Origin: Minisyncoccota bacterium
Lineage (GTDB): Bacteria; Patescibacteriota; Minisyncoccia; Phycocordibacterales; Phycocordibacteraceae
Assembly: GCA_041664265.1 (NCBI GenBank)
Contig: JBAYLD010000003.1
Location: 7,988 to 71,987 of the forward strand
DNA: 64,000 bases
Reading direction: 5' to 3'
The translations under genes were made by a program, and so were the position numbers. This document shows, piece by piece, positions 1-64,000 of the stretch; positions within the stretch are counted from its first letter, which is position 1; every line of letters begins with the position of its first letter. The notes beneath the pieces are model-generated. The model did no database searches and had not been told where the DNA came from. It worked only from the letters and a program-made list of their open reading frames with translations.

Positions 1-1047
1 ATCAAGCTTCTCTCGGGTGTGAAGCTAAACGTCACGAATCGGGCACAAGATGGCCGCTTCAGCGTTGCACTCCAAAAGGCGACCCCGACGTCTGAAGTCG
101 GGGTCCCGACCGCAAGCGTCGGGATAGAAATGCGCGTCTCTTTCATCCCCGGGAACTTTGGAGAGTCTATTGTGCTGCGCATCCTTAATCCTGAAGCGAC
201 CAAAGTTTCGTACAAAGAGCTCGGCATCCAGCCCAAACTCCTCGCGCGCCTCGAGACGGAGATCCGGCGCCCCAACGGCATGCTACTTACCACCGGCCCT
301 ACCGGGAGCGGCAAGACGACGACGCTCTACTCATTCCTCCGCGAGATCCACACGCCCGATATAAAGATCATCACCATCGAAGATCCGGTCGAATATCACC
401 TTAAGGGTATCGTACAGACACAAGTCGAGGGGACGAAATACACATTTGCCGAGGGGCTCAAATCTATCGTTCGCCAAGATCCGGACATCATCATGGTCGG
501 CGAGATCCGCGACGGCGAGACCGCCGATATCGCGATACAGGCGGCACTCACGGGCCACTTCGTCTTCTCAACCCTCCACACCAACAATGCCGCCGGTACC
601 TTCCCCCGGCTGGCCGACCTTGGTGCGGATCCAAAATCCTTCGGCTCAGCGGTAACCGTCTCGATGGCGCAGCGCCTCTTGCGTAAGCTTGATCCGGAAA
701 AGAAAAAAGAACGCTCGCTCACTGATGAGGAGAAAGCGATGATTACAAAGGTGTTTGAGCCGCTCGCCGACAAGTCGCTCATCCCTGAAAAAATAGAGAC
801 CGTATGGGATCCGGCACCCGCCAGCGATGAAGAGACCGGTTACCACGGCCGCATCGGCCTCTATGAGGCGATCTTTATGGACGACGAGCTCGCGTCGTTC
901 CTGCGCGACAATCCGCCTGAAAACGAGATCGCCAAGCTCACCGCCAAGCAAGGCTACCTCACGATGGCGCAAGATGGCATCCTCAAAGCTCTCGCCGGCG
1001 TCACCTCCCTCACTGAAGTCGCCGACACCGTCGACCTTCCGAGATAG
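1..1047 (+). CDS. PilB/GspE-family secretion/pilus assembly ATPase (5' partial, gene continues upstream of window)
   Basis: Walker A GPTGSGKTTT, conserved GspE core (IEDPVEY, DIIMVGEIRD, TLHTN), C-terminal ~90 aa tail typical of PilB/GspE rather than PilT; paralog of the complete PilB at 28352-30100. Confidence 0.85.
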   Translation: MKLLSGVKLNVTNRAQDGRFSVALQKATPTSEVGVPTASVGIEMRVSFIPGNFGESIVLRILNPEATKVSYKELGIQPKLLARLETEIRRPNGMLLTTGPTGSGKTTTLYSFLREIHTPDIKIITIEDPVEYHLKGIVQTQVEGTKYTFAEGLKSIVRQDPDIIMVGEIRDGETADIAIQAALTGHFVFSTLHTNNAAGTFPRLADLGADPKSFGSAVTVSMAQRLLRKLDPEKKKERSLTDEEKAMITKVFEPLADKSLIPEKIETVWDPAPASDEETGYHGRIGLYEAIFMDDELASFLRDNPPENEIAKLTAKQGYLTMAQDGILKALAGVTSLTEVADTVDLPR

Positions 1048-1058
1048 CGATCTTTGTT

Positions 1059-1138
1059 GTGCATACTCAGTATGCACATGAGCGCGACTATCCGCGTGTA
1101 CCTTAATTTACGCTATAGCGTAAATTAAGGTACACGCG
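1059..1138. repeat. Composite palindromic repeat element copy A: 19-bp palindrome GTGCATACTCAGTATGCAC (1059-1077) followed by 46-bp perfect palindrome CGCGTGTACCTTAATTTACGCTATAGCGTAAATTAAGGTACACGCG (1093-1138)
   Basis: Read directly from sequence; reverse complement identical; related copies at 9814-9887 and 55107-55146. Confidence 0.85.
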
Positions 1139-1152
1139 ATCATGTATAAAAA

Positions 1153-1183
1153 AGAAATCGCCCAACTCTGTTGGGCGATTTCT
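1153..1183. other. Perfect 14-bp-stem hairpin AGAAATCGCCCAAC-tctg-GTTGGGCGATTTCT (A-run on + side, so T-run on the minus strand)
   Basis: Seen in sequence; could terminate a minus-strand transcript or act bidirectionally after pilB-like gene. Confidence 0.4.
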
Positions 1184-1435
1184 ACTCTCGTTCCCGTCCC
1201 TATGTAAGCATATAGACGGTCGTTCGGCGCAGAACGATATGAGATTACTCACATCGTTCTGACCTCTCTTCCCGTCCATAATCCTCAAGGCAAAACCCGC
1301 AGTAACGCGGGGAAGACATAACACCTGAGGAGATTCCCAGCGCCACGACCGAAGTTGTGGACCAGAAAGTCCTTGGGGAAACGCCCAAAGCCGTCAAGCC
1401 TTGCCTAGAGGAGTATGAACAGGAGCAACGAACTG

Positions 1436-1444
1436 TGCTAGAAT
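1436..1444 (+). promoter_or_regulatory. Extended -10 promoter element TGcTAGAAT upstream of ruvB (ATG 1465), no Shine-Dalgarno
   Basis: TGn + TAGAAT 20 nt upstream of start; identical architecture upstream of PBP gene at 3637-3645. Confidence 0.4.
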
Positions 1445-1464
1445 GTTAGCATCACAGTATTTTT

Positions 1465-2466
1465 ATGTCAACCCCCCCCAAAGCCCCTCCCTCGACTTCT
1501 TCATCGCTTGATGCGGTGCTTCGCCCCGGCCATTGGGACGAATATGTCGGCCAAAAACAGGTCAAAGCGAACGTGCGCATTTCGATTGATGCGGCGAAGA
1601 AGCGCGGCGGCATGCCGGAACACTTCCTCTTCTACGGCCCGCCAGGCGTCGGCAAGACGACCCTCGCGCACCTCGTCGCCGCGACGCTCGAATCACCACT
1701 AAAGAGCACGTCGGGAGTCGCTATCGAGCGCGCTGGAGATCTCGCGGCAATATTGACCAACCTTGAGCCGCACACAGTGTTGTTTATAGATGAAATCCAT
1801 CGGCTTTCGAGAAAAATAGAAGAGCTCCTCTATCCTGCTCTTGAGTCGGGACATCTTGATATCGTGCTGGGAAAAGGCCCCTCGGCACGCACGGTCGAGC
1901 TCGCGCTCCCTCCCTTCACACTCGTCGGCGCTACCACGCGCGTCGCCGAGCTCTCAGGGCCGCTGCGCTCGCGCTTCGGCGGCGGCGTCTATCAGCTCGA
2001 CTTCTATAATGATGAAGATTTACGCGATATTATCCGCCGTTCTGCCCGCCTGCTCGAGCTCAGGGCGCCCGATGAGGTGATCGAGCGCATCGCGGCGCGA
2101 AGCCGCGCGACGCCGCGCGTCGCGAATGCACTTCTAAAGCGTGTCCGCGACTTCTCTGAAGTCCACGAACGCAAGCTCTCTGGGTCTCTTTGCGACGAGG
2201 CATGCGAACTCTTCGGCATTGATGCGTTCGGCCTCACCAAAGATGATCGCCGCTACCTTGATACCCTTCTCCAGGGATTCCGCGGCGGCCCAGCGGGTGT
2301 TCGAGCGCTTGCCGCAGCTATACATGAAGAACCCGACACTCTCGAGAACGTCTATGAGCCCTATCTGCTCCGCCTCGGCTTTATCGAACGCTCCTCGCGC
2401 GGCCGCATCCTCACCCCCAAAGGCCGCGCTTATTTGAATGGTGAAAAACTTGATGCTATTTTTTGA
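1465..2466 (+). CDS. ruvB: Holliday junction branch migration helicase RuvB
   Basis: AAA+ Walker A GPPGVGKTT, Walker B LFIDEIHR, RuvB C-terminal winged helix region; full length 333 aa. Confidence 0.95.
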   Translation: MSTPPKAPPSTSSSLDAVLRPGHWDEYVGQKQVKANVRISIDAAKKRGGMPEHFLFYGPPGVGKTTLAHLVAATLESPLKSTSGVAIERAGDLAAILTNLEPHTVLFIDEIHRLSRKIEELLYPALESGHLDIVLGKGPSARTVELALPPFTLVGATTRVAELSGPLRSRFGGGVYQLDFYNDEDLRDIIRRSARLLELRAPDEVIERIAARSRATPRVANALLKRVRDFSEVHERKLSGSLCDEACELFGIDAFGLTKDDRRYLDTLLQGFRGGPAGVRALAAAIHEEPDTLENVYEPYLLRLGFIERSSRGRILTPKGRAYLNGEKLDAIF

Positions 2467-3023
2467 CCATGTCCGGACATAGCAAATGGTCGCAGATTAA
2501 AAGACAGAAGGCGACGACCGACGCGGCAAAGAGCCGCATCTTCGCACGCTATGCGCGCCTCATCACTATGGAGTCTAAGAAGGCAGGCGGCGTCCTCTCG
2601 GCACCCGGCCTTGCCGTCGCCATCTCGCGCGCCAAGGCCGCGAATATGCCCAAAGACAATATCGAGCGCGCGGTCGCGAAGGGCACGTCAAAAGATTCGG
2701 GGAATCTCGAGCGTGTGGTATACGAAGCATACGGCCCTGGCGGGGCGGCACTGATGGTTGACGCCCTCACTGATAATAAAAATCGCACGACTCAAGAGAT
2801 CAAACACCTCCTCTCGAAACAAGGTACTGAGATTGCCGCGCCGGGTGCCGCGAGCTGGGCATTCACTAAAGCAGGCGACGTGTACACCCCGAATGAGCCT
2901 TTGATTGAGGTGGGTGAAGTTGAGGGGAAACAGCTTGGCGATATGTTAGAAGCGCTTGATGAACATGGGGATGTGCAACAAGTGTTCACGAACGCGCGCG
3001 GCTATGAGAATATTGGCGATTGA
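2463..3023 (+). CDS. yebC: YebC/PmpR family probable transcriptional regulator
   Basis: N-terminal signature SGHSKWSQIKRQKA, size 186 aa (short form), classical position between ruvB and ruvC. Confidence 0.9.
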   Translation: MTMSGHSKWSQIKRQKATTDAAKSRIFARYARLITMESKKAGGVLSAPGLAVAISRAKAANMPKDNIERAVAKGTSKDSGNLERVVYEAYGPGGAALMVDALTDNKNRTTQEIKHLLSKQGTEIAAPGAASWAFTKAGDVYTPNEPLIEVGEVEGKQLGDMLEALDEHGDVQQVFTNARGYENIGD

Positions 3024-3480
3024 TCCGGGCTACGACCGACTCGGTATCGCCGTCATCGAGGGCGACCCTTCTCGGCCCACACTCATCTGGAGTGATTGCG
3101 TACTTCCCGATAAAGGTCCGCACGAACAACGTCTCGCACAAGTGTCGAGAGCGATCACTAGGGCAATTCTCGACTACACACCTGATATACTCGCGATCGA
3201 GACTCTTTTTTTTAGTATCAACAAGAAAACAGCGCTTGGCGTCGCCGAGGCGCGTGGCGCGATCCTTGCTGCTGCCGGCAACGCCTCTTTACCGGTCTGC
3301 GAATGCTCGCCACAACAAGTGAAGCTTGCGGTTACCGGCAATGGCGGTGCAGACAAGGCGGCTCTGGCAAACATGGTTCCCCAACTCCTCACACTCCCTA
3401 AAAAGAAGCGGTTTGACGATGAGTTGGACGCGATAGCGATTGGCATCACCGCACTTGCCCTCAACCCTTTGAAACACTAA
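3004..3480 (+). CDS. ruvC: Holliday junction resolvase RuvC (start taken at MRILAIDPG, inside ORF 2956-3480)
   Basis: ILAIDPGYDRLGIAV N-terminus, catalytic acidic residues, RNase H-like fold size. Confidence 0.9.
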   Translation: MRILAIDPGYDRLGIAVIEGDPSRPTLIWSDCVLPDKGPHEQRLAQVSRAITRAILDYTPDILAIETLFFSINKKTALGVAEARGAILAAAGNASLPVCECSPQQVKLAVTGNGGADKAALANMVPQLLTLPKKKRFDDELDAIAIGITALALNPLKH

Positions 3481-3541
3481 TCCACACCCCACGCCAGAGA
3501 CACTTGCATGAATAGTATTTTTTGTTACATATATACACCAT

Positions 3542-3631
3542 ATGATGGACGAAGATGAAGAGATTCGCGACGGATTCATTCCTGATGAGCTGGAGGAGTT
3601 CGTGAGCGAAGAAGAGGAAGAAAATTATTAA
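3542..3631 (+). other. Small ORF encoding 29-aa highly acidic peptide (MMDEDEEIRDGFIPDELEEFVSEEEEENY)
   Basis: ATG-initiated ORF in ruvC-PBP intergenic region; no homology assessable; may be non-functional. Confidence 0.2.
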
Positions 3632-3636
3632 AAACG

Positions 3637-3645
3637 TGTTAGAAT
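3637..3645 (+). promoter_or_regulatory. Extended -10 promoter TGtTAGAAT 6 nt upstream of PBP ATG (leaderless-type transcript predicted)
   Basis: Same TGnTAGAAT motif as upstream of ruvB; ATG at 3652 with no room for SD. Confidence 0.4.
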
Positions 3646-3651
3646 AGCAGT

Positions 3652-5805
3652 ATGTCTCCTCATCGCACACAGCGGCATACTGTTATAACTTCTCTCCTTG
3701 TCCTTTTTGGGCTTGGACTTATTTTTGCCGGCGGTATTCTTGTATTAGTAGCGATCACTCCTGTGCCCGATATTAGTTCCTTTGCGAGCCGACAGATCAA
3801 CCAGTCGACAAAAATATACGATCGTACTGGGCAGGTTCTCTTATACGATTATAATCGGGACGCGAAGCGAGAGATTGTTCCGCTCGTATCCATGTCTCCT
3901 CATGTCATACAATCGACCATAGCGATCGAGGATTCGAGTTTTTATACACATGGCGGCATCCGCCTCACCTCTATCGTTCGCGCGATGATTGCTGATGTTC
4001 TTGGGGGTTCGCTTTCCCAAGGAGGTTCAACCATCACCCAGCAGGTGGTGAAGAATACGCTCCTCACAAATAAAAAAAGTGTGGTGCGTAAAATACATGA
4101 GTGGGCGCTCGCACTTCGACTCGAACAAGCCTACTCAAAGGACCAGATACTCGAGACCTATCTTAACAATATCCCCTTCGGGGGTACGCTCTATGGCGTC
4201 GAGGCGGCATCAGAGGCTTATTTCGGGATACCTGCAAAGGATCTTTCTGTTGCGAAGTCGGCATATCTCTCAGCTATGATACAGGCTCCTTCATTTTATT
4301 CGCCGTATGGGGCGAATCGCGCAAAACTCGATATGCGCAAAAATCTTGTGCTTGACCGCATGCGCGCACTCGGCTTCTTAGATGACGCCGCATATGCGTC
4401 CGCAAAAACAGAAGAGGTTTTGTTTGCCCCTGCGGGCCAGAACGCAATCATCGCGCCGCATTTCGTTTTTTATATCCTCAACCAGCTCGAAGAAAAATAT
4501 GGGAAGAATGCTTTGATTGGGGGGTTAAAGGTGACCACCACGCTTGATGCTGATCTCGAGACAAAAGCAGAATCAATAGTGAACAGCTACGCGCTTAAAA
4601 ACCAGAAGGATTTTAACGCATCAAATGCCACTTTGGTCGCGATCGACCCCCCGACGGGGCAAATTCTCGCGATGGTGGGCTCGCGCGACTTCTTTGACAC
4701 GACTATCGACGGGCAATATAATGCCGCGCTTGCCCTACGGCAACCAGGTTCGACCATGAAGCCGTTTATCTATTCGCTCGCCTTGATGCGCGGCTATACG
4801 CGCAACACGGTCGTCTTTGATACACCGACGCAATTCTCAACAGCTTGCAGACCCTTTGATGTCACGAACAACACACCACCCTGCTACGCTCCTGAAGACT
4901 ACGATGGCGCCTTTCGCGGCCCAATGACCTTTGAGACAGCACTCGCCCAATCGATCAACATACCCGCTATTAAGGTTCTTTACTTGGTTGGCATACAAAA
5001 CGCCATACATTTTGCAAAATCATTCGGGCTCACCACCCTCGGCGACCCGAGCCAATACGGCCTCACGCTCGTGCTCGGCGGTGGCGAAGTGAGGCTTCTC
5101 GACCTCACAGGCGCCTATGCCGCCTTCGCGAATGATGGAGTACAGAACACGCCCACAGGCATCCTCGAGGTGAATGATGCACAAGGGAATGTGCTTGAGC
5201 GCTATACCGCATCACCAGTCGTTGTAGCACCTACAAATATCGCGCGTGATATTTCAGCCATGCTTTCTAACGCCCAGGCGCGCCTACCAGAATATCCACT
5301 GAATTCTCCTCTCTCCTTCTCTGGCTATGACGTAGCGGTTAAGACAGGTACGACCGATGACACCCGTGACGCATGGGTGATCGGCTACACCCCCTCTATC
5401 GCCATCGGCGTCTGGACGGGTAATAATGACAACTCGAAGATGGTCAAATCTGTCGCTGGATTTATCGCGGCACCGATGTGGCATGAGGTGATGGCGTATG
5501 CGCTTTCAAAATATCCCCAGACATATTTTGGTGAACCAAGCCCGCTCTATGCCTCAGTACCGCCGATGTTGCAGGGGAATTGGCGTATACCTGATGCACA
5601 AGGAAATATCGTCCCGCACAGCCTCTTATATTGGACCGATAAACAAAATCCACAAGGAGCGCCTCCTTCAAATCCTGCACAAGACCCTCAATTCGCGTAT
5701 TGGGAGTATGGTGTATCTGCTTGGTACAACTCCCACCCCAACCTCTTCTCTGGAGGCGTCATGCTCCCTGTCCCGCTTTCTAATAACACTACTGTCGCTC
5801 AATAA
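3652..5805 (+). CDS. Class A penicillin-binding protein (bifunctional glycosyltransferase GT51 / transpeptidase), N-terminal membrane anchor
   Basis: GT51 motifs EDSSFYTHGG, GGSTITQQ; transpeptidase STMKP (SxxK), SFN-like and KTGT motifs; TM helix residues 12-35. Confidence 0.9.
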   Translation: MSPHRTQRHTVITSLLVLFGLGLIFAGGILVLVAITPVPDISSFASRQINQSTKIYDRTGQVLLYDYNRDAKREIVPLVSMSPHVIQSTIAIEDSSFYTHGGIRLTSIVRAMIADVLGGSLSQGGSTITQQVVKNTLLTNKKSVVRKIHEWALALRLEQAYSKDQILETYLNNIPFGGTLYGVEAASEAYFGIPAKDLSVAKSAYLSAMIQAPSFYSPYGANRAKLDMRKNLVLDRMRALGFLDDAAYASAKTEEVLFAPAGQNAIIAPHFVFYILNQLEEKYGKNALIGGLKVTTTLDADLETKAESIVNSYALKNQKDFNASNATLVAIDPPTGQILAMVGSRDFFDTTIDGQYNAALALRQPGSTMKPFIYSLALMRGYTRNTVVFDTPTQFSTACRPFDVTNNTPPCYAPEDYDGAFRGPMTFETALAQSINIPAIKVLYLVGIQNAIHFAKSFGLTTLGDPSQYGLTLVLGGGEVRLLDLTGAYAAFANDGVQNTPTGILEVNDAQGNVLERYTASPVVVAPTNIARDISAMLSNAQARLPEYPLNSPLSFSGYDVAVKTGTTDDTRDAWVIGYTPSIAIGVWTGNNDNSKMVKSVAGFIAAPMWHEVMAYALSKYPQTYFGEPSPLYASVPPMLQGNWRIPDAQGNIVPHSLLYWTDKQNPQGAPPSNPAQDPQFAYWEYGVSAWYNSHPNLFSGGVMLPVPLSNNTTVAQ

Positions 5806-5843
5806 TCTTCTACTAACTAAGAAGGGAGTTTTACTTTATGATC

Positions 5844-6944
5844 CTATTGATTCATTGGGGAGACAAGATAGAGGAGTGAGGTATCCCCTACCCCTTTTAT
5901 AATCAGCGGGCGGCCGATGCCTGCAGCAGTGAGTGAGAGGCTCTCAGTGGTAGTAAGTGAGAGTGCTGCTAAAAGATAGCGATAATTAAAAGAAAGATCG
6001 AGTGCGCTCCCCGCTATGCGAGCAGAAAGCGTCTCTGACGCTTCGCCTACATCAGTATTCTTCGCGAATAAAGAGAGTGTATTCTTTTTTGGATCAAAAC
6101 TTAAGCGCACTTTCTGAAAAGAGTCTGAAAAGATGGTTGTTTGTTTTAACGCATGTTCAAAATCTTTTCTCAACACTATTGCCTCAACAATTGATTCTTT
6201 CGGGATTATCTGACGATAATCAGGATATACCGAATTCGTAAGCCGAGATACCAACATACCACTCGTGCTCACAAACGCGCATTGATGTTCATCAAACGAC
6301 ATTATAATGTCGTCATCTGGTAGCGCTTGTGCTATATCAAGGGCATTTTTTGCAGGAATGAGGAATTTCCCTTGTGTTCCTTTGTTTATAAGAGGTATTT
6401 TTTTCTCTGCAAGCCGAAATGAGTCTGTCGCAACCGCAGTTAAGATACCCCCTTCTATTGAGATATAGATACTCGCAAGTTCTGGGCGAACAGTTGAGGA
6501 TGAAGCACAAGGCGCAAGAGAAGAAAATAGAGCGCGCAGAAGAACTCCCGGGAGGACAATCCTATTTTTGGGGTTCTCGGGAAATGGGATTGAAGGAAAA
6601 TCCTCATACAGAACAGTCCGTATAGAACTTTTCCCCATGCCGCTTGTGAGCGATACGATATCTCCAGTGTGTTCTAGAGTAATAGTTCCTCCTGGAGTGA
6701 GTGTGTGTGCTATTTGTTGTAGTATCGTTGAGGGTAGGGCTACCACGCCGTGAGTTTTGCATTCTCCTTCAATTTTTAAATCTATTCCCGTTTCAAGATT
6801 TGTTGCACGCATCTTTATCCCATCATCCCCAGCAATAATAAGGATGGTAGAGAGTGCAGGGAGTGTCGTACTCTTACGTTCTGCGAATCGAGCAACAGTA
6901 GAGACTGCTTCAGAGAATATTTTTTTATCTATTGAAATATACAT
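5844..6944 (-). CDS. dnaN: DNA polymerase III beta sliding clamp
   Basis: 366 aa, three-domain clamp pattern, position immediately downstream of dnaA. Confidence 0.9.
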   Translation of the reverse strand: MYISIDKKIFSEAVSTVARFAERKSTTLPALSTILIIAGDDGIKMRATNLETGIDLKIEGECKTHGVVALPSTILQQIAHTLTPGGTITLEHTGDIVSLTSGMGKSSIRTVLYEDFPSIPFPENPKNRIVLPGVLLRALFSSLAPCASSSTVRPELASIYISIEGGILTAVATDSFRLAEKKIPLINKGTQGKFLIPAKNALDIAQALPDDDIIMSFDEHQCAFVSTSGMLVSRLTNSVYPDYRQIIPKESIVEAIVLRKDFEHALKQTTIFSDSFQKVRLSFDPKKNTLSLFAKNTDVGEASETLSARIAGSALDLSFNYRYLLAALSLTTTESLSLTAAGIGRPLIIKGVGDTSLLYLVSPMNQ

Positions 6945-7055
6945 ACGATGCTTATTAGGGCTGTTGATAAGTGGATAAATGAAAATAATGAGGCGCTTCT
7001 TGCATAAAAACCATATCCACTCCTGCGATTCCTGTTAATAAACGTAATGATATCT
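6945..7055. promoter_or_regulatory. dnaA-dnaN intergenic region with three DnaA-box-like 9-mers (TGTTGATAA/GTGGATAAA tandem on minus = TTATCAACA, TTATCCACT; ATATCCACT on plus) plus AT-rich stretch; candidate oriC / DnaA autoregulatory site
   Basis: Matches to TTATCCACA consensus with 1 mismatch each, seen in sequence at ~6961-6980 and ~7011-7020. Confidence 0.45.
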
Positions 7056-8441
7056 TCATACAAGAAGGGTACGGATATTTTGAATCTCAGTTGCGAGATC
7101 ACTATCCACAACAATTTCACGCTTTACCTTCTCACAAGAGTGGATAACAGTCGTATGATCTCTCCCTCCTAATTTTGTGCCGATAGCGGGATACGAGATA
7201 TTAAAATCTTCCCTCAAGAGGTACATAATAACTTGCCGCGGGCGCACCACTTCCCTCCTACGAGTCTTTTCGTAGATACTTTCTTCATCAATACCATAGA
7301 ATTCTGCCACTTTATCAACGACGTTTTTTACCGATATGCTTTTTTGAGGTCGGGTGAATGAGCGGAGTGACTGCCGCACTTCAGCTATATCAGGCGCACA
7401 CCCCTTCACCTGCGCGTGGCACACAATGCTATTTATCATTCCCTCCAGTTCACGTATTGATCCAGAAAGAGAGGTTGCGACATACTCGACCACTTCATCC
7501 GAGAGTATAAAACCATGTAGAGCAGCCTTTTTTCGTATAATAGCCATGCGCGATTCCGAATCAGGTTCGCTAATATCAACAGCCATACCACTTGATAAAC
7601 GGCTCTTTAAGCGCTCAGCAATATCAGGGATAGCTACAGGAGCGCGGTCGGAGGAAAAAATAATTTGTTTATTTGTGTCGTGGAGGGTATTAAAAAGGTG
7701 GAAAAGCTCCTCTTGCGTCTTATCCTTCTTAGAGAGGAATTGTACATCGTCCATGATCAAAAGATCGTATTGACGATATTTATCTTTAAAGCGATTTGCG
7801 GTTCCCGCTTGTAAGGAATCGCTGTAATCAACAGCGAATTTTTCTGAGGTGAGATAAAAGACTTTTCGCCCCTGATACAATTTTTTAAACTGGTTGCCTA
7901 TCGCTTGGATAAGGTGGGTCTTCCCTCTCCCGGTATCACCATAGATAAAAAGAGGGTTATAGGTAATACCAGGGCGTCCTAGAGCCGCTTGTGCCGCGGT
8001 ATACGCGAGTGTATTAAATGAGCCGATGACAAACGTATCAAATGTGTACCTCGGGTTCAAATTGTCACTTTTGTTGATATAAAAATCATCCAAAGGGAGC
8101 TCAAGCGCGCCGCTGGTGTTCTTAACCTCCTTCTGCACCTTTCGCCGGTCATCTTTTAAAATAAGGTATTCTATGTTCCTAAACTCGTACGAAACATCCC
8201 TCAGTATCTTTAAGAGTAATGTGTGGAATTTTTTTAAGTACCAATCTTTGAAAAACTGGCTTGGCACCCCGATATAGACAACACCATCTTCATCCACTTT
8301 TGCGATAAAACTGGTACAAAACCATGTGTTGAAATTTGCTGGTGATATAGAAAGCTCAACCTGCGTTAGCACATATTCCCAAAGTTCCTGGAGATTCCCT
8401 TTATTCATAATCGTATAGTCTGAGTATACTCTTGCCTCCAA
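7056..8441 (-). CDS. dnaA: Chromosomal replication initiator protein DnaA (TTG start)
   Basis: AAA+ Walker A GDTGRGKTHL, DnaA box-binding C-terminal domain (VIMYLLRE, HTTVIHS), 461 aa. Confidence 0.95.
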   Translation of the reverse strand: MEARVYSDYTIMNKGNLQELWEYVLTQVELSISPANFNTWFCTSFIAKVDEDGVVYIGVPSQFFKDWYLKKFHTLLLKILRDVSYEFRNIEYLILKDDRRKVQKEVKNTSGALELPLDDFYINKSDNLNPRYTFDTFVIGSFNTLAYTAAQAALGRPGITYNPLFIYGDTGRGKTHLIQAIGNQFKKLYQGRKVFYLTSEKFAVDYSDSLQAGTANRFKDKYRQYDLLIMDDVQFLSKKDKTQEELFHLFNTLHDTNKQIIFSSDRAPVAIPDIAERLKSRLSSGMAVDISEPDSESRMAIIRKKAALHGFILSDEVVEYVATSLSGSIRELEGMINSIVCHAQVKGCAPDIAEVRQSLRSFTRPQKSISVKNVVDKVAEFYGIDEESIYEKTRRREVVRPRQVIMYLLREDFNISYPAIGTKLGGRDHTTVIHSCEKVKREIVVDSDLATEIQNIRTLLV

Positions 8442-8508
8442 AAGTAAGAAACAGTAGTTTTTTGGGGAGAACCTGTTATTATCATGTGTATAACCTAATC
8501 TTCATAGT

Positions 8509-8646
8509 ATGCCGAAACAAACGTACCAACCCAAAAAGCGGAAGCGCGCAAAAACTCACGGATTCCTCTCGAGAGCAGAAACGAGCTCTGGCCGTAAGAT
8601 CGTACAAAAGCGACGTCGCGCCGGACGTACGCGTTTAACGGCTTAG
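8509..8646 (+). CDS. rpmH: 50S ribosomal protein L34
   Basis: Translation [45 protein letters not shown] (45 aa) missed by ORF track size cutoff; canonical rpmH-rnpA-yidC order. Confidence 0.9.
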
Positions 8647-8651
8647 ATACT

Positions 8652-8966
8652 GTGTTTCCGCGCAAAGAACGGTTTCCGCGCGCGCTCTTCCCCACCGCTT
8701 TAAAGACTGGCCGGCGACTCTCGTCAGCACATCTGACGATCCTCGTCCCAAGAGAAGGAAAGGGATATGCGGTGGTGGTGTCAAAAAAAGTGGCTCGTCT
8801 TTCAGTCAAGAGGAATCAAATAAGGCGCCGAATCCTCGCAGCGCTCCGCCGGGCACCCCTAGACGGAAAGACCCTCCCTCCGGCGCTTATTGTTTTTCCC
8901 CGTTCTTCTGTGAGTAGTGTAAGCTATAAAGATATTAAGGTAGAACTTATGCAACTTATTCCGTGA
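8652..8966 (+). CDS. rnpA: Ribonuclease P protein component (GTG start)
   Basis: Small basic protein directly after rpmH, RnpA-like RNR motif region (KRNQIRRRI), 104 aa. Confidence 0.85.
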   Translation: MFPRKERFPRALFPTALKTGRRLSSAHLTILVPREGKGYAVVVSKKVARLSVKRNQIRRRILAALRRAPLDGKTLPPALIVFPRSSVSSVSYKDIKVELMQLIP

Positions 8967-9694
8967 TATCAGCTTTTTTCCACACCGTCTTCTATAATCC
9001 GATCTACAATGCGCTCGTTGCGCTCGTTGCGCTCGTGCCTGGCTCTGATGTGGGTATTGCTGTCGTGTTGCTCACGATCGGTATTCGGCTTATCCTCCTC
9101 CCCTTCTCCCTCTCGGCGGCGCGTACCCAGCGCGCGATGAAGGCTTTAGAGCCAAAAATCAAGGAATTGAAGGATAAACATAAGGGCGATAAAGAAAAAG
9201 AGGCGCTTGAGACTCTCGCACTCTATCGCGAATCGCGTGTGAACCCATTTGCGAGCATTTTGACGGTTTTTATCCAGATACCGGTCCTTCTCGCGCTCTA
9301 TTGGGTGTTCTATTATGAGCCGTTTTCAACGATTAATACGGCTCTGTTGTACCCGTTTACCCCCACCCCCGGCACCGCGTCACTTGAATTCCTCGGGCTC
9401 ATCTCAGTCGCAGGTAAGAGCATTACGCTCGCGGTGCTCGCGGGGCTGACCCAATTCCTCCAAGCACACATGGCGCTCAGAGGGACCATGAGCCCAGCGC
9501 ACAGCAGTGCACAAGGGGATTTCCAGAAGATTATGGGCATGCAGCTCAAATATGTCTTCCCCTTCCTTATTGGCATTATTTCATATACAACTTCTGGAGC
9601 TGTGGCGCTTTATTTCATTACCACCAACCTCGCGGGCTCGCTCCAAGAATGGCACGTCCGGCGCAAACTCGACGCCGAAGCCCTACATACATAG
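8963..9694 (+). CDS. yidC: Membrane protein insertase YidC/Oxa1 family, short form (GTG start)
   Basis: 5 TM core with conserved YidC helices, 243 aa, follows rnpA. Confidence 0.9.
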   Translation: MISAFFHTVFYNPIYNALVALVALVPGSDVGIAVVLLTIGIRLILLPFSLSAARTQRAMKALEPKIKELKDKHKGDKEKEALETLALYRESRVNPFASILTVFIQIPVLLALYWVFYYEPFSTINTALLYPFTPTPGTASLEFLGLISVAGKSITLAVLAGLTQFLQAHMALRGTMSPAHSSAQGDFQKIMGMQLKYVFPFLIGIISYTTSGAVALYFITTNLAGSLQEWHVRRKLDAEALHT

Positions 9695-9712
9695 GGCTGC
9701 CCTATGTATGTA
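9684..9712. terminator. 13-bp-stem hairpin TACATACATAGGG-ctg-CCCTATGTATGTA overlapping the yidC stop codon; 23-nt core repeated at 31971-31993
   Basis: Perfect inverted repeat seen in sequence; weak T tract follows. Confidence 0.4.
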
Positions 9713-9736
9713 GGAGCAGTCTTTCTTCTGAGACAT

Positions 9737-9767
9737 CTCAATATCAAGGCGAAACCTTGATATTGAG
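9737..9767. other. Perfect hairpin CTCAATATCAAGG-cgaaa-CCTTGATATTGAG in yidC downstream spacer
   Basis: Seen in sequence. Confidence 0.5.
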
Positions 9768-9813
9768 GTATCCCCTATTTGTGCGGTCGTCGCATTTAGG
9801 GGTTAAACTGAAT

Positions 9814-9887
9814 GTACCTTCATTTACGCTATAGCGTGAAATATGGTACACACTCATCGTTCCAATCTGTGCATACCCAGTATGCAC
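9814..9887. repeat. Composite palindromic repeat element copy B (inverted order relative to copy A): degenerate GTACC-TTTACGCTATAGCGTGAAA-GGTAC palindrome (9814-9849) then GTGCATACCCAGTATGCAC (9869-9887)
   Basis: Shares CGCTATAGCG core and GTGCATAC..GTATGCAC palindrome with 1059-1138. Confidence 0.8.
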
Positions 9888-9917
9888 AACTTAAACCTTA
9901 CACCTTACCGCTTACGC

Positions 9918-11114
9918 CTAGAGCGAGTAGCTCCAGAGGGAGTCGTCGTTTTTGTTTAGAAACACGAGTGTTGTGGCATCTGGGTCGATCGCGAGCGCAG
10001 TGGCGTCGAGAGAATCCCCGGTTTCTTCTGGGAAATCGAGCACCAGCTGCGCATAGCGGCCCTCGACTTCGATCTTCCAAATCCGATCAGAGAACTGCAC
10101 AGCTCCCTGGTACCAATCATCCGGATACACAGAGTCAGTAGGAGGGTCGAGCGGGATACCGCAGTATACTGAAGAGTCGTCAGCGGCCCACACGCATTTA
10201 TCGACGATCGTAGTGACCGGGAGTGATGTGATGTCGCCCGTCTCGGTGTCAACAAGATCTAATTGCAGAGCGTTATCGAGGACGTAGCTCACCAGCGCCC
10301 ACTTCCCTGAGGGGCTCGCGAGGGCGACGAGACCGTTGAGCGGTCCGGCGATTCGGGAAAAGCGCCCAGCGTCATCGACAAGAAAGGCAGCCCCAGGGAG
10401 TGTGGCGGCTGGCTTGGTATACGCGAGATAGCGCGATTTGCCAGCAAATGAAACACGCAGCGCAGAGAGCGGGGTGCTAAACAGCTCTGCCGTACGCACA
10501 TCGTTTGTGGTACTAAGTGTCGCAACAGAACCAGTGACACCCGAGACGAGTGTGAGCACGCCCGCCGAAGAAACAGCGAGAGCAGAAATATTTTGCGGCA
10601 AAAAGAATCCTTCTGGTGGCGCCTCGGAGCGCGCCGGGAGTGCGTAGGTATTGATCGTAGAGAAATCTTCGCCGGAGAGGTACCGGACGAATGCCGTTTT
10701 TGCATCGGGGACCCACGCGGCAGATTGGATACCCGGGATCGTTTGATTATTCGTTCGGGTGACGGCTCCTGTGCGTGTGCTATAGGAGAAAACGTTTCCG
10801 CTCTGCCGTTCAATATAGTGCACCAGCGTCTCGGGAGAGGAACTTGCGTTTATCGCAGGGGCATTCACCACGGCCTCGCCCGGCACTACCGGTCCCACGC
10901 TTATCTTCACGAGCCGCGCGGATATGGGGGTCGGTTCGCCCGCGGGTGTCGTGGTGCCGGAGTCTGCAGGAAATATACCCTGCCCCGCTAGAGGGAGGTT
11001 TACGTTTGGCGCGACGGTGAGGCTCGCTTTGGGGGTGAAGAAATAGAAATAGACGAACGCACCTACTCCTATCAGGAGTATCAGAATCGCGGCGATGATC
11101 AAGATGCGTCGCAT
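9918..11114 (-). CDS. Membrane-anchored hypothetical protein (N-terminal TM, ~370 aa extracytoplasmic Ser/Thr-rich beta-rich domain); last gene of T4SS-like operon
   Basis: TM helix RRILIIAAILILLIGVGAFVYFYFF; no recognisable catalytic motif; start taken at second Met of ORF 9918-11144. Confidence 0.55.
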   Translation of the reverse strand: MRRILIIAAILILLIGVGAFVYFYFFTPKASLTVAPNVNLPLAGQGIFPADSGTTTPAGEPTPISARLVKISVGPVVPGEAVVNAPAINASSSPETLVHYIERQSGNVFSYSTRTGAVTRTNNQTIPGIQSAAWVPDAKTAFVRYLSGEDFSTINTYALPARSEAPPEGFFLPQNISALAVSSAGVLTLVSGVTGSVATLSTTNDVRTAELFSTPLSALRVSFAGKSRYLAYTKPAATLPGAAFLVDDAGRFSRIAGPLNGLVALASPSGKWALVSYVLDNALQLDLVDTETGDITSLPVTTIVDKCVWAADDSSVYCGIPLDPPTDSVYPDDWYQGAVQFSDRIWKIEVEGRYAQLVLDFPEETGDSLDATALAIDPDATTLVFLNKNDDSLWSYSL

Positions 11115-11118
11115 AGCA

Positions 11119-11895
11119 TTATGGCGTAGGTACGTTGCACCCAACCACGAGGCTTAAACTACCCGGACACGTAAGGGTATTCGTTTTTGGGTCGACGCTC
11201 GTGACTTGGGCGGTTTTCCCGTCTGGGCTTAGGCATTTAGGTTGCTGGGGCCTCCCAGGGATAGCAGAGCAGCTTTTTATGGTGTTCTTGCAATCAGGAT
11301 CATTGGTGCAGAACATCAGTCGCAGGCTGGGGTCGGTAGATACTATTGAGTTTAATCCTCCTGCAAGTGGCGGAGGTGTGGGTGCTATTGGCACTCTTGT
11401 TGATGTTGATGATTTGGTATCGAGTGCCGGAAGGTTCAACGAGAGATTTAGGATGTTCGGATTGATAATGGAGAAGACGATTGCCGGCGAGAGGACGAGG
11501 ATAAGGCCGTATATGGCGTTGTAGATTTTCCCCTTATCATCAGTGATGGTACTGACCGCGTCTTTATGGAAGTAAGCGATATCGAGTCCGGACCATATGA
11601 TCTGGATGATTGCGAGTATCGCGGCAAGCCCGATGAGATATTTATAGAGATTATTGAAGAAGGTGGCGAGCGAAGTTGAATTCACCACACTCGTCACACT
11701 AGCATCAGTAAGTCCGGGGATGGGCGCGAGTGCGACGAAGCTGACACATTTGTTTTCCGCACAAGAAAGCCCCGAAACACAGTCGTTATCGCTCGTACAA
11801 GCACTTCCATTCTGACCGGTACCCGCAGCGAGCACATACGGCGCAAGCCCAAAGAAAAGAGACAAGATTGCTGCAAAGAGGACTGTTTTTCTCAT
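11119..11895 (-). CDS. Secreted cysteine-rich protein with central double-TM hairpin; candidate VirB2/TrbC-like pilin subunit
   Basis: Signal peptide, two hydrophobic helices (LIGLAAILAIIQIIWSGL / IYGLILVLSPAIVFSII) resembling T4SS pilin fold, operonic with VirB4. Confidence 0.4.
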   Translation of the reverse strand: MRKTVLFAAILSLFFGLAPYVLAAGTGQNGSACTSDNDCVSGLSCAENKCVSFVALAPIPGLTDASVTSVVNSTSLATFFNNLYKYLIGLAAILAIIQIIWSGLDIAYFHKDAVSTITDDKGKIYNAIYGLILVLSPAIVFSIINPNILNLSLNLPALDTKSSTSTRVPIAPTPPPLAGGLNSIVSTDPSLRLMFCTNDPDCKNTIKSCSAIPGRPQQPKCLSPDGKTAQVTSVDPKTNTLTCPGSLSLVVGCNVPTP

Positions 11896-12878
11896 AGGCC
11901 AAAGAAGCTAAAGCCGCTCGATGAAGCGCCAAATATGAGAGAGAGCGCGGCGGTCGCTTGCGCAGATTCTCCAGCCGAGGCGACGAGCGAGAGTGAGGCG
12001 CTCCCCTGCCCGCTTCCTGTGGGTCGGAGCGTTATAGAGGTCCCGGTTTGCGCCTCAGACCCGTTCAAGAACCATTGGAGAAGCGGCGCGCCGCCGGTGA
12101 TCGGCAGAGAGAACGGTGCGGCATAGAGCGTATCCTCCGCGCCGTTGATGGTGTAGTTACCAGAGAGTGCGTGCCCGAAGCGAATACCAAGCAGCGGATC
12201 ATTCTCATACACGCGCAGCGAGGGCTCGCTTGGGGTGAGTGAGATCGTTGTGCCACCGACGAGGCTCCCGTCTGAGCTCGCGACTGAGACTGAGACCGAT
12301 CGTGAACGATATTGCAGCGGCGATGCAACGATGATGGTCTCCTTCCCGATGCCTGAGGCTCGCGCGACGTGTGCGCCATCGACGGTCCACGCATAAGCAT
12401 ATGAAGATGGATCGAGCGTCTTGCCTTTTGCATCGCTTAAGCGGGCCATCGCTACAACGCGCACATCTCCCTCAACCGGCACCAGGGGCTTCCCTAGGTA
12501 GAGCGGGGGCGCCGAAGCAATCGGCTCGGCGATGAGCACAACGTCTTGGGGTTGGATAGAAATCGTCTGGCTATGGTTTGCTCCATTCGAAATTATCGTT
12601 ACCACTGCACGCGTGACACTTCCTGTCCTGCCGAGCGGGAGAGCAGTCGGCTGGACGTTCCCGCGATACAGCTCTTTGCCCGCAACCGAGACGATCATGG
12701 TCGCGCTTGCGAGGTCAATTGTAGGAGAGACGACTGAGAGCACCGCCTGGCTGTGAGGAGCTGGATATTGAGGGCTTAGTGAAATAGAAAAAGTTCCTGC
12801 AGTGCCGAGGGTTTGCGCCAAAACGGCGAGGGGCAGTAAGAGGATGAGGACAAGAGCGGTGAAGAGAAAAGAACGCAT
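11892..12878 (-). CDS. Secreted hypothetical protein (signal peptide, Ser/Ala-rich, ~330 aa)
   Basis: Signal peptide MRSFLFTALVLILLLPLAVLA; no motif recognised; in T4SS-like operon. Confidence 0.55.
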   Translation of the reverse strand: MRSFLFTALVLILLLPLAVLAQTLGTAGTFSISLSPQYPAPHSQAVLSVVSPTIDLASATMIVSVAGKELYRGNVQPTALPLGRTGSVTRAVVTIISNGANHSQTISIQPQDVVLIAEPIASAPPLYLGKPLVPVEGDVRVVAMARLSDAKGKTLDPSSYAYAWTVDGAHVARASGIGKETIIVASPLQYRSRSVSVSVASSDGSLVGGTTISLTPSEPSLRVYENDPLLGIRFGHALSGNYTINGAEDTLYAAPFSLPITGGAPLLQWFLNGSEAQTGTSITLRPTGSGQGSASLSLVASAGESAQATAALSLIFGASSSGFSFFGL

Positions 12879-12882
12879 GTCT

Positions 12883-13383
12883 CTAGTATACCCCAGCGTT
12901 CGGCATCGTTTGTTGAGTTTGTTCATATTTTTTCAACACCTTTTTGTCGTTCTCTATCTGCGTTTTGTAGATGCCCCAAACCATAACAAGCACGCTTGCG
13001 CCGAGGCCCCCAAGCGACCAGAGGATGGAGAACGGATTGTCTTTAAACGCACGCCCGTTCGCCGCGAAGATAAAAAAGGTCACCGTGAGCCAACCGGCAA
13101 ACCCGACCGCCATCGCCATAATGGTGCCGAAGGCGATAAGCGCAGGTGCGCCGAGGTACCCGCCAGCGACGGCGCCAGCTCCACACACCAGCCCCCCTAC
13201 GGTTGTTCCAACGACACCACTGACTTTTGTCGTGCAATACAAGGCGGCTGCTGCCGGCCCGAAGAACCAAAAAAAGAGAAAAAAATAGCGCAGTGCGTCA
13301 AAGAGGGCGGCGGCAGCGAGGATCCATGATGCCCCCTTCCAGGTCATTATCTTGGGCGGCTTGCTATTTCTTTTCTGTAGCAT
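12883..13383 (-). CDS. Small polytopic membrane protein (4 predicted TM), T4SS-like operon component
   Basis: Hydropathy by eye; Gly-rich TM segments; overlaps VirB4 stop by 20 nt (translational coupling). Confidence 0.5.
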   Translation of the reverse strand: MLQKRNSKPPKIMTWKGASWILAAAALFDALRYFFLFFWFFGPAAAALYCTTKVSGVVGTTVGGLVCGAGAVAGGYLGAPALIAFGTIMAMAVGFAGWLTVTFFIFAANGRAFKDNPFSILWSLGGLGASVLVMVWGIYKTQIENDKKVLKKYEQTQQTMPNAGVY

Positions 13384-15181
13384 ACCGCGCTTTCTCTTCT
13401 TTTATCGCGAGAAGTTGCGAGGGATCAGAGGTGATGATCTGGTCCTCGGTATAACTGGCGACCACCTTAATCGCGACGTGCTTGAGGCCCGCGAAGAAGA
13501 GTCCCTCGCCCACGCCGGCCTCGAGGAGGAGATATTTCTCTTCGTCGGTGAGATTGAAAGTCTGTTGCAGCACCTCGATGGTTGTCGGGGACTGTTTTAA
13601 CAAGAGTTGCAGAGAAGAGTTGGTGAGAATGGGCCGTCCATAAGGGCTCTTCAAGAAGTCCTCGACGTCTTGGGTGATCGTGCAGACGCCCAGGTAATAT
13701 TTGCGCCCGCGTTTTGCGACTGAATAGAGGAATGACGCCGTATCCTCGCTCTTCATCATCCACCACGCTTCATCGATGATAAGCAGCCGCTTCTTCAGCT
13801 CGTGGCGCACGGCGTTCCAGATGTAATGGGTGATGATGTACATCGCCACTGGCTTGAGCTCATCCTCCATGTCACGCACCGAGAACACTTCAAATTGCTG
13901 CGTGAGATCGATGTTGGTTGGTTGGTTTAAGAATCCCGCCCACGAGCCGCGGGTATATTTAGAGAGCCGTTCGACCAGGGACTCGCTTCCCTCCATGCCC
14001 GAGAGCACTTGTTCGAAGTCAGAAAGGAGCGGCGACTCCGCCCCGGTGAAGTCGGCATCGCCGGTGATGTCCTTGAGCGCGTAGGTCTCGCTGATGGCGC
14101 GGTCAACGATAGCGTCTTCGGCGGGCGAGAGGCCGCCCAACATGATGCGGAAAAGTCCGACCAGCGAGATAATGTTAGAGCGCAGGATGTCCTTCGGGTC
14201 CTCGTCCTCTTTGACCGGCGGGAGGTCAAACGGGTTGATGTGGTGCTCGGAGGAGAGGGATATATGGAAGACGCGCCCGCCGGTCGCCTCGGCGAGCTGG
14301 TCGTATTCGCGCTCGGGGTCGATGACGATGATATCCGTCCCGAACATGAGCGAACGCAGGATCTCGAGTTTTGTGCAGTAGCTTTTACCGGAACCTGACT
14401 TCGCGAAAATAACCGAGTTGTAGTTCTCAAGCGAGAACCGGTCGAAGAGGATGAGTGAGGAATTGTGCCGATTGATGCCGTAAAGAATGCCGCGGTCGCT
14501 CGTGAGGTCGAACGACACGAAGGGGAAGATGGAAGAGAGCGGCGATGAGTTCAGTTTCGAATTGACCAAGAGTTCGTCGGTGCCGATCGGTAGGCACGAG
14601 CGGAATCCTTGCTCTTGTTGGAACAATGCGGGCTTTGTGTAGACCAGTTTAGCGTCAAGGATGCCACGGATGTCGCCCTCGGTCTTGTCTATCTCTTCCT
14701 TCGAGTTGCCGTAGAGCGCGAGGTACAACCCGACGTCGAACAGCTTTTCTTGGGCTTGTTGGAGATTGTTGCGCAGGCTCTCAAGGTCTTGATACGCTGT
14801 GTCCAAGAGTGGGTCGCGCACGAGCCCTTTTGACTCGCGTTCGTTGATCTGGCTCTGGACCTCGGCGACTTTTTTCTGGAAATCGCGCAATGCCCGTTCG
14901 GTCTCGACGGGGTGTATGAACAAAGAGACATCAAGTACCTTATCGAGATTGATGACGGGCGAGAACCAGCTGTCGGCAAGAAAGCGCGGGTAGGAAATGG
15001 TATAGAAGGCGCGGACGAACTTCTCTCCCAGCTCGATTTCGCGTGACCCTATCTTGAGGGCGGTTGGAGCGATGGTGTCGACGAGGTCGAGCGATCCTTG
15101 GGCGTAAATATCCTTGGGCAACACCGGCAGTACCGCGGGTGTCTCCTCCTTCTTCCGGCTGATAAAATCAAGTAGAGCCAT
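13364..15181 (-). CDS. VirB4/TrbE/CagE-family type IV secretion ATPase, C-terminal ATPase portion (605 aa)
   Basis: Walker A FAKSGSGKS, Walker B LLIIDEAWW, conserved VirB4 C-terminal region; lacks the N-terminal domain, which is encoded by the upstream ORF. Confidence 0.8.
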   Translation of the reverse strand: MALLDFISRKKEETPAVLPVLPKDIYAQGSLDLVDTIAPTALKIGSREIELGEKFVRAFYTISYPRFLADSWFSPVINLDKVLDVSLFIHPVETERALRDFQKKVAEVQSQINERESKGLVRDPLLDTAYQDLESLRNNLQQAQEKLFDVGLYLALYGNSKEEIDKTEGDIRGILDAKLVYTKPALFQQEQGFRSCLPIGTDELLVNSKLNSSPLSSIFPFVSFDLTSDRGILYGINRHNSSLILFDRFSLENYNSVIFAKSGSGKSYCTKLEILRSLMFGTDIIVIDPEREYDQLAEATGGRVFHISLSSEHHINPFDLPPVKEDEDPKDILRSNIISLVGLFRIMLGGLSPAEDAIVDRAISETYALKDITGDADFTGAESPLLSDFEQVLSGMEGSESLVERLSKYTRGSWAGFLNQPTNIDLTQQFEVFSVRDMEDELKPVAMYIITHYIWNAVRHELKKRLLIIDEAWWMMKSEDTASFLYSVAKRGRKYYLGVCTITQDVEDFLKSPYGRPILTNSSLQLLLKQSPTTIEVLQQTFNLTDEEKYLLLEAGVGEGLFFAGLKHVAIKVVASYTEDQIITSDPSQLLAIKEEKARYATEKK

Positions 15182-15214
15182 GGTGAAATATTTAAATATG
15201 TAAAAATTTAAATT

Positions 15215-15847
15215 TCATGCGAGGCGGATCGGATTCTCGAGTTCTCCCGGGTTAAATGAGCGATAGAGAAGCTCAATGACTTCTTCAGTGCCGAGCGAGA
15301 CCGCCCGCACCCCGGTACCCGCAAGGCCGCCGGCGACAAGCGAGAGCCTTTGGGAGAGTTGCGCGCGATTTTCTTCAAAGGAGGTTTGGGCAGCGGCACT
15401 TTTTGTCGAAGCGCTCTCGTTGCGTAAGAAGCCGATCGTATGTGCAGCGGAGACATGCGGGGCGTACGGGACGACGACATAAAATGACTTCGTCATGATG
15501 TTTGCCTGATCGGCAAAAGAACGGATGAACTCGATATATTCGCGCAATTGGATCCGCATGAGTTCGGTCTTCTGGGCAGCCTCTTTTGCTTCAAGGAGAT
15601 TTAGATAAGGGCGGAGATCCATCTTGCGGGAGTTGATGACGATTTGAATCGAGAAATCGAGCGTGTTGAGGAAATTCTGGAAGCCAAGCGTGATCGCGTG
15701 CTGTTCTTCAGCCGACTTAAGCCCGAAGTTGATGGAGGAGCAGATGAGGATCCCGCGATAGCCGCCGTCCTTAAGGGTGATGATCCCATCCCTGATTTCT
15801 TTGATCGGGACAAACTGTTGTGTAGCTCCTGCTGGTTTCTCCGCCAT
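15215..15847 (-). CDS. VirB4 N-terminal-domain-like protein (211 aa), separate ORF upstream of the ATPase ORF
   Basis: N-terminal motif FVPIKEIRDGIITLKDGGYRGILICSSINFGLKSAEEQ resembles conserved start of VirB4/TcpF/ConE family; start taken at MAEKP (upstream part of ORF 15215-16090 is basic low-complexity and overlaps next gene). Confidence 0.5.
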   Translation of the reverse strand: MAEKPAGATQQFVPIKEIRDGIITLKDGGYRGILICSSINFGLKSAEEQHAITLGFQNFLNTLDFSIQIVINSRKMDLRPYLNLLEAKEAAQKTELMRIQLREYIEFIRSFADQANIMTKSFYVVVPYAPHVSAAHTIGFLRNESASTKSAAAQTSFEENRAQLSQRLSLVAGGLAGTGVRAVSLGTEEVIELLYRSFNPGELENPIRLA

Positions 15848-15848
15848 A

Positions 15849-16286
15849 CTACTTTTGTGCCTCATCCGAGGGCGCGTCTTTGGCGGATACGTCCAACGAC
15901 CATGCAAGTTCCGAAAGCTTTCCCTGCGTGAGTTTTCTGCCAAGGGTGCGCCCCGCGGCGGGCGGCGTCGCCGCACTCGCCACCGCATTCTTCTCAGCTT
16001 CTTGTTGCCCCTGATGCTTCCAAAGGAGAAGCTTTGCGCCCGTATAATAATGCAACCCAGCCTCAAGAACCTCGATAAACGGCTTGCCATTTATCTTATA
16101 AAACGCGAGAGCTGCAGCGAGTGCGACCACGGGTATCGAGAGGAGGATCGCGAGGAGAATCGGCAGATAGGCGAAAAAGATGACGCAGAGCCCGCCGGCG
16201 CCGGCGATATAGATAAATTGTTTCAGGGTCAAAGGCCCTACGATCTTGTCTTCGACCTCAATGAACTGCGGCACTTGGTATTCCAT
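15849..16286 (-). CDS. Small membrane protein, VirB3/PrgI-like candidate (2-3 TM, 145 aa)
   Basis: Position immediately upstream of VirB4 N-domain with 1-nt spacer; hydrophobic core CVIFFAYLPILLAILLSIPVVALAAALAF. Confidence 0.4.
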   Translation of the reverse strand: MEYQVPQFIEVEDKIVGPLTLKQFIYIAGAGGLCVIFFAYLPILLAILLSIPVVALAAALAFYKINGKPFIEVLEAGLHYYTGAKLLLWKHQGQQEAEKNAVASAATPPAAGRTLGRKLTQGKLSELAWSLDVSAKDAPSDEAQK

Positions 16287-16301
16287 CTCCCATAGTATAC
16301 A

Positions 16302-16940
16302 TTACCCGCCGATGAGGAATCCGAAGATCCACACGACGAGGCTGAAGAATGGCCCAGCGAAGACAGATGAGAAGACGAGCAAAAAGAGGATGAGCGAAAA
16401 TATGCCTGCGCCGCGAATCTGGTGCTCAAAACGAGCAAGACCCGATGAGAGACGCCACGGGAGCAGGGAGCGCAGCACCGTGAAGCCGTCGAGCGGTGGG
16501 AACGGGACGAGGTTGAACAAGCCGAGGAAGAGATTGATGAACGCGATAGTTGCGGCGAGCGAGAGCGCCGTAGCGTCAAAGCCAATCGTCGAACCAAAAC
16601 GCACAATGAGCCCGAAAACGACCGCGAGGAGGATGTTCGTCGCGCTGCCAGCCACCGCGACGAGTCCATCGCCCCATCGCTGATTTTTGAGATTGTAGGG
16701 ATTGTAGGGTACCGGTTTCGCCCAGCCGAAGAGGATGGGAGAGCCGCTCAAGACCAGAAGTGTGGGGAGGATAACCGAGCCTATAAGATCGATATGTGGG
16801 AGCGGGTTCAAGGTGAGGCGACCGGCGAGACGCGCGGTCGGGTCGCCAAGCGAGTTGGCGGCGTAGCCGTGCGCCACTTCGTGGGCGATGACCGAAAAGA
16901 TGAGGATAACGAGGATAAGAACCGTGTTTGCTTCTGCCAT
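16302..16940 (-). CDS. Site-2 protease family (peptidase M50) zinc metalloprotease
   Basis: HEVAHG (HExxH) in first TM, downstream conserved LDG motif, polytopic. Confidence 0.8.
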   Translation of the reverse strand: MAEANTVLILVILIFSVIAHEVAHGYAANSLGDPTARLAGRLTLNPLPHIDLIGSVILPTLLVLSGSPILFGWAKPVPYNPYNLKNQRWGDGLVAVAGSATNILLAVVFGLIVRFGSTIGFDATALSLAATIAFINLFLGLFNLVPFPPLDGFTVLRSLLPWRLSSGLARFEHQIRGAGIFSLILFLLVFSSVFAGPFFSLVVWIFGFLIGG

Positions 16941-16965
16941 ATTCTAATGGTATCATGCCCGAACT

Positions 16966-17211
16966 ATGGCACGCAGCTGCGAGATCACCGGTAAAAGCAC
17001 GCAAATCGGCGGGCGGTACAGCAACCGCGTTCGTGCGACGCAGTTCAACCCCACCGGCAAGGTTCGCCGCAAGGCGAACCTCCAGAAGCGCCGCATCTAC
17101 GTCCCCGAACTCAAGAAGACGGTCATCGTGGACGTCTCGGTCAAGGGCCTCAAGACTATTAAAAAGAATGGCGCCTTCGCCGCGCTCAAGAAAGCCGGGG
17201 CTATTAAATAG
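16966..17211 (+). CDS. rpmB: 50S ribosomal protein L28
   Basis: MARSCEITGK N-terminus, 81 aa basic protein. Confidence 0.9.
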   Translation: MARSCEITGKSTQIGGRYSNRVRATQFNPTGKVRRKANLQKRRIYVPELKKTVIVDVSVKGLKTIKKNGAFAALKKAGAIK

Positions 17212-17238
17212 CTCCATTGTTTGAAAATATTTGGAAAA

Positions 17239-17262
17239 ACGCCCGCAAGGGCGTTTTTTTAT
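17239..17262 (+). terminator. Rho-independent terminator after rpmB (ACGCCCGCAAGGGCGT + T8)
   Basis: GC hairpin followed by TTTTTTTATT. Confidence 0.7.
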
Positions 17263-17309
17263 TGGTGAGTTCACGAAGTGTTCATGAAGGGGGTGATACT
17301 TTTATCGGC

Positions 17310-17846
17310 ATGACGTACACACCAAAAACGTTCAACCTCTCTGCCCTATCGGGGATCTCGGATAAGCAGATTAAAGTGCATCTCGCGCTGTATGAGGGCT
17401 ACGTGAAGCAGGTGAACGAGCTCATCGACACGCCGAATGCTCCCCGATTTGCTTTTGAGTTTAATGGTATGCGTCTGCACGAATATTATTTTGAGCAACT
17501 TGAGGGACGTCAGACGTCCCTCACTTCCGGAAGCGCACTTGAGGGGATTGAGGCGAAAGTCAAAGAAACTGCGGGGACACGCGGCCCTGGGTGGGTGGTT
17601 GTGTACTTCGATCCGGTCACGCAGGCATTTCATACCGCTTTTGTGCATGACCATGAGATCGGTCAGTTCGCGGGGCTGCCGATTATTCTCGTGCTCGATA
17701 TGTGGGAGCACGCCTATATGGTGGACTATCTGCCAGCGGAGAAGAAGAATTATATTGACGCCTTCTTCGCCAATGTTAATTGGGGCGTGATTGAGAGGCG
17801 TTTTGACTCCGCCAGTCGTCGGAGCGAGAAGATGAGTGCCGCATAA
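17310..17846 (+). CDS. Fe/Mn superoxide dismutase
   Basis: DMWEHAY motif, conserved His ligands; start taken at MTYTPKTF with AGGGGG RBS (ORF 17217-17846). Confidence 0.85.
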   Translation: MTYTPKTFNLSALSGISDKQIKVHLALYEGYVKQVNELIDTPNAPRFAFEFNGMRLHEYYFEQLEGRQTSLTSGSALEGIEAKVKETAGTRGPGWVVVYFDPVTQAFHTAFVHDHEIGQFAGLPIILVLDMWEHAYMVDYLPAEKKNYIDAFFANVNWGVIERRFDSASRRSEKMSAA

Positions 17847-19300
17847 GCAGCGACGACGAACAGGAACGGGAAACGTTCGATCATAAATGCAGAAAAAGGT
17901 AGTGCGGAGCTCTTTTCTGCGACAAAGATGAAATAACGCATAAGGACGAACACAGGAGCCCCCGCTATGGTGGCGATAATCGGGACGAGCGGTCCTATCG
18001 TCATCCCGACGACGCCAGCGATTGCCGCCGAAGCCATAGCGATTGGTACCAGAGGATTAACGAGAAGGTTCGCCGGCAGGGCGACGAGCGAGAAGAGCCC
18101 GATGTTGTAGAGGAGGAGCGGCAGCACTGAAATTTGTGCTGCGAGCGTTGTCGCTACCGCGTTTTTCAAAAAGCCATGTTTGGACTTCGTAACTTCATCT
18201 GATGAGTGATTTACGAAGTCCCAGAGTCTCTCAATGATCGGCGAGAGCCAGATGATGCCGGCCGTCGCGGCGACGGAGAGGCCGAAGCCGGGGTCAAAAA
18301 CGAGATAGAGAGGATTCCAAAGGAGCATGAGCAGGATCGCGAAGAGCAGCGCACGGCTGGCGTAATAAGAGCGGCCGGTCGCGCGCGCATAGAGCGCGAT
18401 CACCGCCATAATCGCGGCGCGCACGGCAGTCGCCGAGATGCCGGCGACTCCGACAAAGAGGAGGAGCGCCGCCCCGCCGGCGAAGAATTGGAGCCGCCGC
18501 GGCAGCCGGAGAAGCGCGAAGAAAATCATCACCCACTCGGCCACGATCATGACGTTGTATCCCGAGAGCACGATGATCTGCACGAGCCCCGAGCGCGTGA
18601 AGGCGTCGGTGAGCGTAGTGCCGAGTCCCGCCTTCCCTCCTATGACGATGCCGCCCGCCAGCGCACTGTCTGGCTTGGGCAATGCGCGATTGAGCCCGTC
18701 TAAAAAGGCGTGCTTCACACGCGTGAGCGCTGCGGGGATTGAATACCACGGCGCTGCCTCCTCGGTGTGTATCGATCCAAATTGGATGAGGAATCGGATG
18801 TTCCGAGCCTGCAGATATTTATCATAGCGGAAGGTGCGGCCGCCATCGGTCTCAAATGCTTCCGGCAGGGAGAGCGTCCCATACACCCGCACCCGATCGC
18901 CGACCTTCACGTCGGCCGAGAGCGGCATCACTGCTAACATGCCGGTCACATCTTCTCCATTCCGTATCTCCAATGCGATGCGCTGATTCTTCTCGCGCAC
19001 ATCGGGATCGCCGACCACAACTCCGGTGTAAGACACTCGGTGTTTGACATCACGCATGAACGCGTCAGGCGCGGGCGTGTCCACGATCGCTGCACGCAGC
19101 ATCCCGAACGCGATGAACAAACAAAAAGCCGCGCCGAGTGTGTACGCTCGGCGCGGCTTCAAAAAACTCGCGGCACCAAAGATCGCCGCGATGATAAGTA
19201 TAAAAATAATCGGAGACCAACCAAAAATAAAAAGCGAGCGGAGAAATACCCCACTCGCGAATCCCATGACAATTGCAATTAGGATTTCCATGCTGCTCAA
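17750..19300 (-). CDS. comEC: ComEC/Rec2 family DNA internalisation competence protein (no C-terminal metallo-beta-lactamase domain)
   Basis: N-terminal OB/DUF4131-like region then multi-TM competence domain; 516 aa; 3' end overlaps sod gene convergently. Confidence 0.85.
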   Translation of the reverse strand: MSSMEILIAIVMGFASGVFLRSLFIFGWSPIIFILIIAAIFGAASFLKPRRAYTLGAAFCLFIAFGMLRAAIVDTPAPDAFMRDVKHRVSYTGVVVGDPDVREKNQRIALEIRNGEDVTGMLAVMPLSADVKVGDRVRVYGTLSLPEAFETDGGRTFRYDKYLQARNIRFLIQFGSIHTEEAAPWYSIPAALTRVKHAFLDGLNRALPKPDSALAGGIVIGGKAGLGTTLTDAFTRSGLVQIIVLSGYNVMIVAEWVMIFFALLRLPRRLQFFAGGAALLLFVGVAGISATAVRAAIMAVIALYARATGRSYYASRALLFAILLMLLWNPLYLVFDPGFGLSVAATAGIIWLSPIIERLWDFVNHSSDEVTKSKHGFLKNAVATTLAAQISVLPLLLYNIGLFSLVALPANLLVNPLVPIAMASAAIAGVVGMTIGPLVPIIATIAGAPVFVLMRYFIFVAEKSSALPFSAFMIERFPFLFVVAAYAALIFSLRRLAESKRLSITPQLTLAKKASI

Positions 19301-19725
19301 GCAACGAGGCTAACCTTTTTAAGAAATGCCGGGAGGAACAGTTTGTGTCCGAAAAAGATATCGTCGGGCGGGGTTTCGAGATCAAACCATCGCCACTCCG
19401 CGAACGCTTCAGGTTCTGTTACTCTCGGCTCCCCTTCCCACTTCTTCGCCAAAAAATTGATGTGGATATAGTGGGAATCCTTTTCCGGTTCGGGCTCGTT
19501 GATGAGCTGGATGAATTCAAGATCCTCCTCCTTTACCTTGATGCCCGTTTCTTCTTCAAGTTCTCGAGCGGCTCCGCCGGTTAATGATTCGCCGAACTCG
19601 AACTTCCCGCCGGGTAGACACCATCCGCTCGTCTTGCCGATGCGGTTGCCCCACAAGAGCTTTCCGTTTTCGATAACAAAAACATTCACACCTATTCGCA
19701 CTATGTGTTCGTTCATGTCGCTCAT
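19297..19725 (-). CDS. NUDIX hydrolase
   Basis: Nudix box GGKFEFGESLTGGAARELEEETGI. Confidence 0.85.
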   Translation of the reverse strand: MSDMNEHIVRIGVNVFVIENGKLLWGNRIGKTSGWCLPGGKFEFGESLTGGAARELEEETGIKVKEEDLEFIQLINEPEPEKDSHYIHINFLAKKWEGEPRVTEPEAFAEWRWFDLETPPDDIFFGHKLFLPAFLKKVSLVA

Positions 19726-19869
19726 GATACCCTCCTCTATGATGAATTAACTAATCCGTGGCTGAATATAGAAGTTAATAGTCGCAAAGTCAAACTTGAT
19801 CTAAAAACACCCCACTCGCGAATTCAGAAACGATGGAGACAAGAACGTGCATTGTTTCTTGGATCTCAA

Positions 19870-20331
19870 TTATTTGGGCGTAGCATCAATCGAAAAGTGG
19901 AGGTATTTCCTAAAAAGCTTTCGAAGATCTTCATTTTGACTCGCTATCCATTCCTCAAGATCTGCAGCCTCTTGTGCGAGCCCCGCTAGTATTTTCTCAT
20001 CCGCCACTCCTCTTTTGAACTTATCATGAAGTTGCTTTAGCCGAACACATTTATCGATGACTTTCTGCCTATATTCAGAAACTTCTTTACCAAATAAAAA
20101 TTCAGCATCCGCTGTATTCCATATGAGTTTAGAGAGTTCGTCGCTCTTGATATCAGCCAGTAGTGAAAAGCTGGTGAAAAACGATCTGAATCCTTCGAAT
20201 ACCTTATAACGTCGGTCGAATAAATCTAAGCGCAATTTATCTTTGTTTATATAAAACCCAGCCTCGTTTATTCGATAATTCTGCCAAGCGATACAGGCCA
20301 AAAGTATCGCAATGATAATTTGTATATCCAT
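19870..20331 (-). CDS. Hypothetical membrane-anchored protein in AT-rich islet
   Basis: N-terminal TM, Lys/Asp/Phe-rich, local GC clearly below window average. Confidence 0.5.
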   Translation of the reverse strand: MDIQIIIAILLACIAWQNYRINEAGFYINKDKLRLDLFDRRYKVFEGFRSFFTSFSLLADIKSDELSKLIWNTADAEFLFGKEVSEYRQKVIDKCVRLKQLHDKFKRGVADEKILAGLAQEAADLEEWIASQNEDLRKLFRKYLHFSIDATPK

Positions 20332-20339
20332 GATTTAAA

Positions 20340-20759
20340 TCATACGTCGCGATCCATTGCCTCATTCGCGAGAGCATCGGCGTCGGAGTTCTGCTCGCGC
20401 GGGACGTGCGTAAACGAGACTTTGCCGAATGGCGCCATGGCGCCCTTGAGGCGCGCGCACTGCTCTTTGAGCGTCTCGTTCTTAACCTTATATTCGCCAC
20501 GCATCTGCTTGACCACCAGCTCGCTGTCCATCTTTACTACTACCTCTGTACTCCCCTGCTTTGAAGCCGGAACAAGTTTTTCTAGTTCGCCAAAAGCGAG
20601 AATCACCGCTTCATACTCCGCGAAGTTGTTGGTGCGGATACCGAGAAACCGCGAGACATTCGCGACCGAGTTGCCCAGCTCGTCGCGGATCATCGCGCCC
20701 GCGCCCGCAGGCCCCGGGTTCCCGCGCGATCCGCCGTCGGCATGGATAGTGAAATGCAT
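20340..20759 (-). CDS. rnhA: Ribonuclease HI
   Basis: MHFTIHADGGSRGNPGPAGAGA start, DEDD catalytic residues; start at second Met of ORF 20340-20843. Confidence 0.85.
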   Translation of the reverse strand: MHFTIHADGGSRGNPGPAGAGAMIRDELGNSVANVSRFLGIRTNNFAEYEAVILAFGELEKLVPASKQGSTEVVVKMDSELVVKQMRGEYKVKNETLKEQCARLKGAMAPFGKVSFTHVPREQNSDADALANEAMDRDV

Positions 20760-20884
20760 ACGAGCACTATAACGTATCAGCGATTGTGGAGCGAGGTGAC
20801 TCCTCACGGAGGGAGGTGTCTCCTCGCTCTGAGCGTGGAACATAAGGAGTCACCTTCCTCCGCTTCGCTCCGTAAGGAAACACC

Positions 20885-22612
20885 TTATGTCACTTTGATA
20901 TCCAAAAGTCGCAGGCGGACGGGAGCGCCGCGGCTGAACGTATCTCGCTCGAGGTGTACCAGTAGGCTCGCGCGACTAGGTGACCCAAGTTTCTCTACTG
21001 TGCGTGCGAGCGCGCCTTTTACAAAAAAAGTTACGGCATCAATACTCTCGTTTGAGTCAGGAGCATCTATCTTCAATTTCAAATGTTCGTGCGCCTTCCC
21101 GAAGCGTGAAATCTCCCGTACCGAGACATCACGCAACAAGAACACCGGCTTCGGGTTCTGCTGGCCGAAGGGAGAGAGTTGTTCGATCTTTTTTAAAAAT
21201 GATTCAGTCGCCTCTTCGGGTGTGATCACTGCGTCAGCGTGCATCTCGAGTGTGTCGACCGGTTCTGTCTCTGCAGCGATGCGTGCGAGGGTGTTCACGA
21301 GATTGTCCTCGAGAAAGAAGATCGCGTCATCTCGCACGGTGAAACCGCCCGCTGCCGCATGGCCACCGTATTGTGTGAAGGTCTCTTCAGTCGCGCGCAT
21401 GAGTTCAAGCGCGTGGACGCTGCCACCGCTTCGCACCGACCCCTTGATGCTCCCATTCCCTTCTCTCCCCCAGAGAAACACCGGACGCTCATATTCGTCG
21501 GCGATGCCACCGGCGACAAGCCCTAAGAGCGCGGGGCGCCACTGCGGGTCTCCGAGCGCGATTACGCTCCGCATCTCGCCGCGCTCTTTGATCCGCGCGT
21601 GCACTGCGCGCGTGAGCGCGCCCGCCTCCGCCTTCCGGCTTCGATTCGCTTTTTCTAATTTGTTCGCGAGCAACTCAGCTTCATTTTCATCGTTGGTGGT
21701 GAAGAGGCGGAGCGCGTCGCGCGCGTCGCCCATGCGGCTTGCGGCGTTGACACGCGGGGCGATCATAAAGCCGATGTCGTCTTCGGTGATTGTGCGTTGG
21801 TTCACGCGGATCACGCGGCACAATTTCTGCAGGCCGAGGCGCGGCGACTTGCGAAGCACCATGAGGCCGTAGGTTGCGAGTACGCGGTTCTCACCGACGA
21901 GCGGGACCATATCTGCGATGGTCGCGAGCCCCACCATATCAAGAAGCCACTTCTCCCACCCCAGCGGAACTTTTTCTCGGAGCATCGGTTCTGCAGCGAG
22001 TGTCGCGCAAACCAATTTCCACGCGACGCCCGCGCCGCAAAGCTCGTGGAATGGATATGACTCGTCGGCGCGCGCGTTCGGATTGACGATAGCGAATGCA
22101 TCGGGTAATTCTTCGCCGGGCATATGGTGATCGGTGACGATAACTTCCATCCCCAATTCTTTTGCACGCGCGATCGGCTCGGCATCGGTGATGCCGGAGT
22201 CCACGGTGACGACCAGTTTCACTTCGCTCTTTGCGAGAGCTTCAATGCCGCCGACATTCATCCCGAATCCTTCATCGTGCCGATGCGGAATATAATTTTC
22301 AAAATTCGCCCCGACTTTTTTTAAGAAGTCATGCAAGATTACGGCACCTGGGATACCATCGCAGTCATAGTCGCTCCATATCGCAATTTTTTCTCCCGAG
22401 AGAATCGCAGCAGCAAGTCGCCGTGCTGCCTTCTCCATACCAAGCATCAAGAGCGGATCATGCAAATGTAAATCATATGAGGGATTCAAGAAAATCTCGG
22501 CATCTTCTTTGGTCGTGACTCCGCGGCGCGCGAGGAGCGCGGCGGTGAGGTCGTCATAGGCGGCGAGCTCTTCGCGCACCGGATCAGCCAAAGGCTCATG
22601 GAGTGGAAACAT
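20885..22612 (-). CDS. recJ: Single-stranded-DNA-specific exonuclease RecJ
   Basis: DHH motifs (DYDCDG, VTDHH), DHHA1 region, 575 aa. Confidence 0.9.
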   Translation of the reverse strand: MFPLHEPLADPVREELAAYDDLTAALLARRGVTTKEDAEIFLNPSYDLHLHDPLLMLGMEKAARRLAAAILSGEKIAIWSDYDCDGIPGAVILHDFLKKVGANFENYIPHRHDEGFGMNVGGIEALAKSEVKLVVTVDSGITDAEPIARAKELGMEVIVTDHHMPGEELPDAFAIVNPNARADESYPFHELCGAGVAWKLVCATLAAEPMLREKVPLGWEKWLLDMVGLATIADMVPLVGENRVLATYGLMVLRKSPRLGLQKLCRVIRVNQRTITEDDIGFMIAPRVNAASRMGDARDALRLFTTNDENEAELLANKLEKANRSRKAEAGALTRAVHARIKERGEMRSVIALGDPQWRPALLGLVAGGIADEYERPVFLWGREGNGSIKGSVRSGGSVHALELMRATEETFTQYGGHAAAGGFTVRDDAIFFLEDNLVNTLARIAAETEPVDTLEMHADAVITPEEATESFLKKIEQLSPFGQQNPKPVFLLRDVSVREISRFGKAHEHLKLKIDAPDSNESIDAVTFFVKGALARTVEKLGSPSRASLLVHLERDTFSRGAPVRLRLLDIKVT

Positions 22613-22636
22613 AAAGACCTATTGTATACTGCCCTG

Positions 22637-22969
22637 ATGGAAGATTGTATTTTTTGCAAAATCGCCTCAGGAGAGATCCCCTCGCGGAAAGTGGATCACG
22701 AAGGCAATACCGTCGTCTCATTTCTGGATATCAACCAAAAGGTGCCCGGCCATACGCTCGTTATCCCGGTCGAGCATCACCGCTGGTTTGACGAATTGCC
22801 TGATGAACTCGCAACCAAGCTTTTTCGCGCTGCGCGACTGGTCGCGCAAGAGTTGAAAGAAAGAACGAACGCTGATTACATCCAGCTTACGATCCTTGGT
22901 ACCGATATTTCGCACGTACACCTGCACCTCCTCCCGCGCTTCTTTAAAGACAAACCGCCCAAGGTTTAA
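22637..22969 (+). CDS. HIT family (histidine triad) protein
   Basis: CIFCKI start, HVHLHLLPR triad motif. Confidence 0.85.
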   Translation: MEDCIFCKIASGEIPSRKVDHEGNTVVSFLDINQKVPGHTLVIPVEHHRWFDELPDELATKLFRAARLVAQELKERTNADYIQLTILGTDISHVHLHLLPRFFKDKPPKV

Positions 22970-24042
22970 CGCAACACCTCAATCCCCGGCAGGGTGCCGC
23001 GGGCGAGGAAGTCGAGCATCGCGCCGCCGCCGGTCGAGACAAACGAAAATTGCGAGAGAAGTCCGAGACTCTCGATCGCGGCGATGGTGTCTCCCCCGCC
23101 GATGATCGAATGAGCTCTTGAGGCGGCGACTGCGCGCGCGAAGGCGATCGTTGCGGCAGTAAATCCTTCTTCATATTTTCCCAACGGCCCGTTCCAGAGG
23201 ATCGTCTTTGCGTGTGTCGCGAGATCGGCGAGAAGCGCCGAGGTGCCCGAGCCGGCGTCAAGAATCACGTCATCTTTTATGACCGAATCAATCGGCAGCA
23301 CGAGTTTCGGACTGGCAAGAATTTTTTTGATCGCGTTGGGATCAGCACTTGAGAAAATCGACTTCCCCACGTCTCGCCCCGATGCCTTTAAAAAGTCGTT
23401 TGCGAGTGCCCCACCGACACATACATGATCGTATATTTCAAGAAGAGCGGTGAGCACCGGCTCCTTCGTACTAAACTTCGATCCGCCGATAACCGCGAGC
23501 GCAGGATGTCTGGGCGTGCGTGCCTGCGAGAGTTCCCGCACCTCCTCTTCAAGAAGCATACCCGCATACGAAGGCAGAAGTTTTGGGATGCCGACGATCG
23601 AAGCATGCGCGCGATGACAGGTGTCAAATGAATCTTCGACAAAGATGTCGGCAAGCGCAGCAAGCTCGCGCGCGAACGCAGGATCATTTTCTTGTTCGCC
23701 CTTGTTGCGGCGCAGATTTTCAAGAACGAGAATGTGGCCGGGAGCGAGTCCGCGGATCGCGGCGCGGACTCGCTCACCGACAGTCTCCGGGTAAAAGGAA
23801 ACACCCGGGAGCAGTTTCCCCAAAACGTCGGCAGCAGGGCGGAGAGTCTCAGTCCCCTTCTCTCCTGTGTGGCTGATAAGAATGACCCGTGCGCCACGCT
23901 CGGCGAGAAATCGAATAGTTGGCAAAGCTTGTTGCAAACGATATGCACTCGCCACTTCCCCGTTCTTGATGGGAACATTCAGCGCAGCGCGTACGAGTAT
24001 CGGGATATTCTCGAAGAGCCGTATGTCGCGGACGCTTCGCAT
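22966..24042 (-). CDS. pgk: Phosphoglycerate kinase
   Basis: Conserved PGK N- and C-domain motifs (NGPLGKYE, IIGGGDT), 358 aa. Confidence 0.95.
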   Translation of the reverse strand: MRSVRDIRLFENIPILVRAALNVPIKNGEVASAYRLQQALPTIRFLAERGARVILISHTGEKGTETLRPAADVLGKLLPGVSFYPETVGERVRAAIRGLAPGHILVLENLRRNKGEQENDPAFARELAALADIFVEDSFDTCHRAHASIVGIPKLLPSYAGMLLEEEVRELSQARTPRHPALAVIGGSKFSTKEPVLTALLEIYDHVCVGGALANDFLKASGRDVGKSIFSSADPNAIKKILASPKLVLPIDSVIKDDVILDAGSGTSALLADLATHAKTILWNGPLGKYEEGFTAATIAFARAVAASRAHSIIGGGDTIAAIESLGLLSQFSFVSTGGGAMLDFLARGTLPGIEVLR

Positions 24043-24043
24043 G

Positions 24044-24787
24044 CTACACGAGCTGCTTCACGAGCAGCGTGAATGTGTGCGGGTCGATTGACGCATGCCC
24101 GATTAGAAGGCCGTCGATACCACAGCTTGCTGCCAGATCACGCACGTTGCTCGGCTCAACCGACCCGCCATAGAGAACGAACGATTGGCGAGAACTTGTT
24201 CCGGGGAGCAGTTCTGCCAGTACCTTGCGGATGTAAAGCACCATCTCGGCGAGGTCGTTCGGTCCGATGGCAGCCGATGCGGTCTTACCGATCGCCCACA
24301 ATGGTTCGTAGGCTATGATGACCCTTGGCTTTTCCCGGGGAGTGAGCGACCCGATCGCGGCGGTGATCTGTTCGCGCACGATCGCGAGATAGCGGCCCTC
24401 GCTGTCGCGCTCACGCTCCCCGACACAAAGGATGGGAGTGATCCCGTGGGCGATTGTGTGGGATATTTTCTCAGCGATGATCGCGTCGGTATCGCCTGCG
24501 GCGCGGCGTTCAGAATGGCCGATAAGTGTGTAGGTTGCGCCCGCCGCCGCATACGTTTGCGCCGTTACTTCACCCGTATGCGCGCCGCCTGTGATGCGGG
24601 ATACGTCTTGTGCCGCAAAAGCAACTCGAGACTTATTCCGAAGCGCGAGCGCTCCCAAGAACGGTGCAGGTGGCGCAAGCACGATGTCGCATCCGGTAGT
24701 ACGCGCGAGTTTTTTACCGACCGCAAAAAGCTTCTTTGCTTTTGCAAGATCTTCTACATAGGCCTTCCAGTTCGCGACAATAAGCAT
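24044..24787 (-). CDS. tpiA: Triosephosphate isomerase
   Basis: ANWKAY start, GHSERR, IAYEPLWAIGTG motifs; start at MLIVANWK within ORF 24044-24862. Confidence 0.9.
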   Translation of the reverse strand: MLIVANWKAYVEDLAKAKKLFAVGKKLARTTGCDIVLAPPAPFLGALALRNKSRVAFAAQDVSRITGGAHTGEVTAQTYAAAGATYTLIGHSERRAAGDTDAIIAEKISHTIAHGITPILCVGERERDSEGRYLAIVREQITAAIGSLTPREKPRVIIAYEPLWAIGKTASAAIGPNDLAEMVLYIRKVLAELLPGTSSRQSFVLYGGSVEPSNVRDLAASCGIDGLLIGHASIDPHTFTLLVKQLV

Positions 24788-24822
24788 GTACCTAATGATA
24801 GCAGGTCGTACGCTCACTCGGG

Positions 24823-26094
24823 CTAATCCGAAATAGAGTAGGTGCGTGGCACCACTGCCCACGACCCCCCTGGTCCGCTCGAGAACGCTTGGTTCTGGAG
24901 ACCGCTCATGTAGGTAATGACCGCATTATTACTGAGCGAAAGTCCGTATGCGGTAATCTGATTCGCTCCGGCATTATTTGCGACAGTAATGGTGCCACGC
25001 GATGCATAGAGAATGATACTGTCGACGTTATTGCTCAATGTGATAGCTGTCGAGCCAGTACGCGTACTGATAATCATAGGGTAGCTCCCCGCGGTACCGT
25101 TACCTGAGGCGTCCATATTGTTCGCGAGCGTGACGATACCCTTCGTCGCTTCGCTACCCGGGGCGTCGGCGATAAGGATGGCGCCCCCATTGCCGGTAAT
25201 CGGAGAGACAGTAAGCTTCGCATTATTCCCGAACGTTATATTGCCTCTCACCCACACGATGCCGCTTAATAGCAGTGTGCCGTTTACGACAAGATCTCCT
25301 TGTATCTCTGCGGGACCAAATGTCTGAGAACCGTTCAAGGTGTAGTTTCCATTTATGACAGTTCCGGCGGCGGCGATTGCCTCCCAGGCATTAATTTGCG
25401 TATCTGAAATAGGCATCGCTTCTGAGGTGGAATCGGTGCTTCCCGGATGTTGTGTTCCGGCCACCGAACAATTCGAGATGGTCTGGTAATAGGCGTCCCC
25501 GCCGACGGTGCAGTTCGAGAGAGAGTGTGCGCGTGCCGTCCCTTGCACGGTGATGCCGCTGATTGTTGTGGTGCTACCGGCGGCGACTGCGTCTCCTGTG
25601 ATAACGCCGCTCCCGCTGATGGGGCCGTCCGTATAGAGATTGCCTTCTATGCGAGCGTTATTGCTCATGATGAGGCCACCCGCGCCGACTTGTGCGCCAT
25701 AGCGGAAAGAGACTACGGTGGTATTTATATTGGCGAGGACCGTTACAGTTTTAGTCGCGCGAGAGTTTTCTGCATCCGGAACGAAGCCGGTGGCCGTAAT
25801 CTGTTTGGTATTGGTATTTACGTTTGATACGACGACCGTGTAGGTTCCCGCGCCAAGCGGCGTATCCGCCTCTCCCGTATAATTCGCGCTGAGGTTCAAT
25901 TGGGATATCGCCGCATCGATTCCTGCTTCTGCGAGTGAGAGTGCCTGCACATTTTCTACATTATAACGCGTGCTTCGCGCCGAGCTCGTTACAAAGTTGA
26001 GGTATGCCGTGGCGATGGTGAATAAGATGCCGAGGAAGACGAGCGATAAGAGGAGTATGTATCCTCGGTGGAGTGTTGGAGTTGGGTGGCGCAT
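24823..26094 (-). CDS. PilX-like type IV pilus minor pilin / tip-associated protein
   Basis: N-terminal hydrophobic helix followed by PilX_N-like SLAEAGIDAAISQL motif; large Gly/Thr/Asn-rich beta-helical-looking C-terminus; last gene of pilus operon. Confidence 0.55.
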   Translation of the reverse strand: MRHPTPTLHRGYILLLSLVFLGILFTIATAYLNFVTSSARSTRYNVENVQALSLAEAGIDAAISQLNLSANYTGEADTPLGAGTYTVVVSNVNTNTKQITATGFVPDAENSRATKTVTVLANINTTVVSFRYGAQVGAGGLIMSNNARIEGNLYTDGPISGSGVITGDAVAAGSTTTISGITVQGTARAHSLSNCTVGGDAYYQTISNCSVAGTQHPGSTDSTSEAMPISDTQINAWEAIAAAGTVINGNYTLNGSQTFGPAEIQGDLVVNGTLLLSGIVWVRGNITFGNNAKLTVSPITGNGGAILIADAPGSEATKGIVTLANNMDASGNGTAGSYPMIISTRTGSTAITLSNNVDSIILYASRGTITVANNAGANQITAYGLSLSNNAVITYMSGLQNQAFSSGPGGSWAVVPRTYSISD

Positions 26095-26102
26095 ACGTTT
26101 GG

Positions 26103-26651
26103 TTAGTGATTGCGCAGTCGCAGCTGCTCTTGCCGATGGTCAGAGAGCGGATGCTGCTTCACCTGCGCTTGCGTTTGCAGATCAATAGTGACCGTGTCTA
26201 CTTGGGTAAAATCGGCGGCGTCATAACTGAATGTTAGCGCGCTCACGGTGGAACTGAGTAGTTTTGTACCAGAAACCCGTCGGCTCAAGGTGTTTGCTTC
26301 AAGAAGCCGGTAAGCATCGGGGCCCTCAGTATAGAACGTCGCGTAATCATACGTGTTTGCAATGACCATGCCGGAACTATCGATAGAAGGGATCTCGATG
26401 ACGAGCGTCGTCGATGATGAGGTGTGTGTCGAACTCGAGAAGGTGTGCGTTTGGAGCACGGCGTCGGCGGGAAGCACGAGCGACCCTGCTTCTCGCATGA
26501 GCATATCCGCCGAGCCGGATGATTGCGCGATGGCTTGCTGATACGACACTGATTCGTTGAAGCTGTAGACCAAAAAACCGAGAGTGAGCAGCATAACGAC
26601 ACTGAGAGCAACGACGATAACCGTTTCAACGAGGGAAAATCCACGAATCAT
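26103..26651 (-). CDS. Prepilin-type N-terminal cleavage/methylation domain protein (minor pilin/pseudopilin)
   Basis: MIRGFSLVETVIVVALSVVML: G-F-S-L-V-E with Glu at +5; start at MIRG inside ORF 26103-26726. Confidence 0.7.
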   Translation of the reverse strand: MIRGFSLVETVIVVALSVVMLLTLGFLVYSFNESVSYQQAIAQSSGSADMLMREAGSLVLPADAVLQTHTFSSSTHTSSSTTLVIEIPSIDSSGMVIANTYDYATFYTEGPDAYRLLEANTLSRRVSGTKLLSSTVSALTFSYDAADFTQVDTVTIDLQTQAQVKQHPLSDHRQEQLRLRNH

Positions 26652-27136
26652 GGGAGTCCGCCAGTCTGAGTGATAAGTGTCGAGAGCGAGACCGTACTTG
26701 ATGCGGCAGAACCCGGGTCTTGCCACACGATGCTCACGACCACTTGTTTTGTTTTGTCATTGAAAGGGCTCACGGTACGCGTCGTGGTCGCCAGGGGGAT
26801 CGTGCTCAAGAGCTCATTTGAAAATGAGCCGCTGGGCGGGAGCGCGTCATAGCCGCCCTCGCGTAAGACCTCAATCTCGTTACGGGCGATAGACAATGCG
26901 ATGCCCTGGCTCTTCGAAATCCTCGCTAGCACGCTGCTCTGCAGTACAGACTGCAACAAGAAGAGGATGACACCCACGATAAAGATTGAGATGACGACTT
27001 CGATGAGCGAGAACCCACGTTTCAGTTGTAAGCACGAAGCACGAAGCACGAAATTCGAAACAAATTTAAAATTTAAAATTTGGAATTTAGGATTTGTTTC
27101 GTGCTTCGGATTTCGGATTTCGGATTTCTGCTTCAT
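26648..27136 (-). CDS. Type IV prepilin-like protein (KRGFSLIEVVIS...) with an unusually long 40-aa repeat-encoded leader if translated from the annotated ATG
   Basis: Class III signal motif RGFSLIEV; ATG overlaps pilC stop (ATGA); alternative in-frame GTG start 30 codons downstream would give a 12-aa leader. Confidence 0.65.
   Translation of the reverse strand: MKQKSEIRNPKHETNPKFQILNFKFVSNFVLRASCLQLKRGFSLIEVVISIFIVGVILFLLQSVLQSSVLARISKSQGIALSIARNEIEVLREGGYDALPPSGSFSNELLSTIPLATTTRTVSPFNDKTKQVVVSIVWQDPGSAASSTVSLSTLITQTGGLP
27032..27128. repeat. Tandem heptanucleotide repeats (GTGCTTC x3 and GAAATCC x3 on coding strand) flanking an AT-rich palindromic core (AAATTTTAAATTTTAAATTT), forming a long imperfect hairpin at the pilC-pilin junction
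   Basis: Read directly: plus strand GCACGAA x3 at 27032-27052, CGGATTT x3 at 27107-27127. Confidence 0.8.
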
Positions 27137-28350
27137 ATCGCCGATGAAAGCTGGTAAATCGGCGCAATCATCGCGACGGCGAAGATGCCGACGAAGATGC
27201 CGATGAGGATCATAAGGATGGGCTCAATGATAGTCGAGAGGTCTTTTGTCTTCTGAGCCACGTCTTCTTCGTAAAACTCTGCGACCTGCTTCAGCATCTC
27301 GGCGACCTTGCCGGTCTCCTCGCCCACGTTGAGCATGTCGCTCATAAGGATCGGATACAGTCTCGTGTGCTCGGAGAACGCCAGAGAGAGCGGTTCTCCC
27401 TTTTTGACATGGACCTCTGCCTCCGCGACCACTGTCGCGAATGGTTCCGTGTGCACGACCTCTCGAGTGATAGAGAGGGCGCCGAGTACCGGCACGCCCG
27501 CCGAGAGGAGCGAGGAGAGCGTGCGCGAGGCGCGCGCTGTGTACGTCTCGCGCACAAGTTCGCCGATGACCGGCAGGTGGAGCGCTGTCGCAGTCACGAG
27601 CCTGCTCCCACTTCTGGATCGGACAAAGACGACGGCACCCGCGACGAGTGCGATGAGGGTTCCCACAGCGAGAGAAACATGAGACACCATGAAGTTCGAG
27701 AGGGCGACGATAACACGCGTCGCGAGCGGCACCTCTACTCCAAGCGCCGTGAAGGTGCTGGTCAGAGTCGGTACGACATAGATGAGCATGAGGATGCCGA
27801 CGATGACCACAGCGGTGATGACGATTATCGGATAGATCATCGCGCCTTTTATCTTCCGCACCAACTCTTCAGAGCGTTCCATTTGGAGTGCGACGACCGA
27901 GAGGGATTCGGCCAGAGATCCGGACTCTTCTCCTGCGCGCGCCATCGCGGCGAACAACTCGGGGAACACTCTCGGATACAGCGCCAAGGCCTCGTGGAAT
28001 GACGAGCCCTTCTTAACGGACTCAGAGAGTCCTGCGGCGATTGCCTTCAAATGTTTGTTGCTGGATTGCCGCTCGATAACCGACAGGGCTCGAGAGATCG
28101 AGAGGCCGGCGGAGAGCATCGCGGATAGATTTTTAGCGGTGCGGATTATCTCGATGCGCTTCACGCCGGTCCCGATCGATATGTTGAAGCGAGAAAACAC
28201 GTCAAGAACGCGTCCGCTCTGCTCCTCGATCGAGGCGACAAACCCGCCCTCGTTCCTCACCAGGTCGTATACCTCAAAGCGCGAGGGTGCTTCGACGATG
28301 CGTGTCTCATCGGGTACCCCATCCTTCCGTATCGTAACGCGGAATTTCAT
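27133..28350 (-). CDS. pilC: Type IV pilus assembly platform protein PilC (GspF family)
   Basis: Two GspF repeats, 3 TM, 405 aa. Confidence 0.9.
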   Translation of the reverse strand: MKFRVTIRKDGVPDETRIVEAPSRFEVYDLVRNEGGFVASIEEQSGRVLDVFSRFNISIGTGVKRIEIIRTAKNLSAMLSAGLSISRALSVIERQSSNKHLKAIAAGLSESVKKGSSFHEALALYPRVFPELFAAMARAGEESGSLAESLSVVALQMERSEELVRKIKGAMIYPIIVITAVVIVGILMLIYVVPTLTSTFTALGVEVPLATRVIVALSNFMVSHVSLAVGTLIALVAGAVVFVRSRSGSRLVTATALHLPVIGELVRETYTARASRTLSSLLSAGVPVLGALSITREVVHTEPFATVVAEAEVHVKKGEPLSLAFSEHTRLYPILMSDMLNVGEETGKVAEMLKQVAEFYEEDVAQKTKDLSTIIEPILMILIGIFVGIFAVAMIAPIYQLSSAI

Positions 28351-28351
28351 A

Positions 28352-30100
28352 TCATTCGGTTACGGCGCGGAGGACTTCTTCGAGGCTGGTGATGCCACGC
28401 GCGGCCTTATAGAGGCCGTCCTGAAGCATTGTGAGCATCCCCTCTTTCTTCGCCTGGGCCTCCAGCGCATCGCTCGTGCTCGCATGGAGCATGATCTCGC
28501 GGATGGCAGGCGAGACGGCCATAACCTCATGGATGCCGATGCGGCTCTTATATCCGCTCTCGCATTCGCTTGAGGGCAGCGGCCGATAAAAACGGAGGTC
28601 GTCGAGGCGGGATTCTCTCGTAATCAATTTTTCGTCTTGCAGGGCTTTGAACGCGACGGCGAAGTCGGCATCGCTTGCGATCTTCGCGCGCATTGCTGCG
28701 TCAAGCGCATATTCTTCCTTGCCCTCGACGAGCTTCCTTACCAGCCGCTGCCCGATGATGACGCGAACCGTTGAGGCCAAGAGGAACGGTTCGACGCCCA
28801 TGTCGATAAGGCGCGGGATCGCGCCAGCGGCGCTGTTGGTGTGGATGGTAGAGAGCACCAAGTGGCCGGTGAGGGCGGCATTGATCGCGAGCGAGGCGGT
28901 CTCGCCATCGCGGATCTCGCCGACCATGATGATGTCCGGGTCTTGACGCACGAGCGAGCGCAACCCGTTGGCAAAGGTAAATCCGATTTGGGGGTTCACC
29001 TGCGTCTGGTTGACGCGCTTCATCTGGTATTCGATCGGATCCTCGATCGTTGAGATGTTCACGTCCGGCTGGTTCAAGATGTCGAGCATTGTGTAGAGCG
29101 TGGTCGTCTTCCCTGACCCGGTCGGCCCCGAGATGAGGATAATACCGGTTGTCTGTTTGAGAGCGTTGTGGATGCGCTCCATGTTCTCGCCATGCAGGCC
29201 GAGCACCTCGAGCGTAAAGCCTTCGCCCGTCTCGCGCAGGAGGCGCATCACGGTCTTCTCGCCGAAGAACGTTGGGAGGATAGACACGCGGAACGAGACG
29301 CGATCAGCCTCGGTCTCCATCTTGAACCGGCCGTCCTGTGGGAGGCGCTTCTCGTCTAATTTCAGGTTTGAGAGTACCTTGATGCGCGCGACGATGCCTG
29401 CCGCTGTTGCCTTCGGTAGAGTCATCGCGTCGTGGAGGATGCCGTCGATGCGATAGCGGACGAGCACTTCAGCCTCCATAGGCTCAATATGGATGTCAGA
29501 AGCGCCTTGCACGATTGCATGCCGCAGGAGCGTGTCCACGATGCGCACGATCGGCAGATCCTCGGCCATCTTCTTCAAGTCCTCGTTTGAGAGATCCTTG
29601 TTGCCCTCTGCGATGACGCTAATTTTTCCCGCCTCAGCCGATATGATGTCGCCGAACTCGTCCTTGAGCGATTTCTGGTATTGCAGGAGCGTGTACTTAA
29701 TGCTCTCGGTGTCGGTGAGCCGCGGCAATATCTTGAGGCCCGTCTTCTTGCGCACCGAATCAATGGAGGCGAGATCTTCAACATCGAGCATCGCCACCTC
29801 AAGAGAGTCATCGGTCTTCTTAAACGCGATAATGTTGTGCGTGCGCGCGATCGGCTCCGGGATAAGCGCGAGAGCGTCAATGGGGACGCGATGCTCCTTC
29901 AGATTTACGAACGGGATGCCGAGTACATAGGCCTGGATGCGCCGCAATGCATCCTCGGTAATCGAGCCGCGCGAGACGAGAATGTCGCCGAGCGGTTGTT
30001 CCTTTACCCGCGCCTCTTCTACGGCGTCATCAATCTCCTTCTTGGCGACAAGGCCGGAGTCAATAATGAACTCTTTCAGCTCACCATCCGAAACGTGCAT
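28352..30100 (-). CDS. pilB: Type IV pilus assembly ATPase PilB (GspE family)
   Basis: N-terminal GspII_E domain, Walker A GPTGSGKTTT, Asp box, His box, tetracysteine-like CxxC...; start at MHVSDGEL inside ORF 28352-30226. Confidence 0.9.
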   Translation of the reverse strand: MHVSDGELKEFIIDSGLVAKKEIDDAVEEARVKEQPLGDILVSRGSITEDALRRIQAYVLGIPFVNLKEHRVPIDALALIPEPIARTHNIIAFKKTDDSLEVAMLDVEDLASIDSVRKKTGLKILPRLTDTESIKYTLLQYQKSLKDEFGDIISAEAGKISVIAEGNKDLSNEDLKKMAEDLPIVRIVDTLLRHAIVQGASDIHIEPMEAEVLVRYRIDGILHDAMTLPKATAAGIVARIKVLSNLKLDEKRLPQDGRFKMETEADRVSFRVSILPTFFGEKTVMRLLRETGEGFTLEVLGLHGENMERIHNALKQTTGIILISGPTGSGKTTTLYTMLDILNQPDVNISTIEDPIEYQMKRVNQTQVNPQIGFTFANGLRSLVRQDPDIIMVGEIRDGETASLAINAALTGHLVLSTIHTNSAAGAIPRLIDMGVEPFLLASTVRVIIGQRLVRKLVEGKEEYALDAAMRAKIASDADFAVAFKALQDEKLITRESRLDDLRFYRPLPSSECESGYKSRIGIHEVMAVSPAIREIMLHASTSDALEAQAKKEGMLTMLQDGLYKAARGITSLEEVLRAVTE

Positions 30101-30108
30101 ATAGATAA

Positions 30109-30141
30109 AGTATAGCGCGCCGTTGCCTCGGCAATGCGCGC
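30109..30141 (-). promoter_or_regulatory. Predicted pilB promoter -10 TATACT (8 nt before ATG) immediately followed upstream by GC-rich inverted repeat GCGCGCCGTTGCC-tc-GGCAATGCGCGC (possible operator)
   Basis: Seen in sequence; -10 hexamer identical to other predicted promoters in window. Confidence 0.35.
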
Positions 30142-30253
30142 AGTACACATATAATAATAGATAGACGCGGTAATTTTGAAAAAAAGATACTGAGGTGTAC
30201 GATGGCGGTGGATCGTACAAATTCATCGAGTCAACAAGAGAAAGGAGGCTGGC

Positions 30254-30748
30254 ATGATAAAGGTAGCGGAGATTCCCGTCGCAAGGGTTCCGGTATTCAA
30301 CGTCCGGGACAAGTTTCGGGAGGGTGAGGAGGTTGACGGTGTAAGGATTGCGCGAATCGGACCCATCTTTAAACTACGCTTCCTGGGCAAACAGGAGAGG
30401 AGGATTGCCCCGAGCAGGTTGTGGGTGCAGATGCTGCTCGCCGAAGAATCGTCAAGCGTCTCTATTGTCGAAAGACTGGGCAATGTGGAAACACCGATGG
30501 CTCAGTCTTGGGAGGCATTGGCGCTGCAAGGAAAAGGTCAACGAGGGTATCTTCGTGTTGATCTTCCCACCGTCACTTTTTCTTTCGACACAAAGGGGGA
30601 CCTTTGTTCCTGGTATGTCCGGTGGCTTCCAGAAGCGAAGGGGTGGTATGTTGGGGCCACACCCATCGATAGCCCAAATTCTTTGTGGGAAAGGGGAGCT
30701 CAAGTCTTGTCGCGCCCTCCTTCTTTCCAAATGTTGCTTAACAACTGA
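30254..30748 (+). CDS. Hypothetical protein (164 aa), divergent from pilB
   Basis: Strong SD AAAGGAGG 6 nt upstream of ATG; no recognisable motif. Confidence 0.6.
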   Translation: MIKVAEIPVARVPVFNVRDKFREGEEVDGVRIARIGPIFKLRFLGKQERRIAPSRLWVQMLLAEESSSVSIVERLGNVETPMAQSWEALALQGKGQRGYLRVDLPTVTFSFDTKGDLCSWYVRWLPEAKGWYVGATPIDSPNSLWERGAQVLSRPPSFQMLLNN

Positions 30749-30756
30749 TCCCCGAA

Positions 30757-30807
30757 CCCTCCGTCCCCGTGCCACCTCGGCACCGGAACGGAGGGTTTTG
30801 TCTTTTT
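30757..30807 (+). terminator. Rho-independent terminator (CCCTCCGTCCCCGTGCC-acctc-GGCACCGGAACGGAGGG + TTTTGTCTTTTTT)
   Basis: Long GC stem and T-run directly after stop of 30254-30748. Confidence 0.75.
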
Positions 30808-30822
30808 TACAGGCTATCCACA

Positions 30823-30896
30823 ACTTGTCGCTATAGCGACAAGTCTTGGATACCTACCTCGCATGAGCTTGACAAAATAGCCGAGTCGTGTATACT
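30823..30896 (+). promoter_or_regulatory. Promoter module 1: 20-bp palindrome CTTGTCGCTATAGCGACAAG, shared 17-mer GACAAGTCTTGGATACC (30837-30853), -35 TTGACA (30868-30873), 16-nt spacer, -10 TATACT (30890-30895)
   Basis: Consensus sigma70-like hexamers with optimal spacing; near-identical module at 31998-32062. Confidence 0.6.
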
Positions 30897-31068
30897 GGTG
30901 GTAGTTAGGTCTTTGACAGGTTCAACTACCGTTTGCCGTAGCAGAAAGTGGCTTATTTACTAGCTTTTAGGCCAAAAATAAGCAATTGTCTGCTATGGCA
31001 AACCCGCCAAGCCCCCACAATCTCGGGCAGAGGGATACTTTCGGCAATCAGCCGAGAAGGAGAGCACA

Positions 31069-31650
31069 ATGAAATACGGAGAATTGAATTTAGGTCAAAT
31101 CGAGGCAATCGTGAACAAACTGGGCGGCATGGAAGGCGTTCAGCGCTTTCTCGCTGGTAATTCCGAAGTAGTTGAGAAGAATCTCGCCATTTCTGAAGTA
31201 TTCCGCCTCACGGTCGACTACGGCAAATCGTTTGAGCAGATGATTGCCGCAGGTGACTATGACTGGAAGAACGACGACATCACCGCGAAGCGATTCCCTA
31301 TCGAGGGAGAAGGCATTGCCGAATTCGAGGCACGCTATTTCCACTCCAACCGCAATATTTCCTCGGAAGACGCGGTGAAGGAGATCGAGTCGGCAGATGC
31401 GGAAAATCCGTGGATGCCCGCCAAGATCGAACACGTGCTTTCGCACGGGGCTACATTCCCCGAAGAACAGCGCAAGTTCCCGATCATCGGCCTTGGCTCG
31501 GTCGCGGGGGTCGTTGGCAGCCGCAGCGTGCCGTGCCTCTTCGGGGACGGTTCCGAGCGGCGCCTCGACCTGGGTTGGTGGCGCAGCGGCTGCGGCGTCT
31601 GGGGTTCGCGCTTTCGGTCCCTCGCCGTTCGCAAGGTCTCTGTACCTTAG
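31069..31650 (+). CDS. Hypothetical protein (193 aa by ORF track; C-terminal ~70 aa lie in a GC-rich region open in all three frames, so true 3' end uncertain)
   Basis: SD AAGGAG 8 nt upstream of ATG; ~170-nt 5' leader from promoter module 1; no recognisable motif. Confidence 0.5.
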   Translation: MKYGELNLGQIEAIVNKLGGMEGVQRFLAGNSEVVEKNLAISEVFRLTVDYGKSFEQMIAAGDYDWKNDDITAKRFPIEGEGIAEFEARYFHSNRNISSEDAVKEIESADAENPWMPAKIEHVLSHGATFPEEQRKFPIIGLGSVAGVVGSRSVPCLFGDGSERRLDLGWWRSGCGVWGSRFRSLAVRKVSVP

Positions 31651-31703
31651 GCTTCGGAAATTGTCCCTTGGACCCTTGGATCCTTTGAACCTTTTAACTA
31701 AAA

Positions 31704-31733
31704 CCCTCGCACTTCACGGTGCGGGGGTTTTCT
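31704..31733 (+). terminator. Rho-independent terminator (CCCTCGCAC-ttcacg-GTGCGGGGG + TTTTC)
   Basis: Seen in sequence downstream of 31069-31650. Confidence 0.65.
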
Positions 31734-31970
31734 CATACACTAATGAACGACAAACGAAAAATCCGCGGTTACGGCTTCGGGTAGTTTGTCCGCAAGCCCG
31801 AGGGTGAGAATTCAAATGGTTACGGCTGTCTGGAGAGTGTCTTCGGGTCCGTCTCAAAAAACAGAGACAGTTGGTGAGAGGCGCTGGCGACACATAAGGT
31901 CGCAAATACGATTCAACCCGGAGAATATTCAATGGGTGGTGGTACGGATGGCGCTTCTCACAAAGCTTGC

Positions 31971-31993
31971 CATACATAGGGCTGCCCTATGTA
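31971..31993. repeat. 23-nt hairpin CATACATAGGGCTGCCCTATGTA, identical to 9686-9708
   Basis: Exact repeat seen in sequence. Confidence 0.8.
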
Positions 31994-31997
31994 GTGG

Positions 31998-32062
31998 GAC
32001 AAGTCTTGGATACCCTATGTCCAGGGCTTTTTTGTTGACACACATGGCTCGTTTGGTATACT
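31998..32062 (+). promoter_or_regulatory. Promoter module 2: 17-mer GACAAGTCTTGGATACC (31998-32014), -35 TTGACA (32035-32040), 16-nt spacer, -10 TATACT (32057-32062), upstream of nusA
   Basis: Identical hexamers, spacing and upstream 17-mer as module 1. Confidence 0.6.
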
Positions 32063-32078
32063 TGCCGGTATCAGAAAT

Positions 32079-32100
32079 GCCCCATAGGGGCTTTCTTTTT
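32079..32100 (+). promoter_or_regulatory. Terminator-like hairpin GCCCCATAGGGGC + TTTCTTTTT located between predicted promoter and nusA ATG (possible leader attenuator)
   Basis: Seen in sequence 17 nt after -10 and 28 nt before nusA start. Confidence 0.4.
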
Positions 32101-32127
32101 AACAAAGTGCGAACATACATATTCCAT

Positions 32128-33519
32128 ATGATTGACCTAAAAACCATCAATGCAGTGCTCGGAGAGTTCGAGGATCGGGGCATCAGCCGCGAGACGATGA
32201 TCGAGGCTATCGAGAGCGCTATGGCGACCGCCTACAAGCGCGAATACGGCAAGCGCGGGCAGGTCGTGCGCGCCAAGCTCGACCTCAACACGGGCACGAT
32301 GCAGTTTGAACAGGTGAAGACGGTGGTGGACGACACCACGGTGCGCTTCCCTGCCCCCGATGAAGAGCTTCTCGATGAACACACACATACGCACTCATTT
32401 CATAGTGAAGAAGAACAGGTGGCTGAGGGCGAGTTGCCTCGCTTTGACTCTGAGAAGCATATCCTCCTTGCCGACGCGAAGCTGATCAAGCGCGGCACCA
32501 TGGTTGGTGAAGAGATCATCTTCCCTCTTGAGCCGCAGGACGACTTCGGCCGCATCGCGGCGCAAACCGCCAAGCAGGTGGTGATCCAAAAGGTGCGCGA
32601 GGCAGAGAAGCTCTCGATGATGGAGGAGTTTAGCGAGAAGAAGGGCCAGATCGTGAGCGGCATCGTGCAGCGCATGGAGCGCGGCGCGATCTTTGTCGAT
32701 CTCGGCCGTACGACCGGCATCATCCCCTACGAGGAGCAGATCCCCGGCGAGCGGTACCGCATGGGCGAGCGCATTCGCGCCTACCTCTATGCGGTGGATG
32801 AAGGCTTCCGTGGCGTCTACTTGCGCCTCTCTCGTGCGCATCCGAAGTTCGTCGTGAAGCTCTTTGAGCTCGAGGCGCCCGAGCTCGCAAGTGGCGCGAT
32901 TGAGGTCAGGGCGCTCGCGCGGGAGCCCGGCAGCCGTACCAAAATCGCCCTTGCTTCGCGCGAAGCGCATGTGGATCCTGTCGGCTCTCTTGTCGGTCAG
33001 CGAGGTGTGCGCGTCTCGACCGTGATGAGCGAGCTCGGCGGTGAGCGCATCGACATCATCGAGTGGAACGACGACCCGAAGGAGTTTGTGAAGGAAGCGC
33101 TCTCTCCCGCGACACCGCTTGAGGTGGTGCTTGATGAGGCGGATCATCGCGCGACCGTGACGGTCGCTGAAGATGAACAATCGCTCGCGATCGGCCGTGG
33201 CGGCCAGAACGTCCGCCTCGCGGCGAAGCTCACCGGTTGGAACATCGACATCATCTCTGCCGGCGGTAATGAGATCGCAGAGTCGGACGGCGACTCGGTC
33301 GTTGTCGCGACTGACGGCGACTCAGTTCTCGTTGAGGCTGGCACCGAGAACCCTGCAGAGACGATGGGTGTGATGCCAACCGAGAGCTTCACGGCTGTTG
33401 TCGAGAACGATCCGGAAACGTCTGAACTCCCTGCGGAGGAAGAGCTCGCGACACTCCCTGCAAGCGACGAGACGGTCGCTGACGCAGAAGAAGATCGCGA
33501 TCCAGCAAAAGACGAATAA
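32128..33519 (+). CDS. nusA: Transcription termination/antitermination factor NusA with acidic C-terminal tail
   Basis: MIDLKTINAVL start, S1 and two KH domains (GxxG), start at internal Met of ORF 31786-33519. Confidence 0.95.
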   Translation: MIDLKTINAVLGEFEDRGISRETMIEAIESAMATAYKREYGKRGQVVRAKLDLNTGTMQFEQVKTVVDDTTVRFPAPDEELLDEHTHTHSFHSEEEQVAEGELPRFDSEKHILLADAKLIKRGTMVGEEIIFPLEPQDDFGRIAAQTAKQVVIQKVREAEKLSMMEEFSEKKGQIVSGIVQRMERGAIFVDLGRTTGIIPYEEQIPGERYRMGERIRAYLYAVDEGFRGVYLRLSRAHPKFVVKLFELEAPELASGAIEVRALAREPGSRTKIALASREAHVDPVGSLVGQRGVRVSTVMSELGGERIDIIEWNDDPKEFVKEALSPATPLEVVLDEADHRATVTVAEDEQSLAIGRGGQNVRLAAKLTGWNIDIISAGGNEIAESDGDSVVVATDGDSVLVEAGTENPAETMGVMPTESFTAVVENDPETSELPAEEELATLPASDETVADAEEDRDPAKDE

Positions 33520-33546
33520 AATACTGGTAAGGTATACTACACGCAT

Positions 33547-34065
33547 ATGAACTTACTGCATGATGTAAACGCGGGCACGAAGGAGTGCATGAACGTTATT
33601 GTTGAAATCAACAAGGGTTCGAAGAATAAATATGAAATAGATAAAGAGACCGGCCTTATCGCGCTTGATCGGGTTGCGCACACCTCCCAAGACTTCCCCT
33701 TTGACTACGGCTTTGTCCCGCAGACACTCTGGGACGATGGTGATGCACTCGATGTCATCATGCTCACTACCTATCCGCTCTTGTCCGGCATCTTAGTCCG
33801 GGTGCGTCCAGTCGCACTGATGAAAATGATCGATAGTGGCGACTGTGATGATAAGGTCATCGCTGTTCCTTGTGACGATCCGCGCTGGAAGGGGGTGCAA
33901 GATTTGAAGGATATTAACCCCCACACGCTGAAGGAAATAGAACATTTCTACTCGACGTACAAAAAATTGCAAGACAAAGAGGTTAGCGTAACCGGTTTTG
34001 AAGAAAAGTCCGCAGCCGAGGCCGCGTTCGAGAAGGGCCGCACGATGTATCGCGAAAAGAAGTAA
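33547..34065 (+). CDS. ppa: Inorganic pyrophosphatase (family I)
   Basis: DFPFDYGFVPQTLWDDGDALDV active-site region. Confidence 0.9.
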   Translation: MNLLHDVNAGTKECMNVIVEINKGSKNKYEIDKETGLIALDRVAHTSQDFPFDYGFVPQTLWDDGDALDVIMLTTYPLLSGILVRVRPVALMKMIDSGDCDDKVIAVPCDDPRWKGVQDLKDINPHTLKEIEHFYSTYKKLQDKEVSVTGFEEKSAAEAAFEKGRTMYREKK

Positions 34066-34067
34066 CT

Positions 34068-34262
34068 ATGGAAAACGAACCGACTATCCCTCCCGCACCG
34101 CCGCCCGCCATTCCCGCAGCAGTCCCCTCGCGAAAGGCGCAGTCCTGGGGCGCATTCATCTCGATTATCGTCATCGTGCTCATGATCATCATCGGCGCGT
34201 TCTATGCGTGGGGACAGCGAATTTCGGAGAGTAATTTACCAATTGAATCAACTATTCCATAA
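34068..34262 (+). CDS. Small Pro-rich membrane protein (64 aa, one TM)
   Basis: ORF with TM helix [20 protein letters not shown]; tightly packed between ppa and clpP. Confidence 0.4.
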
Positions 34263-34264
34263 CT

Positions 34265-34840
34265 ATGAACCTTATTCCGATGGTCGTTGAGAAGAGCCAG
34301 TTCGGCGAGCGTGCCTATGACATCTACTCGCGCCTGCTCAAAGACCGTATCGTCTTCTTGGGCGGGCCGATTGATGACGACACGGCGAATCTCGTCATCG
34401 CCCAGCTCCTCTTCCTTGAGGCGGAGGACCCAAAGAAGGACATTCTGCTCTACATCAATTCACCCGGTGGCTCGGTCACCGCGACCTTGGCGATGGTCGA
34501 CACGATGAACCACGTGAAGCCGGCCGTCTCGACGGTCTGTGTGGGCATGGCGGCGTCGGGCGGAGCGATCCTTCTCTCTGCAGGTGAGAAGGGTAAGCGC
34601 TACGCGCTCCCGAACTCTGAGATCATGATCCACCAGCCCCACGGCGGCGCTGAGGGCCAGGCGACCGATATCGAGATCACCGCGAAGCAGATCTTAAAGC
34701 TCCGCGAACGCCTCAACAAGATGCTCGCCAAGAACACCGACCAACCGCTCGAGAAGATCGAGAAGGATGTCGAGCGCGACTTCTTCATGACCGCTGATGA
34801 AGCCAAAAAATACGGCATTATCGATCAGGTGTATAAATAG
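34265..34840 (+). CDS. clpP: ATP-dependent Clp protease proteolytic subunit
   Basis: Ser-His-Asp triad context [14 protein letters not shown]; 191 aa. Confidence 0.95.
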
Positions 34841-34841
34841 T

Positions 34842-34896
34842 GGACAAGTCAGACTTGTCCAAACAAAAACCCGCCCTCAGGCGGGGTTTTGTGTTT
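34842..34896 (+). terminator. Palindrome GGACAAGTCAGACTTGTCC followed by rho-independent terminator (CCCGCC-ctcag-GCGGGG + TTTTGTGTTT)
   Basis: Seen in sequence directly after clpP stop. Confidence 0.7.
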
Positions 34897-34985
34897 CGTG
34901 ATAGAGTTCGCCCATACTGATTCGCTGATTGACTGATACGAAAGTTGCGCTGTTTTGACTCTTTACTTTTAACTACTGGGCGCTT

Positions 34986-36515
34986 ATGTCACTTAAAATC
35001 ATATTGATTATGCTGGCGCTCTCGGGCGTCGGCGGTATCGCACTCGGCTATGTGCTGCGCGTCTTGATCGGGCTTGCTCAGCGCGGCTCGGTTGAGCTCG
35101 ATATCAAACAAAAGTTGCTTCACGCCAAGGAGCAGGCCGCGAAGATATTGGCTGAAGCGGAATATCGAAGCGACGTCATCGAGACGGAGCGCCTCGCGCC
35201 GATCGAAGAGCGCGAGGAAAAACTTATTTCTAGAGAAGAACGCCTTGCGACGCGGGAAGAGTTTCTTGATTCGCGGCAGCGCGATCTTGATGAAAAAGAA
35301 GATGAAGTGCGCGCCCGCGAACAAGAGGCGGCACGCGCGCGGAGTGAGGCGGAGCATCTCACGGCCGCACGCACCAAAGAGCTCGCGAAGGTGGCGAACC
35401 TCTCTGAGGGTAAGGCGCGCGAAGAACTTTTTTCTGAAATCGAGCGCGCGTATGAAGAGGCGATTCTCTTGCGCCTGCAGAAGCTTGAAGCGCACGGCCG
35501 CGAGCGGCTCGAGGACAAGGCGCGCGCTATCCTCACCTCCGCCATTCATCGTTTGGGGAGTGCGGTGAACGCCGAGGTCATGTCGCTCTCGATCGCCCTC
35601 CCCTCTGAAGAGATGAAGGGCAAGATTATCGGTAAGGAGGGGCGCAATATCAAGGCCTTTGAGCGTGCGACCGGCGTTGACGTCCTTATCGACGATGTAC
35701 CCGACCGGATAACGATCTCCTCCTTCGACCCGCTGCGCCGGCATATCGCCAAGATTGCGCTCGAGAAACTGATTGTCGACGGGCGTATCCAGCCCGTGAA
35801 GATAGAAGAGACTGTTGAGAAGTCTCGCATCGAAGTCGCGGACATCACGCGGCAGAAGGGCGAGGCGGCGGCGTATGAGGCCGGCGTTATCGGGCTTGAC
35901 CCGAAGCTCACAGCGCTTCTCGGGCGGCTCTATTTCCGCTCCAGCTACGGTCAGAACATGCTCCAACACTCTATCGAGGCGGCACACATCGCCGGTATGC
36001 TCGCCGAGGAGCTCGGCATCGACCCGACCGTTGCTCGCACCGGCGCTCTCCTCCACGACATCGGCAAGGCAGTTGATCACGAGGTCCAAGGTACGCACGT
36101 CGAGATCGGCCGCCGCATCCTCGAGAAATTTAACGTGGACAAGCGCGTGATCCAGGCGATGCAGTCGCATCACGATGAGCACCCCTATGAGACGCCCGAA
36201 GCGGTCGTCGTCCAGGTTGCGGATGCGATTTCAGGGAGTCGTCCGGGTGCGCGCAGGGACACCGTTGACCGCTATCTCGAGCGTCTGGGCGACCTCGAGC
36301 GCCTCGCGGGCACTTTTGAGGGTGTCGAAAAGGTCTATGCCATCGCGGCGGGCCGCGAGATACGCATCTTTGTGAACCCGGGCAAGGTCTCTGACCTGGC
36401 GATGCACAAGCTCGCACGCGATATCGCGACACGCATCCAGGCAGAGCTGAAGTATCCGGGCGAGATTAAGGTAAATATAATTAGAGAGAACAGAGTAGTT
36501 GAATTCGCTCGTTGA
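34986..36515 (+). CDS. rny: Ribonuclease Y
   Basis: N-terminal TM, coiled coil, KH domain (GKEGRNIK), HD domain (LLHDIGKA); 509 aa. Confidence 0.9.
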   Translation: MSLKIILIMLALSGVGGIALGYVLRVLIGLAQRGSVELDIKQKLLHAKEQAAKILAEAEYRSDVIETERLAPIEEREEKLISREERLATREEFLDSRQRDLDEKEDEVRAREQEAARARSEAEHLTAARTKELAKVANLSEGKAREELFSEIERAYEEAILLRLQKLEAHGRERLEDKARAILTSAIHRLGSAVNAEVMSLSIALPSEEMKGKIIGKEGRNIKAFERATGVDVLIDDVPDRITISSFDPLRRHIAKIALEKLIVDGRIQPVKIEETVEKSRIEVADITRQKGEAAAYEAGVIGLDPKLTALLGRLYFRSSYGQNMLQHSIEAAHIAGMLAEELGIDPTVARTGALLHDIGKAVDHEVQGTHVEIGRRILEKFNVDKRVIQAMQSHHDEHPYETPEAVVVQVADAISGSRPGARRDTVDRYLERLGDLERLAGTFEGVEKVYAIAAGREIRIFVNPGKVSDLAMHKLARDIATRIQAELKYPGEIKVNIIRENRVVEFAR

Positions 36516-36615
36516 CAAACTATACAGAGTGTCCTAGCATATCGGCTGGGTAGATACTGGTCTTTGTAAGACAAGAATCGCAACGCCGGAGCGAATCCGG
36601 CACAAAAAAGAAAGG

Positions 36616-37506
36616 ATGGCTCCGATGAAAAAAACATTGGCTCCGCAAAAAAGTATTGTTACCGTTCGTGATCCAAAAGGCCTCAAGTTCATCTCAGTTG
36701 TTGAGGCCGCGTACAACAAGGCTGGATTGTCAGAGGAAGAGGCTCAGCGTATCAACGAAGCCCCTGGGCTCTCCGAGCTCGTTCACAACTTCATCGCCGA
36801 GAATCGTCTCACTGACAAATTCAAGGACGAAGAGGTGAAGTCCAACTACGGCTATCTCTCCGGTTACAAACCGAAGAGCATCACCGAGCAGACCAACATC
36901 CTGCGCCAACTCTTCCCTGGTATCGGCTTCGCTGATGAAAAAATCGCGCAAGGTGAGCCCCCGCAACACGCCGAAGGATGGTTCGCTATCCCGAAGTGGC
37001 AGACGATGGCGCCGACGTATGGTGAAGCTGTGCAAAGGGTTCTGGACATGATCAAAAAAACCCGAGGTGGTAAGTTCATAAACTTCCGCGAGGGTCAGCT
37101 CGGTCCCGAACGTTTGCGCCAAATGACCAAAACAGCGTCATTGTTCAAGAAGCTCTGTGATGAGCAGAAGAATCACGACATTCTCGTCGTGGCGGCGCAG
37201 TTCGGCATCCGCCATCGCGGCCGTTCCGTTCGCCGCGCTCGCGAGGTCTTCTCGGCCAATGAGTGTGGGCTTGGCGCATTCGCGAATGGCATCATGCTTC
37301 TGACTCATCCGGAACGTCTTCAGTATTACGACGATCTCTGGATTGACTGTGCAGGAGACGAATTTGACGATCCGGGCGCCGATGTCCGCTTCGTTCATGC
37401 ACCGTTCTTCAGGTTCCACGACGACGAGGTCGAGTTCGGCACGGACTTTGTCGGCGATGCGAGCGGCGGCTATGGGTCTTCCTCGGCGTTCGTTCCGCAG
37501 GAGTGA
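36616..37506 (+). CDS. Hypothetical protein (296 aa), no recognisable domain
   Basis: RBS AAAGGATGG; soluble; acidic C-terminus; see findings. Confidence 0.55.
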   Translation: MAPMKKTLAPQKSIVTVRDPKGLKFISVVEAAYNKAGLSEEEAQRINEAPGLSELVHNFIAENRLTDKFKDEEVKSNYGYLSGYKPKSITEQTNILRQLFPGIGFADEKIAQGEPPQHAEGWFAIPKWQTMAPTYGEAVQRVLDMIKKTRGGKFINFREGQLGPERLRQMTKTASLFKKLCDEQKNHDILVVAAQFGIRHRGRSVRRAREVFSANECGLGAFANGIMLLTHPERLQYYDDLWIDCAGDEFDDPGADVRFVHAPFFRFHDDEVEFGTDFVGDASGGYGSSSAFVPQE

Positions 37507-37573
37507 TGCTTGAATCTCGAATGCTCGGGTCTTTTGAGTTCTTTACTTTTGATTCTTGTATTCGAAATTTTCG

Positions 37574-37613
37574 GGGTCGCCTATCTACTAGGCGACCCCG
37601 ATTTTCGTTATTT
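37574..37613 (+). terminator. Rho-independent terminator (GGGGTCGCC-tatctacta-GGCGACCCC + TTTTCGTTATTT)
   Basis: Seen in sequence after 36616-37506. Confidence 0.7.
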
Positions 37614-37644
37614 CGCGCTATCCACGCGAGGTTGGCAAGCCCTA

Positions 37645-37672
37645 TTGCGCAATGTGGCGCATTTCCTATACT
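37645..37672 (+). promoter_or_regulatory. Predicted hup promoter (-35 TTGCGC, 16-nt spacer, -10 TATACT) giving ~180-nt leader
   Basis: Hexamers seen in sequence; -10 identical to other predicted promoters. Confidence 0.35.
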
Positions 37673-37851
37673 TTCCTCGTGCCCGCCCTTAGACACCAAG
37701 AGTGCATGGACGAACAGATTTGGTGCGATTCAAGGCGCGGGTGATTCGGCGACGGAGACGTACTCCGTTGTACGGCGGAGGAGCCGAATGGGCCCCGCAA
37801 CGCAGAAGCGCTCCGAATCTGTTCGTCCCGTTATAAGCTCATCACCTCTTT

Positions 37852-38124
37852 ATGAACAAAGCAGACATTGTCGACAAGGTGCATGGCGTTCTCGGCTCGA
37901 CCAAGGCCGATGCAGAGCGCGCCGTCGAGACTATGATCGATTCTATCGTTTCCGCCCTTAAGGCCGGCGACGAGGTGTCAGTCGCGGGTCTCGGCATCTT
38001 CGCGACGAAGGCCAGGCCCGCGCGCGAGGGCCGCAATCCGCGCACCGGCGAGACTATCCACATCGCGGCTTCTCGCACGGCGAAATTCCGCCCCGCAAAG
38101 GCGCTCAAGGACGCGGTCAAGTAG
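37852..38124 (+). CDS. hup: DNA-binding protein HU
   Basis: MNKADIV..., conserved arm RNPRTGE.I.I, 90 aa. Confidence 0.9.
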   Translation: MNKADIVDKVHGVLGSTKADAERAVETMIDSIVSALKAGDEVSVAGLGIFATKARPAREGRNPRTGETIHIAASRTAKFRPAKALKDAVK

Positions 38125-38136
38125 TATGGAAGGCGA

Positions 38137-39306
38137 CTAGAGCAGATATTTCTTTTTCTTTAGTTTGTCCGGAAAATACGACCCTTGGTCGTATTTTTCG
38201 TATCCCTCGCCATACTCCAGCTCCTTCATTAGTTTGGTGACCGGATTGCGGAGCTTCTTTGGGATCGGGAGATTACCGAAGGCGCGCACGTCTGCTTGCG
38301 CAGAGCGGAGTGCGTCATACGCCGAGCGATCTTTCTTCGCGCTCGCGAGATACGCGACGCCATGAGCGAGGTTGATAGCACATTCGGGGTAGCCGATCGT
38401 CTCGCAGGCGCTGAAGACGGCATTAGCGACCACGAGCGCAGTGGGCTGGGCGAGGCCGATATCTTCTGAAGCGAATATCACCATCCTCCGGGCGATAAAG
38501 AGCGGATCTTCGCCCGCCTCGACCATCCGCGCGAGATAATAGAGCGCTGCGTCGGCTTGCGAAGCACGCATGCTTTTAATAAAGGCAGAGATAGTGTCAT
38601 AGTGCTCATCGCCCTTTTTGTCGTAGCGCAGGTGCGGCGATTCAAGCGCTTTACTTAACGTTTCTACCGTTACTGCCCCATAGAGGCTCTGTGCCCCCTC
38701 GAGCATCCCCAAGGCCCTGCGTGCATCGCCGCCCGCGTAGCCCAGGAGCCACTCGAACGCATCTTTGTTTACCTTGATCTTGGTTCGCTTAACGATAGCG
38801 CGGAGCGCCTCTTCAGAGAGCGGTTCGAGGACGAACACGCGCATCCGCGAGAGCAAGGGCGCGATAACCTCAAACGACGGATTCTCGGTCGTCGCACCGA
38901 TCAGCGTCAGCTCCCCGCTCTCGACATGGGGCAGAAGGAAGTCTTGTTGGGCCTTATTAAAGCGGTGAATTTCATCCAAGAAAAGCACGACCGGCCGTAT
39001 CTTCAATTGTTCACGACCGTTAGATTTTGGGTATATGATTTTGCGGATGTCGTCCTTGCCTGCCGAGACTGCTGAGAGTTCGAAGAGCTCCGCATCCAGC
39101 GCCCGCGCATAGATGCGTGCGATGGTCGTCTTACCCGTCCCGGGCGGGCCCCAGAGGATAAAGGAGAAGAGATGCTTCTTCTCGACAGCAACCCGCAAGG
39201 GCTTCCCTTCGCCAACAAGGTGTTCTTGTCCGACCACATCATCCAATTTTTGTGGCCGTATTTTTGCAGCTAGAGGTTTACCCTGAGCGCTGTCGAAGGG
39301 TTCCAT
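38137..39306 (-). CDS. rarA: Replication-associated recombination protein A (RarA/MgsA, AAA+ ATPase)
   Basis: Walker [10 protein letters not shown], Walker [12 protein letters not shown], MgsA C-terminal domain. Confidence 0.9.
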
Positions 39307-39307
39307 G

Positions 39308-39378
39308 TGCGGGACGGGAGAATCGAACTCCCGCTAAGAGATTGGAAATCTCCTGTTCTGCCACTAAACTAGTCCCGC
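39308..39378 (-). tRNA. tRNA-Gly (anticodon TCC), CCA not encoded
   Basis: Hand-folded cloverleaf: acceptor GCGGGAC/GTCCCGC, anticodon loop TTTCCAA, T-loop GGGAGTTCGATTCTCCC. Confidence 0.8.
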
Positions 39379-39427
39379 CTCAGAAACGAGAATAGCAGAA
39401 AATGCGATTATGCGTTAGCGTTATCGT

Positions 39428-40519
39428 ATGCGCTTCACGCCCTATCTCGGCATCGTCGTCGGCCTTATGCTGGGGGTGTTGTTTGGCACGTTCTTGGGCG
39501 GCACAAGCGTTGTTGTACCCGACGCATCGTCAACCTTCTCTCTACTCACTCCCCTCCCTGAACCAACTACTTCGACCACCTCGACAAGCTCGGGGCAAGC
39601 AAGCTCGCCGCAGGCGACTGAAACTGTCGTCCCGCCCGCGCCATCAACACCTGCGCCAGCCCCTATTGTCTCGTTACCGCCGCCAAAGAGCGTATCGCTC
39701 GATGTCTCTGCATCTGTATTGCGAGCGGCGCTGGTGAACATCATCTGCCAGGCTCCTGCCGGCAGCAAACTACGCTCCATGAGCGGCAGTGGCGTTATCG
39801 TTGACCCGAAGGGCGTTATCCTCACTAATGCGCATATTGCACAATACTTCCTTCTCAAAGATCGCGGCGTCTCCTGCAGTATTCGCTCGGGGAGTCCTGC
39901 TGTGGATCGCTACGATGCCAAGCTCGCCTACATTTCGCCCCTCTGGTTGCGTAAAAATCCAGAAGTGCTGACCAAGACAGCGCCGAGCGGGAACGGCGAA
40001 TATGATTTTGCATTTCTCGCAATCTCTCAGAGTGCGACATCTGAACCGCTTCCCGCCGTGTTTCCCTTTGTGCCGCTTGCGACGGTGCCGCCTTTCCCTG
40101 GTGCACCGGTCGTTATTGCTTCATATGGCGCGCAGTTCCTCGCGCCAGGACAGATAGCTTCTGGTCTCTCCCCTACAATCGTTTTCGGCTCGGTAAAGGA
40201 CGTGCTCACCTTCAAGTCGAACACGATCGATGTGCTCGCGCTTGGCGGCTCGGCTGCCGCACAAGAAGGATCCTCTGGTGGCGGCCTCGTTGACCCATCA
40301 GGCGATCTGGTGGGGACCATTACGACCAGCACCATCACCGGCACCACCGATACGCGCTCGTTAAACGCGATTACCGCCTCCTATATCCGTGCCGAATATG
40401 CGAGCGAGACGGGAGAGGCGCTCGACCTCCTCCTCGCCAAACCTGTTGCAGATGCTATCAGTGATTTTGCATCCCAGATCCCCGCGCTTGAAGCGATCAT
40501 TACTGCCCACCTGCCATAA
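39428..40519 (+). CDS. Membrane-anchored trypsin-like serine protease (S1 family) with Pro/Thr/Ser-rich linker
   Basis: Catalytic His context TNAHI, Ser context GSSGGGL; N-terminal TM. Confidence 0.8.
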   Translation: MRFTPYLGIVVGLMLGVLFGTFLGGTSVVVPDASSTFSLLTPLPEPTTSTTSTSSGQASSPQATETVVPPAPSTPAPAPIVSLPPPKSVSLDVSASVLRAALVNIICQAPAGSKLRSMSGSGVIVDPKGVILTNAHIAQYFLLKDRGVSCSIRSGSPAVDRYDAKLAYISPLWLRKNPEVLTKTAPSGNGEYDFAFLAISQSATSEPLPAVFPFVPLATVPPFPGAPVVIASYGAQFLAPGQIASGLSPTIVFGSVKDVLTFKSNTIDVLALGGSAAAQEGSSGGGLVDPSGDLVGTITTSTITGTTDTRSLNAITASYIRAEYASETGEALDLLLAKPVADAISDFASQIPALEAIITAHLP

Positions 40520-40546
40520 AACGGATAATCCTGCTAAGATACAAGA

Positions 40547-40626
40547 AACGGGGCGTAAGCGGAGCTTGCGCCCACGTTATTCCGGAGAGAATGCTATAAG
40601 GATACTTACAGCATTCTTCCTCCATA
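40547..40626 (+). other. Upstream region of tRNA-Pro containing a 12-nt direct duplication of the tRNA 5' end (AACGGGGCGTAA at 40547-40558 vs AACGGGGCGTAG at 40625-40636) and a 12-bp-stem hairpin (40584-40623)
   Basis: Seen in sequence. Confidence 0.5.
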
Positions 40627-40697
40627 ACGGGGCGTAGTATACCGGTAGTACGCTTGCTTTGGGAGCAAATAGACCGAGTTCGATTCTCGGCGCCCCG
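40627..40697 (+). tRNA. tRNA-Pro (anticodon TGG), CCA not encoded
   Basis: Acceptor CGGGGCG/CGCCCCG, anticodon loop TTTGGGA, T-arm CCGAGTTCGATTCTCGG. Confidence 0.8.
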
Positions 40698-40703
40698 ACT
40701 AAC

Positions 40704-41099
40704 TTAGACGATTTGCGGCAGGTAGGAGACGCGGGCCATGCCGTCACGGCGGCGCAGCCACACGAGGCATCCGTCCACCTGCCCCTCCCCTCCCCACTTT
40801 TTCTCAAGGACATACCACTCCCCCGTTCGCGCGACCTTACGCACCTTCGCTGCATGCAAGTTGAGCGAAGGATCATACTCATCTTTTCCATCTTCCTGAC
40901 GTGGGAAATTATCGGTGAGCACTGTCTTAACTTCAACAAAATGGAGCGTATCTTCTTTTTCTGCAATCACATCGAGCTCACCGGTTTTTTTAGAAATGTT
41001 GCGGTCGCGGATGGTGAATCCGTGCCGCCGGAGGTACTCGCAGGCGACACTCTCCCCCAAGCTCCCCACCTCCTTACGGGTCTTAGAGGATAAATCCAC
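40704..41099 (-). CDS. yraN: YraN/UPF0102 family endonuclease (GTG start)
   Basis: GE(L)D(V)IA...FVEVK motif characteristic of UPF0102. Confidence 0.8.
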   Translation of the reverse strand: MDLSSKTRKEVGSLGESVACEYLRRHGFTIRDRNISKKTGELDVIAEKEDTLHFVEVKTVLTDNFPRQEDGKDEYDPSLNLHAAKVRKVARTGEWYVLEKKWGGEGQVDGCLVWLRRRDGMARVSYLPQIV

Positions 41100-41324
41100 G
41101 GCTTTTAGAAATATGGCTCATTTGCTCATTATTTCACGGACTCTCCAAAAAGTCTCCCGTCCTTTATCCCCAGTGTGAACACCTTTATACACAGTTGCAA
41201 AGTCGTTTTGAAATCACATTTTTAGCCGTTTTGCTTTGTACGGGTATCGAAATGCCGATACCTACACCTCGTTCGACGCAAAATGCACACAAGAAGACCC
41301 ATGTGCTCTTTTGACCTCACTCGG

Positions 41325-41395
41325 TGCGGGTAGGGAGAATCGAACTCCCATCTTCTGATTGGCAACCAGGCGTTCTACCATTGAACCATACCCGC
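41325..41395 (-). tRNA. tRNA-Gly (anticodon GCC), CCA not encoded
   Basis: Acceptor GCGGGTA/TACCCGC, anticodon loop TTGCCAA, T-arm GGGAGTTCGATTCTCCC. Confidence 0.8.
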
Positions 41396-41402
41396 AACTG
41401 GC

Positions 41403-42083
41403 TTATATACTCTCATAGTATGCCTTATTCATCAATTCCCCGGGCAGGAGCCTCAACCACTCCAACATTTTCACCTTGAAATAAGTGCTTGAGATGCAGA
41501 TCATACACACGCCATAGGCTATCCGTCGCGTCTTATGGCGCCCCTGCATAGTACTACTTTTTGTGAAGCTCTTTAGATCGAGACCCGATTCTCGAGCCCA
41601 GTATTCCCTGCAATCCTTCTCGTTAAGATCTGGATAGACAAGCACTTGCGCCTTTATCTTGTCTTCTGGAATCCCGCAGACACGTTTAAGAAAGAACACG
41701 TACAAACGGATCAAATTTGGGTCGGTGTTGGTTAGCTTAACTGCCTGTTTTGTCAGCTTATCCCCCTCTCCCCAGTAGAGCATCAAGCCAGCGATAAAAA
41801 GCGGATTGTACTTCAATTCTTCGAAATCTCTTTTTGCTTCCTCTCGCGCCTCTGTGTACACATTTTCCAAATGATGGCCGCGTACCTTGTTTAGTTCGAT
41901 GATTCTCGTTGTGTGTTGCTTTTGCATCTCCGAGGCGAGATGCTTTTTAATTTGTTTCGACCAATCGACCTTGCTAAACCAATCAGAAAGAGTAGAAACT
42001 GGAATTTTAAGTGCATCACGAATTTCCGTATAGCTCTTACCGCTTCGGCGCAGATCAAAAGCAATTTCCTTATCTTTTCGCAT
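41403..42083 (-). CDS. Hypothetical HTH-domain protein in low-GC islet between two tRNA genes (possible LAGLIDADG-like motif LFIAGLMLYWGEGDK)
   Basis: N-terminal HTH (SYTEIRDALKIPVSTLSDWF); local GC ~45% vs ~58% flanks. Confidence 0.5.
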   Translation of the reverse strand: MRKDKEIAFDLRRSGKSYTEIRDALKIPVSTLSDWFSKVDWSKQIKKHLASEMQKQHTTRIIELNKVRGHHLENVYTEAREEAKRDFEELKYNPLFIAGLMLYWGEGDKLTKQAVKLTNTDPNLIRLYVFFLKRVCGIPEDKIKAQVLVYPDLNEKDCREYWARESGLDLKSFTKSSTMQGRHKTRRIAYGVCMICISSTYFKVKMLEWLRLLPGELMNKAYYESI

Positions 42084-42149
42084 CCTATAATTATATACGA
42101 CGGGAGTTCGGTTATTTTTTAAACGCTTAAAAACTGTGGAAAACTTTTG

Positions 42150-42222
42150 TGCGCCCGGTAGGACTCGAACCTACAACCCCTTGCTTCGAAGGCAAGTGCT
42201 CTATCCGTTGAGCTACGGGCGC
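42150..42222 (-). tRNA. tRNA-Arg (anticodon TCG), CCA not encoded
   Basis: Acceptor GCGCCCG/CGGGCGC, anticodon stem-loop CTTGC-CTTCGAA-GCAAG, T-arm GTAGGTTCGAGTCCTAC. Confidence 0.8.
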
Positions 42223-42260
42223 AAAATGTCTATCTGCATACTACGTTACTGTGCTACGAT

Positions 42261-43730
42261 TTGGAAATGCTACGGCGCATCCCCTCTGAAGTCACCACCG
42301 TCTCGACGAAGCTACGTGAGGCGGGCTTCGAGTCCTATCTAGTGGGCGGATGCGTCCGCGACCTTATCATGGACCGGGAGCCCAAGGATTGGGACATCAC
42401 TACCAACGCGGCGCCAGAGCAGATCCAAGGCCTATTTCCTGATTCTTTTTATGAAAACGACTTTGGCACAGTCGGCGTGAAAACAAATTCAGAGGATCCG
42501 CGCCTCGCCATAGTGGAGATAACTCCGTATCGCACCGAATCAGGATATTCTGACAAGCGCCGGCCCGATAAGGTAGAGTTCGGCACTTCTCTCCTTGAAG
42601 ATCTTGCCCGACGCGACTTCACCATAAACGCAATCGCACTCGATGATTCTCAAGGACACATTGTTGATCCGTACGAAGGACAAAAGGACATAAAGGACAA
42701 GATGCTGCGTGCCGTCGGGACGCCTTCAGAACGTTTTAACGAAGATGCTCTGCGCATGTTGCGTGCAGTTCGATTGGTCGCTGAACTCGATTTTGGCATA
42801 GACGGCAACACCGCGATGGCAATAAGCGAAAATAGCAAGCATCTAAGCCATGTTTCATGTGAAAGGATCCGGGACGAACTCGTGAGAATCCTCATGTCGA
42901 GCCAGCCCATGAATGCGCTTATTCTCGCAGAAAAGCTCGGCATCCTTGAGTTTGTCGCTCCAGAACTCGCCAAAGCTATTGGTGTTGAGCAGAATCAGGC
43001 GCACAGTTACGATGTCTTTGAACATCTGATGAGGACAGTCCAGCATGCCGCAGACAAAGACCTCAGTCTTGAGGTACGCCTCGCTGCCCTGCTCCACGAC
43101 ATAGCAAAGACGGAGACGCGTCGCCGTTCAGATGAAAAGGGCGATTGGAGCTTCCATGGCCACGAGGTGGTTGGTTCACGTGTAACAAAGAGGATTCTCG
43201 AGAATTTGCGCTTTCCACGCGAAACAATTGATAAAGTCCTCAAACTCGTCCGTTGGCACATGTTCTTCTCTGACCCAGAACAAATTACCCTCTCTGCAGT
43301 GCGCCGCATGATAACGAACGTCGGTAAAGAAAATATATGGGATTTACTCAACCTCCGGATGTGCGATCGGATCGGCACCGGTCGGCCTAAAGAACAGCCC
43401 TTTCGGCTCCGTAAGTACACGGCGATGGTCGAACAGGCGCTCCGTGACCCTATATCGGTAGTTATGCTTAAGACCGACGGGAACCGAATTATGGAGAAGT
43501 TCCACGCGAAACCAGGACCCAACATAGGCTATGTATTGAATGCTCTTCTTGAGGACGTGCTTGAGGATCCTGATCTAAATAATGAGGAATACCTTGATAG
43601 AAAGACTGAAGAGCTCCTAAAAATGCCTGAAGAAGATCTCAGAAATCTTGGGGAATCAGGGAAGAAACGGAAAGAGGCGGAAGAAAGCAAGGAAATAGGC
43701 GAAATAATGGGGAAGTACCACGTCTCCTGA
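42261..43730 (+). CDS. cca: CCA-adding tRNA nucleotidyltransferase with HD domain (TTG start)
   Basis: PolyA_pol head motif GGCVRD...DWDI, HD motif (LLHDIAK), 489 aa; consistent with tRNA genes lacking CCA. Confidence 0.9.
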   Translation: MEMLRRIPSEVTTVSTKLREAGFESYLVGGCVRDLIMDREPKDWDITTNAAPEQIQGLFPDSFYENDFGTVGVKTNSEDPRLAIVEITPYRTESGYSDKRRPDKVEFGTSLLEDLARRDFTINAIALDDSQGHIVDPYEGQKDIKDKMLRAVGTPSERFNEDALRMLRAVRLVAELDFGIDGNTAMAISENSKHLSHVSCERIRDELVRILMSSQPMNALILAEKLGILEFVAPELAKAIGVEQNQAHSYDVFEHLMRTVQHAADKDLSLEVRLAALLHDIAKTETRRRSDEKGDWSFHGHEVVGSRVTKRILENLRFPRETIDKVLKLVRWHMFFSDPEQITLSAVRRMITNVGKENIWDLLNLRMCDRIGTGRPKEQPFRLRKYTAMVEQALRDPISVVMLKTDGNRIMEKFHAKPGPNIGYVLNALLEDVLEDPDLNNEEYLDRKTEELLKMPEEDLRNLGESGKKRKEAEESKEIGEIMGKYHVS

Positions 43731-44117
43731 ATAAGTTATGTGTGAAATATGTTCCGCGCGAAACAAAAAACCGCCTAACCCAAAAATGGTGGCCAGAAGC
43801 AAAAAGTGAGAAAGGGGCGTTGATGGTGCTTCCAGCCGAGAGGGGGGTCGGCGGCTTTTTATAGTGCTACCCGTATGTTCCATATGGAACGTCATGTCCT
43901 GTTGGCTTGTAGAGCGGATCGCCGCTAGCGCAGACAGACACCGCAAGAAATACGGAAAGCGAAAGATCAATCAAAGAACTACCAACAGGAGACGGGACCT
44001 CACCGAAGTAACGAGCCATCTCCTCCTTAGTGAAGAGTAGCGGGTGTAAAGGACAGTGTAAAGGACACCACTGTGGATAACATGTCCTTTATCTGGCACT
44101 ACCTGGTAGTACTGGGC

Positions 44118-44885
44118 TTATGAGAGCGTTATTGAGATAGGGCAGTGGTCGGAGCCATAAATGTCGGAGTGGATCTCGGCTCTCTTGATTTGCTTCATAA
44201 GCTCGCTCGCAACAAAAAAATAATCCAAGCGCCAGCCGACATTCCGGTCGCGCGCCCGACTCTTCAAATCCCAATAAGAATAGGCCTCTTTCGTTTGCGG
44301 ATGGAAATGGCGGAAGGAGTCAACGTATCCCGCATCTATTACCTCATCAATCCACGCGCGTTCTTGGGGGAGAAAGCCAGTATTCTCCTCATTTTCTTTC
44401 GGCCGTGCCAAGTCTATTTCTTCATGGGCGGTGTTCACATCGCCGCAGAATATGACCGGCTTCTGCTTTCGTAATTTTTTGGCAAAGGCGAGAAAAGCGT
44501 CATAAAATCGCATCTTATAATCAAGACGCTCGGGGCCCATCCCGCCGTTCGGGAAGTAAGCGTTCAGGAGCCAGAAATCCTCATATTCTGCGCCGACAAG
44601 GCGTCCTTCTTGGTCGAATTCTTGTATCCCCATGCCATACATCACCTGCAAAGGCTCGATTTTGGAGTAGAGCGCCACGCCGCTGTAACCCTTCTTGACC
44701 TGCGAAGAGGAGAAGAAAGATGAGAAGCCCGCCACCTCGCGCAGCCCATCTGGCAGCTGCTCCGGGCTCGCTTTGGTCTCTTGGAGGCAGAAAATGTCGG
44801 GCTTTGTGCCTCTCAAAAACTCCTCCCAGTAGCCATTCTTTGAGAGCGAGCGGAGCCCGTTCACGTTCCACGAGACGATCTTCAT
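44118..44885 (-). CDS. xthA: Exodeoxyribonuclease III / AP endonuclease
   Basis: MKIVSWNVNGLR start, catalytic DxN/H motifs (GDVNTAHEEID, SDHCP). Confidence 0.9.
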   Translation of the reverse strand: MKIVSWNVNGLRSLSKNGYWEEFLRGTKPDIFCLQETKASPEQLPDGLREVAGFSSFFSSSQVKKGYSGVALYSKIEPLQVMYGMGIQEFDQEGRLVGAEYEDFWLLNAYFPNGGMGPERLDYKMRFYDAFLAFAKKLRKQKPVIFCGDVNTAHEEIDLARPKENEENTGFLPQERAWIDEVIDAGYVDSFRHFHPQTKEAYSYWDLKSRARDRNVGWRLDYFFVASELMKQIKRAEIHSDIYGSDHCPISITLS

Positions 44886-44922
44886 GTAATCTTAGTATAC
44901 CGCGTGGTGATATGATGAATAC

Positions 44923-45396
44923 ATGACATTTATTATTTTAGGGAAACCATTGCTGTTTTGGTTTGGGCTCCTGGCGATCGTGAGTCTCATCTTTCAGTTC
45001 TATTTAGGATACAAGATAACGCACGGCCGCTCTGATTGGTTCAAATACCACAAGCTAAACGCGGGCATTCTCGGGCTTCTTGTTGGCGTGCATGTACTAT
45101 TCGGTCTCTCGCTCTATCTTTTTCCTCCCGCTCCTTCTTCTTTGGTGCCGCAAGGCACGGCGTCAGTGTCTATCGGTAGCTACGCCTTTGATCCAGAGAC
45201 GATAACTATCAAGAGGGGAGAGAGCGTGGTGTGGATTAATAACGATCCAATTTCGCACCAAATCTCGGGCGGGAGCATGAGTAGCCCCTTGTTTGGTAAG
45301 GGCGAGACATATACGTATGCCTTCGATACCGCCGGAACGTTCGAATATACCTGCAACATCCACCCATTCATGAAAGGGACGGTCGTAGTGAAATAG
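44923..45396 (+). CDS. Membrane-anchored cupredoxin-domain (blue copper) protein
   Basis: Two N-terminal TM helices then C-terminal ligand motif YTCNIHPFMKG (Cys-x2-His-x2-Met). Confidence 0.6.
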   Translation: MTFIILGKPLLFWFGLLAIVSLIFQFYLGYKITHGRSDWFKYHKLNAGILGLLVGVHVLFGLSLYLFPPAPSSLVPQGTASVSIGSYAFDPETITIKRGESVVWINNDPISHQISGGSMSSPLFGKGETYTYAFDTAGTFEYTCNIHPFMKGTVVVK

Positions 45397-45399
45397 TTT

Positions 45400-46305
45400 T
45401 TACGAGCCGCTACGGGAGTGATACTTCTTATGTATTTCACGCAGGTGCGCGTCGGTGATGTGCGTGTAGATCTGGGTGGTGTTGATCGAGGCGTGGCCGA
45501 GGAGCTGTTGCACTGAGCGGATATCGGCGCCGTTGTTGAGGAGGTCGGTCGCGAAGACGTGGCGGAGGACATGCGGCGTCATCTTCTTGGTGATGCCAGC
45601 CTTCATCGCATACTTCTTGATGATGCGTTCGACCGAGCGGGGCGTGAGGCGCGAGGGGATATTCTTCCCGACAGGGATGTTCACAAAAAGCGCCTCTGCC
45701 ATATCCTTGCGTGCTTTGAGATACACTGCGACGGCGCTCTTGGCAGCGGGGGAGAGGAAAACAACACGGACTTTCTCGCCCTTGCCGCGCACCGAGAACG
45801 AGTCTTGGGAGAGATCGAGGTCGTTATCGAGTGAACAGAGCTCAGAGACGCGGAGCCCGGTCGAGAAAAAGAGCTCTAAGATAGCTTTGTCGCGTACCTC
45901 GCAAAGCTCGGTGCCGTCGGTCGCTTCGAGAAGGCGCTTCAGCTCGGTGGGGGAGATAAGATCGAGCTCGCGCTCGGGGAGCTTGGCGAGCTCGATCTTC
46001 TCGGGCGAGATGGCACTGATGTCGCGCTTCCTTAAGAACTTCAAGAATGCGCGGAGGGCGATCATATAGTAGTTCTGGGTGCGACGCTTCATGGAGCCGC
46101 TGCCTGTGCCGGATTGGCGATTGAGCCAGAGGCGAAATTCGCGAATATTCTGCTCGGTGATGTCGCTGACGCTCTTTATCCCTATTTGGACGAAATAACG
46201 GGTGAGGTAGTGATCATAATTCTCAATAGTCTTTACCGCGCGCCCGCGCTCGATCTCAATATATTCAAGAAATTGCCGCTTTGCCGCTTCTGCTTCCATA
46301 GACAT
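45400..46305 (-). CDS. Tyrosine recombinase XerC/XerD
   Basis: Catalytic R..HxxR..Y pattern (RHVFAT, LGHASINTTQIYTH), SAM-like N-domain. Confidence 0.9.
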   Translation of the reverse strand: MSMEAEAAKRQFLEYIEIERGRAVKTIENYDHYLTRYFVQIGIKSVSDITEQNIREFRLWLNRQSGTGSGSMKRRTQNYYMIALRAFLKFLRKRDISAISPEKIELAKLPERELDLISPTELKRLLEATDGTELCEVRDKAILELFFSTGLRVSELCSLDNDLDLSQDSFSVRGKGEKVRVVFLSPAAKSAVAVYLKARKDMAEALFVNIPVGKNIPSRLTPRSVERIIKKYAMKAGITKKMTPHVLRHVFATDLLNNGADIRSVQQLLGHASINTTQIYTHITDAHLREIHKKYHSRSGS

Positions 46306-46382
46306 ATGATAACACTACGTCGCACAATATGTGATTACGCAAAACTTGCACATTTAGGCAAGGCGTGGTAAGGTGACGGGAC

Positions 46383-46649
46383 ATGCTTACCACGAAGAAA
46401 AAGACGGCGGTTATAAGCGGTATTGCCCGCCACGACACCGACACCGGCTCACCGGATGTGCAGGTCGCGCTCCTCTCGAAGCAGATTGATGAGCTCGCCA
46501 AGCACTTGAAGAAGAATCCGAAGGATATCCACTCGCGCCGCGGCCTCTTGCAGATGGTCGCCAACCGCCGGTCGCATCTCCGCTATCTTGAGGCCAACGA
46601 CAAGCGCCGCTACAATGCGGTGATCAAAAAGCTCGGTTTGAAGAAATAA
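46383..46649 (+). CDS. rpsO: 30S ribosomal protein S15
   Basis: GSPDVQVALLSKQI...HSRRGLLQMV signature. Confidence 0.9.
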   Translation: MLTTKKKTAVISGIARHDTDTGSPDVQVALLSKQIDELAKHLKKNPKDIHSRRGLLQMVANRRSHLRYLEANDKRRYNAVIKKLGLKK

Positions 46650-46736
46650 GTTTTTCTAAGTGGTATCATACGGATAGCTCCGCCAGCTGGCGGAGGGACA
46701 CGTTTTATTATTTTATTTACATAAGCATTTATTTAT

Positions 46737-47252
46737 ATGGCAGTTATCAAACATCCGGCTCAGCGTGTGGGCGTATTCATCGACACGCAAAATCTCTATC
46801 ACAGTGCCAAACATCTCTACAAGGCGCGCGTCAACTTCGGTAAGATTCTCGAAGAGGCCGTCGGTGGTCGTATCCTTGTGCGCGCGATCGCCTATGTGAT
46901 CTCGACCGAGAGCGGCGAAGAAAAGAACTTCTTTGAAGCGCTCACCAAGATGGGCATCGAGACCAAAGTGAAGGATCTCCAGATCTTCGCCGACGGCGCT
47001 AAGAAGGCCGACTGGGACGTTGGTTTGGCTATCGACGCGGTCAAGCTCGCCCCCAAGCTCGACACGGTCATCCTTGTTACGGGCGACGGTGATTTCGTCC
47101 CTTTGATCCAATATCTTGATATGAATGAAGGGTGCCAGGTTGAGGTTATCTCTTTCGGCAAATCTTCTTCAAGCAAGTTAAAAGAGGCGGCGCACGCCTT
47201 CACCGATATGTGCGACGACCCAAAGAAATTCACCATCTCCTCGCGCGGATAA
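46737..47252 (+). CDS. NYN domain (LabA-like, PIN-like) protein
   Basis: VGVFIDTQNL...VTGDGDF acidic motifs typical of NYN/LabA. Confidence 0.8.
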   Translation: MAVIKHPAQRVGVFIDTQNLYHSAKHLYKARVNFGKILEEAVGGRILVRAIAYVISTESGEEKNFFEALTKMGIETKVKDLQIFADGAKKADWDVGLAIDAVKLAPKLDTVILVTGDGDFVPLIQYLDMNEGCQVEVISFGKSSSSKLKEAAHAFTDMCDDPKKFTISSRG

Positions 47253-47292
47253 CGCACATTACGCTGTGCGGATGCGTTACTATAGAGAGTGA

Positions 47293-48375
47293 ATGGACAC
47301 TGAGGAAACCAAACTGAAAAAATATATCCGCACATTCGCGGGCGATATTGAGGCGGTGCAGAAGGGTAGTACACCCGATCTCGTCCCTCTTGCCGAGTCG
47401 AGACCACCCTCGCTAGAAACTCCACCGCTTCCGCCACCTCCACCACCCACAACGTCGGAGCCATCTCTTGTGCCGACACCAATCCCCGTATCGAATGTGG
47501 GACACGTGTCGATTTCTCCTTTATCTATCCCGATAGCGAAGGTTGAACCGCCTTCGTCGAAGCCTGACGTGTCTCCGCTTGAGACCTATGCGGGCGATTT
47601 TGCCGATCGGATGGAGAGCACGAACGCCTCGTCGGCGACCGTACTCGCCGCTGAACAAGATGCGGCGCCAAAAGTTCCCCAGCCTGTACAAAAATCTTCC
47701 CACGGCATTCTCTATGTTTGTGCGGGGATCGCGCTTCTTGTCGTCGGCGGATGGGGCATGTATGCCGCGTATACGCGCGATCTAGACATCGCTCCGTCCG
47801 CTCTGCTTGAGCCAGATGTCTCGCCAATATTCGTTGACGAGCGAGAGCGGATTTCAGGTACGGGTTCCGTGCTTCTGCGCGCAATCGAACAGTCGGCAAG
47901 CCGCCCGCTTGCTCCTGGTGCCGTTCGGCTCCTCTCTCTTGCCGACACAGTCGACACCAGCATCTTCTCTGCGCTCCAGTTCCCGGCGCCCGATAAGCTC
48001 CTGCGCAATGTCGATGATGCAGGAAGCATAGCTGGGGTGTTAGATATCGGTGACAAACAAAATCCGTTTTTTATACTTGCCGTCGTTTCGTATGGCGAAA
48101 CTTTTTCTGGCATGCTCTCGTGGGAGCCAGTGATGCCGCGCGATCTCGCACAACTATTTCCTTTGTACTCTGTGGCATCAACGACAGCGACGACGACTAC
48201 GGCCGGATTCCGGGATGAGGCCGTCCAGAATCATGATATACGCGTCTATCGCGATGCGACCGGCCGAAGCATTATCGCCTATGGCTACCGCGACCAGAGG
48301 ACACTCGTCATCGCGCGCGACCCGGCGGCATGGGGCGAGATAGCAGACCGACTTGCCTCCTCACGAACACGCTGA
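47293..48375 (+). CDS. Hypothetical membrane protein with Pro-rich N-terminal region and one TM
   Basis: PPLPPPPPPT stretch, TM GILYVCAGIALLVVGGWGMYAAY. Confidence 0.5.
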   Translation: MDTEETKLKKYIRTFAGDIEAVQKGSTPDLVPLAESRPPSLETPPLPPPPPPTTSEPSLVPTPIPVSNVGHVSISPLSIPIAKVEPPSSKPDVSPLETYAGDFADRMESTNASSATVLAAEQDAAPKVPQPVQKSSHGILYVCAGIALLVVGGWGMYAAYTRDLDIAPSALLEPDVSPIFVDERERISGTGSVLLRAIEQSASRPLAPGAVRLLSLADTVDTSIFSALQFPAPDKLLRNVDDAGSIAGVLDIGDKQNPFFILAVVSYGETFSGMLSWEPVMPRDLAQLFPLYSVASTTATTTTAGFRDEAVQNHDIRVYRDATGRSIIAYGYRDQRTLVIARDPAAWGEIADRLASSRTR

Positions 48376-48399
48376 CAACTATCTGCTATCATCCAAACC

Positions 48400-48750
48400 A
48401 TGCAAACAACTTATTTCAAAGCAAAACTTGAAGCGGAGAAGACGAAGTTAGAATCAGAGATGGGAAGCGTCGGACGCAAGAATACGGCGGTTCCGAACGA
48501 TTGGGAGCCGGTACCCTCCGAGATTGGCACCGAGGCGGATCTTATCGATCAGGCCGATGTCATCGTGAGTCATGAAGGCAATGCCGCTATCCTCGCCGAT
48601 CTCGAGGCGCGCTATGACACGGTTCTCGCCGCTCTTTCGAGAATTGAGGGACATACCTATGGAATGTGCGAAGTGTGCGGCGGGATGATAGAAGATGTAC
48701 GTCTTGAGGCTGATCCCGCTGCCGAGACCTGCATCGCGCACGTATCCTAG
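48400..48750 (+). CDS. DksA/TraR-family C4-type zinc finger protein
   Basis: C-terminal CxxC-x17-CxxH-like finger [25 protein letters not shown], coiled-coil N-terminus. Confidence 0.75.
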
Positions 48751-48869
48751 CAATGCCCGCTCCTTCACCCAAAGCTTCGAAGGGCACCGTGCCCCCTCTT
48801 CAGAAAAAGAAGATACCGAAGCTCGGGTACGCAAAGACGCTTGCTGCGCAGCCGGTCGGGTCGGGTGCA

Positions 48870-50333
48870 GAAATGGTCGTCGTCGAGGCCGATCTCACGC
48901 GCGGTCTGCACAACTTCTCGGTAGTCGGCCTCGCTGACAAGGCGGTTGAAGAGGCTCGCGATAGGGTGAGCGCCGCGATCCGCCATTCCGGCTACAAGCC
49001 GCCCAAGCAACAGAACAAGCGTATCGTCCTCTCGCTCTCGCCGGCCGATTTGAAAAAAGAGGGTTCGCATTATGATCTCGCACTCGCGCTTGCGTATCTT
49101 ATTGCCGCGGGCGATTTAAAACCGCTCATCGAAGATATGCTCTTTATTGGTGAACTCGCTCTCGATGGGGGAGTGCGAGCGGTGCGCGGTGTGCTCCCAC
49201 AAGTGTTAGTGGCAAAGCGCAAAGGGGTCAAAACTATTTTTGTACCGACAGGAAACGCGCGCGAGGCGCTTCTTGCTGAGGACGTCGCGATTTATGCACC
49301 AGCAACACTCTCAGAGCTTCTCGAGCACTTGAATGGAGAAAAGAAGTTACCGCGCCTCACGCGCGATCGACAGGTGCCAGCTCCGCCGCCCGCCCTCGAC
49401 CTCGCTGATGTGAAGGGGCAGGAGAGTGCTAAACGCGCGCTTGAGATAGCCGCCGCCGGTCGTCACAATATCGTCTTTTACGGTCCGCCTGGGACGGGTA
49501 AAACAATGCTTGCCCGCGCGCTCGCGGGCATCCTCCCGCCTCTCTCTGACGACGACATGCTTGAGGTAACGGCGATCCACTCAACGGCAGGGTTGCTTGC
49601 TGACGGTGAAGCAGTGCATTGGCCGCCGTTTCGCGCGCCTCACCACTCGATATCGCACGTCGCGATCGTGGGCGGCGGCACCTTCCCGAAGGCGGGCGAG
49701 GTGACGCTCGCACACAAGGGCGTCCTTTTCTTAGACGAATTCCCCGAGTTCGATTCGCGCACGCTCGAGGCGCTCCGGCAACCGCTCGAGGACCGTATCG
49801 TTACGGTCTCGCGCGCCCGGGCGACCATCACCTTCCCGGCCGACTGCATGATTGTCGCGGCGATGAATCCGGCGAACACGCTCTCTGAAGATTCTCGCGC
49901 CACCTTTCGCGCGGCGGTGAAGCAGGCGCGCCGCATCAGCCGGCCCATCGTTGACCGCTTGGATCTCTGGATCGAGGTGCCGCTCGTCCCGCACGACACT
50001 CTCGCGAAACTTTCAACCGGCGAATCATCTGCAAAAGTGCGTGAACGCGTAGTCGCCGCCCGCACGCGGGCTGAAAAAAGGACAGGCAAACAGGGTATGA
50101 CGAACGCGGCACTCTCGGGCCGCCAGCTCGACGAGAAAAGCGGTTTTAGCGTCGTGGCGAAAGAGGCACTGACGAACGCCGCCGCACGCCTGCATCTCTC
50201 GCCGCGCAGCTATCACCGCACGATGCGCGTTGCGCGCACGATCGCCGACCTTGCCGGCGCCGACACGGTTACCCCCGCCTTTGTTCACGAAGCGCTCCAG
50301 TATCGCCCCCGTGGCCTCTTCGGGTTTGAATGA
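48870..50333 (+). CDS. comM: YifB/ComM family Mg-chelatase-like AAA+ ATPase
   Basis: ChlI-type Walker [10 protein letters not shown], Walker [11 protein letters not shown]-terminal Mg_chelatase_C; start at MVVVEAD inside ORF 48753-50333. Confidence 0.85.
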
Positions 50334-50359
50334 AATCTAGACGTTTAAATCTTTGAATA

Positions 50360-51390
50360 TCACTGAGGAGAGCAGACTCTGCCGACGGTGCAGGTGCGCA
50401 GCGGATTCGTCGCACCGCGCACTTCGAAGTGGAGGTGGGTGCCGGTCGATCGGCCGGTCGATCCGACATAGCCGATGACCTGTCCTTGTACCACAGATTG
50501 CCCGACGCTCACCGAATTTTTGTTGTTGTGGGAATAGAGCGTTTGCGTTCCGTTGGAGTGCTGGATCACGATGTAGTTCCCATATCCGCCGTTCCAACCG
50601 CCACCTCCGCGTACGACAATGACGGTGCCGTTTGCTGCCGCATATATCGGCGTGCCGCGCGGTGCGCCAAGATCGATACCATTCCACCCGTGGATACCTT
50701 GAGTGAGAATGGCGCCCGGCAGAGGATTGATGAAGAAGCCCGGCAAGAACTTCCCGCTCCCTCCTTGATACGAGGGGGTGAACGAATCACGGCCGATCGA
50801 AGTTTTTCCGGCGGGGACAGTGGCGGAAAGCTCTCCGCCCGGGATGATGATCGTCGAGCCGATAGCGAGGGGCTTCCCGGAGTCAAGGCCGTTAAAGGTC
50901 GCGATCTCGTCAGCGTCAGCGCCATATTTTTTTGCGAGCGACTTCAAGGTATCGCCCTTTACTACCGTGCGCTCGACGCCGGAGACCGGTAGGATAATGA
51001 GCGTATCGCCCGAATGCACGTCGCGTGCGCTCTTGAGGTTATTTGCCCATAAAACGGTATTCATCGAAACGCCGAACATGTCCGCGATGTCAGAGAGCGT
51101 ATCGCCCGGGCGTACGACATATACTGAGATGCGGTCAGACGGTGCCGCGCCTGCGACATCGGCGATCGTGCCGGACGGGCCAGTATAGGCGAGGAGGGCG
51201 ACGTCTCCGCTCGTTTGGAGATGGTCGCTTAGTCCCTTGTTCGGGTTCGGATCAAGGTTTGTTGCGGCCTTCAGGTAGTAGGGCGGAGCCGACGAATCAG
51301 GGGTATGTGCTGCCGATGTAGCGCCGGCCGATTGTGAAAACGGCCAGAACGCGTCAACGTGGCTCGGTATACTCAGTATGGCGGACGCGA
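50360..51390 (-). CDS. LysM-domain M23 family peptidoglycan endopeptidase; ORF continues upstream of track start (51079) through a second LysM and a TM/signal segment, with no in-frame ATG (non-canonical start or indel)
   Basis: M23 motifs HxxxD / HLHFEV, LysM repeats (GDTLSDIA, GDTLKSLA); upstream frame open to ~51390 by manual translation. Confidence 0.7.
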
Positions 51391-51652
51391 TAATCGCGAT
51401 CCCCGGTATAAAAATCTGTTGGTAGGATTTGATAGGTAAACAAGGGGAAACGGTGGATCAGCGCATACAAAAATGGCTTACATACAAGATATAAGCCATT
51501 TCTTTCATACAACCTTAATCAGCGATACCACGAGTATAGCCGAAGAGGGGTGGGAGTCAACCGCCTCTCCGGATGCCTGTGGAGAGTGATTTATAAGGTA
51601 TACCCAGCACTCACGGTGAGAAATTTTACCGTTATCCTTTGTGTGAGGGTGA

Positions 51653-53587
51653 GTGCTCGGGTATATTTGGGTAGTGAAATACCTTGAAGGATTAAACGAA
51701 GCGCAAAAACGCGCGGTGCTCGAGACAAGCGGCCCTATTTCAGTCTTAGCTGGCGCCGGGAGCGGCAAGACGCGCGTCTTGACGACGCGGATCTATCATC
51801 TTATCCGCGAAGGAGTGCCCGCGGAGCAGATTCTCGCGGTCACGTTTACCAACAAGGCGGCCCGCGAGATGCGTGCTCGTGTGCGCGCGATGTTGGGAGA
51901 GGGAGGGGTGGTTCCTTTCATTGCGACCTTCCACGGTCTTGGGCGCGAGCTTCTTGAGAGTTATGGGAGCACTATCGGCATCTCACGTTTTTTCAACATC
52001 TATGATCGTGCTGATTCAGAAAAAGTGATTGCAGCGGCGCTGAAGAGCCTTGATGTCGAGACGAAAGAGCTCTCACCGCGCGCAGTGATGGCGCGTATCT
52101 CGCGCCAGAAGGGTGAGGGCATGCGCGCGCCAGAGTTTTATGAGAAGCAGAGCCGCGGCAGTTTTGGTGCGCGCATCGTTGCCGAAGTGTGGCTGCGGTA
52201 TGAGAAGGCTCTCAAAGAAGAGAAATCACTTGATTTTGATGATCTCATTGCGCTCCCGGTGCGATTGCTCGAGGAGCATGCCGACATCCGGGCGCTCGCG
52301 CAGGCGCGCTGGAACTATATCCATATTGACGAATACCAGGATACGAACAGTTTGCAGGAGCAGTTAGCAGGAATCCTCGCGGAGAAACACCAGAATCTCT
52401 TTGTCGTGGGAGATGGCGACCAAGCGATCTACGGGTGGCGCGGTGCGAAGATGGAAAATATCTTGAACTTCGAGAAGAAATATCCCCAGGCGCAGACGAT
52501 TATCCTTGAGCGCAATTATCGCTCGACGAAGAATCTGGTGGACGCGGCAAATGCGGTCATCGAGAAGAATAAGAACCGTAAGGAAAAACGTTCAACGACC
52601 GAACAAGCGGCAGGCGAACCGATTATCGTGCATATGTCGGTAAACGCTGAAGATGAGGCACGCTGGATCGCGCGACGAGTACAGCACTTGATGTCAGAAG
52701 GGCAGAAACCTGAAGATATGGCGATACTCTTCCGCACGAACTTCCAATCGCGCGCGCTCGAAGAAGGGTTGCTGAACGCTGGTGTGCCGTACCGGCTGCT
52801 CGGTACGCACTTCTTCGCGCGCAAGGAGGTGAAGGACGCGCTCAGCTGGATGCGGCTCGCGCTCGACCCTTCGCGTGAGGCGGACAAGATGCGCGCGGCC
52901 TCTTCGCCACCGCGCGGCATCGGCAAGGTAACGCTCGGCAAGCTCGTCGAGGGACAGCGCGCCCTATTGCGCGCAGGCGAGCTTGGTAAAGTCGAACAGT
53001 TTGAACGCGTTATAACAGAGCTCGCGAATGCCGTGGAGACACTCGTGCCTTCTGAATTCGTAAAATTAGTGATCGAGAAGAGCGGTATGCGCCGGGCCCT
53101 TCTTGACGAGGGGAGCGAAGAAGATCGGGAGCGATTTGAGAATATTGAGGAGCTCGCCTCGGTCGCCGTGCGGCATGACGGCGCAGTAGGGAAGGAGGGT
53201 ATTGCAGCGTTTCTCGCTGAAGCGGTACTGGCGGGCGACCAAGACGAGATGGATCGCCCCCAAAGCCCACAAGGAGTCACCTTGATGACCGTTCATGCGG
53301 CGAAAGGGCTCGAGTTCGACACGGTCTTTGTGAGCGGGATGGAGGAGGGGCTCTTCCCGCACCAAGGTATGGGTGACAGTAATCGCGACGATGAAGAGGA
53401 GCGCCGGCTCTTCTATGTCGCGATGACGCGCGCCAAGGTGCGCCTCATTCTCACTCTCGCGCATATCCGCAAGATCTACGGGAGTGACACGTATGCGGCC
53501 CCTTCTTCCTTCCTTGCCGACATCGATCCGGCACTGATGGTCTATGACGAGACGGACGGAGAGAATGTTATCGACATGTGCGCCTAA
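51653..53587 (+). CDS. UvrD/PcrA/Rep-family ATP-dependent DNA helicase
   Basis: Walker A AGAGSGKT, helicase motifs (DEYQDTN, VGDGDQAIYGWRGA, VHAAKGLEFD). Confidence 0.9.
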   Translation: MLGYIWVVKYLEGLNEAQKRAVLETSGPISVLAGAGSGKTRVLTTRIYHLIREGVPAEQILAVTFTNKAAREMRARVRAMLGEGGVVPFIATFHGLGRELLESYGSTIGISRFFNIYDRADSEKVIAAALKSLDVETKELSPRAVMARISRQKGEGMRAPEFYEKQSRGSFGARIVAEVWLRYEKALKEEKSLDFDDLIALPVRLLEEHADIRALAQARWNYIHIDEYQDTNSLQEQLAGILAEKHQNLFVVGDGDQAIYGWRGAKMENILNFEKKYPQAQTIILERNYRSTKNLVDAANAVIEKNKNRKEKRSTTEQAAGEPIIVHMSVNAEDEARWIARRVQHLMSEGQKPEDMAILFRTNFQSRALEEGLLNAGVPYRLLGTHFFARKEVKDALSWMRLALDPSREADKMRAASSPPRGIGKVTLGKLVEGQRALLRAGELGKVEQFERVITELANAVETLVPSEFVKLVIEKSGMRRALLDEGSEEDRERFENIEELASVAVRHDGAVGKEGIAAFLAEAVLAGDQDEMDRPQSPQGVTLMTVHAAKGLEFDTVFVSGMEEGLFPHQGMGDSNRDDEEERRLFYVAMTRAKVRLILTLAHIRKIYGSDTYAAPSSFLADIDPALMVYDETDGENVIDMCA

Positions 53588-53591
53588 TGTC

Positions 53592-54251
53592 TTACGGCAA
53601 CACGAATGTCGCCGTGCGAATTTTTTCTCTACGTTCGCCTCCTCTCGTCGCTTTGTAAATCTCCGCCGAGATTGTCTTTGTTGAAGCGTCGAACGAAACA
53701 GTGAAATTTCCGCCGCCAAGGCCCGCGCTTTCCTGATAGGTTTCTACGCTCGAGAGCTTCGAGTTCGGGACGCTTTTGATCGAAGATTTTCCGACTTCGT
53801 AATAAAATATCTCGTTGAGATTGGTCGAGATGGCATACGTGTCTGATTCAATATATCCGTCATCTAACCTCAAATTAGCGCCCTCTCCGATCTTTCTCCA
53901 GTTTTCTCTGTCTACCAAGAGGAAAGTGGTTCCCTTTGGGGTACCGCAACCGATAAGCGCTCTGAACGGATCGTAATATTTCAGCACACAACTAGAGATC
54001 GGCTGAGTAAGAAGTCCGATCGTGTCGTTTCCGAGCGTGTCGTAATACGCGCCCACGAGCTTTTTCTCCTCGGAGGAGAGATTCTCATAGAAGGCCTTTT
54101 CGCCAAGCAGGATCTCGCTTTGGGTTGCTGGACTGTATCCGGAATTTTTCCGTGTCTCCTGCGCATACATCCATACCCCGATACCGACGAGAACGACAAC
54201 AACAAACATAAGTACAAATACAGAGACAGAACTTTTTCTGGAATTTTCCAT
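53592..54251 (-). CDS. Hypothetical membrane-anchored protein (one N-terminal TM)
   Basis: TM VFVLMFVVVVLVGIGVWMY; no motif. Confidence 0.5.
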   Translation of the reverse strand: MENSRKSSVSVFVLMFVVVVLVGIGVWMYAQETRKNSGYSPATQSEILLGEKAFYENLSSEEKKLVGAYYDTLGNDTIGLLTQPISSCVLKYYDPFRALIGCGTPKGTTFLLVDRENWRKIGEGANLRLDDGYIESDTYAISTNLNEIFYYEVGKSSIKSVPNSKLSSVETYQESAGLGGGNFTVSFDASTKTISAEIYKATRGGERREKIRTATFVLP

Positions 54252-54329
54252 GTCAGAAGTGTACTCCTGGAATATTAATTCTCAATGAGATCATTGCATC
54301 TTAATCCGCAGGTGATACACTTTTGATAT

Positions 54330-54575
54330 ATGGCTACAACAAAGGAACGGATTTTGGTGACCCTTACGCCCGAGATGTCTCGGGAATTAAAGGCACGTGC
54401 TAAACGTGAAAAAAGTCCTCGAGCAACAATTGCAACACGTCTGCTTCGAGATGCGATAGAAGATATTTCTGACGAAGAAGACCGTTACCTCTCAGTAGTC
54501 GGTGACCGGATACTTGCAACAACGAAACGTTGGTATTCGCACGAAGAAGTTTGGGGGAAGAATTGTGGGAAATAA
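54330..54575 (+). CDS. Type II antitoxin (ribbon-helix-helix/RelB-DinJ-like)
   Basis: Small acidic protein with N-terminal RHH-like region, immediately upstream of RelE/ParE-like ORF. Confidence 0.6.
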   Translation: MATTKERILVTLTPEMSRELKARAKREKSPRATIATRLLRDAIEDISDEEDRYLSVVGDRILATTKRWYSHEEVWGKNCGK

Positions 54576-54580
54576 AACCC

Positions 54581-54844
54581 ATGTACCAAATCCAATACTC
54601 GGGTCATGTACGATCTGTAGAAATTCCTAAGCTGGATCCTGCGATAAGGATGGTCATCCTGCAGGCAATTGAACTCAAGCTCATGACCGCACCTGAAGTG
54701 TTTGGAAAACCTCTTCGACATACGCTACGTTTGTTGCGAGCGCTTCGTGTTGGTGATTGGCGGGTAGTCTATCAGCTCTCGGGCGAGGTTGTGTACGTGG
54801 TGACCATCCGACACCGCAGACAAGGCTATGACGATCTTTCATAA
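54581..54844 (+). CDS. RelE/ParE family type II toxin
   Basis: C-terminal RVGDWRVVYQLSGEVVYVVTIRHRRQGY signature; start at MYQIQYS inside ORF 54530-54844. Confidence 0.7.
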   Translation: MYQIQYSGHVRSVEIPKLDPAIRMVILQAIELKLMTAPEVFGKPLRHTLRLLRALRVGDWRVVYQLSGEVVYVVTIRHRRQGYDDLS

Positions 54845-55667
54845 AACAAAGAAATCACTCGGGCAGAATTTTTTGATGCATACGCGCATCGCAGAGCGAA
54901 TTGCTGATGCGGCCAAGCTCGCATCGGATGCGACTGTGCTCGAGATCGGTCCGGGGACGGGGATGCTCACGCGAGAACTTTTGAAAAAAGCGAAAAAAGT
55001 AATCGCAGTTGAGGCCGACCAAGAACTTTTTGAAAAACTACAGGCTGATTTTGCAAGTGAAATCGCCTCTGGTCAGCTCGAGCTCATCTACGGCGACATC
55101 CGCAACGTGTACCTTAATTTACGCTATAGCGTAAAAGATGGTACATCTGAAAAGTATGAAATAGTGGCGAATATTCCGTATTATCTGACCGGGGAGATTT
55201 TCAGAATGTTCCTCACGGCCGAGCATCAGCCAAGCTCGATGACGCTCTTGGTGCAGAAAGAGGTTGCGGAGAGAATAGCGCGGAGCAACCCCGACGCGAA
55301 GCGGTCGGGGCCCCGACCAAAGCGTCGGGGGAAAGAATCAATTCTCTCGCTCTCGGTTAAGGCGTTTGGGATGCCAAAGTATGAATTCACGGTCCCGCGC
55401 GGCGCCTTCATGCCCGCACCCAAGGTAGATTCTGCAGTGCTCGCTATCCGCGACATCTCGCGCAAGAATTTTGCCTCGCACGCCCAAGAGGAACAATTTT
55501 TCAAACTTTTGCACGCCGGATTCGCTCATAAGCGCAAATTTGTCCGCAAAAATCTCTTGGAGGCTTCGCTTCCGCAAGGCGAGATCCCAGAGAAGGCTCG
55601 TGCCGAGGATGTACCGCTTGAAACATGGCTTGCTTTGAGCAAGGTCGAGGGGCTCGCAACTCTGTAG
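54828..55667 (+). CDS. rsmA: 16S rRNA (adenine1518/1519-N6)-dimethyltransferase RsmA/KsgA, with a palindromic repeat element copy embedded in-frame
   Basis: GQNFL, EIGPGTG SAM motif, ANIPY motif. Confidence 0.9.
   Translation: MTIFHKTKKSLGQNFLMHTRIAERIADAAKLASDATVLEIGPGTGMLTRELLKKAKKVIAVEADQELFEKLQADFASEIASGQLELIYGDIRNVYLNLRYSVKDGTSEKYEIVANIPYYLTGEIFRMFLTAEHQPSSMTLLVQKEVAERIARSNPDAKRSGPRPKRRGKESILSLSVKAFGMPKYEFTVPRGAFMPAPKVDSAVLAIRDISRKNFASHAQEEQFFKLLHAGFAHKRKFVRKNLLEASLPQGEIPEKARAEDVPLETWLALSKVEGLATL
55107..55146. repeat. Palindromic repeat element copy C (GTGTACCTTAATTTACGCTATAGCGTAAAAGATGGTACAT), degenerate right arm, inside rsmA coding sequence (encodes ...VYLNLRYSVKDGT...)
   Basis: Left arm and core identical to copy A at 1097-1125. 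Confidence 0.8.
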
Positions 55668-55716
55668 ACAACCGCTTCTTTCCAGTAAGGAGACTGCTAT
55701 ACTTTAAAGCGATACT

Positions 55717-56754
55717 ATGGGGAGGATTCTCGAACATTGGCGTATACCTGCCGCGGTGCTTTTTTCGGCGATGCTGATTGTGGGCGCATACCTGTTTGCG
55801 CGCGGTATCGGGTCGCCTTCTACCGCAGAGGCTTCAGCCGAATCGGCGCTCCTAAAGGCGATCGCGACGAAGGATTCAGATGCCGACGGTCTCCCTGATT
55901 GGGAGGAGGCGCTGTATGGCTCTGATCCGCGCACTATTGATTCTTTCAACCTCGGAATGACTGATGGCGAAGCAGTTGCGAGAGGTCTGGTTGTGCCAAA
56001 GGCTATTGCTAATATAAAAGTCGCGACCTCAACCGCGTCAGGTGCGTTTATTGCGGACGATTCGCTTCCGCCCGCTCCCGCAGAAGGAACTATCACCGCC
56101 GCATTCGCAAAAAATTTCTTCACGCTCTACCTTGCTGCAAAGCAGGCAAACGGCGGCGCGGATCTCTCTGAAGCGGAGATAACCGATATTTCTGATCGGG
56201 CGCTGAGTTCGCTCTCGTCGTCGGTCACCGCCACGCCCGATTTCAAGTCAACGAGTGACCTCAAAATTTCAGGATCTGGCGCGGATGCCCTACGGGCCTT
56301 TGCGGTGAGCGCAGAGGCGATCCTTCTGAAGAACACCAGCAGCGCGACGACTAGCGAGATCAATTATCTTCGGTACGCGGTTGAAGGCGATGATGCAGTA
56401 GCGCTGTCACACATCATCTCGATAGCGAAGGCATACCGGAACTCTGCAGCCGGGCTCTCGGTGCTCTCGGTGCCTGCCGAGCTTGCGGCAGACGATCTCG
56501 CACTCATCAATGCGATGGCGCGGGTGAGCGAGATAACGACCGACTTCGCGCGCGTGGAGACCGACCCGATGGCAACCATGCTCGCACTCCAGCAGTATCC
56601 GCAGGCGGTGCTCGCACTTGGTACTGCCTTTATCAACATCGGCAGGATATACGCGACCGCCAGCATCACCTTGCCCGCCGGTTCGCCGGGTGCCTCTTTC
56701 GCCAATCTCATGGTAGATGTTGCGAACCAGCAGGCCGTTGCTAAAAAGCCATGA
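55717..56754 (+). CDS. Membrane-anchored hypothetical protein (N-terminal TM + ~310-aa extracytoplasmic Ala/Ser-rich domain); VirB8-like topology
   Basis: TM AAVLFSAMLIVGAYLFA; topology only. Confidence 0.45.
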   Translation: MGRILEHWRIPAAVLFSAMLIVGAYLFARGIGSPSTAEASAESALLKAIATKDSDADGLPDWEEALYGSDPRTIDSFNLGMTDGEAVARGLVVPKAIANIKVATSTASGAFIADDSLPPAPAEGTITAAFAKNFFTLYLAAKQANGGADLSEAEITDISDRALSSLSSSVTATPDFKSTSDLKISGSGADALRAFAVSAEAILLKNTSSATTSEINYLRYAVEGDDAVALSHIISIAKAYRNSAAGLSVLSVPAELAADDLALINAMARVSEITTDFARVETDPMATMLALQQYPQAVLALGTAFINIGRIYATASITLPAGSPGASFANLMVDVANQQAVAKKP

Positions 56755-58508
56755 AATCGCGCCCTCTCGCCACCACGTTCGCGATATTCCTCGCCCTTAC
56801 GCTCCTAGCTCCTTCTGTTTTCCTCATAGCACCGCAGAGAGCGCGAGCACAATGGACGGTAAACGTGAATTCCGATATATCCATCCCCAGTATCAAAACA
56901 ATGGTGGAGAGCACTATCAGCGCCATTAAAAATAGCATTACGGCCGTTGCAACAGTGACGAGTGCGGCCGCGAATACGGCGATGCAGATCAATGACTATG
57001 TACTCCAACCGCTCGCGTTCGCGGTGTCGGGAGATTTGTTGAGAGCTATAACTTCAGGTGTTATCGCGTTTGTTATCGGTAAGGCAAACAGTACTGGCTT
57101 GCCGCAGTTTATCACCGACCTGCAAGCCTCTATGCAGACGGTGGGCGATTCGCAGGCGCTGGCATTCTTCACCCAATGGGAGAGGAATTCAAAATCGCCC
57201 TTTGCTTCATCAATTGCTTCGTCACTTCGCGCAAACTATCTCCAGAATACGAGCATGGCGGGATTCTGGGCCGCCAACATGGACACGCTCTCGAGATCGT
57301 CAAAAGACGCGAATAGGTTCCTCGCGGGCGACTGGTCGCAAGGAGGCGCGGGAGCCTGGTTCGCGCTCACGACCCAAGACCAAAACAATCCCTATGCTCT
57401 TTATAGGAGAGCACAAGGCCAGCTTGGTTCGCTCGTAAGCAGTGCCCAAACGACTCGCACCACCGAGCTTAATTGGGGGCAGGGAATGATGTCGTGGTGC
57501 GGGGGCGACACAGGTGCCTCTAATGTCTCTTTGTTGGCGAAGGGTGTCAGTTCGGGAGATCCTTGCACCAACGCTGACGGCACGCCGGGCACGATTAGAA
57601 CCCCTGGTTCGGTCATCTTGGCATCGCTCAACAAGGCGCTTGGGGCCGATCAGGATCAGGTGGCTCGCTTAGGTAATGTTGGCCCGGAGATCAACGGCAT
57701 ATTGAGGAATATCGCGACAGTGGCACAAACAGTCCAGTTTGGATCGCAATTACTCGGTGGTTCCGGATCGGGGGGTCTCTTTGGTGTCGGACAATCTTCT
57801 GGGGCGAATCAGACCTCCCGACTCGCTCAGTATCAGAGCGCGTCAGGAAGTATGGGCGTCACCGGATCCCAAGTCATCCAAAACTCGTCAACGTATCTGC
57901 CTTCTAGTGCCGATATGTCGAGCCGGCTCGCAGAATATCAGACATCGTGGGATACGATCAGGGTCGCGACGAGTGCAGCATCAGACGGTGTTATCGCACT
58001 CGCGGGGTACTGCACTGATCAGGCGAAAGCCGCGCAAGACCTTATGGAAGGGAGGTACGCAGGTGACCCTTATGCGATAGAGATTCTCGACCAATTCATC
58101 ACGACGGCGAGCAGTACGCGGGTAAGTGCGCATGTGGCTCTCTCAAGCCAAGTCGCATCGGCGTTTGATCAAATAGCCAAGGCAGATGCGATTAGGGCGG
58201 CTGCGGCCGCTATGGTGGAGCGCGTGAAAGATGAAGCGAATAACACGAATACCAATCCGGATGCATACACTGCCGATGTACAGGCGCTCCAAACAATGGC
58301 ACCAACCGCCGGAGACGCCGGCAACGCGTTACAAGATGCTCAAGCCTTCGGGTCAGCAGCAGCGAATCCTGCAGGGTCGCTTACTGTGTCGGGCGGCTCA
58401 CTGATCGACCGGATGAACCTCATTACGCAAAATGCCCTTGCGCTTAAGAGTGCGTGCGATCTACCATCGGGGACTGCTTTACTTGCTCCGCCTACTAATT
58501 TCGACTAG
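56751..58508 (+). CDS. Secreted hypothetical protein (signal peptide, 585 aa, Ser/Ala/Gly-rich)
   Basis: Signal peptide ending ...PQRARAQ; no motif. Confidence 0.5.
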   Translation: MKSRPLATTFAIFLALTLLAPSVFLIAPQRARAQWTVNVNSDISIPSIKTMVESTISAIKNSITAVATVTSAAANTAMQINDYVLQPLAFAVSGDLLRAITSGVIAFVIGKANSTGLPQFITDLQASMQTVGDSQALAFFTQWERNSKSPFASSIASSLRANYLQNTSMAGFWAANMDTLSRSSKDANRFLAGDWSQGGAGAWFALTTQDQNNPYALYRRAQGQLGSLVSSAQTTRTTELNWGQGMMSWCGGDTGASNVSLLAKGVSSGDPCTNADGTPGTIRTPGSVILASLNKALGADQDQVARLGNVGPEINGILRNIATVAQTVQFGSQLLGGSGSGGLFGVGQSSGANQTSRLAQYQSASGSMGVTGSQVIQNSSTYLPSSADMSSRLAEYQTSWDTIRVATSAASDGVIALAGYCTDQAKAAQDLMEGRYAGDPYAIEILDQFITTASSTRVSAHVALSSQVASAFDQIAKADAIRAAAAAMVERVKDEANNTNTNPDAYTADVQALQTMAPTAGDAGNALQDAQAFGSAAANPAGSLTVSGGSLIDRMNLITQNALALKSACDLPSGTALLAPPTNFD

Positions 58509-58509
58509 C

Positions 58510-60588
58510 ATGCCGCGCGCGCTCATCACCTCGTTTGCCATCCTGACGCTCGCGCTCGGCTCTATGGGCGCGTACGCCCCTGTTGTGAATGCCGCTCCCG
58601 CAGCGCAGGCCGATGCCAAAACGGTCGATGGCACAAATAAGCCGAAAGTAGAAACACCACAACAACAACAGGACGATGCCTACAACAGTGTCATGATCAA
58701 AATCATGGGTCTTTTCGCGTGGCTCCTGGGCGTCGCGGTGATTACGCTCGATTATGCGGTGTACTACACCGTCGTGAAGATGGGCTCCTATATAAACAGT
58801 CTCTCCGCCATCGGCGTCGCCTGGCGGATCCTGCGCGACCTGGGCAATATCGCGCTCATATTCGGCTTCCTCGCGATCGGCATCAACACCATTCTCGGAG
58901 AAAATTATTACGGCTGGGGCCAGAAGCTGCTCCCGAAATTGCTCATAGTCGCGGTGTTTATCAACTTCTCGCTCTTTATATCCGAGGCGGTGATCGACAC
59001 AGGGAATCTCTTTGCGACGCAATTTTACACGCAGATCAACGGTGGGGTATTACCGACGGCGGATTCTTTGTCCGGGAAGACTCTCCAGAATATCCAAAAT
59101 GAAGGCATCTCGAACAAGATAATGGCCCAGTTGGGAATGCAGAATATTTATAGCGATGCACTCGTCAATAAAGCTGTGTTTCAAGGTCCGAATCCATGGT
59201 TCATCGGCTTCATGGGCATTTTGCTTTTCATCGTTGCGGCGTTCGTGATGTTCTCGCTCGCGTTCATTCTCATCGCACGTTTTGTCGCGCTCGTGTTTGT
59301 CATCATCCTCTCTCCCCTCGGTCTCGCCGGTCTCGCGATACCCAATCTCTCGGGTGTAGCAAGTCAATGGTGGGATACGCTCGTGAAGCAAACCATCACT
59401 GCGCCCGTCTTGCTCCTCATGCTCTATATCGCGCTCGCGGTTATCACTGACGTGCAGTTCCTCACCGGTCTTGGGGTGGAGGGTGCCAGCGCCGGAGCGG
59501 CGACGGGGTTCATTAATGGTGCCAATCTGGCCGGCTTCGCCGGTTTCATCCTCTCCTTCTTGGTGGCGATGGGGCTCCTGCTCGTGGTGACGATATATGC
59601 GAAAAAACTATCCGCCTTCGGCGCTGGCTGGGCGACAAAGGCCGCCGGTACTGTCGTGGGTGGGGCGGTCGGCTACGGTCTCGTCGGCGGCGCGTCGCTC
59701 GTTGGTCGTGGAACGTTTGGCCTTGCTGGTCGTGCACTCAACAACAAGGGCGTTCAGGCGCGTGCCGCAGGCGGCGGATTCGGCGGTGCCCTAGCGAAGG
59801 GGTTTGCATTCACCGGTCGGAAACTTGAAAATCGAACCTATGACCTGCGCAATGTGAAGACCGTCGGCAGGGTGGGCGGCGCGATCTCGGGTGCGCTCAG
59901 CTCTGGCCAGCTCGGCGGGTCCGGATTCGAAGCGGTCGGCGGCGGGATGGGGAAGGGTGCCACGGTTACTGCCAAGCAGGCGGTTGACAAGACGATCGAA
60001 GGGTACAAGTACATCAAGCCGTTCTCGGGTGACTGGTGGCGCGACCAGCAGAAAGAATATGAAAAATCGGCTGCTGAACGAGATCGCAAGAAAGTCGTGG
60101 CGGATTCGAGCAGTCCGGAATTCGTAAAAACCATCAAGAAGATGTCTGCCGATGAGCTCTCTGAACTCAAGGGCATTCGAGGAGCTTTGGACAAGTATGT
60201 TACTGCTCTTTCTCCAGCAAAATATTCTGAGTTGCAGAAGAGCGATAAGTTATTAAAGAGCGAAAAGGGGAATCTGAAAACTGCTTGGAACGAGCGTTTC
60301 AGCTCGACAAACGCGGCGTCAACACTTAGTACGTTCACTCCAGAAGAGATCGCTTCACTCGATGCAGATATTCTCAAGAGACCGGAGGTTGCTTCGAACC
60401 TTGGAGTACGCGAAATGGAAGCCATTCGTAACAAAAAGACACTCGATATGGATCAGCGCCGTGCGGTCCACGCAACTATTCAGGCTCAGGCGGCAAGTGA
60501 TCCCGCGTATAAAGCCACAATCGATGCCTACTTTGCTGATCCTAAGAACAACATAGGCAGCAAGAGAAAAGAATATTGGGACGTATAA
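58510..60588 (+). CDS. Polytopic membrane protein (signal peptide + ~6-7 TM + Gly-rich segment + ~250-aa soluble C-terminus); VirB6/TrbL-like candidate
   Basis: Hydropathy by eye; architecture matches VirB6/TcpH-like T4SS channel components; start at MPRALITS inside ORF 58432-60588. Confidence 0.4.
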   Translation: MPRALITSFAILTLALGSMGAYAPVVNAAPAAQADAKTVDGTNKPKVETPQQQQDDAYNSVMIKIMGLFAWLLGVAVITLDYAVYYTVVKMGSYINSLSAIGVAWRILRDLGNIALIFGFLAIGINTILGENYYGWGQKLLPKLLIVAVFINFSLFISEAVIDTGNLFATQFYTQINGGVLPTADSLSGKTLQNIQNEGISNKIMAQLGMQNIYSDALVNKAVFQGPNPWFIGFMGILLFIVAAFVMFSLAFILIARFVALVFVIILSPLGLAGLAIPNLSGVASQWWDTLVKQTITAPVLLLMLYIALAVITDVQFLTGLGVEGASAGAATGFINGANLAGFAGFILSFLVAMGLLLVVTIYAKKLSAFGAGWATKAAGTVVGGAVGYGLVGGASLVGRGTFGLAGRALNNKGVQARAAGGGFGGALAKGFAFTGRKLENRTYDLRNVKTVGRVGGAISGALSSGQLGGSGFEAVGGGMGKGATVTAKQAVDKTIEGYKYIKPFSGDWWRDQQKEYEKSAAERDRKKVVADSSSPEFVKTIKKMSADELSELKGIRGALDKYVTALSPAKYSELQKSDKLLKSEKGNLKTAWNERFSSTNAASTLSTFTPEEIASLDADILKRPEVASNLGVREMEAIRNKKTLDMDQRRAVHATIQAQAASDPAYKATIDAYFADPKNNIGSKRKEYWDV

Positions 60589-60595
60589 TTGAATT

Positions 60596-61198
60596 ATGAA
60601 AGACCTTACTCCAGAAGAAGCAGGGCGGTGGATGACGGCAGTGCCGCTCTTGGTACAAGAAGCGGTTACGAGCCCCTCGACCCAGCAGGTTCTTGAACAG
60701 ATAGGCAGGCAGTATGCGCTGCATGTTGATGTGCTTGATACTCTCGTGAAGCTTACGAGCTACATGCTCCTTGGCTATGTGGGGCCGGAAGAATTTTTGC
60801 AAGAAATGCGCGCGGCGCGCGTCGCAGATCAGCAGGCGCGGCAGATCATCGGCGACATAAACCAGAAGATATTTATGCCGCTTCGCCTGAAAATGATGCA
60901 AGCGACCGTAGCGCCAGCTTCGCCGAAGCCAGTGATCCCTCAGCCGCGGCCGGTGCAGACGAGTGTTCCGATGCCAAAGTATGCTCCGCCGGTAGCCCAG
61001 AGGCCGATGATTGCCGCCGCGCCCGCAAATGATGAGAAGCTGCTTGAAGATCACGAGGAGCCTCATATTGATATTAAAAAAGAGGTGCCGGCTAATCTTC
61101 CCGGAGTCATCCACATCGAACCTCAAAAGCCGGTTGCCCCAATTCCTGAACGGCCCTACTCTATCGATCCCTATCGCGAGCCGATTGATAGAAAATAG
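60596..61198 (+). CDS. Hypothetical protein with Pro-rich C-terminal half
   Basis: ORF with PKPVIPQPRPVQ... region; no motif. Confidence 0.45.
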   Translation: MKDLTPEEAGRWMTAVPLLVQEAVTSPSTQQVLEQIGRQYALHVDVLDTLVKLTSYMLLGYVGPEEFLQEMRAARVADQQARQIIGDINQKIFMPLRLKMMQATVAPASPKPVIPQPRPVQTSVPMPKYAPPVAQRPMIAAAPANDEKLLEDHEEPHIDIKKEVPANLPGVIHIEPQKPVAPIPERPYSIDPYREPIDRK

Positions 61199-61299
61199 CC
61201 TCGACGGCGGGGGCCAAGGCCCCAACCGCAAGACTCGGAGTTGCATTTCCGCGTGCCCTTATATATAGTGCTTATATCCCGCGTTCGCGGGCTTTCTAA

Positions 61300-61710
61300 A
61301 TGGCTACCATCAATCAACTCTCGAAGAGAGGCCGTAAGAACAAAGCGTCAAAGACGAGCGTGCTTGCGCTCGCCCGTGGCTTTAACGCGCTCAAGAACCG
61401 CCCGACCTACTACCCCTCGCCCTTCAAGCGCGGCGTCTGCACCAAGGTGACCACCAAGACCCCGAGGAAGCCGAACTCAGCCATCCGCAAGATTGCTCGA
61501 GTGAAGCTCACCAACGGCATGGAGGTTACCGCCTATATCCCCGGTATGGGACACAACCTCCAAGAGCACTCGGTCGTGATGCTCCGTGGCGGTCGCGTGA
61601 AGGACATCGGCGTGCAGTACACAATCGTGCGTGGCAAGCTTGACGCAAGCGGCGTCGACAAGCGCCGCCGCGGCCGCTCGCGCTATGGCGCGAAGCGTCC
61701 GAAGGCGTAA
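61300..61710 (+). CDS. rpsL: 30S ribosomal protein S12
   Basis: ATINQL..., [21 protein letters not shown] signatures. Confidence 0.95.
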
Positions 61711-61750
61711 CATTTCAATATTTAAACTTTTAAACATTTAAATTTTCCCT

Positions 61751-62215
61751 ATGCGCCGACCCCTTAAACATAAAAGAACGTGGCGTCCCGACCTCAAATA
61801 CGGTTCGGAGACACTCTCCCGCTTTATTAATGCCGTCATGTGGAATGGTAAGAAGGACACGGCGCGTACGATTGTGTATGACGCCTTGGCGGTTATAGAG
61901 AAGGATGGTGCAAGTCCGCTCGAGACTTTTGAGTCAGCGTTGCGCAACGTATCGCCCTTGATGGAGGTGCGTTCGCGTCGCGTCGGCGGTGCGAACTATC
62001 AGGTGCCGCGCGAGGTCCCGCAGGCGCGCCGTCTCGCGCTCTCATTCCGTTGGCTCATCAACGCCGCCCGCGCTAAGAAGGGTAAGCCGATGGCGGAGAA
62101 GCTTGCGACCGAGCTCCTCTTGGCCGCCAAGAACGAGGGTGATGCAATCAAGAAGAAGGACGAGATGCATCGCATGGCAGAAGCCAACAAGGCCTTTGCT
62201 CACTTCGCGTGGTAA
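61751..62215 (+). CDS. rpsG: 30S ribosomal protein S7
   Basis: Conserved S7 core (RRVGGANYQVP), follows rpsL. Confidence 0.95.
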   Translation: MRRPLKHKRTWRPDLKYGSETLSRFINAVMWNGKKDTARTIVYDALAVIEKDGASPLETFESALRNVSPLMEVRSRRVGGANYQVPREVPQARRLALSFRWLINAARAKKGKPMAEKLATELLLAAKNEGDAIKKKDEMHRMAEANKAFAHFAW

Positions 62216-62328
62216 ACTTTGAAGACAAAGTTTCCTCCCTGCGCTCGCTCGGAAAAATGAAATAAGAATTTCATTTTCTCCTCGCTCGCTTGGTAGTAAG
62301 CAGAATTATTATTTCAGTAATTATTTTT

Positions 62329-64000
62329 ATGAATCGCGACTATCCTCTAGAAAAAGTCCGTAACTTCGGCATCATCGCTCACATTGATGCGGGGAAGACG
62401 ACCGTCTCCGAGCGCATACTTTTTTATACCGGCAGCCAGCACAAGATCGGTGAGGTGCACGAGGGCGAGACCACGACCGACTGGATGGAGCAGGAGCGCG
62501 AGCGCGGCATCACGATTACCTCTGCCGCCATAACCTGTTTCTGGACGAAAACGAGCGAGAAGGACAAAAAAGATACCGCGAAGAAGCACCGTTTCAATAT
62601 TATCGACACTCCCGGACACATCGACTTTACCGCCGAGGTGCAGCGCTCCATGCGTGTCTTGGACGGCGCTATCGTCGTTTTCGACGGCGTGTCGGGTGTC
62701 GAGCCGCAGTCAGAGACTAACTGGCGCTATGCCGACGACGCGAGTGTGCCGCGCCTCTGTTTCATCAACAAGCTCGATCGCACGGGTGCATCCTTTGAAC
62801 GCTCCTACGCGAGCATTCTCGACCGGCTCTCGCCCAAGGCTATCCGCATGCAGATCCCGATCGGCGAAGAGGGTCAGCACGAGGGCTCGGTCGATCTCTT
62901 GACCATGAAGGCGTACACCTTCACCGGGAACATGGGCGAAGAGGTGATCGAGGGCGAGATCCCCGAAAATTTGCTCGAAGACGCGAAGAAGTATCGCGCT
63001 GAGCTTATCGAGCGCATCGTCGAGCAGGATGACGCGGCTATGGGTGCGTATCTGGACGGCAAAGAGCCGTCGCTTGAGGAGCTGAAGGCTATTCTCCGCA
63101 AAGCAGTCATCAACAACGATATTTTCCCTGTTTTCACCGGTTCTGCGCTCAAAAATAAAGGTGTCCAGCTCGTGCTCGACGCAGTGGTGGACTACCTCCC
63201 GTCCCCTCTGGATCTTAAGCCCGTTACCGGTATTAACCCGAAGACAGGGGAGCCAGTCGAGCGCCACGCCTCTGACGATGAGCCGTTCTGCGCGCTCGCC
63301 TTCAAGCTCCAGACTGACCCGTTTGTCGGGGCGTTGACCTTCTTCCGCGTCTATTCTGGTACGCTCGCGGCTGGTTCGTATGTCTACAACTCAACCACGG
63401 GGACGAAAGAGCGCGTGGGCCGCATTGTGCGCCTGCAGGCTGATAAGCGCGAAGAGGTCGCGCAGGTTTTTACCGGTGAAATCGCCGCCGCGGTGGGCTT
63501 GAAAGATACCAAGACCTCGCACACGCTCTGCGATGAGGCGAATCCGATCATTCTTGAGCAGATCAAGTTCCCGGAGCCGGTGGTGTCACTTCGCATCGAG
63601 CCGAAGACGAAAGCCGACCAGGAGAAGATGGGTATCGCGCTCCGCAAACTCTCTGATGAGGATCCGACCTTCCGCATAAAGACTGATGAAGAGACTGGCG
63701 AGACTATCATCTCCGGCATGGGCGAGCTGCACTTGGAAATTCTCGTCGAACGCATGCGGCGTGAATTCAATGTCGTTGCTGATGTGGGTAAGCCGCAAGT
63801 GGCATATCGCGAAACGATTCTTGGCTCAGCCGAGGCTGAGGGCAAATATATCAAGCAGACGGGTGGTCGCGGCCAATATGGTCATGTGAAGATCAAGATG
63901 AAGAAGATGGAGCCGATCGAGGAGGGGGCGAAGATTTCAAAAAATATCACTCGCGAAGACCACTTCGAGTTCATCAACAACATCAAGGGCGGTGTCGTCC
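62329..64000 (+). CDS. fusA: Elongation factor G (3' partial, continues beyond window; not in ORF track because no stop in window)
   Basis: [26 protein letters not shown]1 motif, DTPGH, NKLD; str operon order rpsL-rpsG-fusA. Confidence 0.9.

Follow-up and report, generated by a model that had tools for sequence, protein, structure and literature searches.

The rsmA gene of a Minisyncoccota bacterium (CPR, Kaiserbacteria) contains, within its coding sequence, a copy of a palindromic element (hereinafter F1) that, in related genomes, brackets the gene for a small PaaX-type winged-helix protein (hereinafter mini-PaaX). Judging from position and homology, F1 sites most likely are the DNA recognition sites, that is, operators, of mini-PaaX, a putative repressor, and we put at about 0.5 the probability that the rsmA copy is an operator of the PaaX type that became captured in a loop of the coding sequence. 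The analyzed stretch of 64,000 nucleotides from contig JBAYLD010000003.1 is referred to below as the window, and related loci are denoted by L and a number.

F1 is a dyad-symmetric element of 40-46 bp with the core ACGCTATAGCGT that is present in the window in exactly three copies (Table 1). A 23-mer search of the window allowing up to 3 mismatches retrieves the same three loci only (0 expected from 100 shuffles), and a covariance model of 44 family members recovers them with E-values of about 1e-13 to 1e-14, the next match in the window having an E-value of 0.29. The element spans about 40 bp, with 6-bp inverted outer arms around a CTATAG-centered core (TGTACC-N26-GGTACA) and ends of the form (C/A)(A/G)TGTACC...GGTACA(C/T)(G/A), and the outer arms covary, with the dyad symmetry kept. 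The palindrome inside rsmA, first spotted in a sequence-only reading, is real: it lies in-frame between the SAM-binding GPGTG motif and NIPYY, and positions 55107-55146 read GTGTACCTTAATTTACGCTATAGCGTAAAAGATGGTACAT. That reading had also described the left arm and core as identical to the intergenic copy, with the match placed at 1097-1121; the identity holds, with 30 of 30 bases shared between 55106-55135 and 1095-1124, but the placement was one base off, GTGTACC beginning at 1096. The whole rsmA 40-mer is 93% identical to 1095-1134, and copy 2 stands at 85% identity. Spurious open reading frames over the other copies encode similar peptides (..VYLNLRYSVN and MYLHLRYSVKYGT..), as had been reported. 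Copy 1 lies 46 nt past the stop codon of a PilB/T2SSE-like ORF. The three window copies yielded neither an intrinsic terminator nor a sigma-70 promoter in consensus scans, with no U-tract after the hairpins, and an Rfam 15 scan (gathering threshold and E<=1) matched none of the F1 copies and otherwise returned four tRNAs plus noise. MITEs are marked by terminal inverted repeats and a target-site duplication, whereas F1 is palindromic over its entire length. In an alignment of the flanks of about 48 F1 copies, there are no consistent direct repeats and no visible target-site duplications or GTAG/CGTC tags; a palindromic GTAC duplication would be indistinguishable from the arms.

Table 1 Palindromic elements and their host gene in the window.
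Feature	Positions	Strand	Description
rsmA/ksgA	54828-55667	+	16S rRNA A1518/A1519 dimethyltransferase, 279 aa; hosts F1
F1 copy in rsmA	55104-55149	+	In-frame; left arm and core CCTTAATTTACGCTATAGCGT perfect; right arm stop-free 'B' variant AAAAGATGGTACA; encodes (N)VYLNLRYSVKDGT
F1 copy 1	1093-1138	.	Perfect 46-bp palindrome CGCGTGTACCTTAATTTACGCTA / TAGCGTAAATTAAGGTACACGCG; intergenic
F1 copy 2	9809-9854	+	A/B-type copy with right arm GAAATATGGTACA; flanked by yidC and the convergent ORF 9918-11144
F2-type hairpin TATCCCCTATTTGTGCGGTCGTCGCATTTAGGGGT	9773-9808	+	Directly 5' of F1 copy 2
Third palindrome TGTGCATACTCAGTATGCACA	1056-1078	.	Adjoins F1 copy 1
Second copy of the TGTGCATACYCAGTATGCACA palindrome	9868-9890	.	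Located 17 nt past F1 copy 2
Second hairpin insert of rsmA, in-frame	55288-55335	+	CCCCGACGCGAAGCGGTCGGGG + CCCCGACCAAAGCGTCGGGG; encodes NPDAKRSGPRPKRRG

Conservation of the element in rsmA follows the DNA letters. In 13 F1-bearing rsmA genes that are 66-82% identical, the 13 consecutive codons of the element show a codon identity of 1.00, compared with about 0.45 gene-wide. Fully identical codon columns make up 13 of 13 in the element versus approximately 5 of approximately 230 elsewhere, counts that were tallied by eye from the codon table (Fisher p = 7e-18), and the constraint ends sharply at the F1 edges. Given that there is no synonymous change in the element while the rest of the gene, synonymously saturated, is at about 45% codon identity, selection or spread acts on the DNA. 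The sequence-only reading had considered the possibility that orthologues carry the same segment in divergent nucleotides; instead, their nucleotides are nearly identical. The scan of the collection that yielded most of the F1 copies required the core sequence, so that the invariance of the core is partly an outcome of how the copies were found. Across species, the rsmA copies are closer to one another than to copies in the same genome, which fits descent with constraint and not repeated insertion from same-genome copies. Outside rsmA, the copy downstream of yidC is orthologous between the window and L028, with 37 of 40 positions identical and diverged flanks. In four rsmA copies (L024, L048, L051, and L057), the outer arms are unpaired and the inner 30 nt are invariant.

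The identity of the host gene is clear, with PF00398 detected in 120 of the 120 RsmA homologues among the matches listed, a match of the window protein to the KsgA structures 6ifs/7v2l in PDB (E 2e-36, residues 7-266), and invariant GPGTG and NIPYY motifs. F1 encodes ..DIRNVYLNLRYSVKDGTSEKYEIVANIPYY.. between GDIR and NIPYY, and the AF2 model of RsmA, in agreement with the loop suggested earlier, contains a coil at residues 97-107 with pLDDT <50. The ..RYSV.. form is found in about 26% of the 144 Kaiserbacteria-level RsmA sequences; most of this set has a canonical loop that is shorter, TFDISxLPKGY, and no F1. The proposal that the element inserted into a tolerant loop survives in part: the segment is acquired, lineage-restricted, and located in a variable, low-confidence loop, but a clean 40-bp insertion is rejected, the net lengthening relative to the canonical loop being only +7 aa, and +10 aa for loops of the WDFEMYLNSRYSVKDG form. 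The near-identical alleles L048 and L060 differ by replacement of the entire loop segment as a cassette (62 nt versus 41 nt), that is, whole-loop replacement between mosaic alleles; in B. subtilis KsgA, the loop is equally long.

F1 is in-frame in rsmA of at least 13 species, in the same frame in each case, and rsmA, at this single site, is the only coding-sequence host that was found. A stop-free reading of F1 is available in one of the six orientation/frame combinations, and solely with a B-type right arm; read in the frame of rsmA, the perfect palindrome contains a stop codon, which makes the rsmA copy a derived, stop-free variant. Each of the right-arm variants in rsmA (AAAGATGG, AAATGAAGG, and AAAACAAGG) is also found in intergenic copies. 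Across lineages, this rsmA loop holds palindromes of at least three families, with F2-type palindromes in lineages other than this one, and in more distant Parcubacteria, unrelated hairpins are found at this loop (L056, L078, L112, and L118). Longer lineage-specific loops are nearly always hairpin-encoding, whatever the sequence. The unrelated hairpins suggest that palindromes are generally tolerated in this loop, or that it is a hotspot for them, and not that regulation specifically calls for one. A single origin of the F1-bearing allele was considered and not retained: in the neighbor-joining tree of RsmA (226 masked columns), the F1, F2, and short forms are interleaved, and sister alleles differ in loop state. 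The tree is poorly resolved and the alleles recombine, so that gains and losses are uncountable.

The gene associated with these palindromes encodes mini-PaaX. Each mini-PaaX gene examined lies between two inverted palindrome copies, of which the upstream one terminates at the start codon at every locus checked. Such bracketing is seen in L006, L008, L010, L019, L020, L021, L029, L033, L035, L038, and L122, distant homologues are bracketed too (L123 and L125), and paralogues each have a palindrome pair of their own (L004, L015, L019, L080, L103, and L118), the cognate palindromes of the paralogous and distant genes being different ones. CTATAG-centered palindromes flank the gene even in Yonathbacteria-level relatives, with proteins 35-42% identical. 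In three loci (L080, L103, and L118), mini-PaaX is located directly upstream of rsmA. The protein consists of 180-220 aa and combines a winged helix with a Cas2-like PaaX_M domain (PF20803, E 1e-19); it also matches TIGR02277 PaaX with an E-value of 8e-10, which is under the full-length cut-off of this model, and the family profile aligns to the winged helix of E. coli PaaX (PDB 8a39, E 1.5e-4). The matches span only positions ~36-160 of the PaaX model, so that the C-terminal ligand-binding domain of PaaX (316 aa) is absent. No transposase family was reported for the bracketed gene. The start codon of mini-PaaX lies within the 3' arm (GGTACATG), and the arm nearest the gene is TA(G/A)(A/G)AT in 9 of the 9 upstream copies of F1 type, with ATG following after 7-8 nt. 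This arrangement resembles a -10 box and a leaderless start, in which case the candidate operator would overlap the putative mini-PaaX promoter. By the strict pattern, each MAG contains about 3-5 copies of F1, with none extra in 452 kb of related loci; of the solitary copies, most are located 3-60 nt past stop codons or between convergent genes (for example, window 9809, L026, and L030). No prior description of in-frame palindromes in Parcubacteria, or of PaaX with a Cas2-like domain, emerged from full-text literature searches.

PaaX, a repressor of E. coli and Pseudomonas, acts on its own promoter by steric hindrance, and the E. coli operator is TGATTC(N27)GAATCA (PMC9493321). Mini-PaaX shares with PaaX the winged helix and the Cas2-like central domain, and F1 shares with the operator the overall layout, a dyad of ~39-40 bp with 6-bp inverted outer arms 26-27 nt apart that, in the upstream copy, overlaps the start of the regulator's own gene. 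A dimer of mini-PaaX would bind F1 sites and autoregulate, as E. coli PaaX does at Px and at its TGATTC(N27)GAATCA operators. By this account, rsmA would be a recurrent target of mini-PaaX, and in Kaiserbacteria, a site would have been captured within its coding sequence and retained by selection on the DNA, which would make the peptide YLN(L/S)RYSVKDG a by-product. Binding within rsmA could conceivably act as a transcriptional roadblock, control downstream genes, or have no effect. The likeness to PaaX has limits: mini-PaaX lacks the C-terminal phenylacetyl-CoA-sensing domain, there is no paa pathway context in the CPR genomes analyzed here, the sites flank the gene on both sides and one lies inside a coding sequence, and the palindromes have a conserved CTATAG or ACGRYCGT center, their binding by mini-PaaX being putative.

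Several observations sit awkwardly with an operator. The solitary copies after stop codons or between convergent genes have no obvious promoter, and their placement is more REP- or terminator-like. The rsmA copies with unpaired outer arms are odd if the outer half-sites are what is recognized. The F1, F2, and short loops are patchy on the RsmA tree and the alleles are mosaic, which points to frequent turnover by recombination or mobility. The lack of the PaaX ligand-binding domain also counts here, as does the absence of a mini-PaaX gene from the window, where tblastn with three paralogues found nothing.

The main alternative account, possible if doubtful, is that F1 and F2 are selfish or mobile hairpins, akin to REPs or to Rickettsia palindromic elements (RPEs), which propagate through transposition, homing, or gene conversion. 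In that case, the loop in rsmA would be a tolerated hotspot, the nucleotide identity across species would reflect recent or recurrent spread rather than host function, and the bracketed mini-PaaX would be a REPtron analogue that maintains or propagates its own repeats. RPEs are ~100-150 bp long and are present in tens of copies in many unrelated genes (Ogata et al. 2000, 2002, summarized in PMC10969869). Like these, F1 is both intergenic and in-frame in a conserved housekeeping gene, where it adds a surface-loop peptide and leaves the protein unbroken, but it is 40-46 bp in length, occurs in 3-5 copies, enters rsmA only, at one site, is tied to a regulator gene, and resides in a different phylum, CPR/Patescibacteria. 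A REPtron is a RAYT gene flanked by REPs, which are imperfect palindromes of 20-40 bp (PMC3733652). The single-copy gene within two inverted copies reproduces this architecture, F1 resembles REPs in its placement after stop codons and between convergent genes, and a further likeness is that copies now and then lie inside a repair/replication gene, at a site that is fixed; the intragenic REPs at a fixed recB site and the in-frame palindromes in Rickettsia genes are precedents for what is seen in rsmA. However, F1 lacks the GTAG/CGTC tag, its copy number is lower by orders of magnitude than the hundreds typical of REPs, and mini-PaaX is a winged-helix/Cas2-like protein of the PaaX regulator type, not a RAYT (HUH-Y1, IS200/IS605-like) or DDE transposase.

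Spread of selfish hairpins would account for the patchy distribution on the RsmA tree with sister alleles in different loop states, the multiple palindrome families and unrelated hairpins in one loop, the sharp conservation boundaries, the abundance of solitary copies, the presence of all rsmA right-arm variants in intergenic copies, and the independently distributed second hairpin insert 150 nt downstream in rsmA. Against such spread stand the low copy number, the conservation of F1 at orthologous positions across species (mini-PaaX flanks, the yidC 3' end, and rsmA), the lack of visible target-site duplications and tags, the change of the loop by cassette replacement between mosaic alleles without a clean insertion, and the greater similarity of the rsmA copies to each other than to same-genome copies. 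A more elaborate and quite improbable version is that the palindrome-bracketed mini-PaaX is a previously unrecognized self-maintaining CPR module, REPtron-like but winged-helix/Cas2-like and not HUH, in which the protein would recognize its cognate ~40-bp palindrome and promote its copying, through homing or gene conversion, into a small number of favored positions including the rsmA loop, which would be rewritten repeatedly by the resident family.

It is a long shot that F1 acts primarily at the RNA level, as an mRNA stabilizer or terminator after genes, by sequestering the mini-PaaX start codon, or by modulating how rsmA is translated or decays, perhaps with the RRM-like Cas2 domain of mini-PaaX bound to it. 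The predicted folds are indeed strong (z = -4.8 to -11.7; for the rsmA copy, -16.7 kcal/mol, z = -4.8), many copies are found shortly past stop codons, the mini-PaaX start codon is inside the 3' arm, the longer rsmA loops tend to encode hairpins regardless of sequence, and some arm differences are T/G and hence potential G-U pairs (UG counts, columns 9/42, 18/33, and 19/32). Nevertheless, most copies share mismatches at columns 13, 15, and 16 that are not wobble pairs, and even where the stem is eroded, the rsmA copies retain an invariant sequence, so that it is the sequence that is kept, not the pairing. The missing U-tract, the negative terminator scan, and the lack of an Rfam match also argue against an RNA function, the homology of mini-PaaX is to a DNA-binding repressor, and the perfect dyad symmetry with 6-N26-6 geometry suits a dimeric DNA site.

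The remaining proposal of the sequence-only reading, that the rsmA segment gave rise to the intergenic copies, is effectively refuted, as is coincidental likeness: the canonical loop codons RTF...KGY (CGT ACC TTT ... AAA GGN TAC) do have weak inverted ends resembling the element termini (L058 and L059), and one frame of copy 2 reads an rsmA-like peptide, but the 30/30 identity has 0 expected by chance, the segment is absent from most RsmA orthologues, the rsmA copy is itself derived given the in-frame stop of the perfect palindrome, and the palindromes as a family extend far beyond the copy in rsmA, bracketing mini-PaaX in lineages with segment-free RsmA, in distant Parcubacteria, and in the Yonathbacteria-level relatives.

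Two further candidates were rejected. Like F1, low-copy protein-binding sites such as parS, the site of ParB, are palindromes present a few times per chromosome and conserved at the nucleotide level, some within coding sequences and one beside or in the gene of the binding protein. In the window, the F1 copies also lie within 46 kb of oriC, an origin-proximal placement known for this window only. However, F1 is unlike the parS consensus TGTTNCACGTGAAACA, no ParB-like protein is involved, and a canonical parS-like site with 1 mismatch to this consensus is located elsewhere in the window (43172-43187), so that F1 is not parS. Mimicry of 16S helix 44/45, as in a putative autoregulation of KsgA, was considered because the right arm, CGTAAA(T/A)(T/C)AAGGTAC, is loosely similar to GUCGUAACAAGGUAACC, a conserved 16S stretch. 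This candidate was dropped because the likeness is short and gapped and because the anchor of the family is the mini-PaaX gene, not rsmA; a search for autogenous regulation of ksgA found nothing in the literature collection searched.

If F1 in rsmA is a captured operator, one stretch of DNA carries two codes, a protein-binding palindrome dictating 13 residues of an rRNA methyltransferase that is essential and conserved universally, with selection visible on the DNA and not on the peptide. Mini-PaaX, its bracketing sites, and rsmA would then form the first regulon-like circuit in Kaiserbacteria/Parcubacteria. To our knowledge, almost no regulation has been characterized in these bacteria. If, on the contrary, the hairpins are selfish, the phenomenon of palindromes in proteins known from Rickettsia extends to CPR, with a non-HUH protein partner. 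Under either interpretation, peptides such as YLNSRYSVKDG, YPLNTAIAENKGY, WPTPGVGQ, and NPDAKRSGPRPKRRG in CPR proteins are translated palindromes, and alignments, phylogenies, and structure models should mask them.

F1 also has palindromic neighbors. The tandem of F2 followed by F1 that is seen at copy 2 recurs in L028, L037, and L041, and the palindromes at 1056-1078 and 9868-9890 are partners that flank F1 copies 1 and 2 in mirrored order. The sequence-only reading included neither the link to the regulator gene nor the second in-frame hairpin in rsmA. This second, GC-rich insert has no further copies in the window or in loci L001-L041 and is missing in most orthologues; three others encode the identical peptide and differ at the first site.

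The 40 bases at 55107-55146, GTGTACCTTAATTTACGCTATAGCGTAAAAGATGGTACAT, lie within rsmA of a Candidatus Kaiserbacteria genome (Parcubacteria, CPR) and belong to F1, a family of low-copy palindromes. As the sequence-only reading had proposed, the element is shared with an intergenic copy (55106-55135 and 1095-1124 are identical base for base over 30 bases) and is translated in frame, as DIRNVYLNLRYSVKDGTSEKYEIVANIPYY; its description was correct except for the coordinates of the intergenic copy, which were off by one base. No comparable matches appeared in shuffled sequence, and a covariance model of 44 family members detected exactly three copies in the window (E ~1e-13 to 1e-14, the next match having E 0.29).

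Palindromes, hairpins, genes and other features, with positions in the window unless a related locus of another genome (L) is named
Feature	Position	Strand	Description
F1 copy 1	1093-1138		perfect 46-bp palindrome, CGCGTGTACCTTAATTTACGCTA / TAGCGTAAATTAAGGTACACGCG
Candidate small RNA	1153-1471	-	promoter 1471->1443; terminator stem 1183->1153
dnaN	5844-6944	-
dnaA	7056-8441	-
rnpA	8652-8966	+
yidC	8963-9694	+
Palindrome at yidC	9682-9714		CCTACATACATAGGGC / GCCCTATGTATGTAGG; overlaps yidC stop; second copy at 31971-31993, 22 kb away
Palindrome	9732-9772		GACATCTCAATATCAAGG..CCTTGATATTGAGGTATC
F2-type (second palindrome type) hairpin	9773-9808		directly 5' of F1, downstream of yidC; also in L028, L037, L041
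F1 copy 2 (third copy of the element)	9809-9854		85% identical
parS-like palindrome	43172-43187		TGTTACACGTGAACCA; 1 mismatch to consensus
parS-like palindrome	43750-43765		TGTTCCGCGCGAAACA; 2 mismatches
Toxin-antitoxin-like pair	54330-54844		directly upstream of rsmA
rsmA/ksgA ORF	54828-55667		hosts the element; PF00398; PDB KsgA match, E 2e-36
Second in-frame rsmA insert	55288-55335		tandem GC-rich hairpins, CCCCGACGCGAAGCGGTCGGGG + CCCCGACCAAAGCGTCGGGG
L068 rsmA loop			GTATCCCCTATTTTCTGCTATAGCAGAAAATAGGGGATAC; perfect 40-mer; arms like L015 and L103
L047, L050 rsmA loops			ACGACCGT at the centres, as in the L004 pair
L078 RsmA loop hairpin	458-590 (L078)		GTCATTCCCGCG..CGCGGGAATGAC, read as ..IPAKVGI..DSRLRGNDE..
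L112 RsmA loop			35-bp perfect palindrome, translated
L118 RsmA loop			50-nt GC-rich hairpin, translated
L097 rsmA, second insert site			100-nt hairpin, -63 kcal/mol

In locus after locus, an inverted pair of copies 700-750 nt apart brackets one conserved gene, whose ~214-aa product has matches to PaaX_M (E 1e-19), the Cas2-like domain in the middle of PaaX, and to the PaaX equivalog model; the profile of this family also matches the winged helix of E. coli PaaX (PDB 8a39). Because the C-terminal ligand domain is absent, we call the protein mini-PaaX. It is 73-100% identical across Kaiserbacteria, a higher conservation than that of RsmA, and its gene comes after a gene of the sigma-70 family and one for a small membrane protein. 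The upstream palindrome reaches the start codon (GGTACATG), and in 9/9 loci with an F1-type upstream copy the gene-proximal arm TA(G/A)(A/G)AT is followed, after 7-8 nt, by ATG, an arrangement that resembles a -10 box and a leaderless start. Bracketing extends to homologues of only 35-42% identity (L123 from Yonathbacteria, and L125), whose palindromes share the CTATAG centre and have other arms, and each of the paralogues in L004, L015, L019, L080, L103 and L118 has its own palindrome pair, centred on CTATAG or ACG(G/A)(T/C)CGT. In most Kaiserbacteria mini-PaaX loci (L006, L010, L020, L021, L029, L035 and L038), a DnaA-box-like motif, TTATCCACA, perfect or nearly so, lies 10-20 nt 5' of the upstream F1 copy.

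The site bound by E. coli PaaX, a repressor that also acts on its own promoter, is TGATTC(N27)GAATCA (review, PMC9493321); TGTACC-N26-GGTACA of F1 has the same geometry. Given the bracketing of mini-PaaX, its homology to PaaX and the shared operator geometry, we read the palindromes as cognate operators; the domain content matches the PaaX system, but the protein is truncated and the operator role of F1 is putative, all binding between mini-PaaX and F1 being something that we infer. Full-text literature searches turned up no account of PaaX-like genes lying between palindromes, nor of palindromes translated in frame within CPR proteins.

The rsmA segment is lineage-specific and lies in a tolerant loop: no part of RsmA varies more than the stretch from GDIR to (V/L)VANIPYY (33 orthologues, 68-82% identical), in most Kaiserbacteria the loop has a short canonical form, TFDISxLPKGY, and residues 97-107 are modelled as coil with pLDDT <50, from a short helix to the strand entering NIPYY (AlphaFold2, mean pLDDT 65). 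Among 144 RsmA sequences, ~26% have the ..(Y/H)LN(L/S)RYSVKDG.. form of the loop and ~10% the YPL..TTTV/TAIA..GY form. The proposed tolerant loop is thus supported, but the element is not a clean 40-bp insertion: the protein gains a net +7 aa, or +10 aa where the loop has the WDFEMYLNSRYSVKDG form. The loop of B. subtilis KsgA is as long as the element-bearing one. The alleles L048 and L060, near-identical elsewhere, differ in the entire loop segment (62 nt vs 41 nt), and L048 is a mosaic, with an upstream part like the short-loop allele L060 and a loop and downstream part like the F1 allele L024. Such mosaics indicate homologous recombination among Kaiserbacteria populations. The RsmA tree has weak resolution.

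Our best-supported reading, to which we assign a probability of about 0.5, is that a putative PaaX-type operator would have been caught within the rsmA coding loop, where selection on the DNA would retain it. The element recurs with almost the same nucleotides, (A/G)TGTACCTTAATT(T/C)ACGCTATAGCGTAAAAGATGGT(A/G)CAT, in the rsmA of other species. Across 13 such rsmA genes aligned by codon (their proteins 66-82% identical), two genes that encode the same amino acid share the codon in 100% of cases at all 13 consecutive element codons, against ~45% outside the element; ~5 other columns, counted by eye, reach 100% (Fisher p = 7e-18 on those counts), and the constraint stops at the element edges. Orthologues with the same peptide on divergent nucleotides, which the sequence-only reading had set against its proposal, are clearly not what is seen, with 13/13 codons invariant; it is the DNA that is conserved. 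Only 1/6 of the orientation and frame combinations is stop-free, the one observed in rsmA, and it requires a non-palindromic right arm because a perfect palindrome reads GTA AAT TAA. The rsmA copies of different species are more alike than the rsmA copy is to the other copies of its own genome. The link to rsmA recurs: rsmA loops of medium length consist of palindromes that belong to other mini-PaaX-type families, with the same entry phase and with Tyr as the codon that opens the element, and in three more distant loci (L080, L103, L118) a bracketed mini-PaaX adjoins rsmA upstream, which places its downstream palindrome 50-200 nt ahead of the rsmA start. Depending on the lineage, rsmA is thus associated with these palindromes in one of two ways.

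The main rival, which we consider possible though distinctly less probable, is a selfish REP/RPE-like hairpin element, the bracketed gene being a REPtron analogue. It would account for the patchy, mosaic distribution in rsmA, for solitary copies 3' of stop codons or between convergent genes, and for the variety of palindromes at one site. Besides palindromes of several families, unrelated hairpins occupy the same loop in L056, L061 and L063 (TGGCCAACACCNGGTGTTGGCCA) as well as in L078, L112 and L118. The second hairpin insert in rsmA is independently distributed: encoding NPDAKRSGPRPKRRG (-31 kcal/mol, z = -4.6), it is absent in most orthologues and present as an identical peptide in P0005, P0011 and P0012, whose first loop differs; other orthologues have other small hairpin inserts at this spot (KPLDSARG, VGNPERSRG, KPYSAKATKG).

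Palindromes in frame within genes are known from Rickettsia (RPE; PMC10969869), as are REPs inside genes (PMC3733652), but F1 differs from these elements in size, copy number and host range, and from REPtrons with respect to RAYT. Scanning 185,579 species genomes with CTTNATTYACGCTATAGCGT yielded 36 stretches, 31 of them in Kaiserbacteria, Paceibacteria or Patescibacteria MAGs, with 3-5 F1 copies per MAG; the remaining five are chance-like matches in other phyla (2 Nitrosomonas, 1 Arsukibacterium, 1 Prevotella) or lack arm symmetry. Among the real matches, 9 or 10 are the rsmA copy and all others are intergenic, and 452 kb of related loci, searched with the model, yielded no F1 copies besides partners of known ones. 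The genomes compared are MAGs. The outer arms covary among copies with dyad symmetry kept (GTACC/GGTAC, GCACC/GGTGC, ACACTT/AAGTGT, ATTGTCT/AGACAAT), and in most copies 3-4 positions of the central arms do not match, producing a conserved asymmetry between arm variants A and B. The invariance of the core is partly a detection effect because the scan pattern behind most copies fixes the core and one arm. F1 is thus low-copy, in contrast to REP, MITE or RPE families, and this very low copy number, the conserved orthologous positions and the lack of a transposase, tags or visible target-site duplications all speak against a selfish element. The aligned flanks of ~48 copies show no consistent direct repeats, although a palindromic GTAC duplication would look the same as the arms.

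A role of the palindrome at the RNA level appears improbable. Predicted folds are strong and the mini-PaaX start codon is sequestered. However, the conserved mismatches are non-wobble, and the sequence is invariant even where stems are eroded. Derivation of the intergenic copies, and of the family as a whole, from rsmA, the other origin that had been offered, is effectively excluded.

The toxin-antitoxin-like pair next to rsmA consists of an 81-aa ribbon-helix-helix-like ORF and a 104-aa ParE/RelE-like ORF overlapping the rsmA start; L002 has the same arrangement, with an 89-aa ORF without a Pfam match followed by a 93-aa ParE_toxin ORF. In the RIFOXYD1_FULL_47_14 genome, the gene of the UvrD helicase shortly before rsmA (L002/L003, 6384-9440) contains an intein (PF14890), and the protein has 1018 aa vs 641 aa in L001.

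Two F1 copies lie <=8 kb from the replication-origin region (5844-9694; dnaN, dnaA, rnpA, yidC), where the dnaA-dnaN spacer contains DnaA-box-like 9-mers and the cumulative GC skew has its minimum at ~9.5-10.5 kb. The window has 26 DnaA boxes (<=1 mismatch) vs 7.8 expected, and the two parS-like sites compare with 0.1 expected by chance. The 220-bp spacer 3' of yidC is a cluster of five different hairpins. Near F1 copy 1, a sigma-70-like promoter (TTGACA-17-TAACAT with TG), three hairpins and a strong terminator (stem and T-run), ending 15 nt from the palindrome, mark a possible small non-coding RNA without an Rfam match; in L028, too, a strong promoter, TTGACA-N17-TATAAT (~5200-5228), follows an F1 copy.

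Follow-up and report, generated by a model that had tools for sequence, protein, structure and literature searches.

The stretch of DNA analysed here (64,000 nucleotides of chromosomal DNA from a Kaiserbacteria-like Candidatus Paceibacterota MAG, hereafter the window) contains a module of four genes, designated g1 to g4, which is located between rsmA and rpsL and has the following layout:

55717-56754, forward strand: g1, 345 aa, first gene of the module (from the ORF list)
56751-58508, forward strand: g2, 585 aa (from the ORF list)
58510-60588, forward strand: g3, 692 aa, starting at MPRALIT
60596-61198, forward strand: g4, 200 aa (from the ORF list)

Their spacing is that of an operon: the stop codon of g1 overlaps the start codon of g2 (ATGA), the stop codon of g2 and the ATG of g3 are separated by 2 nt, and the gap between g3 and g4 is 7 nt. 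An upstream ATG at 58432 would extend g3 to 718 aa; the start giving 692 aa agrees with the N-termini of the homologs and with the NCBI gene call (P0001, 100% identity, 100% coverage). Relatives of g3 were identified in 301 species-level genomes, and in 83 g3-centred loci the neighbours were retained in the same order (g1 in 72, g2 in 78 and g4 in 69 of the 83), so that g1-g4 were regarded as real genes and not as chance ORFs. The original prediction, made from the letters of the sequence and its ORFs, had described four co-directional genes with distinct topologies, and this description was confirmed, namely g1 as bitopic, g2 as secreted, g3 as polytopic and bearing a signal peptide, and g4 as rich in proline. 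Scans of the four window proteins against Pfam and NCBIfam gave nothing significant. Searching the region from 54.2 to 61.5 kb, promoter-like sites were no commoner than in shuffled sequences, terminator-like sites were about twice as frequent (15 vs. a shuffled mean of 7.6), and no clear operon boundary was marked by a terminator-like site. A tblastn search of g3 and g2 against 72,556 plasmids returned no match, so that the module is not a conjugative element of recent acquisition.

The second locus under consideration lies at 16.3-9.9 kb on the opposite strand. Its genes are given below in the order of transcription, together with a peptidase gene located closer to the module:

15849-16286, reverse strand: PrgI/VirB3-like small membrane protein, first gene of this half (PF12666, 4.9e-11)
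15215-15847, reverse strand: TrsD/TraC-like protein of about 210 aa (homologs 210-222 aa)
13364-15181, reverse strand: VirB4-type ATPase (PF19044, TraG P-loop, 2.1e-25, plus AAA_10)
12883-13383, reverse strand: small polytopic membrane protein of 166 aa (tm166), overlapping the virB4 stop codon and found at the same place in relatives
11892-12926, reverse strand: membrane-anchored or secreted protein of 344 aa (p344; from ORF, topology and synteny)
11119-11895, reverse strand: VirB2-like T4SS pilin (PF18895, 1.1e-6; TrbC, 4.6e-4)
9918-11144, reverse strand: membrane-anchored protein of 408 aa (p408), last gene of the cluster and convergent with yidC
50360-51079, reverse strand: LysM and M23 peptidase (from Pfam; in relatives its position is conserved, three genes ahead of g1)

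The Pfam matches (PF12666, PF19044 and PF18895) established this cluster as the VirB3/VirB4/VirB2-like locus that had been proposed from the sequence. For the TrsD-like gene the 291-aa ORF is an over-extension, with the internal start mapping to 15847; its homologs carry PF26593 (TraC-like), and the window's own copy had no Pfam match. Neither a relaxase nor a coupling protein (T4CP) was detected among those larger ORFs of the window which the scan covered, and the VirB4 half contained no second VirB6 candidate with a family signal. The LysM and M23 peptidase is a possible cell-wall-opening (VirB1-like) partner, its membership in the system being uncertain. The cluster lies next to the origin of replication and adjoins dnaN, dnaA, rnpA and yidC (5.8-9.7 kb), the type IV pilus genes for PilB and PilC and the gene for ComEC are located between the two loci, and both halves lie in conserved core-genome surroundings (rsmA, rpsL, oriC). 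The distance from the start of g1 to the start of prgI (16286) was 39.4 kb, close to the separation of roughly 40 kb estimated beforehand. Being 39 kb apart and on opposite strands, the two halves cannot be co-transcribed in the window.

The protein g3 had been predicted to be a VirB6/TrbL-like polytopic protein. Hydropathy analysis indicated a signal-like segment followed by about 6-7 transmembrane helices within residues 59-370, in line with the at least five helices of the VirB6/TrbL topology. In the AlphaFold model (mean pLDDT 66) long helices correspond to the transmembrane segments predicted by hydropathy, and these are followed by a low-confidence Gly-rich stretch (residues 370-506) and a confident helical tail (residues 507-692). 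Searched by itself, g3 had no match to the TrbL model PF04610 of Pfam even at E<=1, and NCBIfam gave none either. The model was matched by 10 of the 37 aligned homologs (best E-value 1.9e-7), with the scores of P0008 (31.5 bits) and P0019 (26.2 bits) exceeding the gathering cutoff of 25.9. The alignment spanned profile positions 24-214 of 215 and was placed on the transmembrane region, and the matching homologs shared 53-54% identity with g3 over 93-95% of its length. A profile of the g3 family searched against PDB sequences gave low-complexity and coiled-coil noise and no VirB6 chains. When the g3 model was compared with the PDB using Foldseek, ranks 1-6 were all TrwI/VirB6 chains of plasmid R388, the best being 8rtd_L (E-value 1.5e-3, probability 1.00, TM-score 0.41 normalised to target length); by absolute standards this match is weak (E about 1e-3, TM about 0.4). 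Judged from the profile matches of its homologs and from the predicted structure, g3 is a divergent "extended" VirB6/TrbL protein, and the prediction was borne out in that the homologs match PF04610 and the best fold matches in the PDB are all VirB6.

To the three other proteins of the module neither a function nor a known fold could be assigned. A VirB8-like nature had been suggested for g1, of which the topology held: hydropathy indicated a single N-terminal transmembrane segment (residues 8-32) and hence a bitopic protein like VirB8, PrgL or TcpC. A VirB8 signal was not found, neither as a VirB8 family of Pfam in 43 close and 45 distant g1 homologs nor as a VirB8-type chain in a g1 profile search of all PDB sequences, even at E<=10. 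Beyond this segment, g1 has a calcium-binding repeat of the TSP3 type at about residues 53-71 and, outside the cytoplasm, a conserved domain of some 250 aa; the corresponding model TSP3_bac (PF18884) was present in 28 of the 43 close and 34 of the 45 distant homologs, and the g1 family comprised 2468 representative clusters at 50% identity.

In g2 (15.7% Ala, 11.3% Ser) a signal-like segment at residues 5-30 is followed by an N-terminal region that is conserved, rich in Trp, Gly and Cys, and contains four invariant cysteines; a Gly/Ser linker leads on to an elongated helical bundle at the C-terminus (residues 385-575). AlphaFold predicted residues 390-570 with pLDDT >90 and the N-terminal 380 residues poorly. 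Foldseek returned generic helical bundles only, the confident domain being like elongated helical-bundle surface receptors, and there was no significant relative in Pfam or the PDB and no VirB5 chain in the PDB profile search. Any VirB5-likeness of g2 would thus be deduced from position and shape, because the N-terminal model is poor and the Foldseek matches are generic. A weak match to DUF4141 (29.4 bits vs. a cutoff of 30) was seen in the homolog P0207 at residues 18-66, covering the signal peptide and first helix; papers mentioning DUF4141 are silent on its function. The proposal that g2 might be a PrgB-like adhesin was not upheld, as neither adhesin domains nor an LPXTG anchor were detected by profile, with no adhesin family of Pfam in g2 or in 41 of its homologs. 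The proline-rich g4 (13.5% Pro) has neither a transmembrane segment nor a signal. It is conserved over an N-terminal domain of some 100 aa and at a C-terminal motif (YSxDPYREPID), and has no relative in Pfam or the PDB. PDB profile searches with the g1, g2 and g4 families gave only low-complexity and coiled-coil noise.

The genomic arrangement of the two halves was examined in relatives. In 36 related loci (3 genomes and 33 metagenome contigs) g4 immediately precedes prgI-trsD-virB4 on a common strand, and where covered the downstream order is that of the 16.3-9.9 kb locus. Three loci (L012, L025, L028) show the order rsmA-g1-g2-g3-g4-prgI-trsD-virB4 on one strand; in L025 this continues with tm166 and p344 as far as the pilin gene, in L028 as far as p408. 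Among 80 VirB4-centred metagenome loci, 54 had enough upstream DNA to be classified using tblastn, and these were divided equally between loci with g3/g4 directly upstream of prgI (27) and split loci with M50 upstream (27). Profile HMMs revealed six further contiguous cases, with g1-(g2)-g3-g4-prgI wherever the upstream DNA was long enough. The gap between g4 and prgI in contiguous relatives is usually 20-60 nt, which on a single strand points to an operon. A third layout was found in L125, in which g3-g4-prgI-trsD-virB4 is followed by two ORFs and then rpsL, so that the downstream neighbours differ. In the g3-centred loci rpsL follows the module in 70 of 83 cases. The split layout is fixed across the clade of the window, with all eleven genes intact and conserved in the split lineage. 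A single inversion with breakpoints between g4 and prgI and between rpsL and M50 was considered as a possible origin of the split; in two look-ups M50 homologs occurred in split-type loci only, and the history may be more complex. The identity of VirB4 was 73-95% across relatives, above the conservation of DnaA, and 86-94% within the split clade, as opposed to only 25-40% for the envelope proteins in the same genomes. Such a difference is compatible with the exposed parts being adapted to particular hosts.

Taken together, g1-g4 very probably represent the membrane and envelope module of the chromosomal, conjugation-derived T4SS of Patescibacteria, with the genes at 16.3-9.9 kb as its ATPase and pilin module. 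The evidence is direct for the VirB6 homology of g3, for the conservation of the module, and for its union with prgI-trsD-virB4 in many relatives. As both halves lie in conserved core-genome surroundings, part of this adjacency could stem from conserved synteny and not from function. Since VirB6 similarity was found and the two loci are contiguous in relatives, the original prediction, in which the cluster supplies the channel that the T4SS-like machine of the VirB4 locus lacked and the machine is distributed over two loci, is supported by three independent lines, namely the TrbL matches, the VirB6 fold and the 36 contiguous loci.

The prediction had also allowed for a surface, adhesion or envelope system that would be separate from the VirB4 locus and unrelated to it. 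Such a system would account for the absence of T4SS family signals in g1, g2 and g4, for the similarity of the confident g2 domain to generic helical-bundle surface receptors, and for the position of the cluster between rsmA and rpsL, distant from virB4 in the window. It is however at odds with the VirB6/TrbL homology of g3 and with the layout in 36 related loci, where g1-g4 are immediately upstream of prgI-trsD-virB4 on the same strand, and was therefore rejected as very improbable. A reading under which the adjacency reflects nothing but origin-proximal core synteny, with the TrbL similarity of g3 being convergence as expected of any polytopic helical protein, is very improbable too. The housekeeping flanks (uvrD, rsmA, rpsL, yidC, dnaA) are indeed very stable in order, and the TM-score of the g3 fold match is modest. 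Yet the HMMER matches to TrbL in the homologs are above the curated Pfam cutoff and are based on sequence beyond topology, VirB6 accounts for each of the six best PDB matches, with no other membrane family among them, the same-strand gaps of 20-60 nt point to an operon, and L125 keeps g3-g4-prgI-trsD-virB4 despite its different downstream neighbours.

A further alternative accepts g3 as a member of the VirB6 family and supposes that the module, where split, is functionally uncoupled from VirB4 and acts alone or with another machine. This we consider unlikely. The split is fixed in the clade of the window (27 loci with M50 upstream, and rpsL after the module in 70 of 83), genes for PilB, PilC and ComEC lie between the loci, and VirB6 paralogs with separate roles are known in Rickettsiales. 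On the other hand all eleven genes are intact and conserved in the split lineage, VirB4 is very strongly constrained there (86-94% identity), no other VirB6 candidate bearing a family signal is present in the VirB4 half, and the T4SS loci of Rickettsia are described in PMC12102498 as scattered yet functional.

The preferred reading, a split Patescibacteria T4SS, can be compared with systems already described. T4SS of Patescibacteria (related to MPF-FATA) were described in 2023-2025, and Quinonero-Coronel et al. 2025 (PMC12102498) list VirB4, TrsD, PrgI, VirB6 and VirB2-like pilins as parts, TrsD being the most abundant partner of VirB4. According to the same paper, these systems are often near dnaA/dnaN/rnpA/ksgA and usually lack a relaxase, M23/LysM proteins of the VirB1 type are associated with virB4 in Paceibacteria, and no PrgB is reported there for Patescibacteria. 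The window agrees in having VirB4, a TrsD-like protein, PrgI/VirB3, VirB6 and a VirB2-like pilin, and in its chromosomal cluster near dnaA/dnaN/rnpA/ksgA with no relaxase seen in the window. It differs in that VirB6 is 39 kb from virB4 and thereby outside the +/-20-CDS neighbourhood used in PMC12102498, that the Pfam TrbL model misses g3, and that g1, g2 and g4 match neither a Pfam T4SS family nor one named in the text of that study.

With the VirB6/TrbL family (PF04610), represented by TrwI of R388 (PDB 7o3v, 8rt9, 8rtd), g3 shares a polytopic core of at least five transmembrane helices, the profile matches of family members and the best structural match; like the "extended VirB6" (PMC12857230) it has a large hydrophilic C-terminal extension. 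TrwI in contrast is about 340 aa long (g3: 692 aa), is about 15% identical in the structural alignment, and is without the cleavable-looking signal peptide, the Gly-rich segment of about 130 aa and the helical tail of about 185 aa, and the host of g3 is a monoderm without VirB7/9/10. The Gram-positive conjugation channels of pCF10 (PrgH/PrgI/PrgJ/PrgL) and pCW3 (TcpH/TcpE/TcpF/TcpC) likewise belong to cells that lack an outer membrane; they share with the window a PrgI/TcpE-type VirB3, a VirB4 ATPase and a VirB6-like protein that is large and polytopic and ends in a soluble domain (PMC12102498). Unlike these, the window has a VirB2-like pilin and showed neither a VirB8-like (PrgL/TcpC) signal nor a PrgB-type adhesin, with no relaxase or coupling protein seen in it and no plasmid match for g2 and g3. 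The rvh T4SS of Rickettsiales is similar in being chromosomal, in the distribution of its genes over several loci and in its enlarged VirB6 (PMC12102498), but as an MPF-T system of diderms it includes VirB7-11 and several VirB6 paralogs, whereas the system of the window is of monoderm type with a single VirB6 and a split confined to one sub-clade.

By analogy with TrwI of R388, the VirB6 subunit g3 would form a polytopic platform in the cytoplasmic membrane at which the VirB3/VirB4 motor docks, and this platform would be the base from which the VirB2-like pilin or a substrate conduit is built. The membrane-anchored g1 with its calcium-binding repeat and the secreted, disulfide-bonded g2 with its long helical bundle would extend the machine across the wall, and may occupy the positions that VirB8 and VirB5 have in other systems. 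As it has neither a signal nor a transmembrane segment, g4 is probably a cytoplasmic adaptor. Stoichiometry and transported substrate could at this stage be inferred only; effector export or uptake of host material has been proposed in the literature as the role of the T4SS. That g1, g2 and g4 are unrecognised Paceibacteria-specific T4SS subunits, with g1 and g2 taking the places of VirB8 and VirB5 (stalk or tip) as the host-contacting and fast-evolving end, is a tentative proposal to which we would give slightly less than an even chance.

Few machines of Patescibacteria have been shown to be indispensable for their host-dependent growth; the T4SS is one of them, having been found essential for epibiotic growth of the Saccharibacterium Southlakia epibionticum (Wang et al. 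2023, as cited in PMC12857230). The system of the window is known in kind and is not a new kind of system; what is new are its three unannotated partners. VirB6 is now assigned in a Kaiserbacteria-like lineage, where its gene lies outside the virB4-centred neighbourhood and is missed by the Pfam TrbL model. As conserved and so far unannotated companions of VirB6, g1, g2 and g4 are the foremost candidates for the subunits still missing from the machine, those that span the envelope and contact the host. If this is true, g1 and g2 would fill the VirB8 and VirB5 positions that homology searches left empty in Patescibacteria, and would form the host-contacting part of a machine without which the epibiotic lifestyle is thought to be impossible.

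At 55717-61198, four co-directional genes with operon-like packing were identified, and the topologies originally predicted for their products agreed with the open reading frames, hydropathy and composition:

55717-56754, + strand, g1: 345 aa; stop codon overlaps the g2 start (ATGA)
56751-58508, + strand, g2: 585 aa; its end is separated by 2 nt from the g3 ATG
58510-60588, + strand, g3: 692 aa; 7 nt from g3 to g4
60596-61198, + strand, g4: 200 aa

Hydropathy analysis placed a single N-terminal transmembrane (TM) helix in g1 (residues 8-32), a signal-like N-terminus in g2, and a signal-like N-terminus followed by approximately 6-7 TM helices within residues 59-370 in g3; g4 is without TM helices and contains 13.5% proline, and alanine and serine are abundant in g2. 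The 692-aa start of g3 matches the N-termini of its homologs and the NCBI gene call P0001 (100% identity, 100% coverage; source label "Candidatus Paceibacterota bacterium"). The public JGI call for g2 (P0121) has 535 aa against the 585 aa of the open reading frame, 50 residues fewer (91% coverage), and therefore probably lacks the signal peptide kept by g2 homologs.

The window belongs to the core chromosome of a CPR organism with a small genome. The cumulative GC-skew minimum (ca. 8-10 kb) falls at the origin region, and the VirB4 half of the T4SS (type IV secretion system) begins ca. 220 nt past yidC:

5844-9694: dnaN, dnaA, rnpA and yidC, the replication-origin neighborhood
13364-15181, - strand: VirB4-type ATPase (PF19044, 2.1e-25)
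15215-16090, - strand: 291-aa open reading frame upstream of virB4, over-extended; TrsD/TraC-like protein of ca. 210 aa, as in its homologs, with its true start at 15847

On the minus strand, the VirB4 locus was confirmed as real; it also encodes PrgI/VirB3 (PF12666, 4.9e-11), a T4SS pilin (PF18895, 1.1e-6) and three more membrane or anchored proteins. The four-gene module lies directly downstream of rsmA/ksgA and directly upstream of rpsL, rpsG and fusA. The stretch between the two loci is occupied by housekeeping genes: RecJ, PGK, ComEC, NusA, RNase Y, PilB/PilC, four tRNAs and a nucleotidyltransferase of the poly(A) polymerase family.

Several neighboring genes were recorded separately. The type IV pilus genes between the T4SS loci encode a PilB-type ATPase (28352-30226, - strand; T2SSE, 1e-124) and a PilC-type platform protein (27133-28350, - strand; T2SSF), with more unannotated open reading frames downstream of them (22000-30226, - strand). 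Within 16302-19300 (- strand), a site-2 (M50) protease gene adjoins prgI, with ComEC (Competence PF03772, 1e-42) ca. 0.8 kb from it; four related loci (L164-L167) carry one more gene between M50 and prgI (86 aa, weak DUF3467), which is absent in the window. An antitoxin-like open reading frame (81 aa) overlapping a 104-aa toxin gene of the ParE family (PF05016, 2.5e-6) lies at 54330-54844, between uvrD and rsmA and just upstream of the module; the pair is absent at this position in the annotated relatives L001 and L002. Between uvrD and this pair, on the opposite strand, a 219-aa membrane-anchored protein (53592-54251, - strand) had no family match. A LysM + M23 peptidase gene (50360-51079, - strand), three genes upstream of g1 and kept also in contiguous-layout relatives, may encode a cell-wall-opening (VirB1-like) partner; such a partner is reported as linked to virB4 in Paceibacteria (PMC12102498).

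The g3 protein itself had no match in Pfam or NCBIfam. Its homologs (n = 548) carry, among the 120 listed, source names that are all Paceibacterota, Kaiserbacteria, Minisyncoccia or plain "bacterium". When 37 homologs were scanned one by one, 10 matched the Pfam TrbL/VirB6 model (PF04610), with top scores of 31.5 and 26.2 bits against the curated cutoff of 25.9; the match covers profile positions 24-214 of 215 and falls on the TM region. In the AlphaFold model of g3 (mean pLDDT 66; TM helices 70-85), residues 370-506 are Gly-rich and of low confidence and residues 507-692 form a confident helical tail. The top six matches of this model in the whole PDB (Foldseek) were TrwI/VirB6 chains of the R388 T4SS (best match: E-value 1.5e-3, probability 1.00, TM-score 0.41 normalized by target length). 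The two lines of evidence are independent and point in the same direction, each modestly. The g3 protein, originally proposed as a VirB6/TrbL-like polytopic protein, is a divergent VirB6, of the "extended VirB6" type (PMC12857230) given its long hydrophilic C-terminus.

Whether the two loci form one machine was addressed by gene order in relatives. An alignment scan with g3, using one genome per species, found relatives in 301 genomes, and 80 loci were kept; the block rsmA-g1-g2-g3-g4-rpsL-rpsG is syntenic in approximately 70 of 83 g3-centered loci. In three genomes (L012, L025, L028) prgI-trsD-virB4 instead comes next after g4, on the same strand. The cluster reaches the pilin gene in L025, by way of tm166 and p344, and p408 in L028; this is the exact order of the window locus from 16.3 to 9.9 kb. 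Like the window locus, the L028 cluster then adjoins yidC, rnpA and dnaA. The reciprocal scan of metagenome contigs with VirB4 (80 loci kept) yielded 27 loci with the split layout of the window (M50 peptidase-prgI-...-p408-yidC-rnpA-dnaA-dnaN; VirB4 86-94% identical to that of the window) and 27 with a contiguous layout (uvrD-rsmA-g1-g2-g3-g4-prgI-trsD-virB4-...-p408-yidC-rnpA-dnaA-dnaN; VirB4 73-90% identical). Profile HMMs of the four families added six contiguous cases, ordered g1-(g2)-g3-g4-prgI wherever the upstream DNA was long enough and with a g4-prgI gap of typically 20-60 nt. A third layout, upstream of the str operon, was seen in L125 (metagenome contig JADMIO011409266.1, 1-8200): g3-g4-prgI-trsD-virB4, two open reading frames (252 and 234 aa) and rpsL-rpsG-fusA, with p344, pilin and p408 genes not detected in these 8200 nt. 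From these layouts, the eleven genes stand together in one cluster in relatives that are more distant, and in the clade of the window itself they are split; two of these layouts could differ by a single inversion. The contiguous same-strand arrangement supports the original prediction of one T4SS-like machine over two loci.

An unrelated surface/adhesion system had also been suggested, and an adhesin was not supported. In Pfam the g2 family gave only DUF4141, below threshold and in the signal-peptide region of one homolog. Four cysteines are invariant in g2, whose Trp/Gly-rich N-terminal region is strongly conserved and poorly modeled by AlphaFold; after it come a Gly/Ser linker and an elongated helical bundle of very high confidence (residues 385-575, pLDDT 93-98). 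Foldseek returned generic helical-bundle surface proteins only, with no VirB5, TraC or TrwJ; the place of g2 beside VirB6 and its shape suggest, and do not demonstrate, a VirB5-like stalk or tip. The g1 family comprises 2468 representative clusters at E ≤ 1e-3 (785 at 1e-10), nearly all of 320-350 aa. Just past the TM anchor, 28 of 43 close and 34 of 45 distant members carry a Ca-binding bacterial TSP3 repeat, the sole recognizable element of the family. Pfam gave no VirB8 signal, and g1 profile searches of the full set of PDB sequences retrieved Ca-binding motifs only, at thresholds as loose as E ≤ 10; the proposed VirB8 likeness is therefore one of bitopic topology and was not supported beyond that. 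The g4 protein starts with a conserved domain (ca. 100 aa), which a Pro-rich linker joins to an invariant DPYRE motif at the C-terminus; no known relative was found in Pfam or PDB profile searches. Neither g2 nor g3 had a match among 72,556 plasmids.

Rates of change differ markedly among the genes of the cluster. VirB4 is extraordinarily conserved, with 73-95% identity among relatives (window 13364-15181 vs. L084-L163), more so than DnaA, DnaN and UvrD of the same genomes (in L136, for example, VirB4 75%, DnaA 55%, DnaN 37%), whereas g1-g4, p344 and p408 are just 25-40% identical in these genomes.

The T4SS of Patescibacteria has already been described, with a VirB4 clade akin to the MPF-FATA class of monoderms, accompanied by TrsD, PrgI/VirB3, VirB6 and VirB2-like pilins; in the same account VirB8 is almost never found, relaxases are rare, and the Paceibacteria genes lie near dnaA, dnaN, rnpA and ksgA (PMC12102498). 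In S. epibionticum it is reported as essential for growth as an epibiont, its function being unknown (PMC12857230, PMC11665869). The window cluster is a member of this described system, to which it adds a VirB6 that lies outside a ±20-CDS virB4 neighborhood and escapes the Pfam TrbL model. We give slightly less than an even chance to g1, g2 and g4 being the missing envelope subunits of the Patescibacteria T4SS. Also added to the known system are a conserved four-gene VirB6 module, of which the other three members are unannotated, and the contrast in rate between VirB4 and the envelope proteins.
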